64,000 bases of DNA from an uncultured Clostridium sp. (GCA_964608075.1 CAZSMG010000002.1:5154-69153), one strand, 5' to 3'. Positions 1 through 64,000 are shown, counted from the stretch's first letter. A program made the numbers and translations. Notes: generated by a model not told the origin, from the sequence alone.

Positions 1-8
1 TTAAAAAA

Positions 9-54
9 TTTTTAATAAAATTTTTAATAAAAAAATAATGACTATTTTTATATA
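9..54. repeat. About 46-bp AT-rich direct repeat, copy 1 (copy 2 at 841..886, 5 mismatches)
   Basis: The two copies align by eye: tttttaataaaatttttaataaaaaaataatgactatttttatata vs attctaataaaatttctaataaaaaaataatgacaatttttgtata. Confidence 0.6.
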
Positions 55-840
55 TTATAGTATTAGAATATGTGTATAAAAAGTATGACCTATTATTAAA
101 CTCAATAAATAAATTTAAAAATACATATATAAAATTTCAGCATAAAAAATCTTAGTTTAAATTCAAAAACTAATAAAAATTTTTATAATAAGATAATATA
201 GTAATTTTTTATCTATAACAAATTTTATATGTAGGCTAAAAAACGAAAAGATTTTTTAGAAGTCTTTTATAATAATTTTATTAAAAGAGAAAAAATAAAT
301 ATTAAGATAACTAAAATATTTTTAAAGATAATATTAATAAATTTAATATTATATAAAAAATAATTTAAATATAATTAATAATAATTTTAAATTAATAAAT
401 AAAAAATAATAATAAATAAAATACAAAGAATTAAAAAATAAATTATAAAATTAAATTTAAAAATTAAATATAATTAATATAAAATTATTATAAGAATATT
501 TTAAATATTAATTATAAATTGGAAAAATAATGTGAGACGATTTATAAAAATGATTAACATAAAACAATTAAATTGTAAGTTTATTATTTTAGTAAAACTA
601 AAAAAATTATACTTTTGTTTTTAAAAACAAAGAAAACTCGAGTTGTTAAAATATGATAAAAGAAGTTAAAAACTATTTTAGAAGATTATATAGAAAAGAG
701 TAAAAAATCTATAAAATATTTGTTGAAAATTGCCTAAAAAAATCAAATAAAAACACAAAAAATTTTTTAAAATTTTAATCTATGTAAATATAGAGTTATA
801 TATGGTTAGAGGCAAAAATTATTCTAAAAAATTCTAATAA

Positions 841-886
841 AATTTCTAATAAAAAAATAATGACAATTTTTGTATAACTTAGTATA
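841..886. repeat. About 46-bp AT-rich direct repeat, copy 2
   Basis: See copy 1. Both copies lie in a 1.5-kb ORF-free stretch with very high A+T. Confidence 0.6.
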
Positions 887-1555
887 AAAATATTTATAGA
901 AAAAGTATAGATTTTGATAAAATTATATAGCTAAATTTAAAAATGTATTTATAAGATTTAGGTATAAAAAATTTTGATTTAAAGTGAAGGATGAGTTTAA
1001 GGAAACTTTAAAGTAATATAGTAAAATTTTTTAAAAGGTTAGACAAAAAAAGGTATACATAATATTAAACAAAATAAAGATTTTTAATTAAAGATTAGAA
1101 AATAATTTTTATTTTAGATATAACTTTAAAATAAAAATATGTTATAAGGTCAAAAAAATTTTTAGGTAAAATAATTAATAATAAAATTGATAAATAAAAA
1201 ATTAGCAAAAATAATTTTCCTGAAATTTAATAAATGAAAATGTTAAGATATTAAAAAATAATTTTTAATTATAAAATTTTAATTAAGAAGATTTATAAAA
1301 AGAAATAAAAAAATTATAAGGTAAAACCAAAAACTAATTAAAAAGAATTTAAGAGAAAGTTTATAAGAAATTTGTGAAAGCACTCTGAAAAAAAGTAATA
1401 AAAAAAGTAAGAAAATTTTACAAAAAATCACAAATTTTTTACATAAATAAAACTACTATCATTAGTGGTTTTGCAGAAAAAATACTAATAAAAAATTTAG
1501 CAAAAAAAACAACAAAAATATTTTAAAATTTTATAAAATTATACGAGGAGGAATT

Positions 1556-2284
1556 ATGGAAATAGAAAATAATAATATAGAAAAAAATAATGATATAAAT
1601 ATTCAAAAAAGTTTATCAAATCAAAAGTCTCAAAATTCGTTTTTAAATTCAGCTTTATGGAAGACAATAAATACTGGAATTGATATAGGACTTAGAAGTT
1701 TATTACCAGATTTATTAGAAGATCAAGTGATAAATTTAAAAGATAATTTGTTAAATTATGGTTTTAAGGAGGGTATAAATAAATCAATAAAAGAAGCAAT
1801 AAACTTAGGAAAAAGCGCACTAGGAATAATTACTGGAGATTTTGAAAATATTTCTCAAATGCAAGCTGCAATACAAAATGGTGGTATTTTAGATTCAGTA
1901 GATAATTTATTAAATGTAGCAATAAATAAGACAAGAAATAGTGGAATTATAAGTATTAATACTGCTAATTTAATAAAAAATGGCAAAAATATTATTTTAG
2001 ATAATATAGAAAGAAATATAGAAAAGGAATTTACTAATCAGCTTCAAAGTTTAGAGAATGTAAATGGATATATTGATAATTGGAAAACTTATTATAATAG
2101 TAAGGATTTTTCTAATATGGAGAAAGAGTATAATAAAATAGAAAGAGAATTAAAAAATTTAGTACCAATGGAAAAAACTTTATTAGAAGCTAGAAAAGTA
2201 GAAAATATTCATAATTTAATTAAAAATAATGGTTTGAATTTTGATGTTTCAGAAGATGCAATAGCTTTGGCAGAAAAATTATAA
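1556..2284 (+). CDS. Hypothetical protein, 242 aa, N/K/E-rich, no recognisable motif
   Basis: Long ORF with an AGGAGG Shine-Dalgarno 7 nt upstream of the ATG (1543-1548). The codon usage is typical of this genome. Confidence 0.6.
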   Translation: MEIENNNIEKNNDINIQKSLSNQKSQNSFLNSALWKTINTGIDIGLRSLLPDLLEDQVINLKDNLLNYGFKEGINKSIKEAINLGKSALGIITGDFENISQMQAAIQNGGILDSVDNLLNVAINKTRNSGIISINTANLIKNGKNIILDNIERNIEKEFTNQLQSLENVNGYIDNWKTYYNSKDFSNMEKEYNKIERELKNLVPMEKTLLEARKVENIHNLIKNNGLNFDVSEDAIALAEKL

Positions 2285-2329
2285 AAAATAATATAAATAA
2301 AGTTTTGAGTAGTTTTTAACCGATTTTTC

Positions 2330-2358
2330 TTGCATATTTTTTTTAGGTTTAGTATAAT
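2330..2358 (+). promoter_or_regulatory. Sigma-A type promoter upstream of gyrA
   Basis: TTGCAT at 2330-2335, a 17-nt spacer, then TATAAT at 2353-2358. Confidence 0.5.
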
Positions 2359-2394
2359 ACGAGTGTAAATATTTAAGAAGAAAGAGGTAAAATA

Positions 2395-4842
2395 ATGGAA
2401 CCACAAGATGAAAGAATTATACAAAGAGACATTGAAATGGAAATGAGAACTTCTTACATAGATTATGCAATGAGTGTTATTGTTTCTAGAGCATTGCCAG
2501 ATGTAAGAGATGGACTAAAACCAGTTCATAGAAGAATTTTATATGCAATGCATGAAGATGGAATAACAGCAGATAAACCATATAGAAAATGTGCTAATAC
2601 TGTAGGATCAGTTTTAGGAAGATATCATCCTCATGGAGATAGTTCAGTATATGACGCTATGGTTAGAATGGCACAAGATTTTTCAATGAGATATATGCTA
2701 ATTGATGGTCATGGAAATTTTGGATCAATAGATGGTGATGGCGCTGCTGCTATGAGGTATACAGAAGCTAGAATGTCTAAGATTTCTGAATATATGCTTA
2801 CAGATATTGAGAAGAACACAGTTGATTTTATGCCAAACTATGACGATAGATTACAAGAGCCAACTGTTTTACCAGCAAAAATACCAGCATTATTAGTAAA
2901 TGGATCATCAGGTATTGCTGTAGGTATGGCAACTAATATTCCACCACATAATTTAACAGAAGTTATAAATGGAATTATAAAAATAATTGATGAAGATGAA
3001 GTAACTGATGAAGACTTAATGAGTGTTATAAAGGGACCAGATTTTCCTACAGAAGGAATAATATTAGGTGTTGAAGGAATAAAACAAGCTTATACTACGG
3101 GAAAAGGTAAAATAACTGTTAGAGCCGAAGCTGAAATTGAAGAAATGAGCGGGAACAAACAAAGAATTATTGTTTCTTCTTTACCATATCAAGTTAATAA
3201 AGCAAAATTAATAGAAAATATAGCAAGACTTGTTAGGGAAAAAAGAATTGAAGGAATTTCTGAAGTACGAGATGAATCAGACAGAATTGATAGAGTTAGA
3301 ATAGTTATCGAATTAAAAAGAGATACAAATGCTCAAGTCGTTTTAAATCAATTATACAAAAATACTCAAATGCAAGATACTTTTGGAATTATAATGTTAG
3401 CTTTAGTTAAAGGTGAACCTAAAATATTAACATTAAGACAATGTTTAGATTGTTATATAGACCACAGAAAAGATGTTATATTACGTAGAACAAAATTTGA
3501 ATTAGATAAAGCTTTAGCAAGAGCTCATATTTTAGAAGGATTAAAAATAGCTTTAGATAATATTGATGAAGTAATTAGCATTATTAGATCATCATATGAT
3601 GATCCTAAAGAAAAATTAATTGAAAGATTTAAATTAACAGATATACAAGCACAGGCCATATTAGATATGAGACTAAAAACTTTATCTGGATTGCAAAGAG
3701 AAAAAATTGAAGAAGAATACAATGAATTAATGAAATTAATTGCTTATTTAAAAGAAGTTTTAAGTAGTGAAACATTAGTATTTAATATTATAAAAGAAGA
3801 ACTTATTCAAATAAGAGATAAATTCGGAGACGAAAGAAAGACAAAAATTGTTGCTGCCGAAGGGGAAATTAATATTGAAGACTTAATAGAAGATGAACAA
3901 AATGTAATAACTTTAACCCACTTTGGATATATTAAAAGAATGCCAATAGATACATATAGAAGCCAAAAAAGAGGTGGAAAAGGTATTACAGGAATAGCAA
4001 CAAGAGAAGAAGATTTTGTAAAACAAATATTTACAGCTTCTACACATGATACTGTATTATTTTTTACAAATAAAGGAAAATTATATAGATTAAGAGGATA
4101 TGAGATACCAGAAGCTGGTAGAACAGCTAAAGGAACAGCAATTGTAAATTTATTAAGCCTAGATCCTGGTGAAAAAGTTTCAGCAGTTATACCAATACAG
4201 AATTTTGCTGAAGGAAAATATCTTCTTATGGCTACAAAAAATGGATTAATTAAGAAAACATCACTTGTTGAATATAATTCTGCAAGAAAGACTGGATTAC
4301 AAGGAATTACATTAAAAGATGATGATGAACTTATTTCTGTAAGATTAACAGATGGACAAGATAATGTTGTATTAGTTACAAATAATGGAATGAGTATAAC
4401 ATTTGATGAAAAAGATGTAAGACCTATGGGAAGAGTTTCACAAGGAGTTATAGGAATAAGATTAGATGACGATGATGCAGTAATAGGGATGGAATCAATA
4501 ATAGCTGGTGGAAGAGCAACATTACTTGCAATAACAGAAAATGGATTTGGAAAGAGAACTGAATTAGATGAATATAGAGTGCAAAATAGAGGTGGAAAAG
4601 GAGTAGTAACATATAAAATAACTCCAAAGACAGGGAAACTAGTAGGTATAAGGATAGCAACTGAAGAAGAAGATGTAATGCTTATTACAGATACAGGAAT
4701 TATTATTAGAATTAGTGTTAAAGATGTAAGTGTCTTAGGTAGATCAACTCAAGGAGTTACATTAATGAGAACAAATGATGGAGGAAAAGTAGTAAGTATA
4801 GAAACATTAAGACCAGATATTGAAGATTCAATAGATGAATAA
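2395..4842 (+). CDS. gyrA: DNA gyrase subunit A
   Basis: 815 aa. It has the N-terminal [28 protein letters not shown] motif, the catalytic Tyr in the AAMRYTEAR region, and C-terminal beta-pinwheel repeats. Confidence 0.97.
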
Positions 4843-4848
4843 AAAAAT

Positions 4849-4885
4849 AAAGATTTCATTTGAAATCTTTATTTTTTGTTTTTAA
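4849..4885. terminator. Bidirectional rho-independent terminator between gyrA and the convergent DnaC-like gene
   Basis: Hairpin aaagatttca-tttg-aaatcttt flanked by T-runs. Confidence 0.5.
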
Positions 4886-5873
4886 ATCTAATATCGTCAC
4901 CAAAAAAATAATAAATATCATAAAAGCCTGCAATTCTTGAACCTATTCTTTCCTCATAATTAGAAAATATATTATTCATACTTAAATTAGTTGAAATTAT
5001 TGTTTTTGTAACTTTAGAATTTAAATTTAATAGTCTTGTATTTAAGATCGTAAATAATTCACTTAATTTCATACTATTTAAACATTCGGTTCCTAAATCA
5101 TCAATAATTAATAAATCAACTTCTAATACATCTTTATAAAAGTCATCTAAAGTATTCTTTGATTTATTCAATTTATTATCAATAATGGTTTCTAATAATA
5201 CTGGCGCTGTTTGATAAAGAACAGTTTTTCCTTTTTTTAGTAACTCATTTGCTATACAATTAGACATAAATGTTTTTCCAAGACCAGTATTTCCTGTAAA
5301 TAATAAATTATTTTGTTCTGGATTATCAAAATTACTTACAAATTTTATACATTTATCTTTTATATTAATCATATTAGTTCTAGGAGATATATTTAATTTA
5401 TATTTTGATATATCAACTTCATTTGAAAATAGATTTTCATTAAAATTATCAAAATTTTCTTTATTTAGATTTGATATATTTGATTTATTATAAGAAATAT
5501 TGAGTAATTTTTGTTTTAAACAACTACAAAGTTCAGTTCTATTATTATTTAATACATACCCAGTATCTTTGCAAATAGAGCATTCATAAATTGGTTTTAG
5601 ATAATTAGAAGATAAAGTGTTTTCTTTTAATATTTTATCTCGTTCCACTTTTAACAATTCTACTTTTTTATATAAATCATTTAAAGAAGAAGCATTATTT
5701 ACAAGTAAATTTTTTGCAGTATTAATTGCAAAATTATTTAATTCATCTTCGATTTCTTTAAGTCTAGGTATAGAAGAATATAATGAGATTTTTCTATCTT
5801 CTAAATCTAGCTCTGCTTTTATTCTTTTTTGATCATATTCTTTTAATAAATTATTTAAAATTTCATTAGACAT
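4869..5873 (-). CDS. DnaC/DnaI/IstB-like AAA+ helicase-loader ATPase with an N-terminal Cys4 zinc-finger-like segment
   Basis: Walker A GNTGLGKT, Walker B LLIIDDLG, and CSICKDTGYV...CSC upstream. It overlaps the upstream DnaD-like gene by 8 nt. Confidence 0.8.
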   Translation of the reverse strand: MSNEILNNLLKEYDQKRIKAELDLEDRKISLYSSIPRLKEIEDELNNFAINTAKNLLVNNASSLNDLYKKVELLKVERDKILKENTLSSNYLKPIYECSICKDTGYVLNNNRTELCSCLKQKLLNISYNKSNISNLNKENFDNFNENLFSNEVDISKYKLNISPRTNMINIKDKCIKFVSNFDNPEQNNLLFTGNTGLGKTFMSNCIANELLKKGKTVLYQTAPVLLETIIDNKLNKSKNTLDDFYKDVLEVDLLIIDDLGTECLNSMKLSELFTILNTRLLNLNSKVTKTIISTNLSMNNIFSNYEERIGSRIAGFYDIYYFFGDDIRFKNKK

Positions 5874-6852
5874 TGGAGTCTCCTTCTAGTTTTTTATTTG
5901 CATATAAAAAGTCTAAATTATCATATTGCCTTTGTTCAAAAGATTCTTTTGATACTTTTTTTGTTAAAGATTTAATATCTTTTGATTGTTTCTTTCTTTC
6001 TTCTAAAAACTTAAGTATATCATTTGGATTTTTTAATTTTCTATCATGCCAATCAGTTATAACATTGTTTAAATATTCAAAGTTTGCATTTGATTTATAA
6101 GTAGTTCTCTTTAGTGCGATTTCAATAACATCAAATTCATATCCAAAATCAAATACCCATTTTTCTATATAAGCTTCTTCGTATTGAGTTAGACCATCAT
6201 ATTTACCAAGTTTTTTACAGATTATTTTTTTAATTTTATTTATCTTTTCTTGTTTTTGGTAATATAAATCTAAATCATTCCATGTTTGAATTTTATTTAA
6301 TCCCCAAGCTTCTGCAACTGTTTGAACGTAATTTTTATGAAGAGCAGATCTATTAAAACAATATTCAAATAATGCAATCATTACTTGCTCATCAAAGTTA
6401 TATTTTCTAAACCATAAATCAATATCATTATACCAAGATGGTCCCATAATTCCTTGGAAATATTTATTATTTATATGTTCAATTGCTTTTGCTCTTGATT
6501 GATTTTTTGAATTCTCTTTAATTTTTTCTGCAGACATAGTTAAATTAGGTTTATATAATTTATGAAGAATTTCTTCTTGTAAATCAACGATAACATAGCC
6601 AGTTGTTTTCTTAATTATAAAATTGTTTTCTTCTAAAAATTTTAACCCATCATTAATCGTTTTTAATGGAAGCGAAAGCTTTTTAGATAAATCATTTAAT
6701 TTAACATCTTTGTTATATTTTGATAAAAATACAATATATAAATATATTTTTATATAATCACCTGGCAATTGTGATAAGTGTTCAGCAAAAAAAACATCAG
6801 GTAAAGACGTATTTGAAAATAATAATGGTTTTTCTGATTGTTCTAACTTCAT
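5866..6852 (-). CDS. DnaD/DnaB_2-domain replication initiation / membrane-attachment-like protein
   Basis: The C-terminal DnaD-type domain (YEEAYIEKWVFDFGY...VITDWHDRKL) is recognisable. The start was moved to the second ATG (MKLEQ), which has an AGGAGA RBS 6 nt upstream. The track ORF begins at 6891. Confidence 0.7.
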   Translation of the reverse strand: MKLEQSEKPLLFSNTSLPDVFFAEHLSQLPGDYIKIYLYIVFLSKYNKDVKLNDLSKKLSLPLKTINDGLKFLEENNFIIKKTTGYVIVDLQEEILHKLYKPNLTMSAEKIKENSKNQSRAKAIEHINNKYFQGIMGPSWYNDIDLWFRKYNFDEQVMIALFEYCFNRSALHKNYVQTVAEAWGLNKIQTWNDLDLYYQKQEKINKIKKIICKKLGKYDGLTQYEEAYIEKWVFDFGYEFDVIEIALKRTTYKSNANFEYLNNVITDWHDRKLKNPNDILKFLEERKKQSKDIKSLTKKVSKESFEQRQYDNLDFLYANKKLEGDSNV

Positions 6853-6998
6853 AAACATTCTCCTAAAACAAAATAAGTAAGATAAAATCAAACTTTGTAA
6901 AATTATATCATGTTATATATATAAAATCAAATTAAAAATAGATAAGTTTTAAAGAGAAAAGAATATAAAAACAATAGGAAAATTAATGTTTTTAAAAT

Positions 6999-7283
6999 TT
7001 AATCTTTTCTAAAAAAATAAATTTTCTGTTTAAAAATATATTTAAAAACGTATATAAAAAAATATGTTATATTTTCACCATTAAAGCCTAATATACTAAA
7101 TAGTAATAATGGAAGAGAAAGAGATATAAAAATAAAAATTTTTAAACTTAAATCCTTAAAAAATATATGTAATATTGTCAATATCAGCCCTGACCATATA
7201 ACATTTAATATAGCTGTTGAATAGTCAATAAAGCCTAATATTTTACTACTGAAATTGTAATTTTGTGGAAATATAAATTTCAA
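6999..7283 (-). CDS. Small polytopic membrane protein (94 aa)
   Basis: Hydrophobic segments throughout. Co-directional with the coupling-protein cluster. Confidence 0.45.
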   Translation of the reverse strand: MKFIFPQNYNFSSKILGFIDYSTAILNVIWSGLILTILHIFFKDLSLKIFIFISLSLPLLLFSILGFNGENITYFFIYVFKYIFKQKIYFFRKD

Positions 7284-7300
7284 GATATCCTCCTTTTAAA

Positions 7301-8179
7301 TTATTTTTTAAAGAAGCTATTCACATTTAGCGAAAAATCTGTGGATGGACCTCCTATAAAATCTCTTACAAAAGAATTTACTTTTATTAATGCATAAATT
7401 GCGCCTAAAAATATAAATTTTAATACAAGCTTAGCGGATGAAAAATCCATTGAAAATAGAATTAATAAAATAATAGATACTAATATTTGAATAAAAAATA
7501 ATGAAAAAAAGTTTCTAAGCCAAGCTTTAAAAAACCATGAAGTATTTTCTAAGCATAATGAAAGAAAAGCAAAGGGCGTTAGTAATATAAATATTTTAAC
7601 CATTATGTATCTAAGTGCATAAGAAAAAACTAAATTAAGTAAAGAAATTGTAAGAGCTCCTTTAATTAAGCCATCAATAGAAAATATATTTATAGTGTTA
7701 GAATTAATTGTTATTGAATTATTTATTTTATTTATTAAATTAGAAAAACATATTTCTGTATTAAAAAGATTTTCACCTAACTCTCTAATTGCTAAAGAAA
7801 TATTAGAGAGTAAAAATATTGAGCGTTCAACAATAATTCCTGATAAATTCATGCATAAACCAAAAATTATTAATTTAAAAATAAATTGTTTGGGAGATTC
7901 TATAGGAGAATATGTTAAACTAGAAAATAGAAACTTTGCAGCAAAATATAAGATAAAACCAACTAATAGAGAATTTGCAATTAATAATAAACCATTTGAA
8001 GAAGAACTTCCAAATATTTTATCAAAATATGGATCATCAAGAATATTAGTATTTATAAAAGTTATATCATCTAAAATTGAATATAAACTATTATCTATTG
8101 ACGAAAATAGATTTTCAAAAATTGTATTTATTGTATTAATTATTGTATCAGTAATATTTGTATTTAACGTTTCTTCCAA
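7301..8179 (-). CDS. Polytopic membrane protein (292 aa), VirB6/TrbL-like topology (tentative)
   Basis: Five or more predicted TM segments. Its position downstream of the coupling protein suggests a conjugation channel component. No diagnostic motif seen. Confidence 0.4.
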   Translation of the reverse strand: MEETLNTNITDTIINTINTIFENLFSSIDNSLYSILDDITFINTNILDDPYFDKIFGSSSSNGLLLIANSLLVGFILYFAAKFLFSSLTYSPIESPKQFIFKLIIFGLCMNLSGIIVERSIFLLSNISLAIRELGENLFNTEICFSNLINKINNSITINSNTINIFSIDGLIKGALTISLLNLVFSYALRYIMVKIFILLTPFAFLSLCLENTSWFFKAWLRNFFSLFFIQILVSIILLILFSMDFSSAKLVLKFIFLGAIYALIKVNSFVRDFIGGPSTDFSLNVNSFFKK

Positions 8180-8190
8180 TAATGCACCAC

Positions 8191-8523
8191 CTATCCAATT
8201 AATGATTCAATTGCAGATAAAATTAAGTCAATTGCTAAAATAAAAGCATATGCAAAAAGAGAATTTTTGACAAGCTTTTTTCCTGTCCTAATTCTTTCTT
8301 CATCTCCAAAACTAAATTTTTGCATAAACATTCCAGTAGCAACTGCCACTGCAGCAGCAGGTGTTGCGATTTTTAGAAGCCAACTTTTAATTTCTTTGAA
8401 AGCTTTTGTTATTGTTTTTACAAGTGCAGGTTCTCTAGCATATGTATAAGTAGATAAAGATAAAAATAATATAATTGAAAATATTAAAATAAAAATAATA
8501 TAAAAAATTTTTTTGTTTTTCAT
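8191..8523 (-). CDS. Secreted/membrane small protein (110 aa), VirB2/TrbC-like topology (tentative)
   Basis: N-terminal signal peptide ending in YA-R, followed by two hydrophobic helices (IATPAAAVAVATG and LFAYAFILAIDLILSAI). Confidence 0.4.
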   Translation of the reverse strand: MKNKKIFYIIFILIFSIILFLSLSTYTYAREPALVKTITKAFKEIKSWLLKIATPAAAVAVATGMFMQKFSFGDEERIRTGKKLVKNSLFAYAFILAIDLILSAIESLIG

Positions 8524-8558
8524 AAGTACTTCCTTTCTTGATTATAATTATAAAATAA

Positions 8559-10266
8559 TTAAGTTTTATTTAAAAAATATGGATACATATTTATTTTTTT
8601 AGGTGGTAATATTTTATTTCCATCAGACAAAAAGCAAATAGAAGAAAATGTTTCTAAATCTTGTGTAAAGAATTTAGTATCATATTTAAAATCTGTTTGT
8701 AAATATGAATTTATACTTTCTGATATATTAGAATTTTTTGAATTTAAAGTATTTGTTATATAACTAAACTTAGTTTCTCTGGCATTTTCCGAAATTGTAT
8801 AAGAAGTTTTTTTCTTTTCTTCTTTACCTAATTGTTTTTGTGCCTCTTCTATTGTGAAGATATCATCTGTTCTAAACCAAATTTTATTTATTAAATTTTG
8901 GCATATAACTTTAACTGATGTTTCATCTTTCAAAGTATTTTTTAATGATGAATAACTTTGTGTACTAATAATATTTATACATTTTGCTTCTCTACTTAAT
9001 GAGAAAAATTCACAATCATTTTTAGTTACATATTCAGAATATTCATCACATATAAAAGCAGATGGTTTAACATTATCAATTGATAAGTTATACATTATTT
9101 CAGATTGAAAATCTAATTTTAAATATGCTGCTACAATTTTTGATAAGTTACGATATTCTGCAATGTTCATTTTTAGTACCACAATTTTTCCTTGACTTAT
9201 AATTTCTGAAAAACCTAATAAATTAATGTCATTTTTTTTAGGACAAAAAGTATTTAATACTTCATAATCAGAAATAAAAGTGTTTGTAATTCTTGTAATT
9301 TCAGATTTTAAAATAGCTAGAGTTCTAGAGTCTAATGAAAAGTATTCTTTTTCAAAAAAATCTAATGAACTATTTAATTCATAAATATCTTTTTGAGATA
9401 ATTTAGAAGAAGTAAATAATTCTCTTAACTTTTCAATTTTTTCTTTATAATAATTAGGATAAGTAATTAGTTTATGAATTTCTAAGAAAGTAACATATCC
9501 ATCGTTATAAAGTCTGCAAAGCTTTATGCATTCTGTAATTATTTGTTCAGCTTTATCTAGCCAATATGATTCAGAGTTATTTTCAGAAAAAAGTGTTAAG
9601 ATTGTTTTTAATCTATTACTTAAAATTGCAGGATTTAGATTTGGTTTATGAAGTGGATTATATTTTATATTTGAATTTAGCTCAATTGTAATTAAGTCAT
9701 TTTGCATATTATATTTTTCTAAATAATTGTAAACTTGATTATAATAATTACCTTTAACATCAAGAATTAACATACTAATTTTTTTATTTGGATTTAAAAA
9801 GTTATATTTTATTAATTGCTCTGTAAGTGGATACATTGCAGAACTTGTCTTCCCAGATCCTATAGTTCCTGTTATTAAAAAATTCTGATATAGACCTAAT
9901 TCAGAAACATAGATGTCTTTATTCTCATTATCATCATGACCAATTAATAGGCTTAAACCATCTTCATTATTTAAATTTTGCTGTTTTTCTTTATGATTTT
10001 TTTTAAAAGAATTTTCTTTTTTAAAAATTTTTGAGTATATAGAGTTCGAAATAATAATGTTTGAAAAAATAAAACATGGAATATATATGATCTTAAGATA
10101 TAACCACAGATCGGGATCTTTTTGACATATATCAAATGGTTTTATACCATATCTAATAATTATTGTATCTGAAATATATAATGGATAAAGGAAATAATAA
10201 AATATAATACTTAGAATACTTAAAAAAATGATGCAAAATATGAAACGTCTTAATAAAAATTTAATA
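8559..10266 (-). CDS. VirD4/TraG-family type IV coupling protein (T4CP); the N-terminal TM domain and Walker A lie in-frame upstream of the annotated ATG with no canonical start codon
   Basis: The track ORF is 8559..9836 (MYPLTEQ...). The same frame continues upstream with no stop as ...FIFCIIFLSILSIIFYYFLYPLYI...IIYIPCFIFSNIIIS...LITGTIGSGKTSSA-MYPL. These are two TM helices plus a GSGKT Walker A. Walker B-like FICDEYSEY and the T4CP motif IISTQSYSSL lie downstream. AGGAGG is at about 10275-10280. The only plausible initiator is ATT at about 10264-10266. A stop is at about 10303-10305. Confidence 0.6.
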
Positions 10267-10539
10267 AAAAAGACCTCCTTATATATTTTTGTTTTTAATT
10301 TTTAATTTTGAACCTTGAAGATTATGAAATATTTTAATATCAAAAAAAGTATAAATTGAATACAAAGTTATAAAAAGATTAATAATAAAAGAAATAAAAA
10401 ATAAATTGATTAAATTTGAAATAAACTCACCACCTTACAATTTTTTCCATAATACAATATTTTTTTTATTTTGTCTATACTTTTTATATAAAATATGGTA
10501 AAATATTTAAATAGAGTTTATTAAGAAAGGAGGAAAACC

Positions 10540-10725
10540 ATGAAGATAACTAAGGATACAAAGATTGGTGAAATTTTAGAAATAGCTCCAGAAAAAGCTG
10601 AAATATTATTAGAAATAGGAATGCATTGTCTAGGATGCCCAGCATCTCAAATGGAAACATTAGAAGAAGCATGTGAGGTACATGGAATAAATGTTGAAGA
10701 AGTTGTAGAAAAACTTAATAACTAA
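10540..10725 (+). CDS. DUF1858-type small redox protein (hybrid-cluster-protein-associated disulfide domain)
   Basis: 61 aa with a CLGCP motif. GGAGG RBS. Confidence 0.6.
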   Translation: MKITKDTKIGEILEIAPEKAEILLEIGMHCLGCPASQMETLEEACEVHGINVEEVVEKLNN

Positions 10726-10753
10726 TAAAAATGATAAATTTTTAACAAAGATA

Positions 10754-10782
10754 TTGACAATTGCGTAAAAATATTGTAATAT
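10754..10782 (+). promoter_or_regulatory. Sigma-A promoter for the tRNA Lys-Glu-Thr operon
   Basis: TTGACA, a 17-nt spacer, then TAATAT. Confidence 0.5.
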
Positions 10783-10814
10783 ATAAAAGTGTTGTGGATT
10801 TTCTGCAATAATTT

Positions 10815-10890
10815 GGGCTATTAGCTCAGGTGGTAGAGCACTTGACTTTTAATCAAGTTGTCCCGCGTTCGAGTCGCGGATAGCTCACCA
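10815..10890 (+). tRNA. tRNA-Lys (anticodon TTT)
   Basis: Cloverleaf read by eye. Acceptor gggctat/atagctc, anticodon loop cTTTTaa, encoded CCA. Confidence 0.85.
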
Positions 10891-10938
10891 AAAGAACTAA
10901 ATAATTGAAACACATTATTTAGTTCTTTAAAATTATAA

Positions 10939-11013
10939 GGCCCGTTGGTCAAGCGGTTAAGACATCGCCCTTTCACGGCGGAGACATGGGTTCGATTCCC
11001 GTACGGGTCACCA
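10939..11013 (+). tRNA. tRNA-Glu (anticodon TTC)
   Basis: Acceptor ggcccgt/acgggtc, anticodon loop cTTTCac, encoded CCA. Confidence 0.85.
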
Positions 11014-11016
11014 ATT

Positions 11017-11093
11017 GCCACTTTAGCTCAGTTGGCCAGAGCACCGCACTTGTAATGCGGGGGTCCTCAGTTCGAATCTGAGAAGTGGCTCCA
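11017..11093 (+). tRNA. tRNA-Thr (anticodon TGT)
   Basis: Acceptor gccactt/aagtggc, anticodon loop cTTGTaa, T-arm ctcag-ttcgaat-ctgag, encoded CCA. Confidence 0.8.
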
Positions 11094-11160
11094 TTAAAGG
11101 TTAGTAGTTTTGAGTATACTCTTAATTATTGACTTTTATTTTTTTATTAAGGAGTATTAT

Positions 11161-11892
11161 ATGGAAAAAGTTATTATAGTAACAGGAGCATCAAGAGGGA
11201 TAGGAAAAGACATAGCAATTACACTTGCAAAAAAAGGATATAAAGTTATTGCAAATTACAATAAATCTGAAAAAGAAGCTATATTATTAAAAGAAGAATT
11301 AGATAAACAAAATATAGATATAGACATATTTAAAGCAGATGTATCTTTAAGAGAAGAAGGACATAAATTAGTAGAATATTCTTTGAAAAGCTATGGAAGA
11401 ATTGATGTTTTAATTAATAATGCAGGAATTGCTGAATATAAAATGTTTCTAGATGAAACAGATGAAGACTGGAATAGAGTAATAAATACTAATTTGTATT
11501 CTGCATTTATGATGTGCCAAGAAGTTATACCTAGTATGATACATAATAAGTCCGGAAATATTATAAATATTTCATCAATTTGGGGTATGGTAGGGTCATC
11601 ACTAGAAGTAATATATTCAGTTTCTAAAGCTGGGATAGATGGATTAACTAAAGGTTTAGCAAAAGAACTTGGACCATCAAATATAAGAGTAAATTCAGTT
11701 GCGCCAGGAGCGATTGATACGGATATGAATAAGGATTTAACTAAAGAGGAATTAATAGAGTTAGAAAACCAGACACCTCTTGGAAGAATTGGAAAGCCCC
11801 AAGATATTACTAAATGTGTTTGTTGGCTAATTGAAGATGATTTTACAACCGGACAAGTAATTTCACCAAATGGTGGATGGGTAATTATATAA
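11161..11892 (+). CDS. Short-chain dehydrogenase/reductase, FabG-like 3-oxoacyl-ACP reductase
   Basis: TGASRGIG NAD(P)-binding motif, NNAG, and the catalytic YSVSK (YxxxK) motif. The start is set at MEKVII, which has an AAGGAG RBS. The track ORF starts at 11110. Confidence 0.85.
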   Translation: MEKVIIVTGASRGIGKDIAITLAKKGYKVIANYNKSEKEAILLKEELDKQNIDIDIFKADVSLREEGHKLVEYSLKSYGRIDVLINNAGIAEYKMFLDETDEDWNRVINTNLYSAFMMCQEVIPSMIHNKSGNIINISSIWGMVGSSLEVIYSVSKAGIDGLTKGLAKELGPSNIRVNSVAPGAIDTDMNKDLTKEELIELENQTPLGRIGKPQDITKCVCWLIEDDFTTGQVISPNGGWVII

Positions 11893-12131
11893 ATGTAAAA
11901 TCCTCCATAAAGAAGTGACAATATAGTTACTATAAACATCGCGTGAATTCCATCATCACACATATTTGTAAATGAAGGATGCAAAGAAGCAATTATCGGA
12001 TATATAAGATAGTATATGCAATTTCATAATCTAGTAGAAATAAATAAAAAAGCAAAAAAGTTGGACTTTAAGTAGATTACAATAATGTCGTATAAAAAAC
12101 AAGACCTATTCATTTTGAATAGGCTTTATTT

Positions 12132-12599
12132 TTATTGTTCTGTTATTTTTCTTTTATAATTTCCAGATATAATTTTTGGTAGATAAGTAATTAATTTATA
12201 AACTGCTAAACGAACTTTTTTACTCCATAAATATGAACGTCTTAATTTTTTTGCAACACCTAAAGAAGTTGGCTCATCATCTAATACAATTAATTCATTT
12301 TTAGTTTTTTCAATAGGAAAAACATAATTTTGACCTTCATTATTATCCCATTGTTCTAAATTATTTTTGAAACAAAAATTAAAAGAGTCTCCTTCTGGTA
12401 AGTCTATTTCTGTTTGAAAACCTAATTCTGTTTTTTCCATTTTTATATCATTTAAATTATCCCAATTTAATCCAAAGCCATAGTGAATAAAAACATCCTC
12501 AGAGTCATCTTGAAAAAACTTACCTGTGTAAGATATTTTTACTTTACTATTTTCAATTAATTTATCTGTGTTAAAAAATATATTTTTTGTAAGTTCCAT
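12132..12599 (-). CDS. Hypothetical protein (155 aa), possible carbohydrate-binding-like beta domain
   Basis: ORF with an RBS. It has aromatic-rich motifs (YGFGLNWDN, NEGQNYVF). No firm family assignment. Confidence 0.4.
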   Translation of the reverse strand: MELTKNIFFNTDKLIENSKVKISYTGKFFQDDSEDVFIHYGFGLNWDNLNDIKMEKTELGFQTEIDLPEGDSFNFCFKNNLEQWDNNEGQNYVFPIEKTKNELIVLDDEPTSLGVAKKLRRSYLWSKKVRLAVYKLITYLPKIISGNYKRKITEQ

Positions 12600-12838
12600 T
12601 TAAAATTCTCCTTTTTGTCTTTAGTTAGCAACATTATAATATTAAATTCTACATAGTTCAAGTATTTTTTCGAAAAAATATAAAAATTTTCCACAAAGTG
12701 AGTTTTTTAAAATAAGTAAATTGTGTAATAAAATAATAAAAAAATCATAAATATTTAATATATAAAATTATTTAAAATATTGTAAAAAAATATATATTAT
12801 GGTAATATTTTATCAAATGAATATTTAAATAAAGAGGT

Positions 12839-14578
12839 ATGTTTATGGAAGATAATTCTAAGGAAGAAAAAAACAAAAATATATATAGCAATTATGATGG
12901 AGTAGTAAAATTGAACAAAAAAAGAAAAAATAAAATTTTATTAATTATATTATTAGTAATTCTTTTTATTTCAATTGTAATATTTTCAGTAATATTTTCT
13001 TTTTTAAATATAAATAATGAAAATATTATAAGTGGAGTTTCTATTAATGGAATTGATGTATCTGGATTATCAATGCAAAATGCAAAAAAGAGACTTGAAA
13101 ATGTTTTTAGTGAAAAAATAAATAAGGAAATAAAGGTTATATATGGAGAATATGAATCAACTATAAATCCAACATTAATTGAGGCTAAATTTAATATTGA
13201 TAAATCTGTAGAAGAAGCATATAAAGTAGGAAGAAGTGGTAATATTATAACAAATAATTATAGTATATTATTTACTATAATTGGCAAGAAAGATATTAAA
13301 ACAGAGCTTACGATAAATGAAGAAGATGCTAAAGAGATAATAAAAGATATAAGTATAAGCTTACCAGGAGCTATAGTTGAAAATAGTTATTATATAGAAG
13401 ATGATAATTTGATAATTACAAAAGGTAAAGAGGGATTGACTATAAATGAAGACAAGTTAATGAAATTAATTTATGATGAATTAAATAATAATATAAGTGA
13501 AGGATATATAGAATTACCAGTTACTTCAAAGAAGCCTAATGATATAGATATACAAAAAATACATGATGAAATATACAAAGAAAAGAAAAATGCATACTAC
13601 ACAGAAAATCCATTTAAGATATATCCAGAAGTTGAAGGTATAGATTTTGATGTAAATGTTGCAAAGGAACAATTAAAAGAAGAAAAAGATGAATATATAA
13701 TTAAACTAACAATTACAAAGCCAGAAATAACAATAAATAAAATTGGAACAGAGGCTTTTCCAGATGTTTTATCTACATTTACAACTAAATATGATAGAAC
13801 AAATATAAATAGAACAACAAATTTACAATTAGCAATTAATAAAATAAATGGTATAGTAATACTTCCAGGAGATGAATTTTCATATAATAAAGTTGTTGGG
13901 GAAAGAACAATTGCAGCAGGATATAAAGAAGCAAAAGTATATTCAAATGGTGAAGTTGTAGATGGATTAGGAGGAGGAATTTGTCAAATTTCATCAACAT
14001 TATATAATACTGCATTATTAGCAAATTTAGAAATTACTTCAAGAAGAAATCACCAATTTGTAACTTCATATCTTCCAGCAGGAAGAGATGCAACAGTTGT
14101 TTACGGATCTCAAGATTTTAAATTTAAAAATAATAGAACATATCCTATAAAAATAGAAGCATCACTAAATAGTGGTATTGTAAGAATTTCTTTACATGGT
14201 TTAAAAGAAGAAAAAGAATATAGTGTTACATTTGAAACAAAAACAATTTCTGCAATTCCTTATAAAACTAAATATATTGATGATAGTTCACTAGAAGAAG
14301 GTACAGAAAAAGTAAAGCAGAAAGGAACTAATGGATTAGTTACAGAAACATATAAGATATTAAATTATAATGGAGCAGTTGTATCTAAAACATTACTATC
14401 TAAAGATACATACAATGCAATGCAAAAAGTTGTATTAAGAGGTACTAAAAAAGTAAAAAAACCAGAAGAAAATAAAGATAAAAACAAAGATGAAAAGGAA
14501 GAAAAAGACAATAATAAAGATACAGAAACTAGAGAAGATAAAGATAATGAAAAAGAAGAAACTAAAAAAGAAGAATAA
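12839..14578 (+). CDS. VanW-family protein with an N-terminal TM anchor, a C-terminal G5 domain and a K/E-rich tail
   Basis: VanW core (GGGICQISSTLYNTALLANLEITSRRNH). G5-like segment (EGTEKVKQKGTNGLVTETYKI). Low-complexity KDKNKDEKEEKD tail. Confidence 0.8.
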   Translation: MFMEDNSKEEKNKNIYSNYDGVVKLNKKRKNKILLIILLVILFISIVIFSVIFSFLNINNENIISGVSINGIDVSGLSMQNAKKRLENVFSEKINKEIKVIYGEYESTINPTLIEAKFNIDKSVEEAYKVGRSGNIITNNYSILFTIIGKKDIKTELTINEEDAKEIIKDISISLPGAIVENSYYIEDDNLIITKGKEGLTINEDKLMKLIYDELNNNISEGYIELPVTSKKPNDIDIQKIHDEIYKEKKNAYYTENPFKIYPEVEGIDFDVNVAKEQLKEEKDEYIIKLTITKPEITINKIGTEAFPDVLSTFTTKYDRTNINRTTNLQLAINKINGIVILPGDEFSYNKVVGERTIAAGYKEAKVYSNGEVVDGLGGGICQISSTLYNTALLANLEITSRRNHQFVTSYLPAGRDATVVYGSQDFKFKNNRTYPIKIEASLNSGIVRISLHGLKEEKEYSVTFETKTISAIPYKTKYIDDSSLEEGTEKVKQKGTNGLVTETYKILNYNGAVVSKTLLSKDTYNAMQKVVLRGTKKVKKPEENKDKNKDEKEEKDNNKDTETREDKDNEKEETKKEE

Positions 14579-14645
14579 TAAGAATCCCAAAAGGGGTTTT
14601 TATTATTTTATAAGTTATTTTAGAATTTAATTTTGAAATAAAAAC

Positions 14646-14673
14646 ATTGACAAAGTGAAAAAAAGTAGTATAA
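14646..14673 (+). promoter_or_regulatory. Sigma-A promoter for tRNA-Lys(CTT)
   Basis: TTGACA, a 16-nt spacer, then TATAAT. Confidence 0.55.
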
Positions 14674-14688
14674 TATAAAATACTTGCA

Positions 14689-14764
14689 TGGGTTATTAGC
14701 TCAGTTGGTAGAGCAGCAGACTCTTAATCTGAAGGTCCGGGGTTCGAGACCCCGATGACCCACC
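14689..14764 (+). tRNA. tRNA-Lys (anticodon CTT)
   Basis: Acceptor gggttat/atgaccc, anticodon loop cTCTTaa, T-arm ccggg-gttcgag-accccg, encoded CCA. Confidence 0.7.
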
Positions 14765-14768
14765 AATT

Positions 14769-14804
14769 TTACCTATCTAAAGTGAAATTTAGATAGGTAT
14801 TTTT
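14769..14804 (+). terminator. Rho-independent terminator after tRNA-Lys(CTT)
   Basis: Perfect hairpin acctatctaaa-gtgaaa-tttagataggt followed by TTTTTTT. Confidence 0.8.
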
Positions 14805-14984
14805 TTGATTATACAATTCTAATTGTTCTTCAGACAAATTATCCCAGGTTTCAGAGTTTTTCTCAGGATCTACTTTGATACATACTATATGTAAAAAAGC
14901 AAATGGTAGCAAATTAAACATTGTATGTATATTATGTTTAAAATAATATAAAAAGGATAAAATAATATATATAATTTTATTGGA

Positions 14985-16115
14985 GTGATATTTTTGAGAA
15001 AAAAGAAAAGAATATTAAAAAGAACAATTATTATATTTATTATTTTATCTATATTATGTAGTGTAGGATATTATATATACGATACATACCAAAATATCGA
15101 AATAGATTCAGATTATGAAGCCAAAAGAACAGAATATATAACAAATAGCGCACAAACTGTGGAAAGTATAGAAGAAAATAGTAAAAATATTGCAGATATT
15201 ATTGAAGATGTAACTAAAAGTGTAGTAGGAATATCTAAATTAAAAAATAATAGAGCTTCTATATTTTCTAAAAATACAGAAGAAGAACTTGGAATGGGAA
15301 CAGGGGTAATTGTGACGGACAATGGATATATATTAAGTAATAGTCATGTGACAGGAGAAAAATATAGCACATGCTATGTAACATTGGAAAATGGATATAC
15401 TTATGATGGAACTGTTATGTGGTCTGATACGGATTTAGATTTATCAATTACAAAAATAAATGCTAAAAATTTAAAATATGTAACCTTAGGTGATTCTGAA
15501 AATGTAAGAGTAGGAGAAGCTGTATATGCAATAGGAAATCCAATAGGATTTGAATTTAGAAGAACAGTAACATCTGGAATAATAAGTGCTAAAAACAGAA
15601 CCATAAAAATTGAAAATCAAGAAAATGCATCATATATGTCTGATTTAATTCAAACAGATGCTACTATAAATCCAGGAAATAGTGGAGGGCCATTGATACT
15701 TTCTAATGGTAAAGTTATAGGAATAAATACTGTAAAGATATCTTCTGCAGAAGGAATAGGATTTGCTGTTCCAATAGATATTGTAAAAACAATAATTAAT
15801 TCATTTAAAGAAAATGATAAATTCGAAGAAGCAAAAATCGGAATTTATGCATATGACAAAGAAGTAATTCCATATTTATCTTCAAATACTAATTTTGAAA
15901 AAGGAATATATGTCGCACAAATTACAAAAAATGGACCAGCAGAAAATAGTGATTTAAAGGAAAGAGATATAATTAATTCTATAGATGGAATAAAATTAAA
16001 CACAATGAATGAACTTAAAAAATATATTTATACAAAGAATATAGGTGATGATGTAACCTTAAATATATCAAGAGGAAAAGTAAATAAGGATATAATAATA
16101 AAGTTAGGTGAATAA
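14985..16115 (+). CDS. htrA: HtrA/DegP-family trypsin-like serine protease with a PDZ domain and an N-terminal TM anchor
   Basis: Catalytic triad context SNSHV, DLDL, GNSGGPL. C-terminal PDZ-like region. Confidence 0.9.
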   Translation: MIFLRKKKRILKRTIIIFIILSILCSVGYYIYDTYQNIEIDSDYEAKRTEYITNSAQTVESIEENSKNIADIIEDVTKSVVGISKLKNNRASIFSKNTEEELGMGTGVIVTDNGYILSNSHVTGEKYSTCYVTLENGYTYDGTVMWSDTDLDLSITKINAKNLKYVTLGDSENVRVGEAVYAIGNPIGFEFRRTVTSGIISAKNRTIKIENQENASYMSDLIQTDATINPGNSGGPLILSNGKVIGINTVKISSAEGIGFAVPIDIVKTIINSFKENDKFEEAKIGIYAYDKEVIPYLSSNTNFEKGIYVAQITKNGPAENSDLKERDIINSIDGIKLNTMNELKKYIYTKNIGDDVTLNISRGKVNKDIIIKLGE

Positions 16116-16199
16116 AGTATGATTTTAAATCATACTTTTTTGTTGAAATTAATAGAAAAAAATTATATAATAAAAATTATAATAAAAAGGAGATTTAAT

Positions 16200-18698
16200 A
16201 TGAAATTTATTAAGGAAATTTATTTAGATAAAGAAAAAGATATAATAATTAAATTATATGAAGAAGGAGAAGATAAAATAACATATGTTTTGGAAACTCC
16301 CAATCATAATACAGGTAATTTGATAACTAATCTAGCAAAGATTTGTAACTTAGAGACTATAAAAAATAAAGAAGATATGAAAATTATTACAGGAGAAATA
16401 CCAGCAAGTATTAATGGTGATAATGAAGAAGTATATATTTTAAGACTAGGTGGAATAAAAATTGCAAATATATATAAGGATGGAAAGATAGAATTAAAAG
16501 CAAAAATACCTTCAATAATGAAAACATTAATGTCACAGACAAAACAATATAAATTTAGAGTAGATAAAACAATAATAAAATCATATTTATTTAAGAAAAC
16601 AAAATTTAGAACCGATTTACATACTCATATGAATGCAAATTTATCTCCAGATATATTAATTGCATTAGGTATAAGTCATCAAATAAGGTATCCGTTATAT
16701 TATATAAAAAAATTAAATCTTAAATTAACAAAAAGTCAAGAAGAAAAAATATATAAACAAAGAGAACAAGTAGAAAAGGATTTTAAAGATTCGGAATTAA
16801 AAGGAACATATTTAGAAAGAAGAATTAATGATTATACATTTATAAATTTTGCAGATTTTATTTTAAATAATTTAGAAAATGCAAAAGAAAATATTGAAAA
16901 AATAAGAGCGAGTTTAGCGATTTTAAAAGATGGTCAAGCAGTTTTTACCAATTTGGAAAAAGTATATTTATATAGATATGTTTTTGCAAAAGGTGTACAA
17001 AGCAAAGAAAAAATAAAATTAGATAAAAGGAAAATAGATAAAATTTATCAGAAGGACATAAAAGATGCAGTATATAAGATGCTAGAAGATAAGAAAAAAG
17101 GTAGCCCATATGAAAAAAATAATTTAAGACAAGATAAATTACTATGGATTGCAAGAGATTATCAAAAACAAGGAATTAAATATGTAGAAATTACAGATAC
17201 CACATTAACAAAAAAAGGATTGCCAGCAGTAGAATTATTGGAGGATATTCATGAAGTAATGCCTAAAATTGAAAAAGAGACAGGAGTCGCAATTAGATTT
17301 TTAGTAGGAATAAGAAGAATTCCTCTTACAATTATTAAAGACCATGTAACAAGTAGTAATTATTTAAGGGAAAATTTGAATGTTTTAAAATCTGTAGCAA
17401 AAAGCCCATATGTAGTTGGAAGTGACTTTATTGGTGAAGAAATAAATGATATATCAGAGCTAAAACCAGTTATAAAAGAAATAACACAATATGCTGTAAA
17501 TGAAGATAAAGGATTTACAATAAGAATACATGCAGGAGAAAATGATAGCTTAAAAGATAATGTATATAAATCAATTGAATGTGTAAAAAGTTCTTTAAAT
17601 ACTGGAGAAGATATTCCAAAAATAAGAATAGGTCATGGTTTATATACACCAAATTTAGATTCGCCAGAAGGCAAAAAATTAATTAGGTTAATTAAAAAAT
17701 CAAAAGCTATTATGGAATTCCAATTAACTTCAAATGTTAGATTAAACAATTTAAGTAAAATAGATAAGCATCCAATAAAAAAATATTTATTAAATGATGT
17801 TAAATGTATTCAGGGAACTGATGGATGTGGACTTTATGGTACAGACACTATTGATGAACAACTAGCATTACACAATTTAATAGGTTTAACAGAAGAAGAC
17901 TTTGAAAAGATGAAAAAGGTTGAAGATGATATAATAGAAGATAGCAAAAAATATTTTGCCATAAAGTCTAAAAAGTTTAATAAATTTCTAAATGGAAGGA
18001 CAATAAGATGTGCTATTTTAGAAGAGGAAGAAAAAATATTTAAAGCCAATGAAAAAAGAAATATTAGATTGAGGATAAATAACAATTACAATGCAGAAGA
18101 TGTTTTAAAAGATATAATAAGAGAACTTCCTCTTGATAAAGTCCCAATTGTAGTTGCAGGAGGAAGCTTCAATGGTAAGAATATAGAAACACAAGTAGAC
18201 AAAAGAGGAATAAAAATATTAGAAGATTTAGTAAAAAATTTAGATAATAAAAAAGTGTTTTTTGTTGTAGGACATAAATTACAAGGATATGAGAAAATAG
18301 TATTAGATTTATGTAATAAATCAAGAAAAAAATTTAAAGTATATTCTATTGTGCCTAAACTAATATCAAAAGAAAATAAAGAAAGATTATTAAGTTCTAA
18401 GATTTCAGGTGTACGTATATCTACAGAAAGTGAAGAATTTGGTATATATAAAAGCTTTAATTATGAAATTTTTGAAAGGAGATTTTCAATAGTTATTGCA
18501 TTTGATGGAAACTCTCCTGTATCAAATTTAGTGCAAGAAGCTAAAAATGGAAAAGCTAAGTCTAAAATATATGTAAATGCAGAACATGAAAATTTAAAAT
18601 ATAAGGCAAGGACATTAGGAGGATACATAGAAACATTTGGATTAGATGATGTCCTTTATAAAACAATACTTGAAGAAAATAAGGAGATATTAAATTAA
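16200..18698 (+). CDS. Large adenosine/AMP-deaminase-family metallohydrolase fused to an N-terminal unknown domain and a C-terminal Rossmann-like (LOG/SLOG-like, tentative) domain
   Basis: ADA-family motifs in order: DLHTHMNANL (HxH), RIHAGEN (HAGE), RIGHGLY, GTDGCG. C-terminal VVAGGSFNG...FFVVGH...IAFDGNSPVSNLVQEA. The start is set at MKFIKE, which has an AAAGGAGA RBS. The track ORF starts at 16119, immediately after the htrA stop and without an RBS. Confidence 0.75.
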   Translation: MKFIKEIYLDKEKDIIIKLYEEGEDKITYVLETPNHNTGNLITNLAKICNLETIKNKEDMKIITGEIPASINGDNEEVYILRLGGIKIANIYKDGKIELKAKIPSIMKTLMSQTKQYKFRVDKTIIKSYLFKKTKFRTDLHTHMNANLSPDILIALGISHQIRYPLYYIKKLNLKLTKSQEEKIYKQREQVEKDFKDSELKGTYLERRINDYTFINFADFILNNLENAKENIEKIRASLAILKDGQAVFTNLEKVYLYRYVFAKGVQSKEKIKLDKRKIDKIYQKDIKDAVYKMLEDKKKGSPYEKNNLRQDKLLWIARDYQKQGIKYVEITDTTLTKKGLPAVELLEDIHEVMPKIEKETGVAIRFLVGIRRIPLTIIKDHVTSSNYLRENLNVLKSVAKSPYVVGSDFIGEEINDISELKPVIKEITQYAVNEDKGFTIRIHAGENDSLKDNVYKSIECVKSSLNTGEDIPKIRIGHGLYTPNLDSPEGKKLIRLIKKSKAIMEFQLTSNVRLNNLSKIDKHPIKKYLLNDVKCIQGTDGCGLYGTDTIDEQLALHNLIGLTEEDFEKMKKVEDDIIEDSKKYFAIKSKKFNKFLNGRTIRCAILEEEEKIFKANEKRNIRLRINNNYNAEDVLKDIIRELPLDKVPIVVAGGSFNGKNIETQVDKRGIKILEDLVKNLDNKKVFFVVGHKLQGYEKIVLDLCNKSRKKFKVYSIVPKLISKENKERLLSSKISGVRISTESEEFGIYKSFNYEIFERRFSIVIAFDGNSPVSNLVQEAKNGKAKSKIYVNAEHENLKYKARTLGGYIETFGLDDVLYKTILEENKEILN

Positions 18699-18701
18699 GA
18701 A

Positions 18702-18735
18702 AAAACCTTTACTTTTTGTAAAGGTTTTTAAATAT
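18702..18735 (+). terminator. Rho-independent terminator
   Basis: Hairpin aaaacctttac-tttttg-taaaggtttt plus an AT-run. Confidence 0.65.
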
Positions 18736-18843
18736 TTGTATATAATATTAACATATCATAAAAGTAATAATAATTAAAAATATTACCAAAAAGACTTGAA
18801 AATTATATTATTATATGATATTATTATTATTGTTATTTTAAGA

Positions 18844-18920
18844 CCGAGGTGTAGCGCAGTTGGTAGCGCGCGTGGTTTGGGACCATGAGGTCGCAGGTTC
18901 GATCCCTGTCACCTCGACCA
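18844..18920 (+). tRNA. tRNA-Pro (anticodon TGG)
   Basis: Acceptor cgaggtg/cacctcg, anticodon loop tTTGGga, encoded CCA. Confidence 0.75.
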
Positions 18921-18958
18921 GAAAATACCATTGAAAAGATGGTATTTTTTTTATAAGT

Positions 18959-19035
18959 GTACCCGTAGTTTAGTTGGATAGAATGCAAGGCTACGAACCT
19001 TGAGATCGGGGGTTCGAATCCCTCCGGGTACACCA
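18959..19035 (+). tRNA. tRNA-Arg (anticodon ACG)
   Basis: Acceptor gtacccg/cgggtac, anticodon arm caagg-ctACGaa-ccttg, T-arm ggggg-ttcgaat-ccctc, encoded CCA. Confidence 0.8.
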
Positions 19036-19131
19036 AGCATATAAATAAATTTGAGGTATAATAAAAATAAATAATCCGTAGCAGAAGCTTGAAATAGTCA
19101 ATAAAAAGTAGATACAAAAAATATTTATTTA

Positions 19132-19172
19132 AACCCAAATTGAATTTTATATTCAATTTGGGTTATTAATTT
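19132..19172 (+). terminator. Rho-independent terminator after the Pro-Arg tRNA pair
   Basis: Hairpin aacccaaattgaat-tttata-ttcaatttgggtt followed by an AT/T-run. Confidence 0.7.
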
Positions 19173-19285
19173 TGTAGCTAATGTTTAAAATACAGCATAT
19201 TGCTTAATTATATAGTATAATTATAAAAAATAGAACCTTGTACACAAGGTTCTAAATATCTTATTAAAGATACGGATGAAAAGTA

Positions 19286-19468
19286 CTAAGACGCATAGTA
19301 AAAAGCAGCCATTATAGAAAAAGACCCATTGAAAAATAGAATTCCTTCTAAGCTGTCTTTTTCTTGGGTAGTTACTTTATTAGAAGAATAATATTTTAGA
19401 AAGTTATCAAATCCTCCTAACATCTCTATAAGAGTCTTTACTTTTTCTTTTTCTTGAGATGTAACCAT
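19286..19468 (-). CDS. Small hypothetical protein (about 60 aa)
   Basis: AGGAGG RBS with a 7-nt spacer to the second in-frame ATG. A hairpin terminator (agaaccttgt-gta-caaggttct) lies downstream at about 19225-19250. Confidence 0.4.
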   Translation of the reverse strand: MVTSQEKEKVKTLIEMLGGFDNFLKYYSSNKVTTQEKDSLEGILFFNGSFSIMAAFYYAS

Positions 19469-19726
19469 TTTCATTCCTCCTACATAAATGATTATGGATA
19501 ATATCATATATAGAATAAAGCTATACGAACTTTGCGTAAATAATGGTTTTTTATATATAAAAGTTAATTATATAAATTGACAAAAAAATAAAGAACTAGA
19601 TAACTGATTAAGAAGCAATCTAGTTCAATAAACAAAAAATAAAGCATATAAATATATGATTTATATTGGTATTGTAGCAAAAACTCGAATATAAGTCAAT
19701 AAAAAATTTAAAAAAATAATCGAATT

Positions 19727-21229
19727 TTAAATATTTATATCAAAAATATCCAGATTTTTAAATGCAGGATCATAAATATTTTTGCCAGTATAATCAAATC
19801 TAGAACCATGACAAGGGCAATCCCAAGTTTTATCAGCATCATTCCAAGCTAGTAAGCACCCTAAATGGGTACATATTGGTTTAACTGCAAATATTTTTCC
19901 GTTTTGGTCTTTATAAATACCAATTTTAATTCCATCTATTTCTATAATAGCACCACTATCGTTTTTTATATTTTCAAAATGATTTTTACTTTCCTTTAAT
20001 TTATTTAATAATAATGAATAAGAACTTTCTTTTATAATATTTTTCATTTCCCATCTATTTTTAATAGGACTCATTCTTGTTGAAGAAAATACATCAGCAT
20101 ATTTATTTAATCTACCTTCTATTAAATCCACTATAATATTTGCAGCAACATTTGAAGAAGTCATTCCCCATTTATTAAATCCAGTACCAACGTACATATT
20201 AGGCATAAGATTAGAAAACTTACCAATATAAGGAACCTTATCTAAAGTAATGCAATCTCTTGTATTCCATCTATAAAGTATCTCACTATCAGGATAAATT
20301 TTTTTAATTTCTTTTTCTAGAATTCCATAGCTAGAATTAAAATCTGATCCCTGTCCAGTTTTATGGCCTGCACCACCAAATAATAATATTTTATCATCAT
20401 TATATTTGGCAGTTCTAAAAGAAAAAGTAGGGTGTTCAGCATTTATATACATACCATCAAAAAGTTTAGAATTTGTTTTTACACCTAATACATAAGATGT
20501 ATCTTGATACATTTTAGTAAAATAAAATCCAGGAATGTTAATAAAAGGATAATGACAAGCAAGTACAACGTATTTTGATATAATTTTATTAGTATTTGTG
20601 TAAGTTATATAATTATCACTTTCTTTTTCTACATTTGTAACAAGAGTATCAGTAAATATTTTTCCATTATTTTTTAATATACTATTTGCTAATCCTAACA
20701 TATATCGTCTTGGATGAAATTGTGCTTGATTTTCGAATTCAATACCTCCTAGATTTTTAATAGGTAAATTAACATTTTTAACAAGTTTTGCTCTAAACCC
20801 TAATGAATTAACTGAGTCTACTTCTTCTTCAATTTTTTTTAGTTCATCAGGGCTATTTGTATAAACAAAATTACTTTGTTTTTCAAAATCACAATTGATA
20901 TTTTCCTTATTAATAATATTTTCTATATTAGTAATAGCTTCTTGATTTGCTTCTAAATATTTTTTAGCAAAATCAAATCCAAATGAATTTATTAGATAAG
21001 TATAAATAAGTCCATGCTGACTAGTTATTTTAGCAGTGGTATAACCACTTGTCTTTTTTCCTATATTATCTTTATCTACAACTATTACATTAAATCCCTT
21101 TTTTGATAGGTAATATGCTGTAGTAAGTCCAAAAATTCCACTACCAATAATACAGACATCAGTAGCTAAATCTTCATTTAAAGAATCAAGATTTAAATCT
21201 TTTGTTTGATCTATCCATAAAGATTTCAA
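19727..21229 (-). CDS. FAD-dependent oxidoreductase with a C-terminal Rieske [2Fe-2S] domain
   Basis: N-terminal dinucleotide-binding fold (VCIIGSGIFGLTTAY...VVDK). C-terminal CTHLGC...CPCHGSRFD Rieske motif. Confidence 0.8.
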   Translation of the reverse strand: MKSLWIDQTKDLNLDSLNEDLATDVCIIGSGIFGLTTAYYLSKKGFNVIVVDKDNIGKKTSGYTTAKITSQHGLIYTYLINSFGFDFAKKYLEANQEAITNIENIINKENINCDFEKQSNFVYTNSPDELKKIEEEVDSVNSLGFRAKLVKNVNLPIKNLGGIEFENQAQFHPRRYMLGLANSILKNNGKIFTDTLVTNVEKESDNYITYTNTNKIISKYVVLACHYPFINIPGFYFTKMYQDTSYVLGVKTNSKLFDGMYINAEHPTFSFRTAKYNDDKILLFGGAGHKTGQGSDFNSSYGILEKEIKKIYPDSEILYRWNTRDCITLDKVPYIGKFSNLMPNMYVGTGFNKWGMTSSNVAANIIVDLIEGRLNKYADVFSSTRMSPIKNRWEMKNIIKESSYSLLLNKLKESKNHFENIKNDSGAIIEIDGIKIGIYKDQNGKIFAVKPICTHLGCLLAWNDADKTWDCPCHGSRFDYTGKNIYDPAFKNLDIFDINI

Positions 21230-21341
21230 ATTTAAAACCTCCTTTTTAGATTAGTATTTCCTAAAGTTTGGAATAAATTCTTAAAAGTATGGAAAAATAA
21301 TAATCAAAGTGATATACTATAAAAAAATTAGGAGGTAAATT

Positions 21342-22739
21342 ATGGAAGAAAAATTGTCAGATAAGCTTTTTAACAAAAAAGAAATAGGTTGGGATAAACT
21401 AAATGAAGAAGAAAAAGGAAATATATTTTCTTTTTGTGATGGATATATTGACTTCTTAAATAATGCGAAAACAGAAAGAGAAGCAATAGCTGTTGCAAAA
21501 AAAATAGCAGAAACAAATGGTTATAGGGATATTAATACTTTTGAAAGATTAGTTCCAGGTGATAAAGTATATTTTATAAATAGAGAAAAAAGTATGTATT
21601 TAGCAATTATAGGATCAGAAAAAATAGAAAGTGGATTGCATATAATTGGATCACATGTTGATTCGCCAAGATTAGATTTAAAACCAAATCCATTATATGA
21701 AGATGGAGGATTTGCATATTTTAAAACTCATTATTATGGCGGAATTAAAAAATACCAATGGACAACAATACCAATTAGTATACATGGTGTAATTGTGAAG
21801 CCAAATGGGGAAAGAATAACAATAAATATTGGAGAAGATGAAGAAGATCCAATATTTACGATAACAGATTTATTGCCACATTTAGCACAAGAACAAATGC
21901 AAAAGAAATTAAGTAATGCTATTGATGGAGAAGATTTGAATTTATTAATTGGAAGTATTCCATATGATAATAAAGATGAAAAAGAAAAGGTAAAACTAAA
22001 TATTCTAAAAATTTTAAATGAAAAATATGGAATAGTAGAAGCAGATCTTTTAAGCAGTGAAATAGAATTAGTCCCTGCTTTTAGAGCAAGAAGTTTAGGA
22101 TTTGATAAATCAATGGTTGCATCATATGGACAAGATGATAGAGTATGTGCATATACATCTTTAGCTGCTATGATGAGTTTACAAAGTGTAAAAAATACAG
22201 CTGTATGTATTTTGGCTGATAAAGAAGAAATAGGAAGTATGGGAAATACTGGTATGGAATCTCATATGTTTGATTATTTTGTATCAGAATTATTAAACAA
22301 AGCTGGAGAAAATAGACCTAATTTATTAGATAAAGTATTTTGCTATTCAAAAATGTTATCATCAGATGTTGATGCAGGATTTGATCCAATATATGCATCA
22401 GTTTCAGATAAAAACAATGCAGGATTTTTAGGAAGAGGTTTAGGACTTTGTAAATATACAGGAGCAAGAGGAAAGTCAGGAGCTTCTGATGCAAATGCTG
22501 AATATGTTGCATGGGTTAGAAATGTATTAGAAAAAAATGATATTAGATACCAAATATCAGAACTTGGAAAAGTTGATATTGGTGGCGGTGGTACAATCGC
22601 ATATATACTAGCTAATAAAGGTGTAGATGTAATAGATTGTGGAGTACCCGTACTTTCAATGCATGCACCATATGAGGTAACAAGCAAATATGATATATAT
22701 TCTGCATATAGAGCATATAAAGCTTTTTGGCAAGAATAG
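21342..22739 (+). CDS. M18-family aminopeptidase
   Basis: GSHVDSPRL motif and conserved acidic/His metal-ligand regions. 465 aa. Confidence 0.75.
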   Translation: MEEKLSDKLFNKKEIGWDKLNEEEKGNIFSFCDGYIDFLNNAKTEREAIAVAKKIAETNGYRDINTFERLVPGDKVYFINREKSMYLAIIGSEKIESGLHIIGSHVDSPRLDLKPNPLYEDGGFAYFKTHYYGGIKKYQWTTIPISIHGVIVKPNGERITINIGEDEEDPIFTITDLLPHLAQEQMQKKLSNAIDGEDLNLLIGSIPYDNKDEKEKVKLNILKILNEKYGIVEADLLSSEIELVPAFRARSLGFDKSMVASYGQDDRVCAYTSLAAMMSLQSVKNTAVCILADKEEIGSMGNTGMESHMFDYFVSELLNKAGENRPNLLDKVFCYSKMLSSDVDAGFDPIYASVSDKNNAGFLGRGLGLCKYTGARGKSGASDANAEYVAWVRNVLEKNDIRYQISELGKVDIGGGGTIAYILANKGVDVIDCGVPVLSMHAPYEVTSKYDIYSAYRAYKAFWQE

Positions 22740-23019
22740 AATAATAGATTTCTTAAGTGTTGTTAAAATGTTAAAAGATATAACATTTTGATGGCACTTT
22801 ATTAGTAATTTAATTATTTTCTTCTTTTAAATTTTCTAGAGCAGCTTTTACAGCTTCTACTACAAAAGCAGTAAGAGTACAAAAATTTGTCCAAATTGCG
22901 GAAAATAAAAAAGAAACTTTTCTAATAGCAATATATATTATTAATGTTCAAATTTCAATGAAAACATAGAAATATTATAGATTTTATGATATGATATAAA
23001 AAATTAAGGAGGAATATAA

Positions 23020-24162
23020 ATGGAAGAAGTTTTTGATATATATAATCGCGAGGGAGAATATTTAGGACGAAAAGAAAAATCAATATGTCATAGTCAAAAT
23101 CCTGGATTTTATCATAAGCCAGTTTGGATTTGGATTATTAATAGTAACAATGAAATTTTAGTTCAAAAAAGGTCAAAAAGTAAAAAAAATTTTCCGGATC
23201 TTTGGGATATGCCTAGTGCAGGTCATGTTGTTGCAGGAGAAACTTCTATTGAAGGAGCTATAAGAGAAACATATGAAGAACTTGGAATTAAAACTAAAAA
23301 AGAAGATTATATTTTTGTAAAAGAATATATATATGACCAATTCTTTGAAATTGCACAGGTATATTTACTAAAATTAGATATAAAGATTTCAGATTTTAAG
23401 CTACAATCTGAAGAAGTTGAACAAGTAAAGTGGTTAACATTAGATGAATTTCAAAAATTGTTTTATTCTAAAGAATTTGTTCCTTTTAATAATGATTATA
23501 GATTAATGGTTATTAATCTTTTTAGAAAAGAATTTAAAAAATATAATATGATTTTAACCTCAAGTGGCTATAATGATGTTAATAATTACGTATCTGAAGA
23601 TATGATAAAGTTGTTTAAGAGTATTTCAAGAAATAAAAAAATAATGATAATTTCAAATGCTGCTCCTGAAGGTACAGGAAATTATATTGCAAGAGAAAAT
23701 GTTAAAAGTAATTTTTTGAATATTGGTGCAAGTAAAGTTGATATAGTAGATATTAATGAAGCAAATATACATTCTATACTTGACTATGACATTATTTATT
23801 GTTTGGGGGGTAATCCAACATATCTTATTGAACTGAATGATAAATTACCTTTAAAGAAATATCTAATTGAATTTTTGAAACAAGGTATTTATATCGGTGA
23901 ATCAGCAGGAAGCATAATTTTATGTGATGATTTAAAATGGGTTTATAAAATAAAAAAAGGGACTAAACCAAAGTATGATATTGAACTTGATACATATGAA
24001 GGATTAAACTTAACTAATAATAAAGTTTTACCTCACTATAATAAACTTACAGAAATAGTTAAACAAAAATTAATTACTTATGAAAATGAAAATAACACTA
24101 AAATTACAAGGCTAGAAGATGGAGAATATATTTTAGAATATTATGAAAAAATGCCCCTATAA
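23020..24162 (+). CDS. NUDIX hydrolase fused to a peptidase S51 (dipeptidase E-like) domain
   Basis: N-terminal Nudix box GHVVAGETSIEGAIRETYEELGI. C-terminal S51-like region (ILTSSGYN...GGNPTYL...GESAGSII). Confidence 0.65.
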   Translation: MEEVFDIYNREGEYLGRKEKSICHSQNPGFYHKPVWIWIINSNNEILVQKRSKSKKNFPDLWDMPSAGHVVAGETSIEGAIRETYEELGIKTKKEDYIFVKEYIYDQFFEIAQVYLLKLDIKISDFKLQSEEVEQVKWLTLDEFQKLFYSKEFVPFNNDYRLMVINLFRKEFKKYNMILTSSGYNDVNNYVSEDMIKLFKSISRNKKIMIISNAAPEGTGNYIARENVKSNFLNIGASKVDIVDINEANIHSILDYDIIYCLGGNPTYLIELNDKLPLKKYLIEFLKQGIYIGESAGSIILCDDLKWVYKIKKGTKPKYDIELDTYEGLNLTNNKVLPHYNKLTEIVKQKLITYENENNTKITRLEDGEYILEYYEKMPL

Positions 24163-24286
24163 AAGGAGCATTTTTTGTAACAGGAACTTTCATTCAGGGA
24201 AATCATCATCAAGACCTTCTGCCCAATATTCAAATTCCATTCGATCATTAAAGTTTTTCATCCGATGATATGTAACTAAACCATAA

Positions 24287-24469
24287 ATGATAGCTACTAT
24301 TCCAACTAAACTTGGAATTAAAAGCGGTATGCAACCAAAGGCATTGCAAAAAATATTAGGGCATAAAAAGATACAAACAACACTTGGTACATATACATCA
24401 GTTTTTGAAGAATTTAGTCAAAATGAACTTGAAAAGGTAACACAATATTTTGAAGCACAAGGATTATAA
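24287..24469 (+). pseudogene. Tyrosine recombinase (integrase) C-terminal remnant
   Basis: The 60-aa ORF carries the recombinase box II (ILGHKKIQTTLGTYTSV, catalytic Tyr context). It begins directly after a stop codon. No intact N-terminal catalytic region was found in any frame upstream. Confidence 0.65.
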
Positions 24470-24547
24470 AGAAGTCTGTTGCAGTAAAAAACACAAAATA
24501 AAAGTCTACTATCTAGCATTTAAGCTACTTGTAGACTTCTTATTGTA

Positions 24548-24624
<77 letters not shown>

Positions 24625-24729
24625 AAGTTCCTAACACAACAAATATAATAACATAAAAATAAGTCAAAGTCAATAATTGCCAAAAAAAATTTTTTGTAGT
24701 AAAATCATATAATAACATAGGAGGATAAA

Positions 24730-25428
24730 ATGGAAGAAAGAAATGAACTAAAGATATACAATCTAATATGGTATTTTATAATATTTAGCATATTAGGAAT
24801 GATAGTAGAGACGCTTTATTGTTATATTACAACAGGTGTTATAGAAAGTAGACAAGGTTTAATATGGGGACCATTTTGCCCGGTATATGGAGTAGGAGCA
24901 ATTATATTAGTTGCTGGATTAGACAAATTTAATGAAAACTGGATAACACTTTTTATAGCAGGGTTTGTTCTAGGAAGTGTAGCAGAATATTTATTAAGTT
25001 TTGGTTTAGAAGCGGTATATGGAATTAGATTTTGGGATTATTCATATATTGCAGAAAATATAAATGGAAGAATATGCTTGCCATATTCGATATTTTGGGG
25101 AGTTCTTTCAATATTTTTAATGAGACTTGGAAAACCTTTAATAGATAAATTAATAAATATAATACCAAGAAAAATTGGTAAAAATATTCAAATATTAATA
25201 ATAACATTTTTAGTTGTTGATTGTTTTGCTACAATATGGGCAATTGAGAAATGTAAAACTGATGTATTAAAACCAGTAGATAGAATCATGCAAGAAAAGA
25301 ATTATTTTGAGCAAACAAAAACAAATGTAGAAGAAATGTTATTTCCTACAGAAAGAGTATTAAAAATATTTCCAAATTTAAGAATAATACAAGATGGAAG
25401 AGAAGTATTTATAAGAGATATAATATAA
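24730..25428 (+). CDS. Polytopic membrane protein, CmpB/DUF1113-like (tentative)
   Basis: Conserved WGPFCPVYGVGA segment and multiple TM helices. GGAGG RBS. Confidence 0.5.
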   Translation: MEERNELKIYNLIWYFIIFSILGMIVETLYCYITTGVIESRQGLIWGPFCPVYGVGAIILVAGLDKFNENWITLFIAGFVLGSVAEYLLSFGLEAVYGIRFWDYSYIAENINGRICLPYSIFWGVLSIFLMRLGKPLIDKLINIIPRKIGKNIQILIITFLVVDCFATIWAIEKCKTDVLKPVDRIMQEKNYFEQTKTNVEEMLFPTERVLKIFPNLRIIQDGREVFIRDII

Positions 25429-26088
25429 AAGAGTATAGATTTTTCTATACTCTTTTAAAATATTAAATTTGCATTTGATAAAAATAACATTATTAATCCG
25501 AATAAATCCAAAACAAATAAAAATACAATTAGATATAAATTCAATTAATCCTGTAGGAAGCTTATTTCCGAGCAATTTACCAAAAAATATTGCAATTGCA
25601 TCACTTATAACCATACCTAAAATTGCACCTAAAATTAGTGAAATCTTATAATTTGGATATTGAAGTCCAAGTCCTAAGGATGCTAAAAAAGTTTTATCTC
25701 CTATTTCTCCGACCATTATAGTAAATGCAACAATAAAGACATAATTTAAAGAAATAAGTTTAATTTTATCAAGAAATTTAGATTTTTTATTATTATCTGA
25801 TATAGAATCTTTTTTTGGTAAAAACCCAATTATACCAAATAATAAAAATGTTATATATGTAATTACTTTAAAAATAAAATGCAAAGAATTGTTTTCTAAA
25901 CTTCCAAGCTTACTACCAAATAAAATTGCAATTCCATGGCTAAAAAATGTACCTAAAGCAATTCCTAATAATATATTTTTTGTTTTGCTTTTTGAAGAAA
26001 AAGAAATTACGAGTAATTGAGTTTTATCTCCAAGCTCTGAAAAAAATATAAAAGCAAATGCTATAAAAAATGGATAAATATATTCCAT
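25378..26088 (-). CDS. UPF0016 (Gdt1/TMEM165/MneA-like) cation transporter
   Basis: Two E-x-G-D-K-T/S motifs (ELGDKTQ and EIGDKTF), one in each half-repeat. The start is set at MEYIYPFF, which has a GGAGG RBS. The track ORF starts at 26151. Confidence 0.8.
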   Translation of the reverse strand: MEYIYPFFIAFAFIFFSELGDKTQLLVISFSSKSKTKNILLGIALGTFFSHGIAILFGSKLGSLENNSLHFIFKVITYITFLLFGIIGFLPKKDSISDNNKKSKFLDKIKLISLNYVFIVAFTIMVGEIGDKTFLASLGLGLQYPNYKISLILGAILGMVISDAIAIFFGKLLGNKLPTGLIEFISNCIFICFGFIRINNVIFIKCKFNILKEYRKIYTLLYYISYKYFSSILYYS

Positions 26089-26267
26089 ATATCCTCCTTG
26101 TATAAATTTAAACTTAATAAATAGATATTCAAAACAAGAAATAATATACATACTACGGAAATCAAAGTTTAAAAATGAATTTGTGTGAAAAGTTTGTGAA
26201 AGTTATTTACAACCAAATACATAAATGATAATATCTACAAAGAAAATTTATTAAGGAGGAAACTTTT

Positions 26268-27209
26268 GTGATTAAAGTAAAAAACATTACGAAAAAATAT
26301 GGAAGTTTTACAGCTGTAGATAACATTAATTTTGAAATTAAAGAAGGAGAGATTGTTGGCTTGCTTGGAGCAAATGGTGCTGGAAAAACTACGACAATGA
26401 ATATGATAACAGGTTTTATTGAACAAACAGATGGAAATATATTAATAGACGATATAGATACATTAAAAAAACCTAAAAAGGCAAAAGGTAAAATTGGGTA
26501 TATGCCAGAGGGTGTACCACTTTATACAGATTTAACAGTTAAAGAATTTGTTTCATATATGGCAGAAATAAAAAAGGTAAATAAAAAAATAAGAAAAGAT
26601 AAAGTGTCTGAAGTTTTAAAAGAAACTGGGTTAATGGATGTTCAAAATAAATTAATAAAAAACTTATCAAGAGGGTATAAACAAAGAGTAAGCTTAGCAG
26701 GAACATTAGTTAGTGATCCAGAAGTACTAATTTTAGATGAGCCAACTGTTGGATTAGACCCAAAACAAATAACAGAAATAAGAAGTTTAATAAAAAGGTT
26801 AGGAAAAAATCATACAGTAATTTTAAGCTCACATATATTATCTGAAGTTAGCCAAATATGTGACAAAGTAATAATTATAAATAAAGGAAAGATTGTCGCT
26901 ATAGATACACCAAAGAACCTAGAAGAAAAGGTTTCTAATGATAATATAGTATATGTAACAATCGAAGATACAGAAAATAAGATAGAATCAATTAAAGAAA
27001 AGATAGAATCAATTAAAGATATAAAATTTGTAGAGGAAAATGATGATAAAACTAAAAAATATATGATAACAGGTAAAAAAGGTTTAGACCTAAGGAAAAA
27101 TATATTTGAAGTATTTGCAAAAGAAAATATAACAATACTAGAAATGAAAAAGGTAGATACGACATTAGAAGATGCATTTATGAAATTAATTGAAGGAGGA
27201 GAAGAATAA
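26268..27209 (+). CDS. ABC transporter ATP-binding protein
   Basis: Walker A GANGAGKTT, signature LSRGYKQR, Walker B ILDEPTVGLD. GTG start with an AAGGAGG RBS. Confidence 0.9.
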   Translation: MIKVKNITKKYGSFTAVDNINFEIKEGEIVGLLGANGAGKTTTMNMITGFIEQTDGNILIDDIDTLKKPKKAKGKIGYMPEGVPLYTDLTVKEFVSYMAEIKKVNKKIRKDKVSEVLKETGLMDVQNKLIKNLSRGYKQRVSLAGTLVSDPEVLILDEPTVGLDPKQITEIRSLIKRLGKNHTVILSSHILSEVSQICDKVIIINKGKIVAIDTPKNLEEKVSNDNIVYVTIEDTENKIESIKEKIESIKDIKFVEENDDKTKKYMITGKKGLDLRKNIFEVFAKENITILEMKKVDTTLEDAFMKLIEGGEE

Positions 27210-27886
27210 TGTTAGCAGTTATAAAAAAAGAATTAAAAGGTTATTTCTTATCACCAATTGGATATATATTTATAGGTCTTTTCCTAATAATGATGAGTTT
27301 AATATTTGCATCAGAAATATTAAATTATTATCAATTATTTGAGTATATATTTTTCTCTGGAGCTACAATTTTAACATTTGTAATTCCAGTAATAACAATG
27401 AGAACATTTTCAGAAGAGAGAAAAAATGGAACAGAACAATTATTAATTACATCACCACTTAGTATAAGTAAAATTGTAATAGCAAAATTTATAGCAGCAA
27501 CAATAGTTGTAATAATAACTTTAATATGTACTTTATTGTATTTTGCAGTACTTGCATATTATGCAATGCCAAATATTCCTATTGCATTATGCACTTTAGG
27601 AGGATTTTTGTTGCTTGCAATGTCATATATATCATTTGGTATATTTGCATCTAGTATAACAGAAAATCAAATTGTGGCATTTGTAATTACAGTAGGATTT
27701 TTTATAGCATCATGGTTTTTACCACAAGTTAGTTCAATATTTGATAATTTTTCTTTGATTAATATATTTTCAGGATTTCCTTATGGACAAATAAATATAG
27801 CTGACACTATTACACTAGTTTCATTTATAGTTTTATGTTTGATATTAACCATAATAGTGTTACAAAGAAGAAAAAGTGTACAATAA
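27209..27886 (+). CDS. ABC-2 type transporter permease
   Basis: Six hydrophobic TM segments. Translationally coupled to the ATPase gene. Confidence 0.8.
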   Translation: MLAVIKKELKGYFLSPIGYIFIGLFLIMMSLIFASEILNYYQLFEYIFFSGATILTFVIPVITMRTFSEERKNGTEQLLITSPLSISKIVIAKFIAATIVVIITLICTLLYFAVLAYYAMPNIPIALCTLGGFLLLAMSYISFGIFASSITENQIVAFVITVGFFIASWFLPQVSSIFDNFSLINIFSGFPYGQINIADTITLVSFIVLCLILTIIVLQRRKSVQ

Positions 27887-27903
27887 TTTGAAAGGAGAAA
27901 ATT

Positions 27904-29394
27904 ATGAAAAATATATTTAAAAAGATTTCAAATGGATTTAAAAAAGTGATATCAGTAATAAAGAAAAAGTGGCTTGCAAAAATGACAACAACAATTATAT
28001 TAATGGCGATATTTATAGCATTATTTATTTTATTAAACTCAGTAATGCATTCACTAAACTTAAATCCTATAGATATAACGTCAGAAGGAATAAATTCTAT
28101 TACTGATGAAACAAAAACAAAATTATCAAATATAGATAAACCTATAAATATTTTAATGATGAATTTTTCGGAAGATAGCAAAATATATAAAATTGTAAAA
28201 CAATACGAAAATGTAAATAAAAATATAAAAACTGAATTAGTAGATTTATCAGCAAGAACTGATTTAGCTCAAAACTATAGTGTAGGCACTCAAGATGGAC
28301 CAACAATAGTAATTATATGTGGTGATAAAAACAAAAAAATATCAAGCTATGAATTAGCCACATATGATTATACAACTGGAGAAGAAATTGATTTGACGGA
28401 AGAAAGAGTTACTGCAACAATTTTAGGACTAATTGCAGAAAAACTTTCTAATGTGTATGTTATAGATAATTATGCAGATGAATATTTTAGATTAGATACA
28501 TATATGAATTTGCTAAATAGTTATATAACTAAAGAAGCTATGAATGTAAATAAACTTGACATATTAGTTTCAGGAAAAGTTCCAGATGATTGTGATTTAC
28601 TATTAATAGTATCTCCACTAAAGGATTTTGAAGCACAAACAACAGATGAAATAATAAAATATATAAACAAAGGAGGAAACATTTTATGGCTACAAGGTGC
28701 ATATGGTAAAGATTTAAGTATGCCAAATGTACAAAAAGTGTTAGATTTATATGGAATTAATGCATTTACAACAGGATGTGTATTAGAAACAAATGCAAAT
28801 AATAGGTTATCTGAAGATCCTAGGGCGCTAGTAATAAACGTTTCACCAAATGATATAATAGGAACAGAAAATTTAAAAGTAGCATTTTTTGTATCGACAA
28901 GAATTAGTACAAAAAATGATGAGGATTTACAAAATTTAAAAGTAACAAAGACAAATCTTGTAACTACAGAATCAACAGCATTATTTAGAAAAGATTTTAC
29001 ATCTACATCTATAAGTAAAATAGATTCAGATGAAGAAGGTCCACTTACATTAGGAGCTATGTTTGAAAAAGAGATTAGTGGCAAAGAAGAAAATAAAATA
29101 AATTCAAAATTAGTAATGTATTCAAATGAATGTTTTGCATCAAGCATACCATATTCACAAAACTATCAAGATGGGTGGATTGATTTAGGTAATAATAAAG
29201 ATTTGGTTTTAAATACATCTTTATATTTAACAAATAGTGAAATAGATATAAATATAAGAAAAAATACCAATATTAAACATTTTACAATGACAGATACACA
29301 ATACAGAGTAATACTTGCAATAATATTTATTGTACCAGTTTTAATTATTATACTTGGAATTGTTATATGGCAAATAAGAAGAAGAAAAAAATAG
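27904..29394 (+). CDS. GldG-like ABC transporter auxiliary component
   Basis: N- and C-terminal TM anchors flank a large extracytoplasmic domain. Third gene of the ABC operon. Confidence 0.6.
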   Translation: MKNIFKKISNGFKKVISVIKKKWLAKMTTTIILMAIFIALFILLNSVMHSLNLNPIDITSEGINSITDETKTKLSNIDKPINILMMNFSEDSKIYKIVKQYENVNKNIKTELVDLSARTDLAQNYSVGTQDGPTIVIICGDKNKKISSYELATYDYTTGEEIDLTEERVTATILGLIAEKLSNVYVIDNYADEYFRLDTYMNLLNSYITKEAMNVNKLDILVSGKVPDDCDLLLIVSPLKDFEAQTTDEIIKYINKGGNILWLQGAYGKDLSMPNVQKVLDLYGINAFTTGCVLETNANNRLSEDPRALVINVSPNDIIGTENLKVAFFVSTRISTKNDEDLQNLKVTKTNLVTTESTALFRKDFTSTSISKIDSDEEGPLTLGAMFEKEISGKEENKINSKLVMYSNECFASSIPYSQNYQDGWIDLGNNKDLVLNTSLYLTNSEIDINIRKNTNIKHFTMTDTQYRVILAIIFIVPVLIIILGIVIWQIRRRKK

Positions 29395-29442
29395 AATAAA
29401 TTTTAAAAGTCTCTCATAAAATATTATGGGAGATTTTTTAAT

Positions 29443-30480
29443 ATGAATAATGTAATAAAAGTTGTTTTTGTAATAATAGGAACAATTATAGGAGCAGGAT
29501 TTGCTTCAGGACAAGAATTATATACATTTTTTTATTCATATGGATTAAATGGAATATTAGGATTATTTTTATGTAACATACTAATTAGCATAATAATATA
29601 TAAAGTTTTAATAATAATATATAAAAATCAAAAAATAGAAAATTATAAAGAATTTTTAGATGAGATAACAGGACTCTACCCTACAAGAAAATATTTAAAT
29701 ATTAATTTTATAATAAATTCAATAATTAATATATTTTTAATTATTAGTTTTTATATAATGATTGCAGGATTTGGAGCATACTTTTTTCAAGAGTTAGGAA
29801 TAAGTAGCTTAATTGGATGTGCCATTATAAGTATCATATCATTTATTGTATTTATGACAAATGAAAAAGGAGTAGTTAAAGTAAATGAAATATTAACACC
29901 AATTCTCATAGTATTTATAATATTTATAGGAATATTAAATTTTATCAAATTAGATTTAGCAAATATTACTAGAAATATTACAATAACTAATGAAGGTAGC
30001 TGGATATTAAGTAGTATTTTGTATTGTAGTTATAATTCAATACTACTTATTCCAGTTTTAATAACATTAAAAAAGTACATATTAAACAAAAAAAATATTG
30101 TATTAATCTCAAGTATATCAGGAATTATAATTTTTTTAATTGCTTTATCAATATTTTTTATACTATCTAAGATAGATAATAATGTATTAGAATTAGAAAT
30201 GCCAGCAGTATATGTAATAGGAAAGTTTTTTGGAGGTTTTAAAAAAATATATGGAATTATAATATTATTTTCTATATTTACAACTACTATATCAATAGGA
30301 ATAAGCTTTCTAAATAATGTAGCAAAAACAAAAAAAAGTTATATACATATTGCAATTTATATGTGCATAAGTAGTTTGCTAATTTCAAAAATGGGATTTT
30401 CTAAATTGGTTACATTGCTTTACCCCATATTTGGTTATTTGGGATTAATTCAGATTTTTAAAATATTAATAAAAAAGTAA
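29443..30480 (+). CDS. Polytopic membrane protein, YkvI/spore-germination-permease-like (tentative)
   Basis: IIGAGFASGQE N-terminal motif. About 10 TM segments. Confidence 0.45.
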   Translation: MNNVIKVVFVIIGTIIGAGFASGQELYTFFYSYGLNGILGLFLCNILISIIIYKVLIIIYKNQKIENYKEFLDEITGLYPTRKYLNINFIINSIINIFLIISFYIMIAGFGAYFFQELGISSLIGCAIISIISFIVFMTNEKGVVKVNEILTPILIVFIIFIGILNFIKLDLANITRNITITNEGSWILSSILYCSYNSILLIPVLITLKKYILNKKNIVLISSISGIIIFLIALSIFFILSKIDNNVLELEMPAVYVIGKFFGGFKKIYGIIILFSIFTTTISIGISFLNNVAKTKKSYIHIAIYMCISSLLISKMGFSKLVTLLYPIFGYLGLIQIFKILIKK

Positions 30481-30547
30481 TACTATATATTGAAAAAAAA
30501 CAAGAAAACTGATATAAGTATAATAATCATAAAATTAGGAGAAATAT

Positions 30548-31738
30548 ATGAAGGATTATTGGAAGGAAACTATAAAACCTGTAAGAAAACTTAATAAAAA
30601 GAAGATATCAGTTATTATTTATGCGTTTTTGATAATTATTTCTTTAATTATATTAATTTCTTTATATGTATCAAGCCAGGGATTTAGAAATTGGATTGAC
30701 AAAAATATTTTAAGAAAAGAAATAACGCAAAATAATGTTACAATAATAGACTTGGATGCAAAAGATAATTATGACATATATGCATATGATAAATATATTA
30801 CTATACTAAATAGAAATATACTAAGTATATATAATGAAAGTGGAAAAGAAGAGAAAAAATTAGATATTGATATAAATAATGCTATATTTGAAGCAAATAA
30901 TAAATTTTTAGCCATAGCAGAAGAAAAGGGAAAGAAAATATATCTACTATCAGGTACAAGTGTTTTATGGACAAGTCAAGTAGAAGGAGATATTTCACAA
31001 ATATATATTAATAAAAATGGATATATGGCAGTAGTAATTACAAATACTAGTTATAAAGCAGTAATAAATATATATGCTCCAAATGGAGATGGAAAACCAT
31101 TATTTAGTACATTTGTATCAAGTACTAGAGTAGGGGATGTAAGTATTTCTAATGACAATAAGTATTTAGCAATAGCAGAAATAGATAGTTCAGGAACATA
31201 TATACAATCAAATGTAAAAATTTTCTCTATAGAAAAGGCAATAAAAAATGAAAAGGATTATATTTTATATATACATAAGGCAGATGCAAATCAACTATTA
31301 GTTAAATTACAATATCAAGATAAAAATAATTTAGTATGTATGTATAATGATAAAATAGAAATTATAAATGGAGAAGATAGAAAAACATTATTAGATATGC
31401 AAAACAAAAAGATAACATTTATGTCTGTAAAATTATCAAATAATATTGTAGCAGTAGAAGAAAAATCATCTGGACTATTTTCAGCAGACTCAATTGTAAA
31501 CATTATTAGCACATCAAATAAAAGTGAGAGCATTTACAAATCATCTGAGGTTGCAAAAGAAATCATTACACATGGTAAGATAATTGCTCTAAACTTTGGA
31601 ACTCAAATACATTTTATTAATACAAATGGATGGTTAGTTAAGAAATATATTGGAGGCCAAGAAATTACAAATGTTGTATTATCTAATAATATAGCTGGAA
31701 TAATTTATAGAGATAAAATAGAAATAATTAATTTATAG
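30548..31738 (+). CDS. Hypothetical membrane-anchored protein (396 aa), beta-rich repeat architecture
   Basis: Single N-terminal TM helix. AGGAGA RBS. Confidence 0.5.
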   Translation: MKDYWKETIKPVRKLNKKKISVIIYAFLIIISLIILISLYVSSQGFRNWIDKNILRKEITQNNVTIIDLDAKDNYDIYAYDKYITILNRNILSIYNESGKEEKKLDIDINNAIFEANNKFLAIAEEKGKKIYLLSGTSVLWTSQVEGDISQIYINKNGYMAVVITNTSYKAVINIYAPNGDGKPLFSTFVSSTRVGDVSISNDNKYLAIAEIDSSGTYIQSNVKIFSIEKAIKNEKDYILYIHKADANQLLVKLQYQDKNNLVCMYNDKIEIINGEDRKTLLDMQNKKITFMSVKLSNNIVAVEEKSSGLFSADSIVNIISTSNKSESIYKSSEVAKEIITHGKIIALNFGTQIHFINTNGWLVKKYIGGQEITNVVLSNNIAGIIYRDKIEIINL

Positions 31739-31747
31739 GAGGAAAAA

Positions 31748-32371
31748 ATGGGAATAATTATAGATATAGTAGTTTTAGCAATACTTGTACTTACAATATT
31801 TTTAGGATATAAAAGAGGATTAGTAAAAGTAGTATTTAAAATGTTTGCTTTTTTAGTTGCATTAATTGTAACATTAGTTTTATATAAACCAGTAACAAAC
31901 TTAGTTATAAATAATACTACGTTAGATGAAACAATATCAAATATAATAATTGAAAATGGAACAATAGAAAAGACTAAAGATGAAAAATCTAATACAGTTG
32001 ATAAATATATAGAGAATGCAAAAAACGATATTCAAAATAGTGTTGTAACTTCAGTTGCTGATACTGTTGCAGTAAATCTTGTTAGTATAATTGTTATTAT
32101 AGCTTTATTTATAGTTACTAGATTATTATTAATACTTGTAAGTTTTTTTGCAGATTCTTTAGCAGAATTGCCAATAATAAAACAATTTAATAAAGCTGGT
32201 GGAATTATTTATGGTGTTTTACAGGGTATTGTAATTATACTTGCAATACTTACAATTATATATTTTATATCAACTACTGTAAAAGACTTTGCTGTAGCTA
32301 AGTTAATAAATGAGTCTATAATAACAAAGATAGTTTATTATAATAATCCAATTTTAAATATTATTTTTTAA
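31748..32371 (+). CDS. CvpA-family membrane protein
   Basis: N-terminus MGIIIDIVVLAILVL...GYKRGL is typical of CvpA. Four TM helices. Confidence 0.6.
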   Translation: MGIIIDIVVLAILVLTIFLGYKRGLVKVVFKMFAFLVALIVTLVLYKPVTNLVINNTTLDETISNIIIENGTIEKTKDEKSNTVDKYIENAKNDIQNSVVTSVADTVAVNLVSIIVIIALFIVTRLLLILVSFFADSLAELPIIKQFNKAGGIIYGVLQGIVIILAILTIIYFISTTVKDFAVAKLINESIITKIVYYNNPILNIIF

Positions 32372-32400
32372 TAATTTAAATTAAATAGAGGTGGAATAAT

Positions 32401-33732
32401 TTGAGAAAGATTCAAAATTCAATGTATTCAGATTTTCCCCAAAATAGAAAGAACAAAAAGATTAAGAAATCAAAAATATTTTTAATAGTAGTTTTATTTA
32501 TATGTATAATTATAGCAAGCTTTGTAGCATATAGTACTTTCAAAAATGGATGGGGATTAAGAGGAATGCTTGCAACTGCGGTGGGACATAATGCACAAAC
32601 GAAAGATAATTTAGAAGAATTTAAAGTATTATTACTTGGAGTAAGTCAAGACATATCATCAAATCTTTCAGATACAATAATAGTTGCTTCATATAACCCT
32701 AAAATGCAAAGAGGAACGCTGCTTTCAATACCAAGGGATACTTATATTGGAAACAATGAAAAAACGGCAGATTCATATGATAAAATAAACGCAGTATATA
32801 AAAAAGGACCAGATGAGATACTAGATAAAGTAAATAATATAACAGGATTAGATATAAAATATTATGTTGTAATAGAAACAGAAGCTTTAGCTAAACTTGT
32901 AGATACAATTGGAGGAGTTGAATTTGATGTCCCAATTGAAATGGACTATGATGATCCAACACAGGATTTGCATATACATTTAGATAAAGGATCTCAAATA
33001 TTAAATGGAAAACAAGCAGAACAAGTGGTAAGATTTAGACATAATAATAATGGGACAACTTATTCATCAGAATATGGAGATAATGACATAGGAAGGATGA
33101 AGACACAAAGAGCATTTCTAACCCAAGTTTTAAAACAGACAATAAATATAAAAAATATATTTAGAATAAATGAACTATTAGATATAGCATATGAAAATGT
33201 TCAAACAAATATTGATTTAGAGTCTGTAAAAGACTATATTCCATATGTTATAGAATTTGATATCAATAATTTACAAACAGGAGTACTTCCTGGAGAGCCT
33301 AAGAGAATTAATAATTTATGGTTTTTTAAGTATAATAAGAGTAAAACAAAAGAGCTTATAGAAAAAATGTATGATTATAAAGATATACAAGACGATGTTG
33401 AAAATGATTTTGATGTAACTAAAGAAAATACAACATTAAATACATTAGGTGTAAAAAGTAAAGAAGATGTTAAAATAGAAGTGTTAAACGGAAGCGGAAA
33501 AAGTGTCAATTTGACTAAAGTAGTAAATATTTTAAAAGACGAAGGATATAATGTATACAAAACAGGAACGACTGCTACAACAAGTAATACTGAGATAAAA
33601 AATAGGACAAATTGTAGCTTAAGTATTTCTTCGAACATAAGAGATACCTTAGGAGTAGGATCTATAAAATCTAGTTATAATGCAAATAGTACTATAGATT
33701 ATACAATTATAATTGGAAAAGATTATAAATAA
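32401..33732 (+). CDS. LytR-CpsA-Psr (LCP) family cell-wall polymer ligase
   Basis: Single TM anchor, LCP core (LLLGVSQD...IIVASYNP...LLSIPRDTY) and a C-terminal LytR_C-like domain. TTG start with a GAGGTGG RBS. Confidence 0.8.
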   Translation: MRKIQNSMYSDFPQNRKNKKIKKSKIFLIVVLFICIIIASFVAYSTFKNGWGLRGMLATAVGHNAQTKDNLEEFKVLLLGVSQDISSNLSDTIIVASYNPKMQRGTLLSIPRDTYIGNNEKTADSYDKINAVYKKGPDEILDKVNNITGLDIKYYVVIETEALAKLVDTIGGVEFDVPIEMDYDDPTQDLHIHLDKGSQILNGKQAEQVVRFRHNNNGTTYSSEYGDNDIGRMKTQRAFLTQVLKQTINIKNIFRINELLDIAYENVQTNIDLESVKDYIPYVIEFDINNLQTGVLPGEPKRINNLWFFKYNKSKTKELIEKMYDYKDIQDDVENDFDVTKENTTLNTLGVKSKEDVKIEVLNGSGKSVNLTKVVNILKDEGYNVYKTGTTATTSNTEIKNRTNCSLSISSNIRDTLGVGSIKSSYNANSTIDYTIIIGKDYK

Positions 33733-33746
33733 AAGGAGGAGAGTAA

Positions 33747-34076
33747 ATGGAAGATATATTACTTAAAAAAATAGAAAAAATATTAGACAATAAAAAAGCA
33801 CAAAACATTACAATTATTAATACAAAAGAAAAGAGTTCACTTGCAGATTATTTTGTTATAGTTACAGGTACTTCCAGTACACATATAAAATCCTTGTCTG
33901 ACAATGTTGAGCAAGATTTAAAAAAAGAAAATATATATCCAAGAAAAATAGAAGGATATAATACTGGAACATGGATACTTATGGACTACAATGAAGTTAT
34001 TGTAAATATATTTACAGAAGAGGAAAGACAAAAATATAACTTAGAAGAGCTTTTAGAGAAAGCTCCACATATATAA
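33747..34076 (+). CDS. rsfS: Ribosomal silencing factor RsfS (Iojap)
   Basis: DYFVIVTGTS...WILMDYNEVIVNIF, about 110 aa. Confidence 0.85.
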   Translation: MEDILLKKIEKILDNKKAQNITIINTKEKSSLADYFVIVTGTSSTHIKSLSDNVEQDLKKENIYPRKIEGYNTGTWILMDYNEVIVNIFTEEERQKYNLEELLEKAPHI

Positions 34077-34087
34077 AATAAAACATA

Positions 34088-34116
34088 GAATAGAAAATTT
34101 TTCTATTCTATGTATA
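34088..34116. terminator. Bidirectional terminator hairpin
   Basis: catagaatagaaaa-ttt-ttctattctatg lies between convergent genes. Confidence 0.7.
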
Positions 34117-34153
34117 TATTAATTTACTTATATTCAAAATATATTTTAAAATC

Positions 34154-35422
34154 TTAATATAATATTTTTATCCTTTTTGATTTCCTTTTTGTTTTATTAC
34201 TCGAAGTAATCATTTTATATAAAAGAAATAGTACTATTGCTAACAAAATGATTTGGAATAATCTTACACCAAATTTTGATTTTTCTACATCATTTGCTGC
34301 TAATAAATCAGCAGAATATTCTATTCCATCAATTTTATATTTAATATTTCCGATAATTGCACCTTTTGAAATTGGAGCAGATATATTTTCATTTATTGTT
34401 ATTGTAGGTAAAATATCATTACTATTTTCAGATTTTGAAACTAATGCAGTTATATCTGAAGACATACATAAATTTAAACTTTTTGTGTCTCTTGTAGCTT
34501 TTGGAATGTCTATTTGAGTTACAATATCATCTTTTGATTTTATTTTTCTTATTGTGTAATTTTCATATCCATATTCAAACATATTCCTTGAATCAATATA
34601 TCTAGCACTTAAACCTTCTTGAGTTTGAGTAGCCCCTAAAACAACACTTATTAATTCAAATCCGTCTTTATTGCTAGCTGAAACTAAGCAGTTTTTGGCT
34701 TGACTTGTGTATCCTGTTTTTATTCCAATAGCATATTTATAATAATAGTTATCTTTTCTAGTAGTATTATTAAGTTTTAATAAATCATTTGTTGTATTAA
34801 ACATTCTCTCTTCATATTTATTAGTTGCAGGTATTGTACAAGATTTTTTACATACTATATTTCTAAATGTAGTATTTTGCATACAATATTTAGCAATTAA
34901 AGCTAAATCATAGGCAGTAGTATAATGGTTTTCATCATGTATTCCACTTGGGTTTGTAAAATGAGTATCACTACATCCTATTTCCAAAGCCTTAGTGTTC
35001 ATCATTGTAGCAAAACTTTCTACAGATCCTCCAACGTGTTCTGCTAAAACATAACCTGCTTCATTTGCAGAATGAACAAGAAAAACTTCTAATAATTGTT
35101 TTATTGTTAATTCTTCTCCAACTTGAATTGCTGCATTTGAATATCCTGAAGGTATAGCCATAACAGCATCATAACTTGCAGTTACTTTATCATCTAAGTT
35201 ACAATTTTCTATAGCTATTATTGCAGTTAGTATTTTTGTAGTACTTGCTGGATATCTTTTTTCTTTAGAATTTTTTTCGAAAAGTATTTTCCCAGTTGAA
35301 GAATCCATTAAAATTGCTGCTTCTGAATTAATTGTTAATTCTGTATCTGCAGCAAAACTATAATTACTAAATAAAAGTATTATTACGAAAAATAATGTAA
35401 AAATTAATCTTTTGAATTTCAT
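34154..35422 (-). CDS. D-alanyl-D-alanine carboxypeptidase (PBP5/DacB-like, peptidase S11)
   Basis: SxxK (ASTTK), SxN (HSANEA) and KTG (KTGYT) motifs. Signal peptide. The start is set at MKFKRL, which has a GGAG RBS. The track ORF starts at 35542. Confidence 0.85.
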   Translation of the reverse strand: MKFKRLIFTLFFVIILLFSNYSFAADTELTINSEAAILMDSSTGKILFEKNSKEKRYPASTTKILTAIIAIENCNLDDKVTASYDAVMAIPSGYSNAAIQVGEELTIKQLLEVFLVHSANEAGYVLAEHVGGSVESFATMMNTKALEIGCSDTHFTNPSGIHDENHYTTAYDLALIAKYCMQNTTFRNIVCKKSCTIPATNKYEERMFNTTNDLLKLNNTTRKDNYYYKYAIGIKTGYTSQAKNCLVSASNKDGFELISVVLGATQTQEGLSARYIDSRNMFEYGYENYTIRKIKSKDDIVTQIDIPKATRDTKSLNLCMSSDITALVSKSENSNDILPTITINENISAPISKGAIIGNIKYKIDGIEYSADLLAANDVEKSKFGVRLFQIILLAIVLFLLYKMITSSNKTKRKSKRIKILY

Positions 35423-35522
35423 ATTAAAATCTCCTAAAAATAATATAGAACTAATATATATTATTTTTAGACAAAATTCAATCTTTTTTATTAAAAATAT
35501 ACAAATTATAAGGAGGAAAAAA

Positions 35523-36170
35523 ATGAATAACTTAAATAACAAAAAAATTACAATTGTAGTGGTGATAATTATTATAGGGGTAATAGGATATTTTTTATAT
35601 AATTATTTTGGATATGGAGGAATGCAAGAAAATATATTAGAAGAAAATAATATTTTACTTTCATATAATGAAGAAAATATTAGTGAGAAAACAAATAGTA
35701 GTAAGCAAGAAAATACAATATTTGTACATATTGTAGGAGAAGTAGCAAACCCTGGAATTATTGAACTTAAAGAGGGAGATAGAGTATTTAATGCTATTTC
35801 TAAAGCAGGAGGAACTACAAAAAATGCAGATACATCTAAAATAAATTTAGCAGAATTAGTAGAAGATGGAATGAAAATAAAAGTTCCTAATGTTAATGAT
35901 AAAGATGAGAATAATGAAAATATATCAGAAAAAGAAATATCTATTAATAAGACTCAAAAAACTGAAAAAGAAATAAAAGTTATAAATATAAATACAGCAA
36001 CTAAAGTAGAACTTGAAACACTTCCAGGAATAGGAGAAGCTACTGCTTTAAAAATTATATCTTATAGAAAGGAAAAAGGGAAATTTTCTAAAATAGAAGA
36101 TATTAAGAATGTAAGTGGAATAGGAGATTCAAAGTTTGAGAAAATTAAAAAATATATAAGTGTAAAATAA
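35523..36170 (+). CDS. comEA: ComEA-like DNA-binding protein (SLBB plus tandem helix-hairpin-helix)
   Basis: TM anchor, SLBB-like segment (VHIVGEVANPG...), and a C-terminal HhH pair (LETLPGIGEATALKII...IKNVSGIGDSKFEKIK). The start is set at MNNLNN, which has a GGAGG RBS. Confidence 0.8.
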   Translation: MNNLNNKKITIVVVIIIIGVIGYFLYNYFGYGGMQENILEENNILLSYNEENISEKTNSSKQENTIFVHIVGEVANPGIIELKEGDRVFNAISKAGGTTKNADTSKINLAELVEDGMKIKVPNVNDKDENNENISEKEISINKTQKTEKEIKVININTATKVELETLPGIGEATALKIISYRKEKGKFSKIEDIKNVSGIGDSKFEKIKKYISVK

Positions 36171-36172
36171 AA

Positions 36173-36203
36173 GACAAGTCTACAAGATAAAAAGCAGACT
36201 TGT
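36173..36203. terminator. Bidirectional terminator between comEA and maf
   Basis: Hairpin acaagtct-acaagataaaaag-cagacttgt. Confidence 0.6.
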
Positions 36204-36210
36204 TCTAGTA

Positions 36211-36768
36211 TTAGTTTATATATTCCTTAATAAAATCGTATAGTTTATGCATAGGAAGTCCAATAACAGTTGTGTAATTTCCTTCAATCTTATCTACATA
36301 TATACAAAATTCACTTTGGATAGCATAAGCACCAGCTTTGTCAAAAGGATTGCCAGTTTTTATCCATTTTTCTATTTCTTCATCTGACATATCTTTTAAG
36401 TATACATTTGCAATATCTACATCTGTTTTTTGAGTATAATTTTGGCCATCTTGAATAAGAACTGGTAAACTTGTAATTACTTGATGTTTAGCATTCTTCA
36501 GGGTATTTAACATTTTAATTGCATCTTCTTTATCTTTTGGTTTTCCATATATTTTATTATCTTTAATAACCATCGTATCAGAGCCTATTACTATTTTATC
36601 AAAGATTGCTTTTGCTTTTATGTATGCTAATCTTTTTGATTGCTCTTTTATAGATAATCCATCTTCAAATGTTTCATCTACATTGCTTACCTTAATTTCA
36701 TAATTTATTTTTAATAAGTCCATAAGGTCTTTTCTTCTTGGGGATTGTGATGCTAATATAATTTTCAT
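36211..36768 (-). CDS. maf: Maf nucleoside-triphosphate pyrophosphatase / septum-formation protein
   Basis: N-terminus MKIILASQSPRRKDLM and a conserved Maf core. 185 aa. Confidence 0.9.
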   Translation of the reverse strand: MKIILASQSPRRKDLMDLLKINYEIKVSNVDETFEDGLSIKEQSKRLAYIKAKAIFDKIVIGSDTMVIKDNKIYGKPKDKEDAIKMLNTLKNAKHQVITSLPVLIQDGQNYTQKTDVDIANVYLKDMSDEEIEKWIKTGNPFDKAGAYAIQSEFCIYVDKIEGNYTTVIGLPMHKLYDFIKEYIN

Positions 36769-36787
36769 TTTAAAATCTCCTTATATA

Positions 36788-36822
36788 AAAAAAAGAAGAG
36801 ATAGATACACCGTATCTATCTC
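36788..36822 (-). terminator. Rho-independent terminator of the SCIFF gene
   Basis: Hairpin gagatagatac-acc-gtatctatctc followed (on the minus strand) by a U-run. Confidence 0.75.
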
Positions 36823-36846
36823 CTCGAACATGGTTGCCTCTATAAA

Positions 36847-37002
36847 TTACCTAGAGGTATTTTCGCAAGTCTGATTTCCTACGGTACAAGAAGTTTTGCA
36901 TGCACTCTGACAAGAAGTTTGGCACTCGCCACATCCGCCTTTATGCAAGGTATTATTCATTGTACTTGTAGTCAATGTTTTAATATGCTTTATTTCTTTC
37001 AT
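36847..37002 (-). CDS. scfA: SCIFF (six-Cys-in-forty-five) ribosomal peptide precursor, not present in the ORF track
   Basis: Minus-strand translation gives MKEIKHIKTLTTSTMNNTLHKGGCGECQTSCQSACKTSCTVGNQTCENTSR. It has an AAAGGAG RBS, a terminator immediately downstream, and the six-Cys C-x2-C-x3-C-x3-C-x3-C-x6-C pattern characteristic of SCIFF. Confidence 0.8.
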   Translation of the reverse strand: MKEIKHIKTLTTSTMNNTLHKGGCGECQTSCQSACKTSCTVGNQTCENTSR

Positions 37003-37100
37003 GTTCTGTGCTCCTTTCATATACAAAAGGGTCTACAAGCTACTACATAATGGTAACATTATGACTACAATATGATATAACTTTTAAATTGAATTGTCAA

Positions 37101-38624
37101 CTAGATTTCATTTATACTATTATATTTTGGTGTATATTTGTTATTGTTATACTTTTTTTTGATATATTGTAAATCAAGCTGTTGTAATTTTTTTGAAGCA
37201 TTATTTATTGATATATTATATGATTGCCAAGAATCATGTTTTTTAATATTTTTTTTGCTATTAAATAAATAATTGTTTACTTTTCTATTTAAGTCTTCAT
37301 CATCTTTTATATTATTCAATAATCTAGTAACTTCTAAAATTACATCGGTAGTATCTAAATCTTCTATATAATCAAAGTCTATTTTGCCAGTTTGGAAATA
37401 TAAATCTATATTTCTTTTTGCTATTAATTTATCAATGTTTATAAAATTAAGTAATACATACATTGTAAGTGCTATTGCTAAATAGCTTTGAAATAGTTTT
37501 ATTTTTTTCTCTAATATATATAATATTGTAGGAATTATTAGTAAACATTCAGTTACAAGTGCAGTATATACAAATAGTCTTAATCTTGTATATCCATATT
37601 TTGCCTCATACATGTTCATTTTTCCAAATGATACAATGATTAAAATAACTGTAAATACAACCATTAATATATTCATAAGTTTTTTATAATTTTTTGAACT
37701 ATTGCTTTCTTCAAATTTATTTATTTTTGACACTATTACTAATACTAAATTTATAAAAGATAATAACATAAGTTGGAAAAAGCCTTGTCTTGCACTTTGA
37801 GAATATACCTGTGTACCAGTTTTATCAAATAAATTTAATAATTGTACAATACTAAAGATAAAATATATTACATTTAGTATTGTTAGCACAGTATTTATTG
37901 TAAATATATCTATTTTTATTTCTTTTGGTCTTGATATATTATCCATTACATTTAAAGAGCTATGCTCATTAACTAAATTATATATGAAACTTACAAAATA
38001 TATAAATAATACAAAGATTATAAATAATCTTAATAATAAATATAAAAATTCCATGCTTGTAAATAATTCTATAATATAATCTGAAACCCAACTAAACATT
38101 CTAGCAAAGCTATCATCTGCAGATATTAATAAAAATAATACTATTAATACAATAGGTATTGATATTAATATTGCTTTTATTATTTTTTTAGTAAGTACGG
38201 TTTTAGGATTATCTTTTTCTTTATTAGTTACTATAGCTTTTTTCATTAGTTTAAAAGCTTCATTTATAAATTCGAGAGATCCAAATATTATACTAAATAT
38301 TTTAGAAAGTAATAATGAAATTTTAATATTATCATGTAACATCCATAGTACCATTGTTGCAAACGTTCCAAGTATTACAAATAAATTGGCTATGTTAAAT
38401 AGCGGATTATTAAAAATAAAATATGTAGCACTTAAAAGTATTATTGGAATTGATAATATTAGTGCTTTTTTGTTTTTGATTTTTTTAAGTTTGTCTAATA
38501 CGATGTATAATCCTATAATTACTGAGATAGAAAACAATACTGCAGATATTCCTACACTTTGTCTGTAAAATAGTACAGAATGGATTATACTTAAAATTAA
38601 ACTTACAATTAATGCTAGTTGCAT
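37101..38624 (-). CDS. Large polytopic membrane protein (507 aa), DUF4173-like (tentative)
   Basis: More than 10 TM segments. No radical-SAM CxxxCxxC motif. Confidence 0.5.
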   Translation of the reverse strand: MQLALIVSLILSIIHSVLFYRQSVGISAVLFSISVIIGLYIVLDKLKKIKNKKALILSIPIILLSATYFIFNNPLFNIANLFVILGTFATMVLWMLHDNIKISLLLSKIFSIIFGSLEFINEAFKLMKKAIVTNKEKDNPKTVLTKKIIKAILISIPIVLIVLFLLISADDSFARMFSWVSDYIIELFTSMEFLYLLLRLFIIFVLFIYFVSFIYNLVNEHSSLNVMDNISRPKEIKIDIFTINTVLTILNVIYFIFSIVQLLNLFDKTGTQVYSQSARQGFFQLMLLSFINLVLVIVSKINKFEESNSSKNYKKLMNILMVVFTVILIIVSFGKMNMYEAKYGYTRLRLFVYTALVTECLLIIPTILYILEKKIKLFQSYLAIALTMYVLLNFINIDKLIAKRNIDLYFQTGKIDFDYIEDLDTTDVILEVTRLLNNIKDDEDLNRKVNNYLFNSKKNIKKHDSWQSYNISINNASKKLQQLDLQYIKKKYNNNKYTPKYNSINEI

Positions 38625-38637
38625 GATTTTATTCCTC

Positions 38638-39258
38638 CTATATTAAAATATTTACTTTCTTATTTTTTATTAATTCTTTAAAATTAATAGCATCTTCTTT
38701 ACTTCCTATTAGTTCCCCATAATGAGTAGGAATTACTATTTTTGCATGGATTTTATTTGCAAGGTCTGCAGCTTCTTCATAGTTCATAGTAAATTTTCCA
38801 CCAACTGGGATTAATGCTATATCACATTTTATGTTTTGAATTTCTTTTATATTATCAGTATCTCCTGCTATATAATATTTAGTAGAGTCTATATTTATTA
38901 GATAGCCAACCCAGTTATTTTCTTTTGGGTGAAATGGCTTATTTTCATTATATGCATATGTTGTTTCAAATTCTAAGTCATCTATTTTATAAGAATATCC
39001 AGGTTCTACTAAAAGTAAATTTTTCTCTTGTACTAATTTTAATGCTTCTTCTTTAGAAGATTTTACTATTATTATTTTGGTTTCGTTGTTTATAATTTTT
39101 TGTATGTCTTCACTTGAAAAATGATCATAGTGTGAGTGTGTACAAAATATATAATCTGCATCATGTGCTGCATTTTTTATTCTAAACGGATCTATGTATA
39201 TAGTCTTTGACGCATTTATTTTTATACTACTATGACATAAAAGATCTAAGTTTTCCAT
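38638..39258 (-). CDS. MBL-fold metallo-hydrolase
   Basis: HxHxDH motif (THSHYDHFS). 206 aa. Confidence 0.75.
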   Translation of the reverse strand: MENLDLLCHSSIKINASKTIYIDPFRIKNAAHDADYIFCTHSHYDHFSSEDIQKIINNETKIIIVKSSKEEALKLVQEKNLLLVEPGYSYKIDDLEFETTYAYNENKPFHPKENNWVGYLINIDSTKYYIAGDTDNIKEIQNIKCDIALIPVGGKFTMNYEEAADLANKIHAKIVIPTHYGELIGSKEDAINFKELIKNKKVNILI

Positions 39259-39319
39259 ATGACCTCCTTTTAATTTAGTATATTATATCAATTTAATATT
39301 TATATGTCTAGTTTTATAA

Positions 39320-39350
39320 AAAATAAAAAAGCAAGAAAACTTGCTTTTTA
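39320..39350 (-). terminator. Rho-independent terminator after rubredoxin
   Basis: Hairpin aaaaagcaag-aaaa-cttgcttttt. Confidence 0.7.
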
Positions 39351-39355
39351 AAAAA

Positions 39356-39496
39356 TTATTCCTCTATTTTTTTAAACATATCTTTTCCAACTCCACATAA
39401 TGGACATACCCAATCATCTGGTAGGTCTTCAAATCTTACACTTTCTGCTTCATCATCATAAATATAACCACAAGCAATACATTCATATTTTGCCAT
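39356..39496 (-). CDS. Rubredoxin (46 aa), not present in the ORF track
   Basis: Minus-strand translation gives [46 protein letters not shown]. It has the CxxCG...CPxCG motifs and an AAGGAGG RBS. It lies immediately downstream of the flavodiiron gene. Confidence 0.85.
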
Positions 39497-39512
39497 AATA
39501 TCACCTCCTTAT

Positions 39513-40685
39513 TTATTTTTGTAATATTTCGTCTGCTAATATTTCAAGTTCTTTAGTAGTGTCTTTTTTCATTCTTGATTTTATTGTAACCATTTTATCA
39601 CAAATTGTTATATCTTTCATATTATTTAAGATTTCAAGAATACATTTTCCTGCAGTAGGTGCCCAAGTTCCATTTTCAATTATTCCAACTCTACGATTTT
39701 GATAGTTTTTACTTTTTAAATGGTTTAAAAATTGTTCCATAGGTGGAAAAACTTCAGCATTATAACTTGATGCTGCTAATATTAATTTATCATATCTAAA
39801 GGCATCTTCTATAGATTCTGCCATATCGTTTCTTGATAAATCTGCTATAGATACTTTTCTTACACCTTTTTGTTTTAAAATTTTAGCAAATTCTTTAGCA
39901 GCTTCTGCAGTATTTCCATGTATAGATGCGTATGCTATAAATACCCCATCATCTTCCGGTTTATAGCTACTCCAAATATCATATTTATTAATATAATGAT
40001 TTAGGTTTTCTTTAAGTATTGGCCCATGAAGCGGACATATAATTTTAATATCTAAATTTGATGCTTTTTTTAAAACATTTTGTACTTGAATGCCATATTT
40101 TCCGACTATATTAAAATAATACCTACGAGCTTCACAATCCCAGTCTTCATCAGTATCTAGACAGCCAAATTTACCAAATGCATCAGCTGAAAATAGTACT
40201 TTTTCACTTTCTTCGTATGTGAACATTACCTCAGGCCAATGTACCATTGGTGCCATAATAAATGTAAGAGTATGTTTACCAATGTTTAGAGTATCTCCTT
40301 CATTTACAACTACTTTTCTGTCTTCTAAATTTGTGATATCAAAAAATTGAGGCATATATGTAAATGTTTTTGAATTTCCTACAATTTTCATGTTTGGATA
40401 TTTATTTGCAATTAATTCTATGTTATAAGCATGGTCTGGTTCCATATGTGATACTACTAAATAATCTGGCTTCTCGCCTGCAAGTTCCCTTTCTAAATTT
40501 TCTAACCATTCTTTAGTTGCTCTTTTATCAATAGTATCCATTATAACATTTTTTTCATCTTTTATCAGATATGAGTTATATGATATCCCATTTGGTACAA
40601 TATATTGACTTTCAAAAAGGTCAATTGTTTTGTCATCAGCTCCTATATATTTTATTGAATCAGAAATGATTATATTACTTTTCAT
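39513..40685 (-). CDS. Flavodiiron protein (FprA-type O2/NO reductase)
   Basis: N-terminal MBL-like di-iron domain (HMEPDHAYN). C-terminal flavodoxin-like domain (FIAYASIHGNTAEAAKEF). Confidence 0.85.
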   Translation of the reverse strand: MKSNIIISDSIKYIGADDKTIDLFESQYIVPNGISYNSYLIKDEKNVIMDTIDKRATKEWLENLERELAGEKPDYLVVSHMEPDHAYNIELIANKYPNMKIVGNSKTFTYMPQFFDITNLEDRKVVVNEGDTLNIGKHTLTFIMAPMVHWPEVMFTYEESEKVLFSADAFGKFGCLDTDEDWDCEARRYYFNIVGKYGIQVQNVLKKASNLDIKIICPLHGPILKENLNHYINKYDIWSSYKPEDDGVFIAYASIHGNTAEAAKEFAKILKQKGVRKVSIADLSRNDMAESIEDAFRYDKLILAASSYNAEVFPPMEQFLNHLKSKNYQNRRVGIIENGTWAPTAGKCILEILNNMKDITICDKMVTIKSRMKKDTTKELEILADEILQK

Positions 40686-40809
40686 ATATTTTCTCCTTTT
40701 TACTTAGAATTTATTTGCTTAAAAAGTAAAAATTCTATTAGAGTTTTCCACAATTTGTAACTCTTTTGTGAATTATTACTTTTATTTTTTAGTGTTTTTG
40801 AAACTTAAA

Positions 40810-40941
40810 TTAGTCTTTTTTAGGGTCTTTTTTTTCTTTATTAGTTTCTATTTCAAATCCATAGCCATCTAATAATTTATTTACTGATTTCATAATGTCA
40901 TCTATATTTTCATCATAATCATCTTTTACTAAATTAAACAT
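40810..40941 (-). CDS. Small acidic hypothetical protein (43 aa), not in the ORF track
   Basis: MFNLVKDDYDENIDDIMKSVNKLLDGYGFEIETNKEKKDPKKD, with a GGAGG RBS 6 nt upstream. Confidence 0.35.
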   Translation of the reverse strand: MFNLVKDDYDENIDDIMKSVNKLLDGYGFEIETNKEKKDPKKD

Positions 40942-40984
40942 ACATAACCTCCATTTATAGTAAAAGAGAAACTTTTTGTTTCCC

Positions 40985-41539
40985 TTATTTATTTTCTTCT
41001 TTATTAAATTTATTCAAAATTGTTCCAACTACATGTACAATTGCAGTTGAATTTTTATTTGCTATTTCTTTTCCAGCGGCTTTGCCACTTATTGTAATTG
41101 AAGCAACTAATGCGCTTGCAAATATTTGAACATTTGAATCTAATCCAAAGCTTTCAGATATTTTTATAGCTATCATGGCACTTAATGCACCACTTAATAC
41201 TCCACATATATCCCCAATTACATCTGCACATATATTAGCAACTTTAGCTGAGTTTTTAATAAGCTTTAATGATTTTTTAGATCCTTCAACTTTTTTTGTT
41301 GCCTTTGCATGGAATTCATCTTCATTTGCAACTGTTACTGCTACACCTATTATATCAAATATGATACCTAATACAATTACTAGAAGTAAAATTAGTATTG
41401 CTCCTATTATTGATAATTTAGATACTACATTTGAAGATATAAATGAAAAAAATAAAGATAGTGTAAAAGCAATAAAAAATACTTGTATACACCATTTTTT
41501 ATTAGAATCTTTATTTTTCGAGTCTGCATTATCTTTCAT
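40985..41539 (-). CDS. Small four-TM membrane protein (184 aa), possibly OapA-like
   Basis: Four hydrophobic helices, about 20 kDa. Directly downstream of, and co-directional with, the about 700-nt ORF-free structured region. Confidence 0.5.
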   Translation of the reverse strand: MKDNADSKNKDSNKKWCIQVFFIAFTLSLFFSFISSNVVSKLSIIGAILILLLVIVLGIIFDIIGVAVTVANEDEFHAKATKKVEGSKKSLKLIKNSAKVANICADVIGDICGVLSGALSAMIAIKISESFGLDSNVQIFASALVASITISGKAAGKEIANKNSTAIVHVVGTILNKFNKEENK

Positions 41540-41569
41540 GTGTTTATTTATTCTCCTTAAAATTATATA

Positions 41570-42290
41570 ATGTTTTAGATGGTAAAGTCTAAGTAAATTT
41601 TACGGTTTAGGTCTAGTCGAATTTCTCTATTTTCCACTTGGCATTACTGCCATAGCCGTTTCCGTTTAAAGAAAATATCTACTATGTATAAAAGCAGACA
41701 CCAGATCGCCACTCAAATCCGTACCTTAATCCTTAGACTTTTATGCTTCTATCGAAGCAAACACTCTAGAAGTTTTCCTTGATATACTTTTAATTATTAT
41801 TAGTTTCTTTTGCAAATGTAATTTCATACCTGAAAACAAATAATAATTGGCCTAATTAATATTTGTTCAGTTGGAGGTAATCCCAGTACATTCACTCAAA
41901 ACAGGCTACACTATGCTTTGTGTCTTGGCACTTAGCATAGGTTATACTTAAAAAAATATTTAAGCCTCCGCGAAATCAGGGGGTTATATGTATGCCATTA
42001 CATACTACCCTAATTTCTTTACTCCCTGAAAGCACGCAAAACTGGCATCTCGCGCACAAACAAGAAACTTCAACGATGTGCCCTTTAGTGGATTTTTAGC
42101 CCCACCCTCATAATAATTAGTATAACTAGAATAATGCACCATCGATATTATTATACCAAATTTTGTTAAATTTTCAAATATTTAATCAAACATGATTAGG
42201 TTGTTTTTACTTATATTATTTTGAAATTCAAACATTTTTCTGATTTTATAATAATATCTAATTTATTCTTTATTTTTCTTCCATTTTCTT
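41570..42290 (-). ncRNA. Candidate large structured non-coding RNA (OLE-like?), strand inferred from the downstream gene
   Basis: About 720 nt contain no ORF of 60 aa or more in any frame. G+C is visibly higher than in the flanks. Many local inversely complementary segments are present (e.g. atgtatgccattacat, gcctccgcgaaatcagggggttat). The region lies between two co-directional minus-strand genes. Confidence 0.3.
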
Positions 42291-42294
42291 CTAT

Positions 42295-42870
42295 TTAGAA
42301 ACCGATAAAATTTCTTAAGGCATCTTTTGTTTTTTCTATATCTCCATCGTTTGCAATTTCCAGTACATTTATATTTGGATATTTTTCTTGTATTTCTTTA
42401 GACATTTCTAAATATACTCTTTGTTGTTTTATACTATTTTCTGCCTTAAATTTGGCATATTCAGGAACAGCCTTTCCTTCTCTTTGTAGCCTTTTGTTAT
42501 ATAAATCTTCATCTTTTAGATATAAAGTTATGTAATATATGTCAAAGTCTAATTTACTAAAACTATCTAATAATTTTTCATAGACTTTAGTAAATGAATA
42601 TTCTTTTAATCCTAATCTGCAGTAATTTTCTTCTGTAAAAAATGTTCTATCAAATAATAGGTTTATACTTGTATTTTCGAGCTTTTGTAAATAGTCTAAT
42701 AAATCTATATACATTTTTTCAGCCTTTTTTAAACCTTCTGGAGAACTATCTGAGGTTCCACTTAATCTATATAAGTTTGTGTATTTTAAACTATGTCTTA
42801 AGAAATCTGTTATTGTTGTTTTTCCTGCTCCTTGTGCTCCTTCTACTACTATTAATCTTGAATTTGCCAT
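42295..42870 (-). CDS. P-loop nucleoside/nucleotide kinase-like protein (dNK/Tmk-like fold)
   Basis: Walker A VVEGAQGAGKTT and a LID-like basic region. 191 aa. Confidence 0.6.
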   Translation of the reverse strand: MANSRLIVVEGAQGAGKTTITDFLRHSLKYTNLYRLSGTSDSSPEGLKKAEKMYIDLLDYLQKLENTSINLLFDRTFFTEENYCRLGLKEYSFTKVYEKLLDSFSKLDFDIYYITLYLKDEDLYNKRLQREGKAVPEYAKFKAENSIKQQRVYLEMSKEIQEKYPNINVLEIANDGDIEKTKDALRNFIGF

Positions 42871-42968
42871 AATTAATCCCCCTATCTTTAAACGTATTAT
42901 ATATTTTTTAATAGCTTCTGTAAAGATATTTTTTTAGTTATATTTTTACAGATTTTCCATATAATATA

Positions 42969-42997
42969 GATAAGGTATTGACATTACAAAAAAAAAG
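42969..42997 (+). promoter_or_regulatory. Sigma-A promoter of the initiator tRNA gene
   Basis: TTGACA, a 17-nt spacer, then TATAAT. Confidence 0.6.
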
Positions 42998-43023
42998 AGT
43001 TATAATGACCAAGTACTAAATAT

Positions 43024-43099
43024 CGCGGGGTGGAGCAGTTGGCAGCTCGTCGGGCTCATAACCCGAAGGTCGATAGTTCGAGTCTATCCCCCGCAACCA
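43024..43099 (+). tRNA. Initiator tRNA-fMet (anticodon CAT)
   Basis: C1 is opposite A72 (cgcgggg...ccccgcA). Three consecutive G-C pairs in the anticodon stem (tcggg-ctCATaa-cccga). Encoded CCA. Confidence 0.85.
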
Positions 43100-43110
43100 A
43101 GAATTTTATT

Positions 43111-43145
43111 AGAGTCGCAAGAGATTGTGGACTCTTATTTTTTTG
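43111..43145 (+). terminator. Rho-independent terminator after tRNA-fMet
   Basis: Hairpin agagtc-gcaagagattgtg-gactct followed by TTATTTTTTT. Confidence 0.7.
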
Positions 43146-43171
43146 ACCTTAAGCGTAATTTTGGCGTAAGT

Positions 43172-43189
43172 GGGGACAATTTGGGGACA
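43172..43189 (+). repeat. Arm-type repeat GGGGACAATTTGGGGACA, left copy
   Basis: Matches 59696-59713 (GGGGACAAATTGGGGACA) in the same orientation. Confidence 0.6.
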
Positions 43190-43293
43190 GTCCCTACATT
43201 TTTATGCATTAAATAGCATATTTTAGCCTAACTAATTTATATTAAACTTTGAAAATCAAAAAAGTAATTTTCGAGAAATTTTGAAAAGAGTTT

Positions 43294-44481
43294 TTATACG
43301 AGCATCTCCTCTAAAACATTACCAGCTTCTTTATTATGAGCTTCAACTGGATGTACATAGAAGTTTAAGGTAGTAGTTATTTGAGCATGCCCTAATCTTG
43401 ATGCTACAACAGCTACATCTACATTTTTAGATATAAGCAAAGTAGCATTTGTGTGTCGCAAACCATGAAAAGTAATTTTTGGTAAGTTGTTCTTTTCAAT
43501 AAAAGAACGAAACCAATCTGTAACTGTATCAGGATGCATTGGATTACCATTCCAAGTAACAAATAGCCTGTTTGAGTCATTCCATAAATCGCCAAATCTT
43601 TCTTTTTCAGCATCATACCAAGTTTTGTACTTATTAAGCATATTTATAACAATATCCGGAATTCCGACTTTTCTTATTGAACTATGTGTTTTTGGATCTT
43701 TTACGAAAATGCCTTTTTCAGATGTGTATTGACTTGCCTTAGTAATATTAACAAAACCTTCTTTAAAATCAATATCTGACCATTCTAAGCCTAATACTTC
43801 GCCTCTACGCATACCAGTAAACAATGTTAATATAACAATAGTTTGAAATTTGATTTCTTCATTTTCTAATGCTTCTAATAATTGTTTACATTGAATATCA
43901 TCGTAGTATTTAATTTGAGGTCTTTGGTGTTTAGGTGGCTTAACTCTGTCAGCTGGATTAAAGGGAAGTATTTGCCAATATACTGCGTTTTGTAGCATTG
44001 CATGTAGTAAACGATGATGCTCTAGTATTGTTTTAGAAGATAGACTCTTCATTACAGTCTTTCCATTATGATTTTTACATCTTTTTAATTGATGATCTTT
44101 TGAAAGATCATCGTAAAAATTCATAATGTGCGGTGGCTTGATATCGCATAACTTATAATGCCCAAAGTATGGAAGAATTCGAGATTCTAGCATTCCTTTA
44201 TATCTTTCATAAGTTTTTGGCGATAATTCCTTTTTGCCATAATTTTTAGCCCATAAATCTGTAAATTCTTTAAATGTCATTGAAGAGTTTTGCAAAACGA
44301 TACCATTTTCAACTTCATAAACAAAGTTCACAAGTTCTTTATCTGCTTCACGCCTACTATTTGCTTTGATGCTCTTAGTATATTTGATTCTGTTACCATA
44401 GCTGTCAAAACCATGTGATACAATTAATCTCCATGAGCGTTTGCCTCTCTTTTCAAGATACCCTGCCATTACTTTTTTCAC
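43294..44481 (-). CDS. int: Tyrosine-type site-specific integrase
   Basis: C-terminal catalytic region GLRHTNATLLI...LGHAQITTTLNFYVH (R, H-x-x-R, Y). N-terminal SAM-like domain. Adjacent to the tRNA. Confidence 0.9.
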   Translation of the reverse strand: MKKVMAGYLEKRGKRSWRLIVSHGFDSYGNRIKYTKSIKANSRREADKELVNFVYEVENGIVLQNSSMTFKEFTDLWAKNYGKKELSPKTYERYKGMLESRILPYFGHYKLCDIKPPHIMNFYDDLSKDHQLKRCKNHNGKTVMKSLSSKTILEHHRLLHAMLQNAVYWQILPFNPADRVKPPKHQRPQIKYYDDIQCKQLLEALENEEIKFQTIVILTLFTGMRRGEVLGLEWSDIDFKEGFVNITKASQYTSEKGIFVKDPKTHSSIRKVGIPDIVINMLNKYKTWYDAEKERFGDLWNDSNRLFVTWNGNPMHPDTVTDWFRSFIEKNNLPKITFHGLRHTNATLLISKNVDVAVVASRLGHAQITTTLNFYVHPVEAHNKEAGNVLEEMLV

Positions 44482-44525
44482 CTCCTTTCAGCATACCTAT
44501 GGCAAGGATTTTAAGTAATATTAAA

Positions 44526-44936
44526 TTAATATAAAATCATTCCAGAACCTAAAGCTTCATTAGGTCTTGAAATAAATCCAAATTTTTCATAAAAAGATTC
44601 TTTTCCTTTTGATGCACCTAAATAAGTTCTAATATTAGGATTAATCTTTTTATATTCTTTTATTTGAGTTAATAAGTTTTCCATTATTCCAGTGCCAATA
44701 TGTTTATTTTGATACTCAGGAATTACCATTATATCTTGAATATATAAAAATATAGTTTTATCCCCAATGATTCTTCCATATCCAATTAATTTATTATCAT
44801 CATAAACACATAATGAATATAAGGTATTCTCTAAAGCTGTTTCGACTATTGAATTTTCTCTAATTCCCCAACCTACAGAATCTGTTAAATAATTAAATTC
44901 TTCTGCAGAAGGAGTATGCATTATATATTTAATCAT
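44526..44936 (-). CDS. GNAT-family N-acetyltransferase
   Basis: Acetyl-CoA binding motif (QNKHIGTGIMENLL). 136 aa. Confidence 0.75.
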   Translation of the reverse strand: MIKYIMHTPSAEEFNYLTDSVGWGIRENSIVETALENTLYSLCVYDDNKLIGYGRIIGDKTIFLYIQDIMVIPEYQNKHIGTGIMENLLTQIKEYKKINPNIRTYLGASKGKESFYEKFGFISRPNEALGSGMILY

Positions 44937-44952
44937 ATTCTATACCTCTTTC

Positions 44953-46164
44953 TTAATAATTCTTTCTAGTTTCTTCTATCCATTTTTTAAATTCTTCTTC
45001 TGTTTTCAATCCGTTTTTAATATCTTTCTTAAATTCATTAGCTTCATTTTTCCATTGCTCATATTTTTCTAAATACATTGGAATATCAGGATTTCTATTC
45101 GCTAACATTTTTTTTGCTGATAAGGTTTTCCTATATAAAGAATTTATTTCATCTTTTTTTAACTTTTCATTATAAGTAATCATTGCTCCAATTTCTTGGC
45201 ACGTTTTGCTATGTTCATATATGTTGTTACAATATAAAGTATTCTTTTTTGAAGAAGGTATAAAGTAATTACCACAATGTTTACAAATGTATATTGGTGT
45301 ATTATTTTTTATTAATTCTAAAATACTTATAAAACAAGCAGTTTCAATTACATGACAGTTAAAACAAAGAGATGTAAAAAAATCATCATCATATTCTGTA
45401 GGATAATTTCTTATATATTCTGAAATTGCCTTGGCATTTTCTTCAAAATTGCCTGTATTAGGACATGAACCTATATTTAGAAATTTCATTGGTTCAACAT
45501 CATATGTAAGAGTTATATATGAACTTAATATTATGGACATGTCTGAATAATTAGTAAAATCAGCTTGCTTGTATATAAAAAATCTTTCTGCAATGGAAAA
45601 GTTTTCTAAATACTCTAAATTTGATAAGTTATTTATAAAATTGATGATTGTTTTAAACTGAAATTGATAGTCTATTAAAATTTTCTTTCGTTTTTCATAA
45701 TTGTTTTTACAAACCAAAATGAAGTCTTTTTCAGTTAAAAAAATATTTTCTTTATCGTTAGTAATATTTAATTTTGTATATTCATTAAAGGGGTTACCAA
45801 TATCTTCATCATCACTATTAAAGACTAAAGCTGGTAATCCATAATTATATATAAATTCTAAAAAAGAATTAAAATCTGTAAAATCATAGTTTAAAAATTT
45901 TAATAAAGTTGTTCCTAGTTTATTTTTTTCATCAGTAAAATCAGATTTATATAATTTGCAAATACTATCAGAATAGGTTGAAAGATACTTGGTATATTCT
46001 TTTTTTGTTTTAAATTCATCTCTTTCTTTAAGTAATGTATATGTGTCGTCTGCTTTATTATATATTGCATTTACTGTAGAAAAAGCGTCTCTTGTAAAAA
46101 GTTCCATATCATTTATGGTTGACATTTTCATATAATAGATTCTGGATACAACATCAAATTTCAT
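44953..46164 (-). CDS. Hypothetical protein (403 aa) with a C-terminal Cys-rich zinc-finger-like region
   Basis: CFNCH...CKHCGNYF...C pattern. No family assigned. Divergent from the xis-like gene. Confidence 0.5.
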   Translation of the reverse strand: MKFDVVSRIYYMKMSTINDMELFTRDAFSTVNAIYNKADDTYTLLKERDEFKTKKEYTKYLSTYSDSICKLYKSDFTDEKNKLGTTLLKFLNYDFTDFNSFLEFIYNYGLPALVFNSDDEDIGNPFNEYTKLNITNDKENIFLTEKDFILVCKNNYEKRKKILIDYQFQFKTIINFINNLSNLEYLENFSIAERFFIYKQADFTNYSDMSIILSSYITLTYDVEPMKFLNIGSCPNTGNFEENAKAISEYIRNYPTEYDDDFFTSLCFNCHVIETACFISILELIKNNTPIYICKHCGNYFIPSSKKNTLYCNNIYEHSKTCQEIGAMITYNEKLKKDEINSLYRKTLSAKKMLANRNPDIPMYLEKYEQWKNEANEFKKDIKNGLKTEEEFKKWIEETRKNY

Positions 46165-46195
46165 ATAATCCTCCCTGTTAGCAATTTAATTTTTG

Positions 46196-46300
46196 CAAAA
46201 TATGTTGTTAACTGATATCGAAAATCAACAAAGATTATTGACTAATCAAAAATTAACAATTAAAATACAAATTATAAAATTGTTAACAACATTATACACA
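46196..46300. promoter_or_regulatory. Divergent promoter/operator region with three TTGTTAAC-type palindromic motifs
   Basis: ttgttaac at 46205-46212, ttaacaa at 46253-46259, and the perfect 10-bp palindrome ttgttaacaa at 46280-46289. They lie between the divergently transcribed 403-aa ORF and the xis-like gene. Confidence 0.45.
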
Positions 46301-46356
46301 GCTAATTTTAAATTGTCAATACAAAATTTAAAATTTAGCGATTTAAAAGATGGGAG

Positions 46357-46572
46357 GTGATTAATATGGCAATAGAGAGAATGCAAAGGACAACTTTAAC
46401 AGCTAAAGAAGCAGCAGAATATTTAGGAATATCTTATTGGTTAATTACACAATTAGTTAAAAGAAAACAAATTCCGTGTTCTAGAGTTGGAAAAAGAATT
46501 TTATTTAGAAAAGAAGCATTAGATATTTATCTAAGCAAAAAAGAAAATGATTCTGTAGAAGAATCTTGTTAG
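46357..46572 (+). CDS. xis: Excisionase/Xis-like helix-turn-helix DNA-binding protein
   Basis: HTH_17-type motif LTAKEAAEYLGISYWLITQLVKRKQIPCSRVGKRILF. 71 aa. Confidence 0.7.
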   Translation: MINMAIERMQRTTLTAKEAAEYLGISYWLITQLVKRKQIPCSRVGKRILFRKEALDIYLSKKENDSVEESC

Positions 46573-46586
46573 AAAGAAGGGAGGAA

Positions 46587-47054
46587 ATGGGACAAGTTGG
46601 ATGGATAAAAGTAAATACAAATATATTTTCAAATAGAAAAATTAAAATCCTGCTAAAAGAAAGGGAAGGGGACACTTATTTTAGAATATGGATTCAAATT
46701 TTAACTATTGCTGGAGAATGTAACAGAGATGGTGGTTTATATATTAGTGATAATACACCATTTAAAATCAGAGATTTTACAAATATTATTGGAAAATCTT
46801 CGAAAACATTTACGAAAATCTTACAAAAATTTATTGATTTAGGAATGCTAATTTATAAAAATGATACATACTTCGTAAAGAACTGGAGCAAGTATCAAAG
46901 TGCCGATAAACTTAAGAAAATTGGAAAATCAAATAAAGTGATTGAAGAAAATTTAATTGAAAAAAGTTTTAATAATACAGAAGAAAAGATAAGAAAAGAA
47001 GAAAATAGAAAGGAGACCAGAGTAGATGAATCAAATTTTGAAACCCTCGATTAA
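46587..47054 (+). CDS. Phage replisome-organiser / DnaD-like N-terminal domain protein
   Basis: The winged-helix-like N-terminal region resembles phage replisome organisers. The start is set at the internal ATG (MGQVGW), which has an AGAAGGGAGG RBS. The track ORF uses a TTG at 46566 that overlaps the xis stop. Confidence 0.55.
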   Translation: MGQVGWIKVNTNIFSNRKIKILLKEREGDTYFRIWIQILTIAGECNRDGGLYISDNTPFKIRDFTNIIGKSSKTFTKILQKFIDLGMLIYKNDTYFVKNWSKYQSADKLKKIGKSNKVIEENLIEKSFNNTEEKIRKEENRKETRVDESNFETLD

Positions 47055-47895
47055 TAAAGATGATTTTATTGAGTGTGAATACTGCCAAAATAAATTATAT
47101 AGAAAAACAATTGAGTGGGAATTATATGGGACAAAAAGAACAATAGAATTAGATTATGAAAGATGTAATTGTAATGATGCACAAGCATACTGGAATGAAT
47201 ATGATTTAAATAAAATAAGGACGCTAGAGGAAGAAAAAAAACTAGAATTAATGCAAGAATTTTCAAAAAGAGTTGAGAGAATTATAAAAAATAGCAAGAT
47301 GAGTAAAAGAAATTTAAGTTATAAATTTAATAATTTTGAGCCAAATAATAGTAATAGAAAAATATTTAATAATTTGAAAAACTATAGTGAAAAATTAGTA
47401 AATGGTATAGAGAAAAAGGGATTAATTTTGGTAGGAAATAATGGAATTGGTAAGACACATTTAGCTTGTAGTATTGCAAATAAATTAATTGAAAATGGAA
47501 CACCAGTAATATATGGTACATTAATTAATTTATTAGCAGAATTAAGAAATTCATATGATACAGATAATAATATTTCAGAGATGGAAATTATCAAATTGTA
47601 TGAAAATGTTGACTTATTAATCATAGATGATTTAGGAAAAGAAAAACCAAGTGAATGGGGATTAGAAAAGTTATTTACTATTGTAAATAGTAGATATGAA
47701 AATAATTTACCAGTAATTATAACAACAAATTATAATCAAAATTCTTTAATGGAGAGACTAAGTTTAAATGGAGAAATTGAGACAGCAAAGTCAATTATTT
47801 CAAGATTATATGAGATGTGTTATCTTGTAAAAATAGATGATATAGATCATAGAATTCAAAAGAAAAAAGTTAGTAATTGCGACAACAATGACTAA
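47026..47895 (+). CDS. DnaC/IstB-like AAA+ helicase-loader ATPase with an N-terminal Cys-rich zinc-finger-like segment
   Basis: Walker A GNNGIGKTH, Walker B LLIIDDLGKE, and CEYCQN...CNCND upstream. It overlaps the preceding gene. Confidence 0.8.
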   Translation: MNQILKPSINKDDFIECEYCQNKLYRKTIEWELYGTKRTIELDYERCNCNDAQAYWNEYDLNKIRTLEEEKKLELMQEFSKRVERIIKNSKMSKRNLSYKFNNFEPNNSNRKIFNNLKNYSEKLVNGIEKKGLILVGNNGIGKTHLACSIANKLIENGTPVIYGTLINLLAELRNSYDTDNNISEMEIIKLYENVDLLIIDDLGKEKPSEWGLEKLFTIVNSRYENNLPVIITTNYNQNSLMERLSLNGEIETAKSIISRLYEMCYLVKIDDIDHRIQKKKVSNCDNND

Positions 47896-47979
47896 CTAAA
47901 AAGATTACTTTTTTAAATGTTTTCTATAAAAATTATAAATTATTTTTTCAAAAAAGTAAATAAAAATTGATAAAAAATT

Positions 47980-48220
47980 AGGACAAGCAAGTAGCAAAAT
48001 ATTTACACACTTGTCCTAATTTTTAAAAGAAAATGAATAAAAGATGAACAAAAAAGATCCCTCGGAGAGCCAAAAGGGTATTAGGGCATTTTGCCCTAAA
48101 CAGCAAAAAGGGTGTCAAGACACCATGCTGGCGAATAAAGGGCACTTAAAAATCCACTTTATTCGGAGCAAATAAATTTGCTCAAATTTTCTGAAATTCG
48201 CTTTCGCTATTTCAGAAAAT
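47980..48220. promoter_or_regulatory. Cluster of five consecutive inverted repeats (candidate oriT / single-strand origin / operator array)
   Basis: aggacaag...cttgtcct (47980-48017), tagggcattttgcccta (48082-48098), ggtgtcaagacacc (48111-48124), gagcaaataaatttgctc (48166-48183), ttctgaaattcgctttcgctatttcagaa (48189-48217). Local G+C is elevated. Confidence 0.45.
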
Positions 48221-48245
48221 ATAAGATCAGAAATGGAGAAAAAAT

Positions 48246-48866
48246 ATGAGAGTAATTATGGATGAATTTGATCATGTCTTTTTACCTTATTGGAAAATAC
48301 TAGACAAATTAAAAATATTAAATATAAAAACTAAAAATGGAAAAGAGATAAGTCATAAAGATTTGCGAAAGGCAATATCTGTTATGATAAAAAAACATCC
48401 TACATGTAGATGGAGAAGTGAAAAAATTAGAAGTAAAAGATATTACATTTTGTTTGAAGGATATCTATGGTTAATATACGTATATTTTCAATCAGAAAAG
48501 AAACAAATAGATGCTGATGTAGATTTTTTCAAACTGAGAATAGGAGTATATGAAGAATTTTTAAAAGTAAATCCTGAATCATTATGGAATGAAGATATAA
48601 GTTTTTCGGATTTAGAAAATTATTTTCACAGAAAGAAAGATACAATACATAGAGCAATGGTGAAAATGGCTAAAGAAAATTTTGGAAATACTTTTACTTA
48701 TTATGATAATGATAAATTACTTGTTTCAAAAGAAGGCATTGAATGGCTATGTAAAAATTGTTTCAAGCAAAAGTATTTGGAATTATTAGAAGAATACAAA
48801 ATGGAATTAACAGAAAAATACATTGAAGCAGGATATGTTTATGATGAATTTTTTGGAATGAATTAA
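48246..48866 (+). CDS. Hypothetical protein (206 aa)
   Basis: ORF immediately downstream of the hairpin cluster. No recognisable motif. Confidence 0.5.
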   Translation: MRVIMDEFDHVFLPYWKILDKLKILNIKTKNGKEISHKDLRKAISVMIKKHPTCRWRSEKIRSKRYYILFEGYLWLIYVYFQSEKKQIDADVDFFKLRIGVYEEFLKVNPESLWNEDISFSDLENYFHRKKDTIHRAMVKMAKENFGNTFTYYDNDKLLVSKEGIEWLCKNCFKQKYLELLEEYKMELTEKYIEAGYVYDEFFGMN

Positions 48867-48880
48867 AGGAGGTATCGATT

Positions 48881-49282
48881 ATGAAACATTATTTAAATCC
48901 AGATCAAAGAAGAAAAAGTATAAAAGTATGGGTTTCTGATGAAGAAAGAGCTTTAGTTGAAGCTAAAGCATACAATTATGGCTATAGAAGGATTGCACCA
49001 TATATTAGAGATGCAGCAATTTATGAAAGAGTAACTAATGTAGAAGTAAAAGGAGAAAAAGAAATTCTTAATGCATATGCTGAGAATACTAGAGAAGTTA
49101 AAAGTATCGTTAAAGATATAAGACATATTTGTAAATTTGCTACACAAATTTCTGAAAGAGATAGACAGGAACTTTTACATCTAATGAAAGCCATATATAA
49201 AAAGCAAAATAAAATGCTAGATCTTATTGATAAAAAACTTGATTTAGAGGTATGGCAAGAAGTTAATCGTAATAAAAATTAA
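48881..49282 (+). CDS. MobC-like ribbon-helix-helix mobilisation/relaxosome accessory protein (tentative)
   Basis: N-terminal RKSIKVWVSDEERALVEAKAYNYGYRRIAPYIRDAAI pattern typical of MobC/RHH proteins. AGGAGG RBS. Confidence 0.5.
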   Translation: MKHYLNPDQRRKSIKVWVSDEERALVEAKAYNYGYRRIAPYIRDAAIYERVTNVEVKGEKEILNAYAENTREVKSIVKDIRHICKFATQISERDRQELLHLMKAIYKKQNKMLDLIDKKLDLEVWQEVNRNKN

Positions 49283-49354
49283 AAATAAATAATGTGTAAT
49301 TTATTGAGAAAAAAAGATTATTATGATAGAATAACAAAAGTTAAGAGGTGAAAT

Positions 49355-50356
49355 ATGATAGAATTAGGAGAGATATATAATCAAAAGTTGAAAAATAAAA
49401 AATTTATAGATTTATTTTGTGGACTTGGTGGATTTAGATTGGCCTTAGAATCTTATGGCGCAAAATGTGTATTTAGTTCAGACATAGACAAACATGTAAG
49501 TAAGACATATGAAAATAATTTCGGAGATTATCCATTAAGTGACATAACAAAAGTTGATGAGAAAGATATTCCTAAACATGATATTTTATGTGCGGGTTTT
49601 CCATGTCAAGCATTTAGTATATCTGGAAAGCAAAAAGGATTCGAAGATACCAGAGGGACTCTATTTAGAGAAGTTGTGAGAATTGCTAGTTATCATCAAC
49701 CAGAATTATTATTATTAGAAAATGTAAAGAATTTAGAAAAACATGATAGTGGAAGAACTTTTAAAGTAATAAAGGAAAATATAGAAAACATCGGATATAA
49801 TATGTATTCAAAGGTTATAAATGCTTCTAGATATGGTATTCCTCAATCAAGAGAAAGAATTTACATGGTATGCATTAGAAAAGACTTAGATAATAATAAT
49901 TATAAGTTCCCTCTGCCTGTAAATAAAGAAAGATGTGTTAATGACATACTACTTAATAACGGGGAAGAAAAACAATATATCATTAACAAACCATATAAAT
50001 TAAAAGAGAGAAATCAGCAAATAAAAATGTTTAAAGTTTATGACAAGCCAGTAAGAATTGGAACTGTAAATAAAGGTGGACAAGGCGATAGAATATATGA
50101 TCCAATGGGACAAGCAATAACATTGTCGGCAGAAGGTGGAGGAACTGGTTCTAAAACGGGATTATATTACATAAATAACGAGGTTAGAAAACTACATCCT
50201 AGGGAATGTGCAAGATTGATGGGATATCCAGAAAATTATATTATTGATGAATCAGTTAATCAAGCACAAAAACAATTCGGCAACAGTGTAGTTGTAGATG
50301 TTTTGCAATATGTAATAAAAAGTATCATAGATGAGGGGAGTATAAAAAATGGATAG
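49355..50356 (+). CDS. DNA (cytosine-5)-methyltransferase, M.HhaI-like
   Basis: Motif I FCGLGGF, motif IV GFPCQAFS, motif VI LLENV, and the C-terminal RKLHPRECARLMGYP...QFGNSVV. Extensive collinearity with M.HhaI as recalled from memory, including the TRD segment GKGGQG-RIY...ITLSA-GGG. Confidence 0.9.
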   Translation: MIELGEIYNQKLKNKKFIDLFCGLGGFRLALESYGAKCVFSSDIDKHVSKTYENNFGDYPLSDITKVDEKDIPKHDILCAGFPCQAFSISGKQKGFEDTRGTLFREVVRIASYHQPELLLLENVKNLEKHDSGRTFKVIKENIENIGYNMYSKVINASRYGIPQSRERIYMVCIRKDLDNNNYKFPLPVNKERCVNDILLNNGEEKQYIINKPYKLKERNQQIKMFKVYDKPVRIGTVNKGGQGDRIYDPMGQAITLSAEGGGTGSKTGLYYINNEVRKLHPRECARLMGYPENYIIDESVNQAQKQFGNSVVVDVLQYVIKSIIDEGSIKNG

Positions 50357-51092
50357 TTCAGGGGGTTCAAAAATAGCAAAAGATGGATTTGAAAATGAAA
50401 AGGATATTGCTAATAAATTTATTAATTGGAAAGATGATATAGAAGCACAACAATGGTTAAAAACCATGGGATATAATCTAAATGATATTGAATATGTTTA
50501 TGCAGAAGTTTTACATGGATATAAAACGGATGTACAAGTTCAAGTAACAATAAAACTCAAAAATATTATTGATGCACAAAATTTACAAGTAAAGTTAGTA
50601 AGTAATGCAAAAGGATTCAATCAAATAGATAAAAGATGGATAAAAAATTATGCTGAAATGTGGGAAATGCCTGATAATATAGTTAGATTGCTAAAATATT
50701 ATACGGGAGAGTTTGAACCATATAAGAAAGATACAAGAGATAAAAGAAGAATGTTTATGGATGAATTTTCAGAACAAGAACAAAATGAAATATTAGAATA
50801 CTTTGAACAAAATAAAATGCTTATTATCTTAGACATTGTAAAAGGAAGGGGAAAATTTGCAGCCGAATGGATTTTAGTTGCACAAAAGTATGAAGATATA
50901 TTTAGATGGATATTGAAGCCTATAAATGTTGCTATTAATCATTATAGTGAAGGAAAAGTAGAAATAACTAATAGAGGAAACTTGAAAATTGGAAGAATTG
51001 GAATGCAGAGGAAGGGTGGAGATGCGGGAAGAGAAACCGCAAATATGTTACAGTTTAAAGTAGATCCAATTGAATTGTTTAATTTAAATTAA
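50349..51092 (+). CDS. Putative cognate Type II restriction endonuclease (247 aa)
   Basis: Its start overlaps the methyltransferase stop by 8 nt (translational coupling). The size is typical of small Type IIP enzymes. A terminator hairpin follows at 51108-51145. Confidence 0.5.
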   Translation: MDSSGGSKIAKDGFENEKDIANKFINWKDDIEAQQWLKTMGYNLNDIEYVYAEVLHGYKTDVQVQVTIKLKNIIDAQNLQVKLVSNAKGFNQIDKRWIKNYAEMWEMPDNIVRLLKYYTGEFEPYKKDTRDKRRMFMDEFSEQEQNEILEYFEQNKMLIILDIVKGRGKFAAEWILVAQKYEDIFRWILKPINVAINHYSEGKVEITNRGNLKIGRIGMQRKGGDAGRETANMLQFKVDPIELFNLN

Positions 51093-51164
51093 TATAATTT
51101 TAGTACAAAAGAAAAGTAGAATGAGAAGAAATCATTCTACTTTTCTGGTCTAAAGGGGAGAAAA

Positions 51165-54100
51165 ATGGAAGAGAACACAAATTATGAAGTATTAATTCCT
51201 AATAATATGATTGAAAATAAGGCAGAAGACGCATTAGAATTTGCATTAAAAAATGAGAAGATAAGAAATGTTGCGATAACTGGGCAATATTCTTCAGGAA
51301 AATCAAGTATGATACAATCATATTTTGGTAAATATTGTAAAGAAAAGGAATATTTAAATATATCATTAGCGACATTTGAGAAAAAAGAAAATGCAAATGA
51401 ACCTATTGAAGAATCTAATTCATTGGAAAGAGTTATAATAGAAAAGTTATATTATTCTTTTTTAAAAAAATATGATAAACAAGAAAATATAAAAGAATCT
51501 ATACTAACAGGTATTCTTGTTGCATTTATTAATATAGGAATATACTTATTTAATATTGAAGCAATAAGAAATAGTTTAAATGATAACTTTTGGACAACTC
51601 TAATATTTATTTTCTTAGAAATAATATGTTTAACAAGCATAATAGGATGTTCTATATCATTTGTAATGAATTTTCAGAAGATTAAATTGAAACTAGGAGA
51701 TGTTGAAGTAGAAGTAAATCATAATAGTAAAGAAACTAGCCGTAATTTATTAAATGAGGAAATAGATTTTATTGTAAAAATTATGAGTATTGCTAAATAT
51801 AAGTATATTGTATTTGAAGATTTAGATAGATTTCAAAATCCAAAGATATTTGAAAGATTGAGGGATTTAAATATTACATTAAATTCGACATTAAAGAATA
51901 AAGTGAAATTTATATATGCGATAAAAGATGAAATGTTTATTGCAGACAATAGAACTAAATTTTTTGATTTTATTATACCTGTTGTGCCATATGTGTCTTA
52001 TGAAAATTCAGGAGAAGAATTGTTAAAAATAATAAGAAAGCATGGATTGGAGAATGAACTGTCCGAAGATTTTATTTTAGATATTGCACTATATATACCT
52101 GATATGAGAATATTAAAAAACACAATAAACGAATACATTATTTATAAGAAAACTCTTGATAAGAAGCCACCAAATTATGAGAAATTATTTTCTATTTTAT
52201 TATATAAAAATACTTGTTCACAGGATTTTGCCAAACTACAAAATAAAGACGGTGAAGTATATAAATGTTTTTCTAAAAAAAGCGAAGTAATCGAGAAATA
52301 TATTGAAGAAAAACAAGAAGAAATTGAAGACAAAAAGAAAGAACATAAAGAACTAGAAAAGAATTTAATATCCAAAAACAGTATTAAAGAACTTGCAGTA
52401 TATTATATGAAAAGTATATCTAAAGATTATCAAGTGACATTAAAAAGCATAGAGGGAAAAGAAGTAAGAATACAATTAGGTATGAATGTAGAGAATATTT
52501 CAGATAACATTTTATTTTCAGACAATACAACAATAGAATATGTATATAATGGAAGTTGGAAAACAGAAAATTTATCTAATTTTTTCAAAGAAAAGTGCCC
52601 AGGATTTTTTGAACAATATGAGATTTTTAGAGAAGGTGTAGATGATATAAAAGAAAAAATTAGCATGGAAATAGGAAAGATAAACGAAGAGATTGATAAG
52701 ATAAGAGAATGTACATTAAGTGAACTATTGCAAGAGAATGGAAAAATTGTAACAGTAAGTTTAGGGAAATATAGTGATTTAATTAAATATTTGCTAAATA
52801 ATGGCTATATTGATGAAAATTATAGTACATATATTAATAAATTTCACGAAGGAAGTATTACAGAGAATGATTATAATTTTATAATGAATGTAAGAAATGG
52901 AAAACAAAATAATTATAAAGATAAATTAGACAATACTATAAAAATAATAAAAAGACTAAAAAATGCAGAATTCAAAAAAGAAGAAATATTGAATATAGAT
53001 ATATTAGATGTTCTGATTGAAAATGATCTATATGTTGAGAAAAAGAATATATTTTTTTCAACACTAATAAAATCAAATAGATATGTAGAATTTATTAAAT
53101 ATTGTATATGTGAATCAGAAACATTTAAAAACAAAAATAAAATGATTACAAATTTATGCAAATTAGATAAGGACATATTGAACAAAGTGCAAGATTCTAA
53201 AATTGAAAATAGATATAAAAATTTCATTCTGGAAGATATTATAATAAAAATAGAAATAGATAATTTAAAAGAACTAAATAATATAGATGAGATACTTAAA
53301 TATAGTGAAGAAAACAACCTACTAAAAAAGGCAAAAATAGTTGATATAAAAGATAAAATTGACCAATTTGATATAAAGTATAATAATATTTCTGAATTTA
53401 AAGATAATATTGATTTATATAAATACATTGTAGAGAATAATAAATATAAGATTAATTATGAAAATATATTAGAAATACTTATGAACGAAAGTAAGAGTAA
53501 TAAAGATGAAATAGAAGAAGAGAACTACTATAGTATATCTAAAAATAAACAGTTAAAAAAATATATAGATGAAGATATAGAATTTTATATTGGTAATGTA
53601 TATAGTAAATTACCTAAAAAACAAAAGAATCCTATAGGGATAGTAGTAGATCTACTAAATAATTCTAATATGAATGCTGAAAGTAAACGAAAAATTATAA
53701 TAAAAGAAATTAACAAAATTGAAGACATATCAGAAATACAAGACAGTGGCTTATGGAAAGTTATATTTGACAATAATTTAGTAAAATTAGGATGGAAAAA
53801 TATAAACAATTATTATGAGAAATTAGGATTAGATGAAACATTAATAAATATATTTAATGACAAAGAAAAAAGAAAGTTATTATTACAAGATAATATAAAA
53901 ATTGAAGATAATAGTAATTCAGAATTTATAAGAGATTTATTGTTATCTAATAATTTAAATGAAGAGGCACATAGTTTAATATTAAAAAATAGTGAATACA
54001 AATTAAGTAATGTTGAAATAAGCGAATTAAAAGAAGAGAAACTTCTGAAATTAGTAAATAATAAAAGAATTGAATTTAGCAATGAGATGATAGAAAAGGT

Positions 54101-54635
54101 GAGGGCTTATTCAGTAAAAATGCTAATAGCATTTATAAAGAATAATTATAATAATTTTTATAAAGAAATTGATAATGATAGTATTGTATTTAATTTGGAA
54201 GAAATAAATGGAATTCTTGAATCAGATGTTACACCAAATATGAAAAATAAGTGTATTAATATGATTCGAAATGATGAAATAGAAAGTCTACCAATAGTTT
54301 TATTAGAGAATATTTCATTAGTATCTATAAATAATAACTTAAAAGATAATATAAGTGAAGAAATTCTATTAAAGATTATTATGAATATACAAAATATAGA
54401 ATCAAAGATAAAATTGATAAACTTAAATTTTAGTAAAGTAAGTAGAGATAATATAGATATATTACTAAAAAGTTTAGGTGAGGATTATTATAAAATAATT
54501 GTTAACAGAACAAGGCCAAGTTTAAAACATAATGAATCTAATATATTACTATTAGAAAATATCAAAAGTTTAGGATATAAAATTAAACATGAAACTAATG
54601 GGCAAACTATAAAATTAAAAAATACAATTAGATAA
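51165..54635 (+). CDS. KAP-family P-loop NTPase (1156 aa) with TM helices inserted in the NTPase domain and a long K/E/N-rich helical C-terminal region
   Basis: Walker A ITGQYSSGKSS, Walker B KYIVFEDLDRF. Two to four hydrophobic helices (ILTGILVAFINIGIYLF, TTLIFIFLEIICLTSIIGCSISFV) lie between them. This is the KAP hallmark. Confidence 0.8.
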   Translation: MEENTNYEVLIPNNMIENKAEDALEFALKNEKIRNVAITGQYSSGKSSMIQSYFGKYCKEKEYLNISLATFEKKENANEPIEESNSLERVIIEKLYYSFLKKYDKQENIKESILTGILVAFINIGIYLFNIEAIRNSLNDNFWTTLIFIFLEIICLTSIIGCSISFVMNFQKIKLKLGDVEVEVNHNSKETSRNLLNEEIDFIVKIMSIAKYKYIVFEDLDRFQNPKIFERLRDLNITLNSTLKNKVKFIYAIKDEMFIADNRTKFFDFIIPVVPYVSYENSGEELLKIIRKHGLENELSEDFILDIALYIPDMRILKNTINEYIIYKKTLDKKPPNYEKLFSILLYKNTCSQDFAKLQNKDGEVYKCFSKKSEVIEKYIEEKQEEIEDKKKEHKELEKNLISKNSIKELAVYYMKSISKDYQVTLKSIEGKEVRIQLGMNVENISDNILFSDNTTIEYVYNGSWKTENLSNFFKEKCPGFFEQYEIFREGVDDIKEKISMEIGKINEEIDKIRECTLSELLQENGKIVTVSLGKYSDLIKYLLNNGYIDENYSTYINKFHEGSITENDYNFIMNVRNGKQNNYKDKLDNTIKIIKRLKNAEFKKEEILNIDILDVLIENDLYVEKKNIFFSTLIKSNRYVEFIKYCICESETFKNKNKMITNLCKLDKDILNKVQDSKIENRYKNFILEDIIIKIEIDNLKELNNIDEILKYSEENNLLKKAKIVDIKDKIDQFDIKYNNISEFKDNIDLYKYIVENNKYKINYENILEILMNESKSNKDEIEEENYYSISKNKQLKKYIDEDIEFYIGNVYSKLPKKQKNPIGIVVDLLNNSNMNAESKRKIIIKEINKIEDISEIQDSGLWKVIFDNNLVKLGWKNINNYYEKLGLDETLINIFNDKEKRKLLLQDNIKIEDNSNSEFIRDLLLSNNLNEEAHSLILKNSEYKLSNVEISELKEEKLLKLVNNKRIEFSNEMIEKVRAYSVKMLIAFIKNNYNNFYKEIDNDSIVFNLEEINGILESDVTPNMKNKCINMIRNDEIESLPIVLLENISLVSINNNLKDNISEEILLKIIMNIQNIESKIKLINLNFSKVSRDNIDILLKSLGEDYYKIIVNRTRPSLKHNESNILLLENIKSLGYKIKHETNGQTIKLKNTIR

Positions 54636-54750
54636 TAATTATTGTATAAAATTTCAATATATAAGATATTAACTTAAATTCATTTCGTTGTCAAAAGGTG
54701 TTATTTATGATAGAATGCTATCAAATAATTATATTTTTAGGAGACCAATT

Positions 54751-54936
54751 ATGAAAATTAAGTGTTTAATTTGTGGAAACATAATAGAATCAAAAAGTGT
54801 ACATGATTTAGCATCTTGCAAATGTGAATCGTGTTATATTGATGGTGGAAGTTATTATGCACATATAGGTGCAAGAGACTTTAATAAAATTGTTAAAATT
54901 TTGGATGATGGAATAGAAGTTAAATGTTGCAATTAA
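54751..54936 (+). CDS. Small zinc-ribbon protein (about 61 aa)
   Basis: CLICGN...CKCESC...CC pattern. AGGAG RBS 7 nt upstream of the MKIKCLICG start. The track ORF starts at 54688. A terminator-like hairpin (gcaaaata...tattttgc plus T-run) follows. Confidence 0.5.
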   Translation: MKIKCLICGNIIESKSVHDLASCKCESCYIDGGSYYAHIGARDFNKIVKILDDGIEVKCCN

Positions 54937-55091
54937 TATATGAATAACAAAAGAAAGGCAAAATAGTAATGTGATTAATTTTACAAGATTATTTTGCTTT
55001 TTTTGATAATTAATTACAAGTTTCGACAAATTATTTAATTAAAAAGTAATATAATATTAAAGTAATAATATATGTAAAAGGAGTCAAGTAA

Positions 55092-57440
55092 ATGAATATT
55101 GTAGAAAATGGAGTAAAAGTAGATTTTCACATACATTCTATTGCATCTAAACATAAAGAAGAGTCAGGAAAAGTTGAAAATTCGACAATTGATAAATTGG
55201 ATATATTAATAAAAAATCTAAATGATAGACAAATCAATATGTGTTCAATTTCTGATCATGATAATTTTGATATAAATATTTATAAAGCTTTAAAGAAACA
55301 AGAAAACAAAGGATCTATAAAGAAAGTTTTACCAGCAGTAGAATTTTCAGTAAAGTATGATTCAAAAGTAATACATATTATTACAATTTTTGAAGATAAT
55401 GATGACAATAAATTGGAGAATATTAACAAACTTATATTTGATAATAAGAAAAATATTCCATTATATGACCAAGAAATGTCATTTTCAGAAGAAAAATTTT
55501 TAGAGATATTAAAGAAAATAGATTTAAATGTTGTTATGATTGCACATCAAAAAGAAAGTTTAACAAGTAATAAAATAAGAAACAATGATGTTATGTCTTT
55601 AGGAAAAGAAAAATTTAATGAATTAGTATTTATAGATTATTTTGAATCTTTTGAATTCAAAAACAAAAGAAATGAAATATTTAATAAATATTATATAGAA
55701 AATAATCAAGAAAATTTAAATAGTGAAGATTTAAGATTTATTACTGGAAGTGATTGTCATAAATGGAGTGAGTATCCATTAGAAGATGAAAAATTCTCTT
55801 TTACTTATTTAAAATGTTTGCCAACATTTAGAGGATTGGCAATGGCAATTACAAATACTAAAAGAATAAAATTAGTAAATAGCTTTTTTTCAAATAGTGA
55901 TAATAAAGTTGATAGTATAAAGATTTCGATTAATGGTAAGGAAAAAAATATTCCTTTATCAAGAGGAATAAATGCGATCATAGGAGATAATTCAATAGGA
56001 AAATCATTATTACTTCATAAAATAACTAATTATGAATACTTAAAAGATTCAAAAATAGAAAAGAAGTATGAAGAGTATTTAAACAAAAATAATATTCAAC
56101 TTGAAACATCTATTTCACAAGATAAAATATATAGAGTTGATAAACAGGGTGCAGTAAGGGAAATGTTTGAAAAAAAGACTTTTAATGTAAATGGATTTTT
56201 AAATGAATATTTTCCTCCTGTACCAAATGTTGAAAAATATAAAACTAAGGTAAAGGATGAAATACATAGATATATACAAGATATAAAGGATAATTATGAT
56301 TATAGAGAAAATAAAAAGAAAATATCTAGTTTTTATATAAAATATTTTGAAGAAAATGCAAAATCATTAAATCTTCAAAAAACTAGAAAGAATTTTAAAG
56401 CTAAAATCCAAAAACTAAATAATATTATAGCTGAGTTTGAAGATATTAATTTGAAGCTAGATAAACTAATTAAAAATAAAGATGTTTTTGAAGATGATGT
56501 TAAATTATTGGAAGAACAGAAGAATATTTATTATAAATTGATAGATAAATATAATCAAGAAATTGAAAGGTGGAAATTTGAAAATAGTAAGATTAAGATT
56601 GTAAATGATTGCTTAGGAAAATTGGCACAGAAGTTACAGAAATCTAAAACTGATAATACAAAGGCAATAGAAAATTACGAAAACACATTAGAGACATTCG
56701 AAGATAATATCGTAAATTTATATTTGCAATCAAAAAAAGAAAGAATCTATTCTGCGAATATAAAGAAGGAAATAATTCCTATAGAATATAATAATGTTGG
56801 TACATATAGATTTATTAATAAATGTGATGTTGAAGAAGTATCAAATGAGTATATTATAAAAAGTATTCAAAAGGTATTAGGCAAAAAAATTAAAGATATA
56901 AATACTTTAACAGAAGATAATATTTCAGAGAAGCTAGAAGGAGAAGACTTTTACGAAAAATTAGATAATTTAGAGAAAGAAATATACAAAAAGATTGAAT
57001 CAGACTTTAAATACAAGCCAATAATAAATAACTTAGAGGATAAAGATATTACTAAAGAATTGTCAGCTGGATTTAATTCAAAGATATATTTTGATATATT
57101 ATCCGAACAAAGTCAAAAAGATGGTATATATATAATAGATCAACCAGAAGATGATGTATCACAAAAGTCAATTAAAGAGTATTTGTTAGAAGATTTTTAT
57201 AATATGAGTCAAAATAGACAAATTATCTTAGTAACGCATAACCCTCAATTTATTGTAAATTTAGATGTTGATAATGTCATTTATCTAGGAAAGAATGAGG
57301 ATAATGAAATTATAGTACAAAGTGGAGCATTGGAGTATTTTAATGAAGAATATGATATGTTAAAAATTGTGGCAGATAATATAGATGGAGGAATTAGTTC
57401 TATTAATGAAAGGTGGAAAAGATATGAAAAAAATATATAA
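55092..57440 (+). CDS. PHP-domain phosphoesterase fused to an ABC-type (OLD/Rad50-like) ATPase with a coiled-coil insert
   Basis: N-terminal PHP motifs DFHIHSIAS and SISDHDN. Walker A GDNSIGKS. A long coiled-coil segment of about 300 aa. Signature-like LSAGFN, Walker B IYIIDQPEDD, H-loop ILVTHNPQF. Confidence 0.8.
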   Translation: MNIVENGVKVDFHIHSIASKHKEESGKVENSTIDKLDILIKNLNDRQINMCSISDHDNFDINIYKALKKQENKGSIKKVLPAVEFSVKYDSKVIHIITIFEDNDDNKLENINKLIFDNKKNIPLYDQEMSFSEEKFLEILKKIDLNVVMIAHQKESLTSNKIRNNDVMSLGKEKFNELVFIDYFESFEFKNKRNEIFNKYYIENNQENLNSEDLRFITGSDCHKWSEYPLEDEKFSFTYLKCLPTFRGLAMAITNTKRIKLVNSFFSNSDNKVDSIKISINGKEKNIPLSRGINAIIGDNSIGKSLLLHKITNYEYLKDSKIEKKYEEYLNKNNIQLETSISQDKIYRVDKQGAVREMFEKKTFNVNGFLNEYFPPVPNVEKYKTKVKDEIHRYIQDIKDNYDYRENKKKISSFYIKYFEENAKSLNLQKTRKNFKAKIQKLNNIIAEFEDINLKLDKLIKNKDVFEDDVKLLEEQKNIYYKLIDKYNQEIERWKFENSKIKIVNDCLGKLAQKLQKSKTDNTKAIENYENTLETFEDNIVNLYLQSKKERIYSANIKKEIIPIEYNNVGTYRFINKCDVEEVSNEYIIKSIQKVLGKKIKDINTLTEDNISEKLEGEDFYEKLDNLEKEIYKKIESDFKYKPIINNLEDKDITKELSAGFNSKIYFDILSEQSQKDGIYIIDQPEDDVSQKSIKEYLLEDFYNMSQNRQIILVTHNPQFIVNLDVDNVIYLGKNEDNEIIVQSGALEYFNEEYDMLKIVADNIDGGISSINERWKRYEKNI

Positions 57441-57699
57441 TTTTGAAGAAAATGAGGAAGCATATGCAATTTTTTTTGAAGAAACAGAAGTATATACAAT
57501 TAATAAGGATAATTTAAAGGTAGATGGAACTAGATTTTATGAAACTTTTTTTAGCGAATACTCTATTGGCGATACCATAGAATTAAATAAAGGCAATAGT
57601 GTTGATAATAGCAATAAACTATCAATTGCTATTTATGATACTATAAACAAATTGATAAATGAGATAATTAAAAAAATAGATGAAGAAAAAGAGGAGTAA
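57424..57699 (+). CDS. Small acidic protein (91 aa) translationally coupled to the PHP-ATPase gene
   Basis: ATG at 57424 overlaps the last 17 nt of the upstream gene in another frame. A terminator follows directly. Confidence 0.5.
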   Translation: MKKIYNFEENEEAYAIFFEETEVYTINKDNLKVDGTRFYETFFSEYSIGDTIELNKGNSVDNSNKLSIAIYDTINKLINEIIKKIDEEKEE

Positions 57700-57727
57700 G
57701 AAGGCGAAACAATCGCCTTCTTTGAGA
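57700..57727 (+). terminator. Rho-independent terminator
   Basis: Hairpin gaaggcg-aaacaa-tcgccttc followed by TTTG. Confidence 0.7.
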
Positions 57728-57732
57728 GTATA

Positions 57733-59197
57733 GAAAAAGTTGTGTAAATAAATCCTTCCGTGATAAAATATAAAATATCAAGGAGGGATTTTTTCTATGG
57801 GTAAAAAAGTAGAAAAAGAAAAAAATGAATTAGTAGAGGAGTTTTTTAGAAGAAATGATCCAAAAAATATTAAATCTATGAATGATATGTATGCAGCATG
57901 GAAAGATTTCTTTGCTCCTGCTTTCCAACAATTGCTAGATGCAGAAATGGAGGCTAAAATTGGTTATTCTAAAAATGAAAGAACAGATAATAACAATTAT
58001 CGAAATGGATATTATCCAGAAAGAACTGTAGCAACAGAAATGGGAGATATTCCAGTAAAAGTACCTAGAGATAGAAATGGAGAAATTGACTCTAATTTAG
58101 TTCCTAAATATTCACGAACAGCAAATGGATTTGATGAAAAGGTAATATCTATGTATGCTTTAGGAATGTCTGATAAAGATATTCAAGAACAAATAAAGGA
58201 AATATTTGGTTGTAATCTTTCACCAGACATGATAAGTGATATAACAGATAAGATTATACCAGAAATACAAGAATGGCAAAAAAGGAAACTAGAAAGTGTT
58301 TATCCAATAGTATTCATAGATGCAACACATTTCCATGTCCGCGATAACGGACAAATAGTAAAGAAAGCTGCATATGTAGTGTTAGGAATTGATAAAGATG
58401 GAATGAAGAAAGTATTAACAATAACAATAGGAGAAAATGAAAGTGCAAAATATTGGATGACAGTATTAAATGAACTCAAAAATCGAGGAGTACAAGATAT
58501 TCTAGTATTATGTGCAGATGGACTAACAGGACTAAAAGATGCAATATCAGCTATTTATCCTAAAACAGAATATCAAAGATGTATAGTACATCAAATAAGA
58601 AACTCATTAAAGTATGTTCCATACACAGATAGAAAAGAATTAGCTAATGACTTAAAAACAGTTTACAAGGCAAGTACAGAAGAAATCGGCTATACAAATT
58701 TATTAGAATTAGAAGAAAAATGGAAAAATAAATATCCTGGTGCAATTCAAAGTTGGATAGATAATTGGGATGTACTTTCCGTATTTTTCAAATTCTCAGC
58801 AGAAATACGAAAAATAATGTATACAACAAATGCAATAGAAAGCTTAAATAGTACATATAAAAGGATTAACAGAAATAGAAATGTATTTCCAACAGATATG
58901 TCTTTACTAAAAGTTCTTTATCTTTCAACATTGAAAGCAGAGAAAAAATGGTCAAGAATGGTTGATAAATGGGACTTATGTTTGTCCCAATTTAGAATTA
59001 TGTATGAAGGTAGAATATAGTTAAAAGCCTAAAATAATAGGCTTAAGAAGAAATTTTCTTAAGTCCTATTAATTTTACACAACTTTTTCTAAAAAATTGA
59101 TTTTTTAGAAAAATATTATTAAAATAAACATAGTTATAAAAATATTAATTTTTTCAAGTTATCAATCGGAAGGAAATCCGATTTACACAACTTTTAC
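57733..59197 (+). mobile_element. IS256-family insertion sequence, with a second nested copy of the right inverted repeat
   Basis: Left IR gaaaaagttgtgtaaataaatccttcc (57733-57759). Right IR-like ...tcctattaattttacacaactttttc (about 59063-59090). A second IR copy ggaaggaaatccgatttacacaacttttac (59168-59197). A mutator-type transposase gene lies between them. Confidence 0.8.
57797..59020 (+). CDS. IS256-family (mutator-type) transposase
   Basis: 407 aa. Conserved DDE region (VFIDATHFHVRDNG...LVLCADGLTGL...YQRCIVHQIRN). Confidence 0.9.
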   Translation: MGKKVEKEKNELVEEFFRRNDPKNIKSMNDMYAAWKDFFAPAFQQLLDAEMEAKIGYSKNERTDNNNYRNGYYPERTVATEMGDIPVKVPRDRNGEIDSNLVPKYSRTANGFDEKVISMYALGMSDKDIQEQIKEIFGCNLSPDMISDITDKIIPEIQEWQKRKLESVYPIVFIDATHFHVRDNGQIVKKAAYVVLGIDKDGMKKVLTITIGENESAKYWMTVLNELKNRGVQDILVLCADGLTGLKDAISAIYPKTEYQRCIVHQIRNSLKYVPYTDRKELANDLKTVYKASTEEIGYTNLLELEEKWKNKYPGAIQSWIDNWDVLSVFFKFSAEIRKIMYTTNAIESLNSTYKRINRNRNVFPTDMSLLKVLYLSTLKAEKKWSRMVDKWDLCLSQFRIMYEGRI

Positions 59198-59271
59198 GAT
59201 ATTCTCCTTCCTTTCTCCTTTTTGACATTTTAAAGTGCAATTTTATATTTTTAAAGTGCAAATTTTGCACT

Positions 59272-59577
59272 TTAAAATGAAACATTATTATTACAACATC
59301 CCATAATCAACTGCACCCCATCTACAAAACCATTCCTATAATACTTCTCATTCCAATAATCAATATAATTCATAAAATTCTCATCAAGAAAACCAAGCTG
59401 TTTTTGAACATATTTCCTATCTTTTTTAGGAACACGTTTTAAAATCCTTTCAGAAATCTCATCAAAATAAATATGATGTTTTCTATCCTCATCACAAGTC
59501 AAAGAACATAAATCCTCCTCTCTAAAATTTAACCAATCTTTTAAAATATCATTATTAACCTCTCTAAAATTATTCAT
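59272..59577 (-). CDS. Hypothetical protein (about 101 aa)
   Basis: GGAGG RBS with an 8-nt spacer to the MNNFREV start. The track ORF begins at 59607. Confidence 0.45.
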   Translation of the reverse strand: MNNFREVNNDILKDWLNFREEDLCSLTCDEDRKHHIYFDEISERILKRVPKKDRKYVQKQLGFLDENFMNYIDYWNEKYYRNGFVDGVQLIMGCCNNNVSF

Positions 59578-59695
59578 TGTTAAAACCTCCATTTTTATAA
59601 ATTTCAAAATTTAACACATCAAAACACAATAAAACTTGCAAATACAAATTCAAAAATCCATTGAAATTTCATGTATTTGATGCCTCAAAAAACTG

Positions 59696-59713
59696 GGGAC
59701 AAATTGGGGACAA
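59696..59713 (+). repeat. Arm-type repeat GGGGACAAATTGGGGACA, right copy
   Basis: Matches 43172-43189. Confidence 0.6.
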
Positions 59714-59830
59714 TGCTAGCAAAAATAGACCTATTTTAACCTAATTCATAATCACACCAATTTGCTATAACCCTATTAAAACCAATAAAAACTCAAGTTA
59801 ACAAAATTTCTCAAAAACACTTATTAAATT

Positions 59831-59845
59831 CTCATAACCCGAAGG
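59831..59845 (+). other. Putative attR core: 15-nt exact copy of the tRNA-fMet anticodon stem-loop segment
   Basis: ctcataacccgaagg is identical to 43055-43069. The following sequence only weakly resembles the tRNA 3-prime half. Confidence 0.5.
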
Positions 59846-60101
59846 CTACAAGTTTGATTTTTATTCTGCAAACACTAAAAATAAAAAATAGGAGTGACTA
59901 CTTATGTTTTTTTGCCGATTTATAGAAAATTTTAAAAATTTGTGATATAAGATATAATAGAATTAGAAAATAATGAAATTTGTTAAAGATAGAGATTGAT
60001 AAAAATCTAATATAACAAAAAAATCTACCTAACTCAATAAAAACTGTTGAATTATTAGAAGCTTTCCAATGGAATAATAAGTAATAAAGGATGAAGAATA
60101 T

Positions 60102-63032
60102 ATGAACGAAAAGGAATTAATATACGAAGGAATTGAAACTGCGTTTATTAACTATAATAATCAATCGAATGTAGCATATAAACCACAATTTATATCAAAT
60201 GATTATAAAGAAGGAAGAAAGGTAATATCAACTCTAGAAGACGAACTATTAAAATGTGATAAATTTGATATTAGTGTAGCATTTATAACAGATGGAGGAA
60301 TTGCACCATTATTACAAACATTAAAATTACTAGAAAGCAAAAATATTAAAGGAAGAATTCTAACAACTGATTATTTAGGTTTTAATGATCCTAAAGCATT
60401 AAAAAAATTAACTCAATTCAAAAATATAGAATTAAAAATGTATATGACAGAAAGTTCTGGAGAAGGATTCCATACGAAAGGATATATGTTTAAAAACAAA
60501 GATATATACAGAATAATTATTGGAAGCTCTAATATGACTCAAAAAGCATTATCTGTTAATAGAGAATGGAATACTAAAATTGTATCAACAGAACAAGGAG
60601 AGTATGCGAAAGAAATTCTTAGTGAATTTGAAGGATTATGGGAATCAAAGTATACCTTAGCGTATGAAGATTTTATTGAAAAATATGAATTAAAATATAA
60701 AATAATAAAAGAACAAAGAAGAATTGCGAGCTCTAAGGCAATACCAACTATTAAAGAATATAAATTACAGCCTAATGCTATGCAAGTAAGTTTTATAAAT
60801 AATTTAAATAAAATAGTGGAAATGGGAGAAAATAAAGCTTTATTAATTTCAGCTACTGGTACTGGAAAAACATATGCTTCAGCTTTTGCGTTAAGAGATG
60901 CAAAACCAAGAAGAGCACTATTTTTAGTACATAGAGAGCAAATTGCAAAACAAGCGATTGAAAGTTACAAGAAAATATTTGGAAAAACAAAAACTTTTGG
61001 ATTGCTTTCTGGAAATTCTAAAGATTTTAAAACAGATTATTTATTTTCTACAATGCAAATGATGAGTAAAGAGGAGATATATACTAAATTTAAAAAGGAT
61101 GAATTTGATATAATTGTTATAGATGAAGCACATCGAGTAGGCGCTAGTAGTTATCAAAAACTTATACAATATTTTAAGCCAAAGTTATTATTAGGAATGA
61201 CTGCATCACCTGAAAGGACGGATGGATATGATGTGTATAAAGAATTTAACTATAATATAGCATATGAAATTAGATTGGAACAAGCATTAGAAGAAAATTT
61301 TCTATGCCCTTTTCATTACTTTGGAATAACTGACCTAGAATTTGAAGGGGAAACGATAAATGAAGAAACAAAATTAAGGGACTTCGCAAAATTAACAAGT
61401 GATGAAAGAGTTAAATATATAATAGAGCAAATAGAATTTTATGGACATTCTGGTACAAACATAAATGGACTCGTTTTCTGTAGCTCTAAAAAAGAAGCTC
61501 AGATACTAAGTAATAAATTTAATGAAAAAGGATATTTCACAGTAGCACTTACTGGAGAAGATTCACAAGAAAAGAGAGAAGAAGCAATTAATAGATTAAC
61601 TTCTAAAAATATTGAAGAAAAGATAGATTATATTTTTACAGTAGATATTTTTAACGAGGGTGTTGATATACCAGAAATTAATCAAATAATAATGTTAAGG
61701 CCAACAGAATCTCCAATTGTATTTGTACAACAATTAGGAAGAGGGTTAAGAAAAGCATCAGACAAAGAATATGTAGTTATACTTGATTTTATAGGAAATT
61801 ATAAAAATAACTTTATGATTCCAATAGCATTATCAGGAGACCGCAGTTATAATAAAGATAATATACGTAGGTATGTGTTAGAAGGAGATAGAGTTATTCC
61901 AGGATCTTCAACGATTCATTTTGATGAAATATCTAAAAAAAGAATATTTGAAGCGATTGATAGCGCTGATTTTACTGATATAAAATTAATTAAAGAAAAT
62001 TATACTAATTTAAAAAATAAATTAGGGCATATTCCGTCATTGTTAGATTTTGATAAATATGGTGAAATGGATGTATTAAAAATTTTTGATAATAAGAGTT
62101 TAGGCTCGTATTATAAGTTTTTAACAAAATATGAAAAAGATTATAAAGTTAGATTATTAGAGAATGAAGAAAAAGTTATTGAATTTATATCTAAAAAGTT
62201 AGCAAGTGGAAAAAGAATACATGAATTAGAATTATTAAAAATTATGATTACAGAAGATGTTCAATTATTTACAAAACTTAGGGATAAACTTTCAAAGATA
62301 TATAATATAAATATTACAGAACAAGAAGAAAGAAGCGTTATAAATATATTGACTAATAATTTTGCTTCGGGTTCAAGTAAAAATACATATAAAGAATGTG
62401 TTTTTATTGAAGAAAAAAATAATAATGATTATAGTAAAACAGAATCATTTAAAAATATGTTAAATAATCAAGAATTTAAGAAGATCTTTGAAGAACTAAT
62501 TGAATTTGGAATTAGTAGATATAATCAAAATTATAGTAAAAAATATCAAGATACTCAGTTAGTAATATATCAAAAATATACATATGAAGATGTATGTAGA
62601 CTATTAAATTGGAGAAATAACGAAGTTCCACTTAATATAGGTGGATATAAATTTGATAAAGATACAAAAACATTTCCTGTTTTTATTAACTATGATAAAA
62701 ATGATGAAATTAATGATAGTATAAAATACGAAGATCACTTTGAAAGTAGTAATAAATTAATAGCTATCTCCAAAAGTGGAAGAAATATAAATTCAGAAGA
62801 TGTACAAAATCTTATTAATGCAAAAGATAGGGGAATAAAAGTTGAATTATTTGTTAGGAAAAATAAAGATGATAAAATCTCAAAAGAATTTTACTATTTA
62901 GGTAGAATGAATGCTACAGGAAAAGTTAGAGAATTTATTATGCCTAATACAAATAAAACAGCAGTAGAGATAGAGTGGATATTAGAAGCGCCTGTAAGAG
63001 AAGATATATATGAATATATAATAGATTGTTAA
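60102..63032 (+). CDS. SauUSI-like Type IV (modification-dependent) restriction enzyme: PLD-family nuclease, SF2 helicase/ATPase and a C-terminal specificity domain
   Basis: N-terminal HKD motif (HTKGYMFKNKD...GSSNMT). Helicase motifs I (ISATGTGKT), II (VIDEAHRV) and III (TASPER). A C-terminal domain of about 250 aa. 976 aa. Confidence 0.75.
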   Translation: MNEKELIYEGIETAFINYNNQSNVAYKPQFISNDYKEGRKVISTLEDELLKCDKFDISVAFITDGGIAPLLQTLKLLESKNIKGRILTTDYLGFNDPKALKKLTQFKNIELKMYMTESSGEGFHTKGYMFKNKDIYRIIIGSSNMTQKALSVNREWNTKIVSTEQGEYAKEILSEFEGLWESKYTLAYEDFIEKYELKYKIIKEQRRIASSKAIPTIKEYKLQPNAMQVSFINNLNKIVEMGENKALLISATGTGKTYASAFALRDAKPRRALFLVHREQIAKQAIESYKKIFGKTKTFGLLSGNSKDFKTDYLFSTMQMMSKEEIYTKFKKDEFDIIVIDEAHRVGASSYQKLIQYFKPKLLLGMTASPERTDGYDVYKEFNYNIAYEIRLEQALEENFLCPFHYFGITDLEFEGETINEETKLRDFAKLTSDERVKYIIEQIEFYGHSGTNINGLVFCSSKKEAQILSNKFNEKGYFTVALTGEDSQEKREEAINRLTSKNIEEKIDYIFTVDIFNEGVDIPEINQIIMLRPTESPIVFVQQLGRGLRKASDKEYVVILDFIGNYKNNFMIPIALSGDRSYNKDNIRRYVLEGDRVIPGSSTIHFDEISKKRIFEAIDSADFTDIKLIKENYTNLKNKLGHIPSLLDFDKYGEMDVLKIFDNKSLGSYYKFLTKYEKDYKVRLLENEEKVIEFISKKLASGKRIHELELLKIMITEDVQLFTKLRDKLSKIYNINITEQEERSVINILTNNFASGSSKNTYKECVFIEEKNNNDYSKTESFKNMLNNQEFKKIFEELIEFGISRYNQNYSKKYQDTQLVIYQKYTYEDVCRLLNWRNNEVPLNIGGYKFDKDTKTFPVFINYDKNDEINDSIKYEDHFESSNKLIAISKSGRNINSEDVQNLINAKDRGIKVELFVRKNKDDKISKEFYYLGRMNATGKVREFIMPNTNKTAVEIEWILEAPVREDIYEYIIDC

Positions 63033-63044
63033 TGGAGGAGTAAA

Positions 63045-63431
63045 ATGAAGGATATAAAAGTTGTTGCAGCAATTATTATTGATAAGAATAAAATATTTGC
63101 TACTCAAAGAGGATATGGAGAATTTAAAGATGGCTGGGAATTTCCAGGAGGAAAAATAGAAGAAGGAGAAACGGCAGAAGAGGCACTACTTAGAGAAATA
63201 CAAGAAGAGTTAGATACTAAAATAAGTATTAAAGGTAAAATTGATACAGTAGAATATGATTATCCAAAATTCCATCTTTCAATGGATTGTTTTGTATGTA
63301 ATATAATAGAGGGAGATTTAATATTGAAGGAACATGAAGCGGCAAAATGGCTTTCAAAAGATGAATTATACAGTGTTGATTGGTTACCAGCTGATAAAGG
63401 ATTAATCGAAAAAATCAAAAGTTATATATAA
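63045..63431 (+). CDS. NUDIX hydrolase (MutT/NudG-like (d)NTP pyrophosphohydrolase)
   Basis: Nudix box GGKIEEGETAEEALLREIQEELD. 128 aa. 12 nt downstream of the Type IV enzyme gene. Confidence 0.8.
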   Translation: MKDIKVVAAIIIDKNKIFATQRGYGEFKDGWEFPGGKIEEGETAEEALLREIQEELDTKISIKGKIDTVEYDYPKFHLSMDCFVCNIIEGDLILKEHEAAKWLSKDELYSVDWLPADKGLIEKIKSYI

Positions 63432-63493
63432 AATGAATATAATGGTAAATAAAGATAGCATAGATAAGTAAAAAATAGAAAGGAAATTTAAAA

Positions 63494-64000
63494 TGCTAAC
63501 CCAAACACAAAAATTAAAATCAATATTTAATGAACAACAGATAAATGCAATTAATGATATAATTGAAGAAATAGAAAAAGATGGACAAGAATATAAAACA
63601 ATAAACTTATGGAAATTTGATCAAACTATTGGAGGAATAGGAGGATATAGTCAAGGGTGCGATCCTGCACGCTCAAATCCGCTTCAAGGAACAGAATTTA
63701 GAAATGCATATAGATGTTTACAGTATATTAGAAGTTATATTGATATATTAAATATCAACTATACAGCAAGAGATATAATAGAAAATTGTGGACATCATTT
63801 TGAAGAATCAATAAAAATATATTTAAAAAGAACCAAGAAGGTTAAGTGGATAAAAGTTAGTAGATATCCATTAGGGAAACTATTAATTTATATAGCTGAT
63901 AAAAATATATTTGAAGAAGAAATTACAGAAGCATTAAAGCTATTTGTCGATCTATATAATATATCAAAGCATGAAATATTATCAAATGATGAATTAGATA
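63494..64000 (+). CDS. Hypothetical protein, 3-prime-truncated by the window end
   Basis: ORF with an AGGAAA RBS. It runs off the window. No motif recognised. Confidence 0.4.

Follow-up and report, generated by a model that had tools for sequence, protein, structure and literature searches.

The window analyzed here, a 64,000-nucleotide stretch of DNA from an uncultured Clostridium sp., carries at positions 60102 to 63431 a gene pair that almost certainly encodes a SauUSI-family Type IV restriction enzyme and a NUDIX hydrolase. Homology and signature residues suggest that the NUDIX protein most likely sanitizes modified-cytosine dNTP pools and may thereby prevent self-restriction. As a whole, a conserved SauUSI module with a pool-sanitizing NUDIX is the best explanation of the locus, one in which we place about even confidence. 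The linkage of the two genes is already known, having been noted by Xu et al. (2011); what is new here is the set of homologue kinetics, residue signature, MutT Asn119→Asp replacement, and 5mC-linked neighborhoods. The locus itself is an ordinary, intact example of the known two-gene unit, and its features are the following:

59831-59845 (+): attR-like core, 15 nt identical to the anticodon arm of tRNA-Met with a decayed T-arm after it; marks where the upstream integrative island ends on the right
60102-63032 (+): ORF of 976 aa, with a TAA stop at 63030-63032
60261-60641 (+): PLD-family nuclease domain (residues 54-180; PLDc_2, Pfam, E=4e-15)
60765-61751 (+): SF2 DExH helicase-like ATPase motor (ResIII, residues 222-372, and Helicase_C, residues 443-550; Pfam)
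62184-63020 (+): DUF3427 region (residues 695-973), coupler plus SRA-fold target-recognition domain, predicted 5mC/5hmC reader (Pfam, E=1.4e-94, full profile)
63033-63044 (+): intergenic spacer of 12 nt, with the RBS GGAGG at 63034-63038
63045-63431 (+): NUDIX hydrolase of 128 aa, predicted 5-substituted (d)CTP pyrophosphohydrolase (Pfam NUDIX/NUDIX_4; PADLOC PDC-S07)
63150-63218 (+): Nudix box (residues 36-58, GKIEEGETAEEALLREIQEELDT) with catalytic E42, R50, E51, E54, and E55, from the translation

Judged from its translation, the 976-aa ORF is a full-length SauUSI-family enzyme with all catalytic motifs intact. The PADLOC mREase_IV model matched the protein from end to end (E=8e-232), residues 13 to 973 aligned with the solved structure of SauUSI (PDB 7CLG, E=4e-226), and Pfam recognized both motor domains (ResIII, E=1e-36; Helicase_C, E=2e-18). 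The architecture given in the preliminary description, a PLD (HKD) nuclease, an SF2 DEAH helicase, and a C-terminal domain, was borne out. The PLD motif (H124-x-K126 ... G141-S142-x-N144) and the motor motifs (Walker A K256, D341-E342-x-H344, and motif VI R547/R550) were invariant across 45 family representatives. H124 and K126 are the counterparts of H119 and K121 of SauUSI, whose H119A mutant is nuclease-dead.

The C-terminal domain, which the preliminary description had left to be identified, was assigned by Pfam to DUF3427, a region whose SauUSI counterpart reads 5mC by means of an SRA fold; it is thus related to known readers of modified bases, and it aligned with the target-recognition domain of 7CLG. 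The 5mC pocket of SauUSI (M829, Y831, F841, I842, D858, and W868) is a model, and four of its residues are kept in the 976-aa protein (Y849, F861, I862, and D878). Two positions differ: SauUSI W868 is replaced by A888, with Ala also found in 10 of the 45 representatives and in 120 of 120 close relatives, and M829 is replaced by G847 in a column that is variable. With Ala and Gly at these positions of the modelled pocket, the site preference of the enzyme may differ from S5mCNGS.

A MutT-like NUDIX gene was said to follow at a distance of 12 nt, and the coordinates of both ORFs proved exact, the ATG at 63045 lying 12 nt past the stop codon of the SauUSI-like gene. No terminator-like site was predicted when the 12-nt spacer between the two genes was scanned. 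A promoter scan upstream found 59 sites, compared to 52 expected, and was uninformative because the DNA is 25% GC. The spacer, the RBS, and the terminator scan point to an operon layout in which the NUDIX gene is probably cotranscribed with the SauUSI-like gene.

The 128-aa protein was matched by Pfam NUDIX (E=3e-18) and NUDIX_4 and, over residues 1 to 126, by PADLOC PDC-S07 (E=5e-51). Weak Nudt16-like matches were also seen in Pfam. Compared to the consensus GX5EX7REUXEEXGU, its Nudix box is changed only at the penultimate Gly, which is Asp (G36-K-I-E-E-G-E42 ... R50-E51-I-Q-E54-E55-L-D-T), and the catalytic residues E42, R50, E51, E54, and E55 were 100% conserved among 67 SauUSI-linked NUDIX proteins.

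The best solved relative of the window NUDIX protein was 3GWY (E=1e-29), which is Q5LBB1 of Bacteroides fragilis and the nearest characterized homologue; identity was 46% to Q5LBB1, 35% to MutT, and 32% to NudG. Within the Q5LBB1-type family, a preference for 5-methyl- and 5-hydroxymethyl-dCTP has been measured for Q5LBB1 only, with kcat/Km values of 6.7e6 M-1s-1 for 5-Me-CTP, 4.8e6 M-1s-1 for 5-Me-dCTP, 4.4e6 M-1s-1 for 5-hydroxymethyl-dCTP, and 8.5e4 M-1s-1 for 5-OH-dCTP, and much lower values for canonical NTPs. The bases of these substrates, 5mC and 5hmC, are those that SauUSI reads. Relatives of Q5LBB1 matched PDC-S07 (E=1e-42), and a signature of five residues (Y73, F76, M80, W113, and D117), 99 to 100% conserved in the 67 linked NUDIX proteins, is common to Q5LBB1. 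At these five positions MutT has F, R, L, F, and N. The last of them, Asn119 of MutT, is the key determinant of 8-oxoG recognition, and it is Asp in all 67 linked proteins (Asp117 in the window). E. coli NudG (Orf135), whose best substrate is 5-methyl-dCTP, shares this Asp and lacks the Y73/F76/M80/W113 part of the signature; the window protein scored 79 bits against its model PRK10546, for which the cut-off is 156.

These comparisons suggest that the substrates of the window NUDIX protein are probably 5-methyl- and 5-hydroxymethyl-dCTP (and 5-methyl-CTP). In Bacteroides and Parabacteroides, Q5LBB1 and its close relatives are encoded on their own and were not found beside a SauUSI homologue; it is thus homology and the signature residues, not shared context, that underlie the assignment. 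A neighbor-joining tree that nested 3GWY inside the radiation of SauUSI-linked NUDIX proteins was set aside, since its deep nodes were without bootstrap support: a clade of Q5LBB1 and the window NUDIX protein that excluded MutT and NudG was recovered in only 32 of 200 bootstraps.

The association of the two genes was surveyed at 80 loci, each from a distinct species, in Bacillota, Actinomycetota, Bacteroidota, Pseudomonadota, Spirochaetota, and three archaeal lineages. A NUDIX gene lay within 400 nt of the SauUSI homologue at 69 of these species-level loci in bacteria and archaea (68 with the gene at most 394 nt away and one with a truncated copy at a contig edge), and four loci held an intact SauUSI gene without an adjacent NUDIX gene. 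Four arrangements were seen: downstream on the same strand (40 loci), upstream on the same strand (18 loci), convergent (9 loci), and divergent (1 locus). Across linked loci, SauUSI identity and NUDIX identity were correlated (Spearman rho=0.64, p=7e-9). The pair is present in S. aureus too and was found on true plasmids, including mobilizable ones; no direct NUDIX-SauUSI fusion occurred among 150 family representatives. These results demonstrate that the pairing is real and ancient and that the synteny which the preliminary description had left to a survey does extend to diverse homologues.

The preliminary description had also raised the possibility of a two-gene defense unit. The pair is conserved and linked, but the NUDIX gene is dispensable for restriction in S. 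aureus, where a clean nudix deletion leaves restriction intact (Monk et al., 2012), so that the nuclease does not need the NUDIX protein as a subunit. In S. aureus Newman, the nudix deletion was viable with SauUSI present, under laboratory conditions and without an added source of 5mC nucleotides. A literature search for a proposed function of NUDIX in connection with Type IV restriction yielded only the remarks of 2011 and 2012.

NUDIX proteins of the PDC-S07 family also occur in other contexts. In some proteins the domain is fused to Vsr, a repair enzyme for 5mC-deamination mismatches; elsewhere the gene adjoins two dcm genes with an Eco47II-family enzyme, lies near a GmrSD-type enzyme, or stands beside DUF2075-helicase genes. 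Within defense islands its partners alternate among SauUSI, the PDC-S41 helicase, and GmrSD-type neighborhoods. The N-terminal domain of PDC-S41 had no sequence match in the PDB and matched NERD in Pfam at a subthreshold level only, and no functional proposal was found in the literature on PDC-S41 or on DUF2075 with Nudix. On one L. plantarum plasmid, a MazG-like gene and then a GIY-YIG/Schlafen-type nuclease-helicase gene directly follow the NUDIX-SauUSI pair. In one metagenome-assembled genome (MAG), the NUDIX frame reads through into a SIR2_2 domain, which hints at other nucleotide chemistry.

The SauUSI-like gene was placed by the preliminary description just outside the boundary of an island, and the attR-like core, 256 nt upstream of its ATG, confirms this position. 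At the other end, a tRNA-Met gene (43024-43099) adjoins an integrase. The 15-nt anticodon-arm sequence occurs twice in the window, at 43055 and at 59831, and was absent from 100 shuffles. Slightly inward of each island end (43172 and 59695) there is an arm-like motif, GGGGACAAnTTGGGGACA. The island cargo includes a C5-methyltransferase with an R.HinP1I-like enzyme and a YobI/Tmn-type NTPase of 1156 aa. A defense hotspot of R-M, KAP, PHP-ATPase, and Type IV genes had been proposed; the R-M and Type IV assignments hold and KAP is acceptable for the 1156-aa YobI-like/Tmn NTPase, but the label PHP-ATPase, given to a 782-aa protein, is unsupported by Pfam and PADLOC profiles, this protein having no Pfam match and weak PADLOC matches only.

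Type IV modification-dependent enzymes are usually seen as solitary genes that need no self-protection. We propose, tentatively, that the SauUSI family comes with a dedicated protective NUDIX, and that members of this NUDIX family, or in one case an unrelated MazG-like enzyme, provide "pool hygiene" as a portable accessory to several nuclease-helicase defense proteins and to m5C methylation/Vsr repair systems. The mechanism of S. aureus SauUSI (SRA-fold reader, SF2 motor, and PLD nuclease) has been demonstrated, and 43 to 50% identity together with intact motifs suggests the same mechanism for the window enzyme. In this mechanism, the SRA-fold C-terminal domain would flip out 5-methyl- or 5-hydroxymethyl-cytosine in incoming DNA; base flipping would switch on the SF2 motor, which would translocate and deliver the PLD nuclease dimer to shred the modified DNA. 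The MutT-fold NUDIX would convert 5-methyl-dCTP and 5-hydroxymethyl-dCTP (and 5-methyl-CTP) to monophosphates. The modified nucleotides could arise from (i) breakdown of the restricted modified DNA; (ii) turnover of the host's own m5C-methylated DNA, given the C5-methyltransferase in the adjacent island; or (iii) phage enzymes. Cleaning of the pool would stop the replicative polymerase from inserting modified nucleotides at random in the chromosome, where they would become self targets. The NUDIX protein would then provide "hygiene," or protection from autoimmunity, for a restriction enzyme that lacks a protective methyltransferase, a role to which we give somewhat less than even odds. A risk of self-targeting is plausible: a single site is enough for SauUSI to cleave DNA, and the enzyme can initiate on hemimethylated substrates.

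Three other roles for the NUDIX protein were weighed. The same biochemistry could serve a second layer of defense, with the NUDIX protein acting as an anti-phage effector that depletes the 5-hydroxymethyl-dCTP and 5-methyl-dCTP pools of cytosine-hypermodified phages. The activity of the homologue on 5-hydroxymethyl-dCTP would suit this role, as would the listing of the family by PADLOC as the phage defense candidate PDC-S07, its alternating partners in defense islands, and the presence of the pair on mobilizable plasmids. However, independent defense genes are not usually linked nearly as tightly as this pair, whose adjacency is ∼94% across phyla, which suggests dependence, and the Vsr fusion and stand-alone housekeeping contexts favor a role in host genome upkeep instead. 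A published test of PDC-S07 as a defense was looked for and not found, the papers that mention it being surveys or prediction lists. We consider an anti-phage effector unlikely. It is more doubtful still that the protein is an ordinary MutT-type antimutator (8-oxo-dGTPase) or general house-cleaner whose adjacency is meaningless. Its top match in NCBIfam was indeed TIGR00586 "mutt," relatives are annotated as 8-oxo-dGTP diphosphatase in the sources, and the S. aureus nudix deletion has no restriction phenotype; yet the match, at 93.6 bits, falls below the curated cut-off of 97.9, Asn119 is uniformly replaced by Asp, identity is higher to the 5-Me-dCTPase than to MutT, and adjacency is kept in four arrangements in both bacteria and archaea.

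Equally improbable is a third role, in which the NUDIX protein tunes the nuclease through its cofactor or products, by removing pyrophosphate or by acting on a signaling nucleotide or an ADP-ribose-type compound. The weak Nudt16-like matches and the SIR2_2 read-through in one MAG would be in keeping with such a role, but the closest characterized relatives are (d)NTP pyrophosphohydrolases and restriction is unchanged by deletion of nudix. To our knowledge, NUDIX enzymes are not inorganic pyrophosphatases. For this reason, and because published ATPase assays show that the SauUSI motor releases phosphate and not pyrophosphate, the original suggestion of Xu et al., that the NUDIX protein removes pyrophosphate from ATP/dATP use, was rejected on biochemistry. 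Sanitation of modified nucleotide pools, which the preliminary description had offered as something that the NUDIX protein could do, has more evidence behind it than the other readings, and we infer it.

In staphylococci, it is mainly SauUSI that blocks genetic manipulation and horizontal gene transfer, and members of the SauUSI family are widespread among gut bacteria and archaea; the conserved NUDIX neighbor has been an unexplained footnote since 2011. Homologue kinetics, the residue signature, and 5-methylcytosine-linked fusions and neighborhoods are three lines that lead to one specific model. If true, pool sanitation would show how modification-dependent nucleases avoid autoimmunity, would account for the enrichment of PDC-S07 in defense islands without its necessarily being a defense, and would identify nucleotide-pool sanitation as an accessory function that recurs in bacterial immunity.

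The closest known system is SauUSI of Staphylococcus aureus USA300 (SAUSA300_2431; 7CLG), which has the same four-part architecture with conserved PLD, Walker A, DEAH, and motif VI residues and a NUDIX neighbor, SAUSA300_2432, of the same PADLOC family (PDC-S07 E=3e-55, versus 5e-51 for the window protein). Identity is only about 43 to 50%, however, the NUDIX gene is upstream of SauUSI there and downstream here, and the window enzyme has Ala for W868 and Gly for M829 of the modelled pocket. Q5LBB1_BACFN (3GWY) has the same length, PADLOC family model, and Y/F/M/W/D signature as the window NUDIX protein, but in Bacteroides it stands alone beside a DprA-like gene, whereas the window gene adjoins a restriction enzyme, and it was treated in its original paper as an antimutator with no link to restriction. 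E. coli NudG (Orf135) and MutT share the MutT fold, Nudix box, and size with the window protein, which misses the curated NCBIfam cut-offs of both, and in E. coli K-12 both genes lie apart from restriction genes, unlike the window gene. Human and mouse DCTPP1 would do the same job as that proposed here, keeping 5-methyl-dCTP out of the replication pool, but with an all-alpha MazG-like fold unrelated to NUDIX. Type II and Type I restriction-modification pairs likewise link a nuclease tightly to a small partner and, on the proposed model, would resemble this locus in being self-protecting; here, in contrast, the NUDIX partner is dispensable under laboratory conditions, and protection would exclude the mark at the precursor level rather than add one.

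The two genes were delimited as follows, and both ORFs and the 12-nt gap between them are as given in the preliminary description.

60102-63032, + strand: SauUSI-like ORF, 976 aa, TAA stop at 63030-63032
Intergenic spacer: 12 nt, with GGAGG at 63034-63038
63045-63431, + strand: NUDIX ORF, 128 aa, ATG at 63045

No terminator-like hairpin was predicted between the genes, and the G+C content is ∼25% across the whole window. Downstream of the NUDIX gene, an ORF of at least 169 aa (63493-64000) runs off the window and gave no significant Pfam or PADLOC match; in an 83%-identical metagenomic relative, a PNP_UDP_1 nucleoside phosphorylase occupies its place.

Pfam searches of the 976-aa product recovered the proposed architecture of a PLD nuclease, an SF2 DEAH helicase, and a C-terminal domain, which was identified as DUF3427.

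Residues 54-180: PLDc_2
Residues 222-372: ResIII
Residues 443-550: Helicase_C
Residues 695-973: DUF3427 (E=1.4e-94)

The same architecture is borne out by the PADLOC Type IV model mREase_IV, which matched residues 13-974 (E=8e-232), and by the structure of SauUSI (7CLG), the characterized Staphylococcus aureus enzyme, which matched residues 13-973 (E=4e-226). From the 2113 proteins that an exhaustive HMMER search gave at E<=1e-30, 45 diverse representatives were taken for a family alignment, in which PLD residues H124, K126, G141, S142, and N144, Walker A K256, D341-E342-x-H344, and motif VI R547/R550 were invariant; all are present in the window protein. In the 2021 SauUSI structure paper, H119A abolishes nuclease activity, the C-terminal TRD, which is part of the DUF3427 region, has an SRA fold, and a 5mC pocket was modeled from M829, Y831, F841, I842, D858, and W868, with W868 stacking on the flipped 5mC. 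The Tyr, Phe, Ile, and Asp positions of this pocket are kept in the window protein, whereas M829 is replaced by Gly and W868 by Ala (window 62760-62768, residues 887-889). Ala occupies the W868 position in 10 of the 45 representatives and in 120/120 close relatives, which argues for a stable subtype rather than decay. Judged from the sequence, this variant may represent a specificity subtype with a different site preference.

The 83%-identical relative carries the same gene pair with a 14-nt gap, flanked upstream by wholly different defense genes (MmeI-like, GmrSD, and AAA_15) and downstream by housekeeping genes. To gauge linkage more widely, one genome per GTDB species was scanned with the family alignment as the seed, yielding 80 loci at 40 to 65% identity from Lachnospiraceae, Erysipelotrichaceae, Veillonella, Streptococcus, Collinsella, Sutterella, Succinatimonas, Flavobacteriia, Bacteroidales, and Treponemataceae, as well as from the archaeal groups Methanobrevibacter, Methanosarcinaceae, Methanolobus, and Bathyarchaeota. 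The adjacency recurred at 68 of the 80 loci, where tblastn with the window NUDIX placed a homologue (38 to 73% identity) within 394 nt of the SauUSI homologue: downstream on the same strand (40 loci), upstream on the same strand (18), convergent (9), or divergent (1). SauUSI identity and NUDIX identity were correlated across loci (Spearman rho=0.64, p=7e-9). Most of the 12 loci with no NUDIX match lacked enough flank, and one (L050) has a truncated NUDIX C terminus at the contig edge; four (L016, L044, L055, and L067) have an intact SauUSI ORF with no adjacent NUDIX found. The pair is also carried by plasmids (a mobilizable one in L. plantarum and others in Chondrinema and Hymenobacter), and an unverified virome scaffold has it as well. 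NUDIX-SauUSI pairing is strongly conserved.

Two comparison loci are irregular. In 'plasmid unnamed2' of S. aureus strain 333 (L097, 5995-7790), sauUSI is in three pieces with a second, partial inverted copy, and the record is probably a chromosomal fragment or misassembly, not a plasmid. In a Lachnospiraceae MAG (L036, 8982-10349), no stop codon separates the SauUSI-linked NUDIX from a SIR2_2 domain (455 aa in all), the SIR2_2 part still starting with an in-frame MKKRE; either a genuine fusion or loss of the stop could explain this.

The window NUDIX matched NUDIX and NUDIX_4 in Pfam, and its Nudix box is intact. It narrowly missed the curated MutT cutoff (93.6 versus 97.9 bits), missed that of NudG by a wide margin, and matched over its whole length PDC-S07 (E=5e-51), a PADLOC 'phage defence candidate' that, in the papers examined, is named only where predictions are listed. 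Among solved structures, its best match is 3GWY of Bacteroides fragilis, a 'putative CTP pyrophosphohydrolase' (Q5LBB1; E=1e-29), with 46% identity, compared with 35% for MutT and 32% for NudG. Column analysis of 67 SauUSI-linked NUDIX proteins revealed a signature of Y73 (100%), F76 (99%), M80 (99%), W113 (100%), and D117 (100%) that is shared by Q5LBB1, whereas MutT has F, R, L, F, and N and NudG has V, R, L, L, and D at these positions. D117 aligns with MutT Asn119, at which N119A causes a 1650-fold loss in 8-oxo-dGMP affinity, and with an Asp in NudG, for which 5-methyl-dCTP is the likely physiological substrate. Deep nodes of the NUDIX phylogeny were without support.

Nguyen et al. (2016) screened Q5LBB1 against 74 Nudix substrates and found near diffusion-limited activity on 5-Me-CTP (6.7e6 M-1s-1), 5-Me-dCTP (4.8e6 M-1s-1), and 5-hydroxymethyl-dCTP (4.4e6 M-1s-1). 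Cleavage is between the alpha and beta phosphates (pyrophosphohydrolase), and canonical NTPs are far poorer substrates. The favored substrates are thus triphosphates of 5mC and 5hmC, the two bases that SauUSI recognizes in DNA. Unlike the SauUSI-linked window NUDIX, the genes for Q5LBB1 and for its close relatives stand alone in Bacteroides and Parabacteroides.

The NUDIX family was also found in other contexts, every such member being a full-length PDC-S07 match. In Collinsella aerofaciens (L103, 4501-5490; NZ_OY725717.1, 730145-731134), an N-terminal NUDIX (residues 5-127) carrying the family signature is fused to Vsr in one 329-aa protein, with no SauUSI gene within 4.5 kb. Vsr is a repair endonuclease acting on the T:G mismatches that 5mC deamination leaves. 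The Treponema saccharophilum NUDIX gene, which overlaps a gene for an AAA_21 ATPase, is bracketed by two dcm genes and an Eco47II-family endonuclease; its Selenomonas counterpart has a GmrSD-type enzyme and a nucleoside 2-deoxyribosyltransferase in its vicinity. In Vibrio sp. RE86 (L094, 5001-7187) and a metagenomic contig (L092, 5001-7402), it abuts or overlaps a DUF2075/Schlafen-group-3 helicase of 595 to 665 aa (PADLOC candidate PDC-S41), the N-terminal domain of which gave only a weak NERD hint; the Vibrio pair lies in a defense island between a Type I R-M system (HsdR) and McrBC. Directly after NUDIX-SauUSI on L. plantarum plasmid NZ_CP028230.1 (L098, 5377-7457) are a 106-aa MazG-like pyrophosphohydrolase and a GIY-YIG/Schlafen-type nuclease-helicase, a second, nonhomologous pair of house-cleaning enzyme and nuclease-helicase. 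MazG-like DCTPP1 is the 5-methyl-dCTP sanitizer of mammals.

By analogy with SauUSI, for which this mechanism has been shown, the SRA domain of the window nuclease would recognize a modified base, its ATP-driven motor would then translocate, and a PLD dimer would shred the DNA. One site is enough for SauUSI to cleave DNA, and it can begin at hemimethylated ones, so any 5mC or 5hmC that the replicative polymerase incorporated would be a potential self-target. The preliminary suggestion that the NUDIX could sanitize modified nucleotide pools is supported by the Q5LBB1 kinetics, the residue signature, and the 5mC-linked contexts, from which we infer a probable modified-dCTP sanitizer that may guard the host chromosome from the neighboring nuclease. 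It would remove 5-methyl- and 5-hydroxymethyl-dCTP arising from degraded restricted DNA, host m5C DNA turnover, or phage enzymes, and the chromosome would be kept free of stray marks. The main rival assumes the same chemistry but has the NUDIX directly starve phages with hypermodified cytosine. Monk et al. (2012) deleted the NUDIX gene in S. aureus Newman with no gain in transformability, indicating that it is not required for restriction. Guarding of the host chromosome fits this dispensability, the viability of the deletion in laboratory conditions without a 5mC source, linkage that is tight yet independent of arrangement, and the Vsr fusion and dcm neighborhoods.

Upstream of the pair is an integrative island (43024-59845, ∼16.8 kb).

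43024-43099: tRNA-Met, the integration site
43294-44481, - strand: integrase
49355-50356: C5-methyltransferase, overlapping the next gene
50349-51092: R.HinP1I-like endonuclease
55092-57440: 782-aa protein, previously called 'PHP-ATPase'
57724-59206: IS256-family insertion (Mutator-type transposase) with 26-nt terminal inverted repeats, 88% complementary

It also contains replication and mobilization genes and a YobI/Tmn-type NTPase. The 782-aa protein had no Pfam match at E<=0.01 and only weak PADLOC matches (PDC-M49A, E=3e-5; PtuA ATPase over the C terminus). Between the IS element and attR, just within the right end, is a 111-aa ORF (59272-59607, - strand) that matched no family. The 15-nt sequence at 59831-59845, which repeats the tRNA anticodon arm exactly (other copy at 43055; 0/100 shuffles), marks that end and places the pair 256 nt beyond attR, just outside the island as originally described. 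The motif GGGGACAAnTTGGGGACA, which occurs just within both ends (43172 and 59695; 0/100 shuffles), is a possible arm-type site for the integrase. Relatives with other defense genes at the upstream position indicate an insertion hotspot. The methyltransferase and R.HinP1I-like genes are ∼10 kb from the 5mC-dependent Type IV gene, and the two systems would clash unless the methylated site is one that the Type IV enzyme leaves alone. If the product of the methyltransferase is G5mCGC, as in HinP1I systems and as its endonuclease family suggests, this site would not match S5mCNGS (the SauUSI site; that of the window enzyme may differ), so that the systems could coexist. Turnover of G5mCGC DNA would then be a standing source of 5-methyl-dCMP, a situation in which a pool sanitizer would matter.

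Xu et al. (2011) described a conserved MutT/NUDIX gene (SAUSA300_2432) linked to sauUSI, counted at least 60 such pairs, and stated that its function 'remains to be examined', guessing at pyrophosphate removal. The NUDIX is not mentioned in the 2021 structure paper (direct text search) or in a 2025 restriction-biology review, and a 2025 single-molecule preprint did not come up among the searched papers naming both SauUSI and Nudix. The pairing is already published; the interest of the locus lies in a testable explanation for a question of function that has stood for 15 years. In S. aureus, the NUDIX gene lies 28 to 38 nt upstream of sauUSI on the same strand, and the window locus is an intact new example of that pairing.
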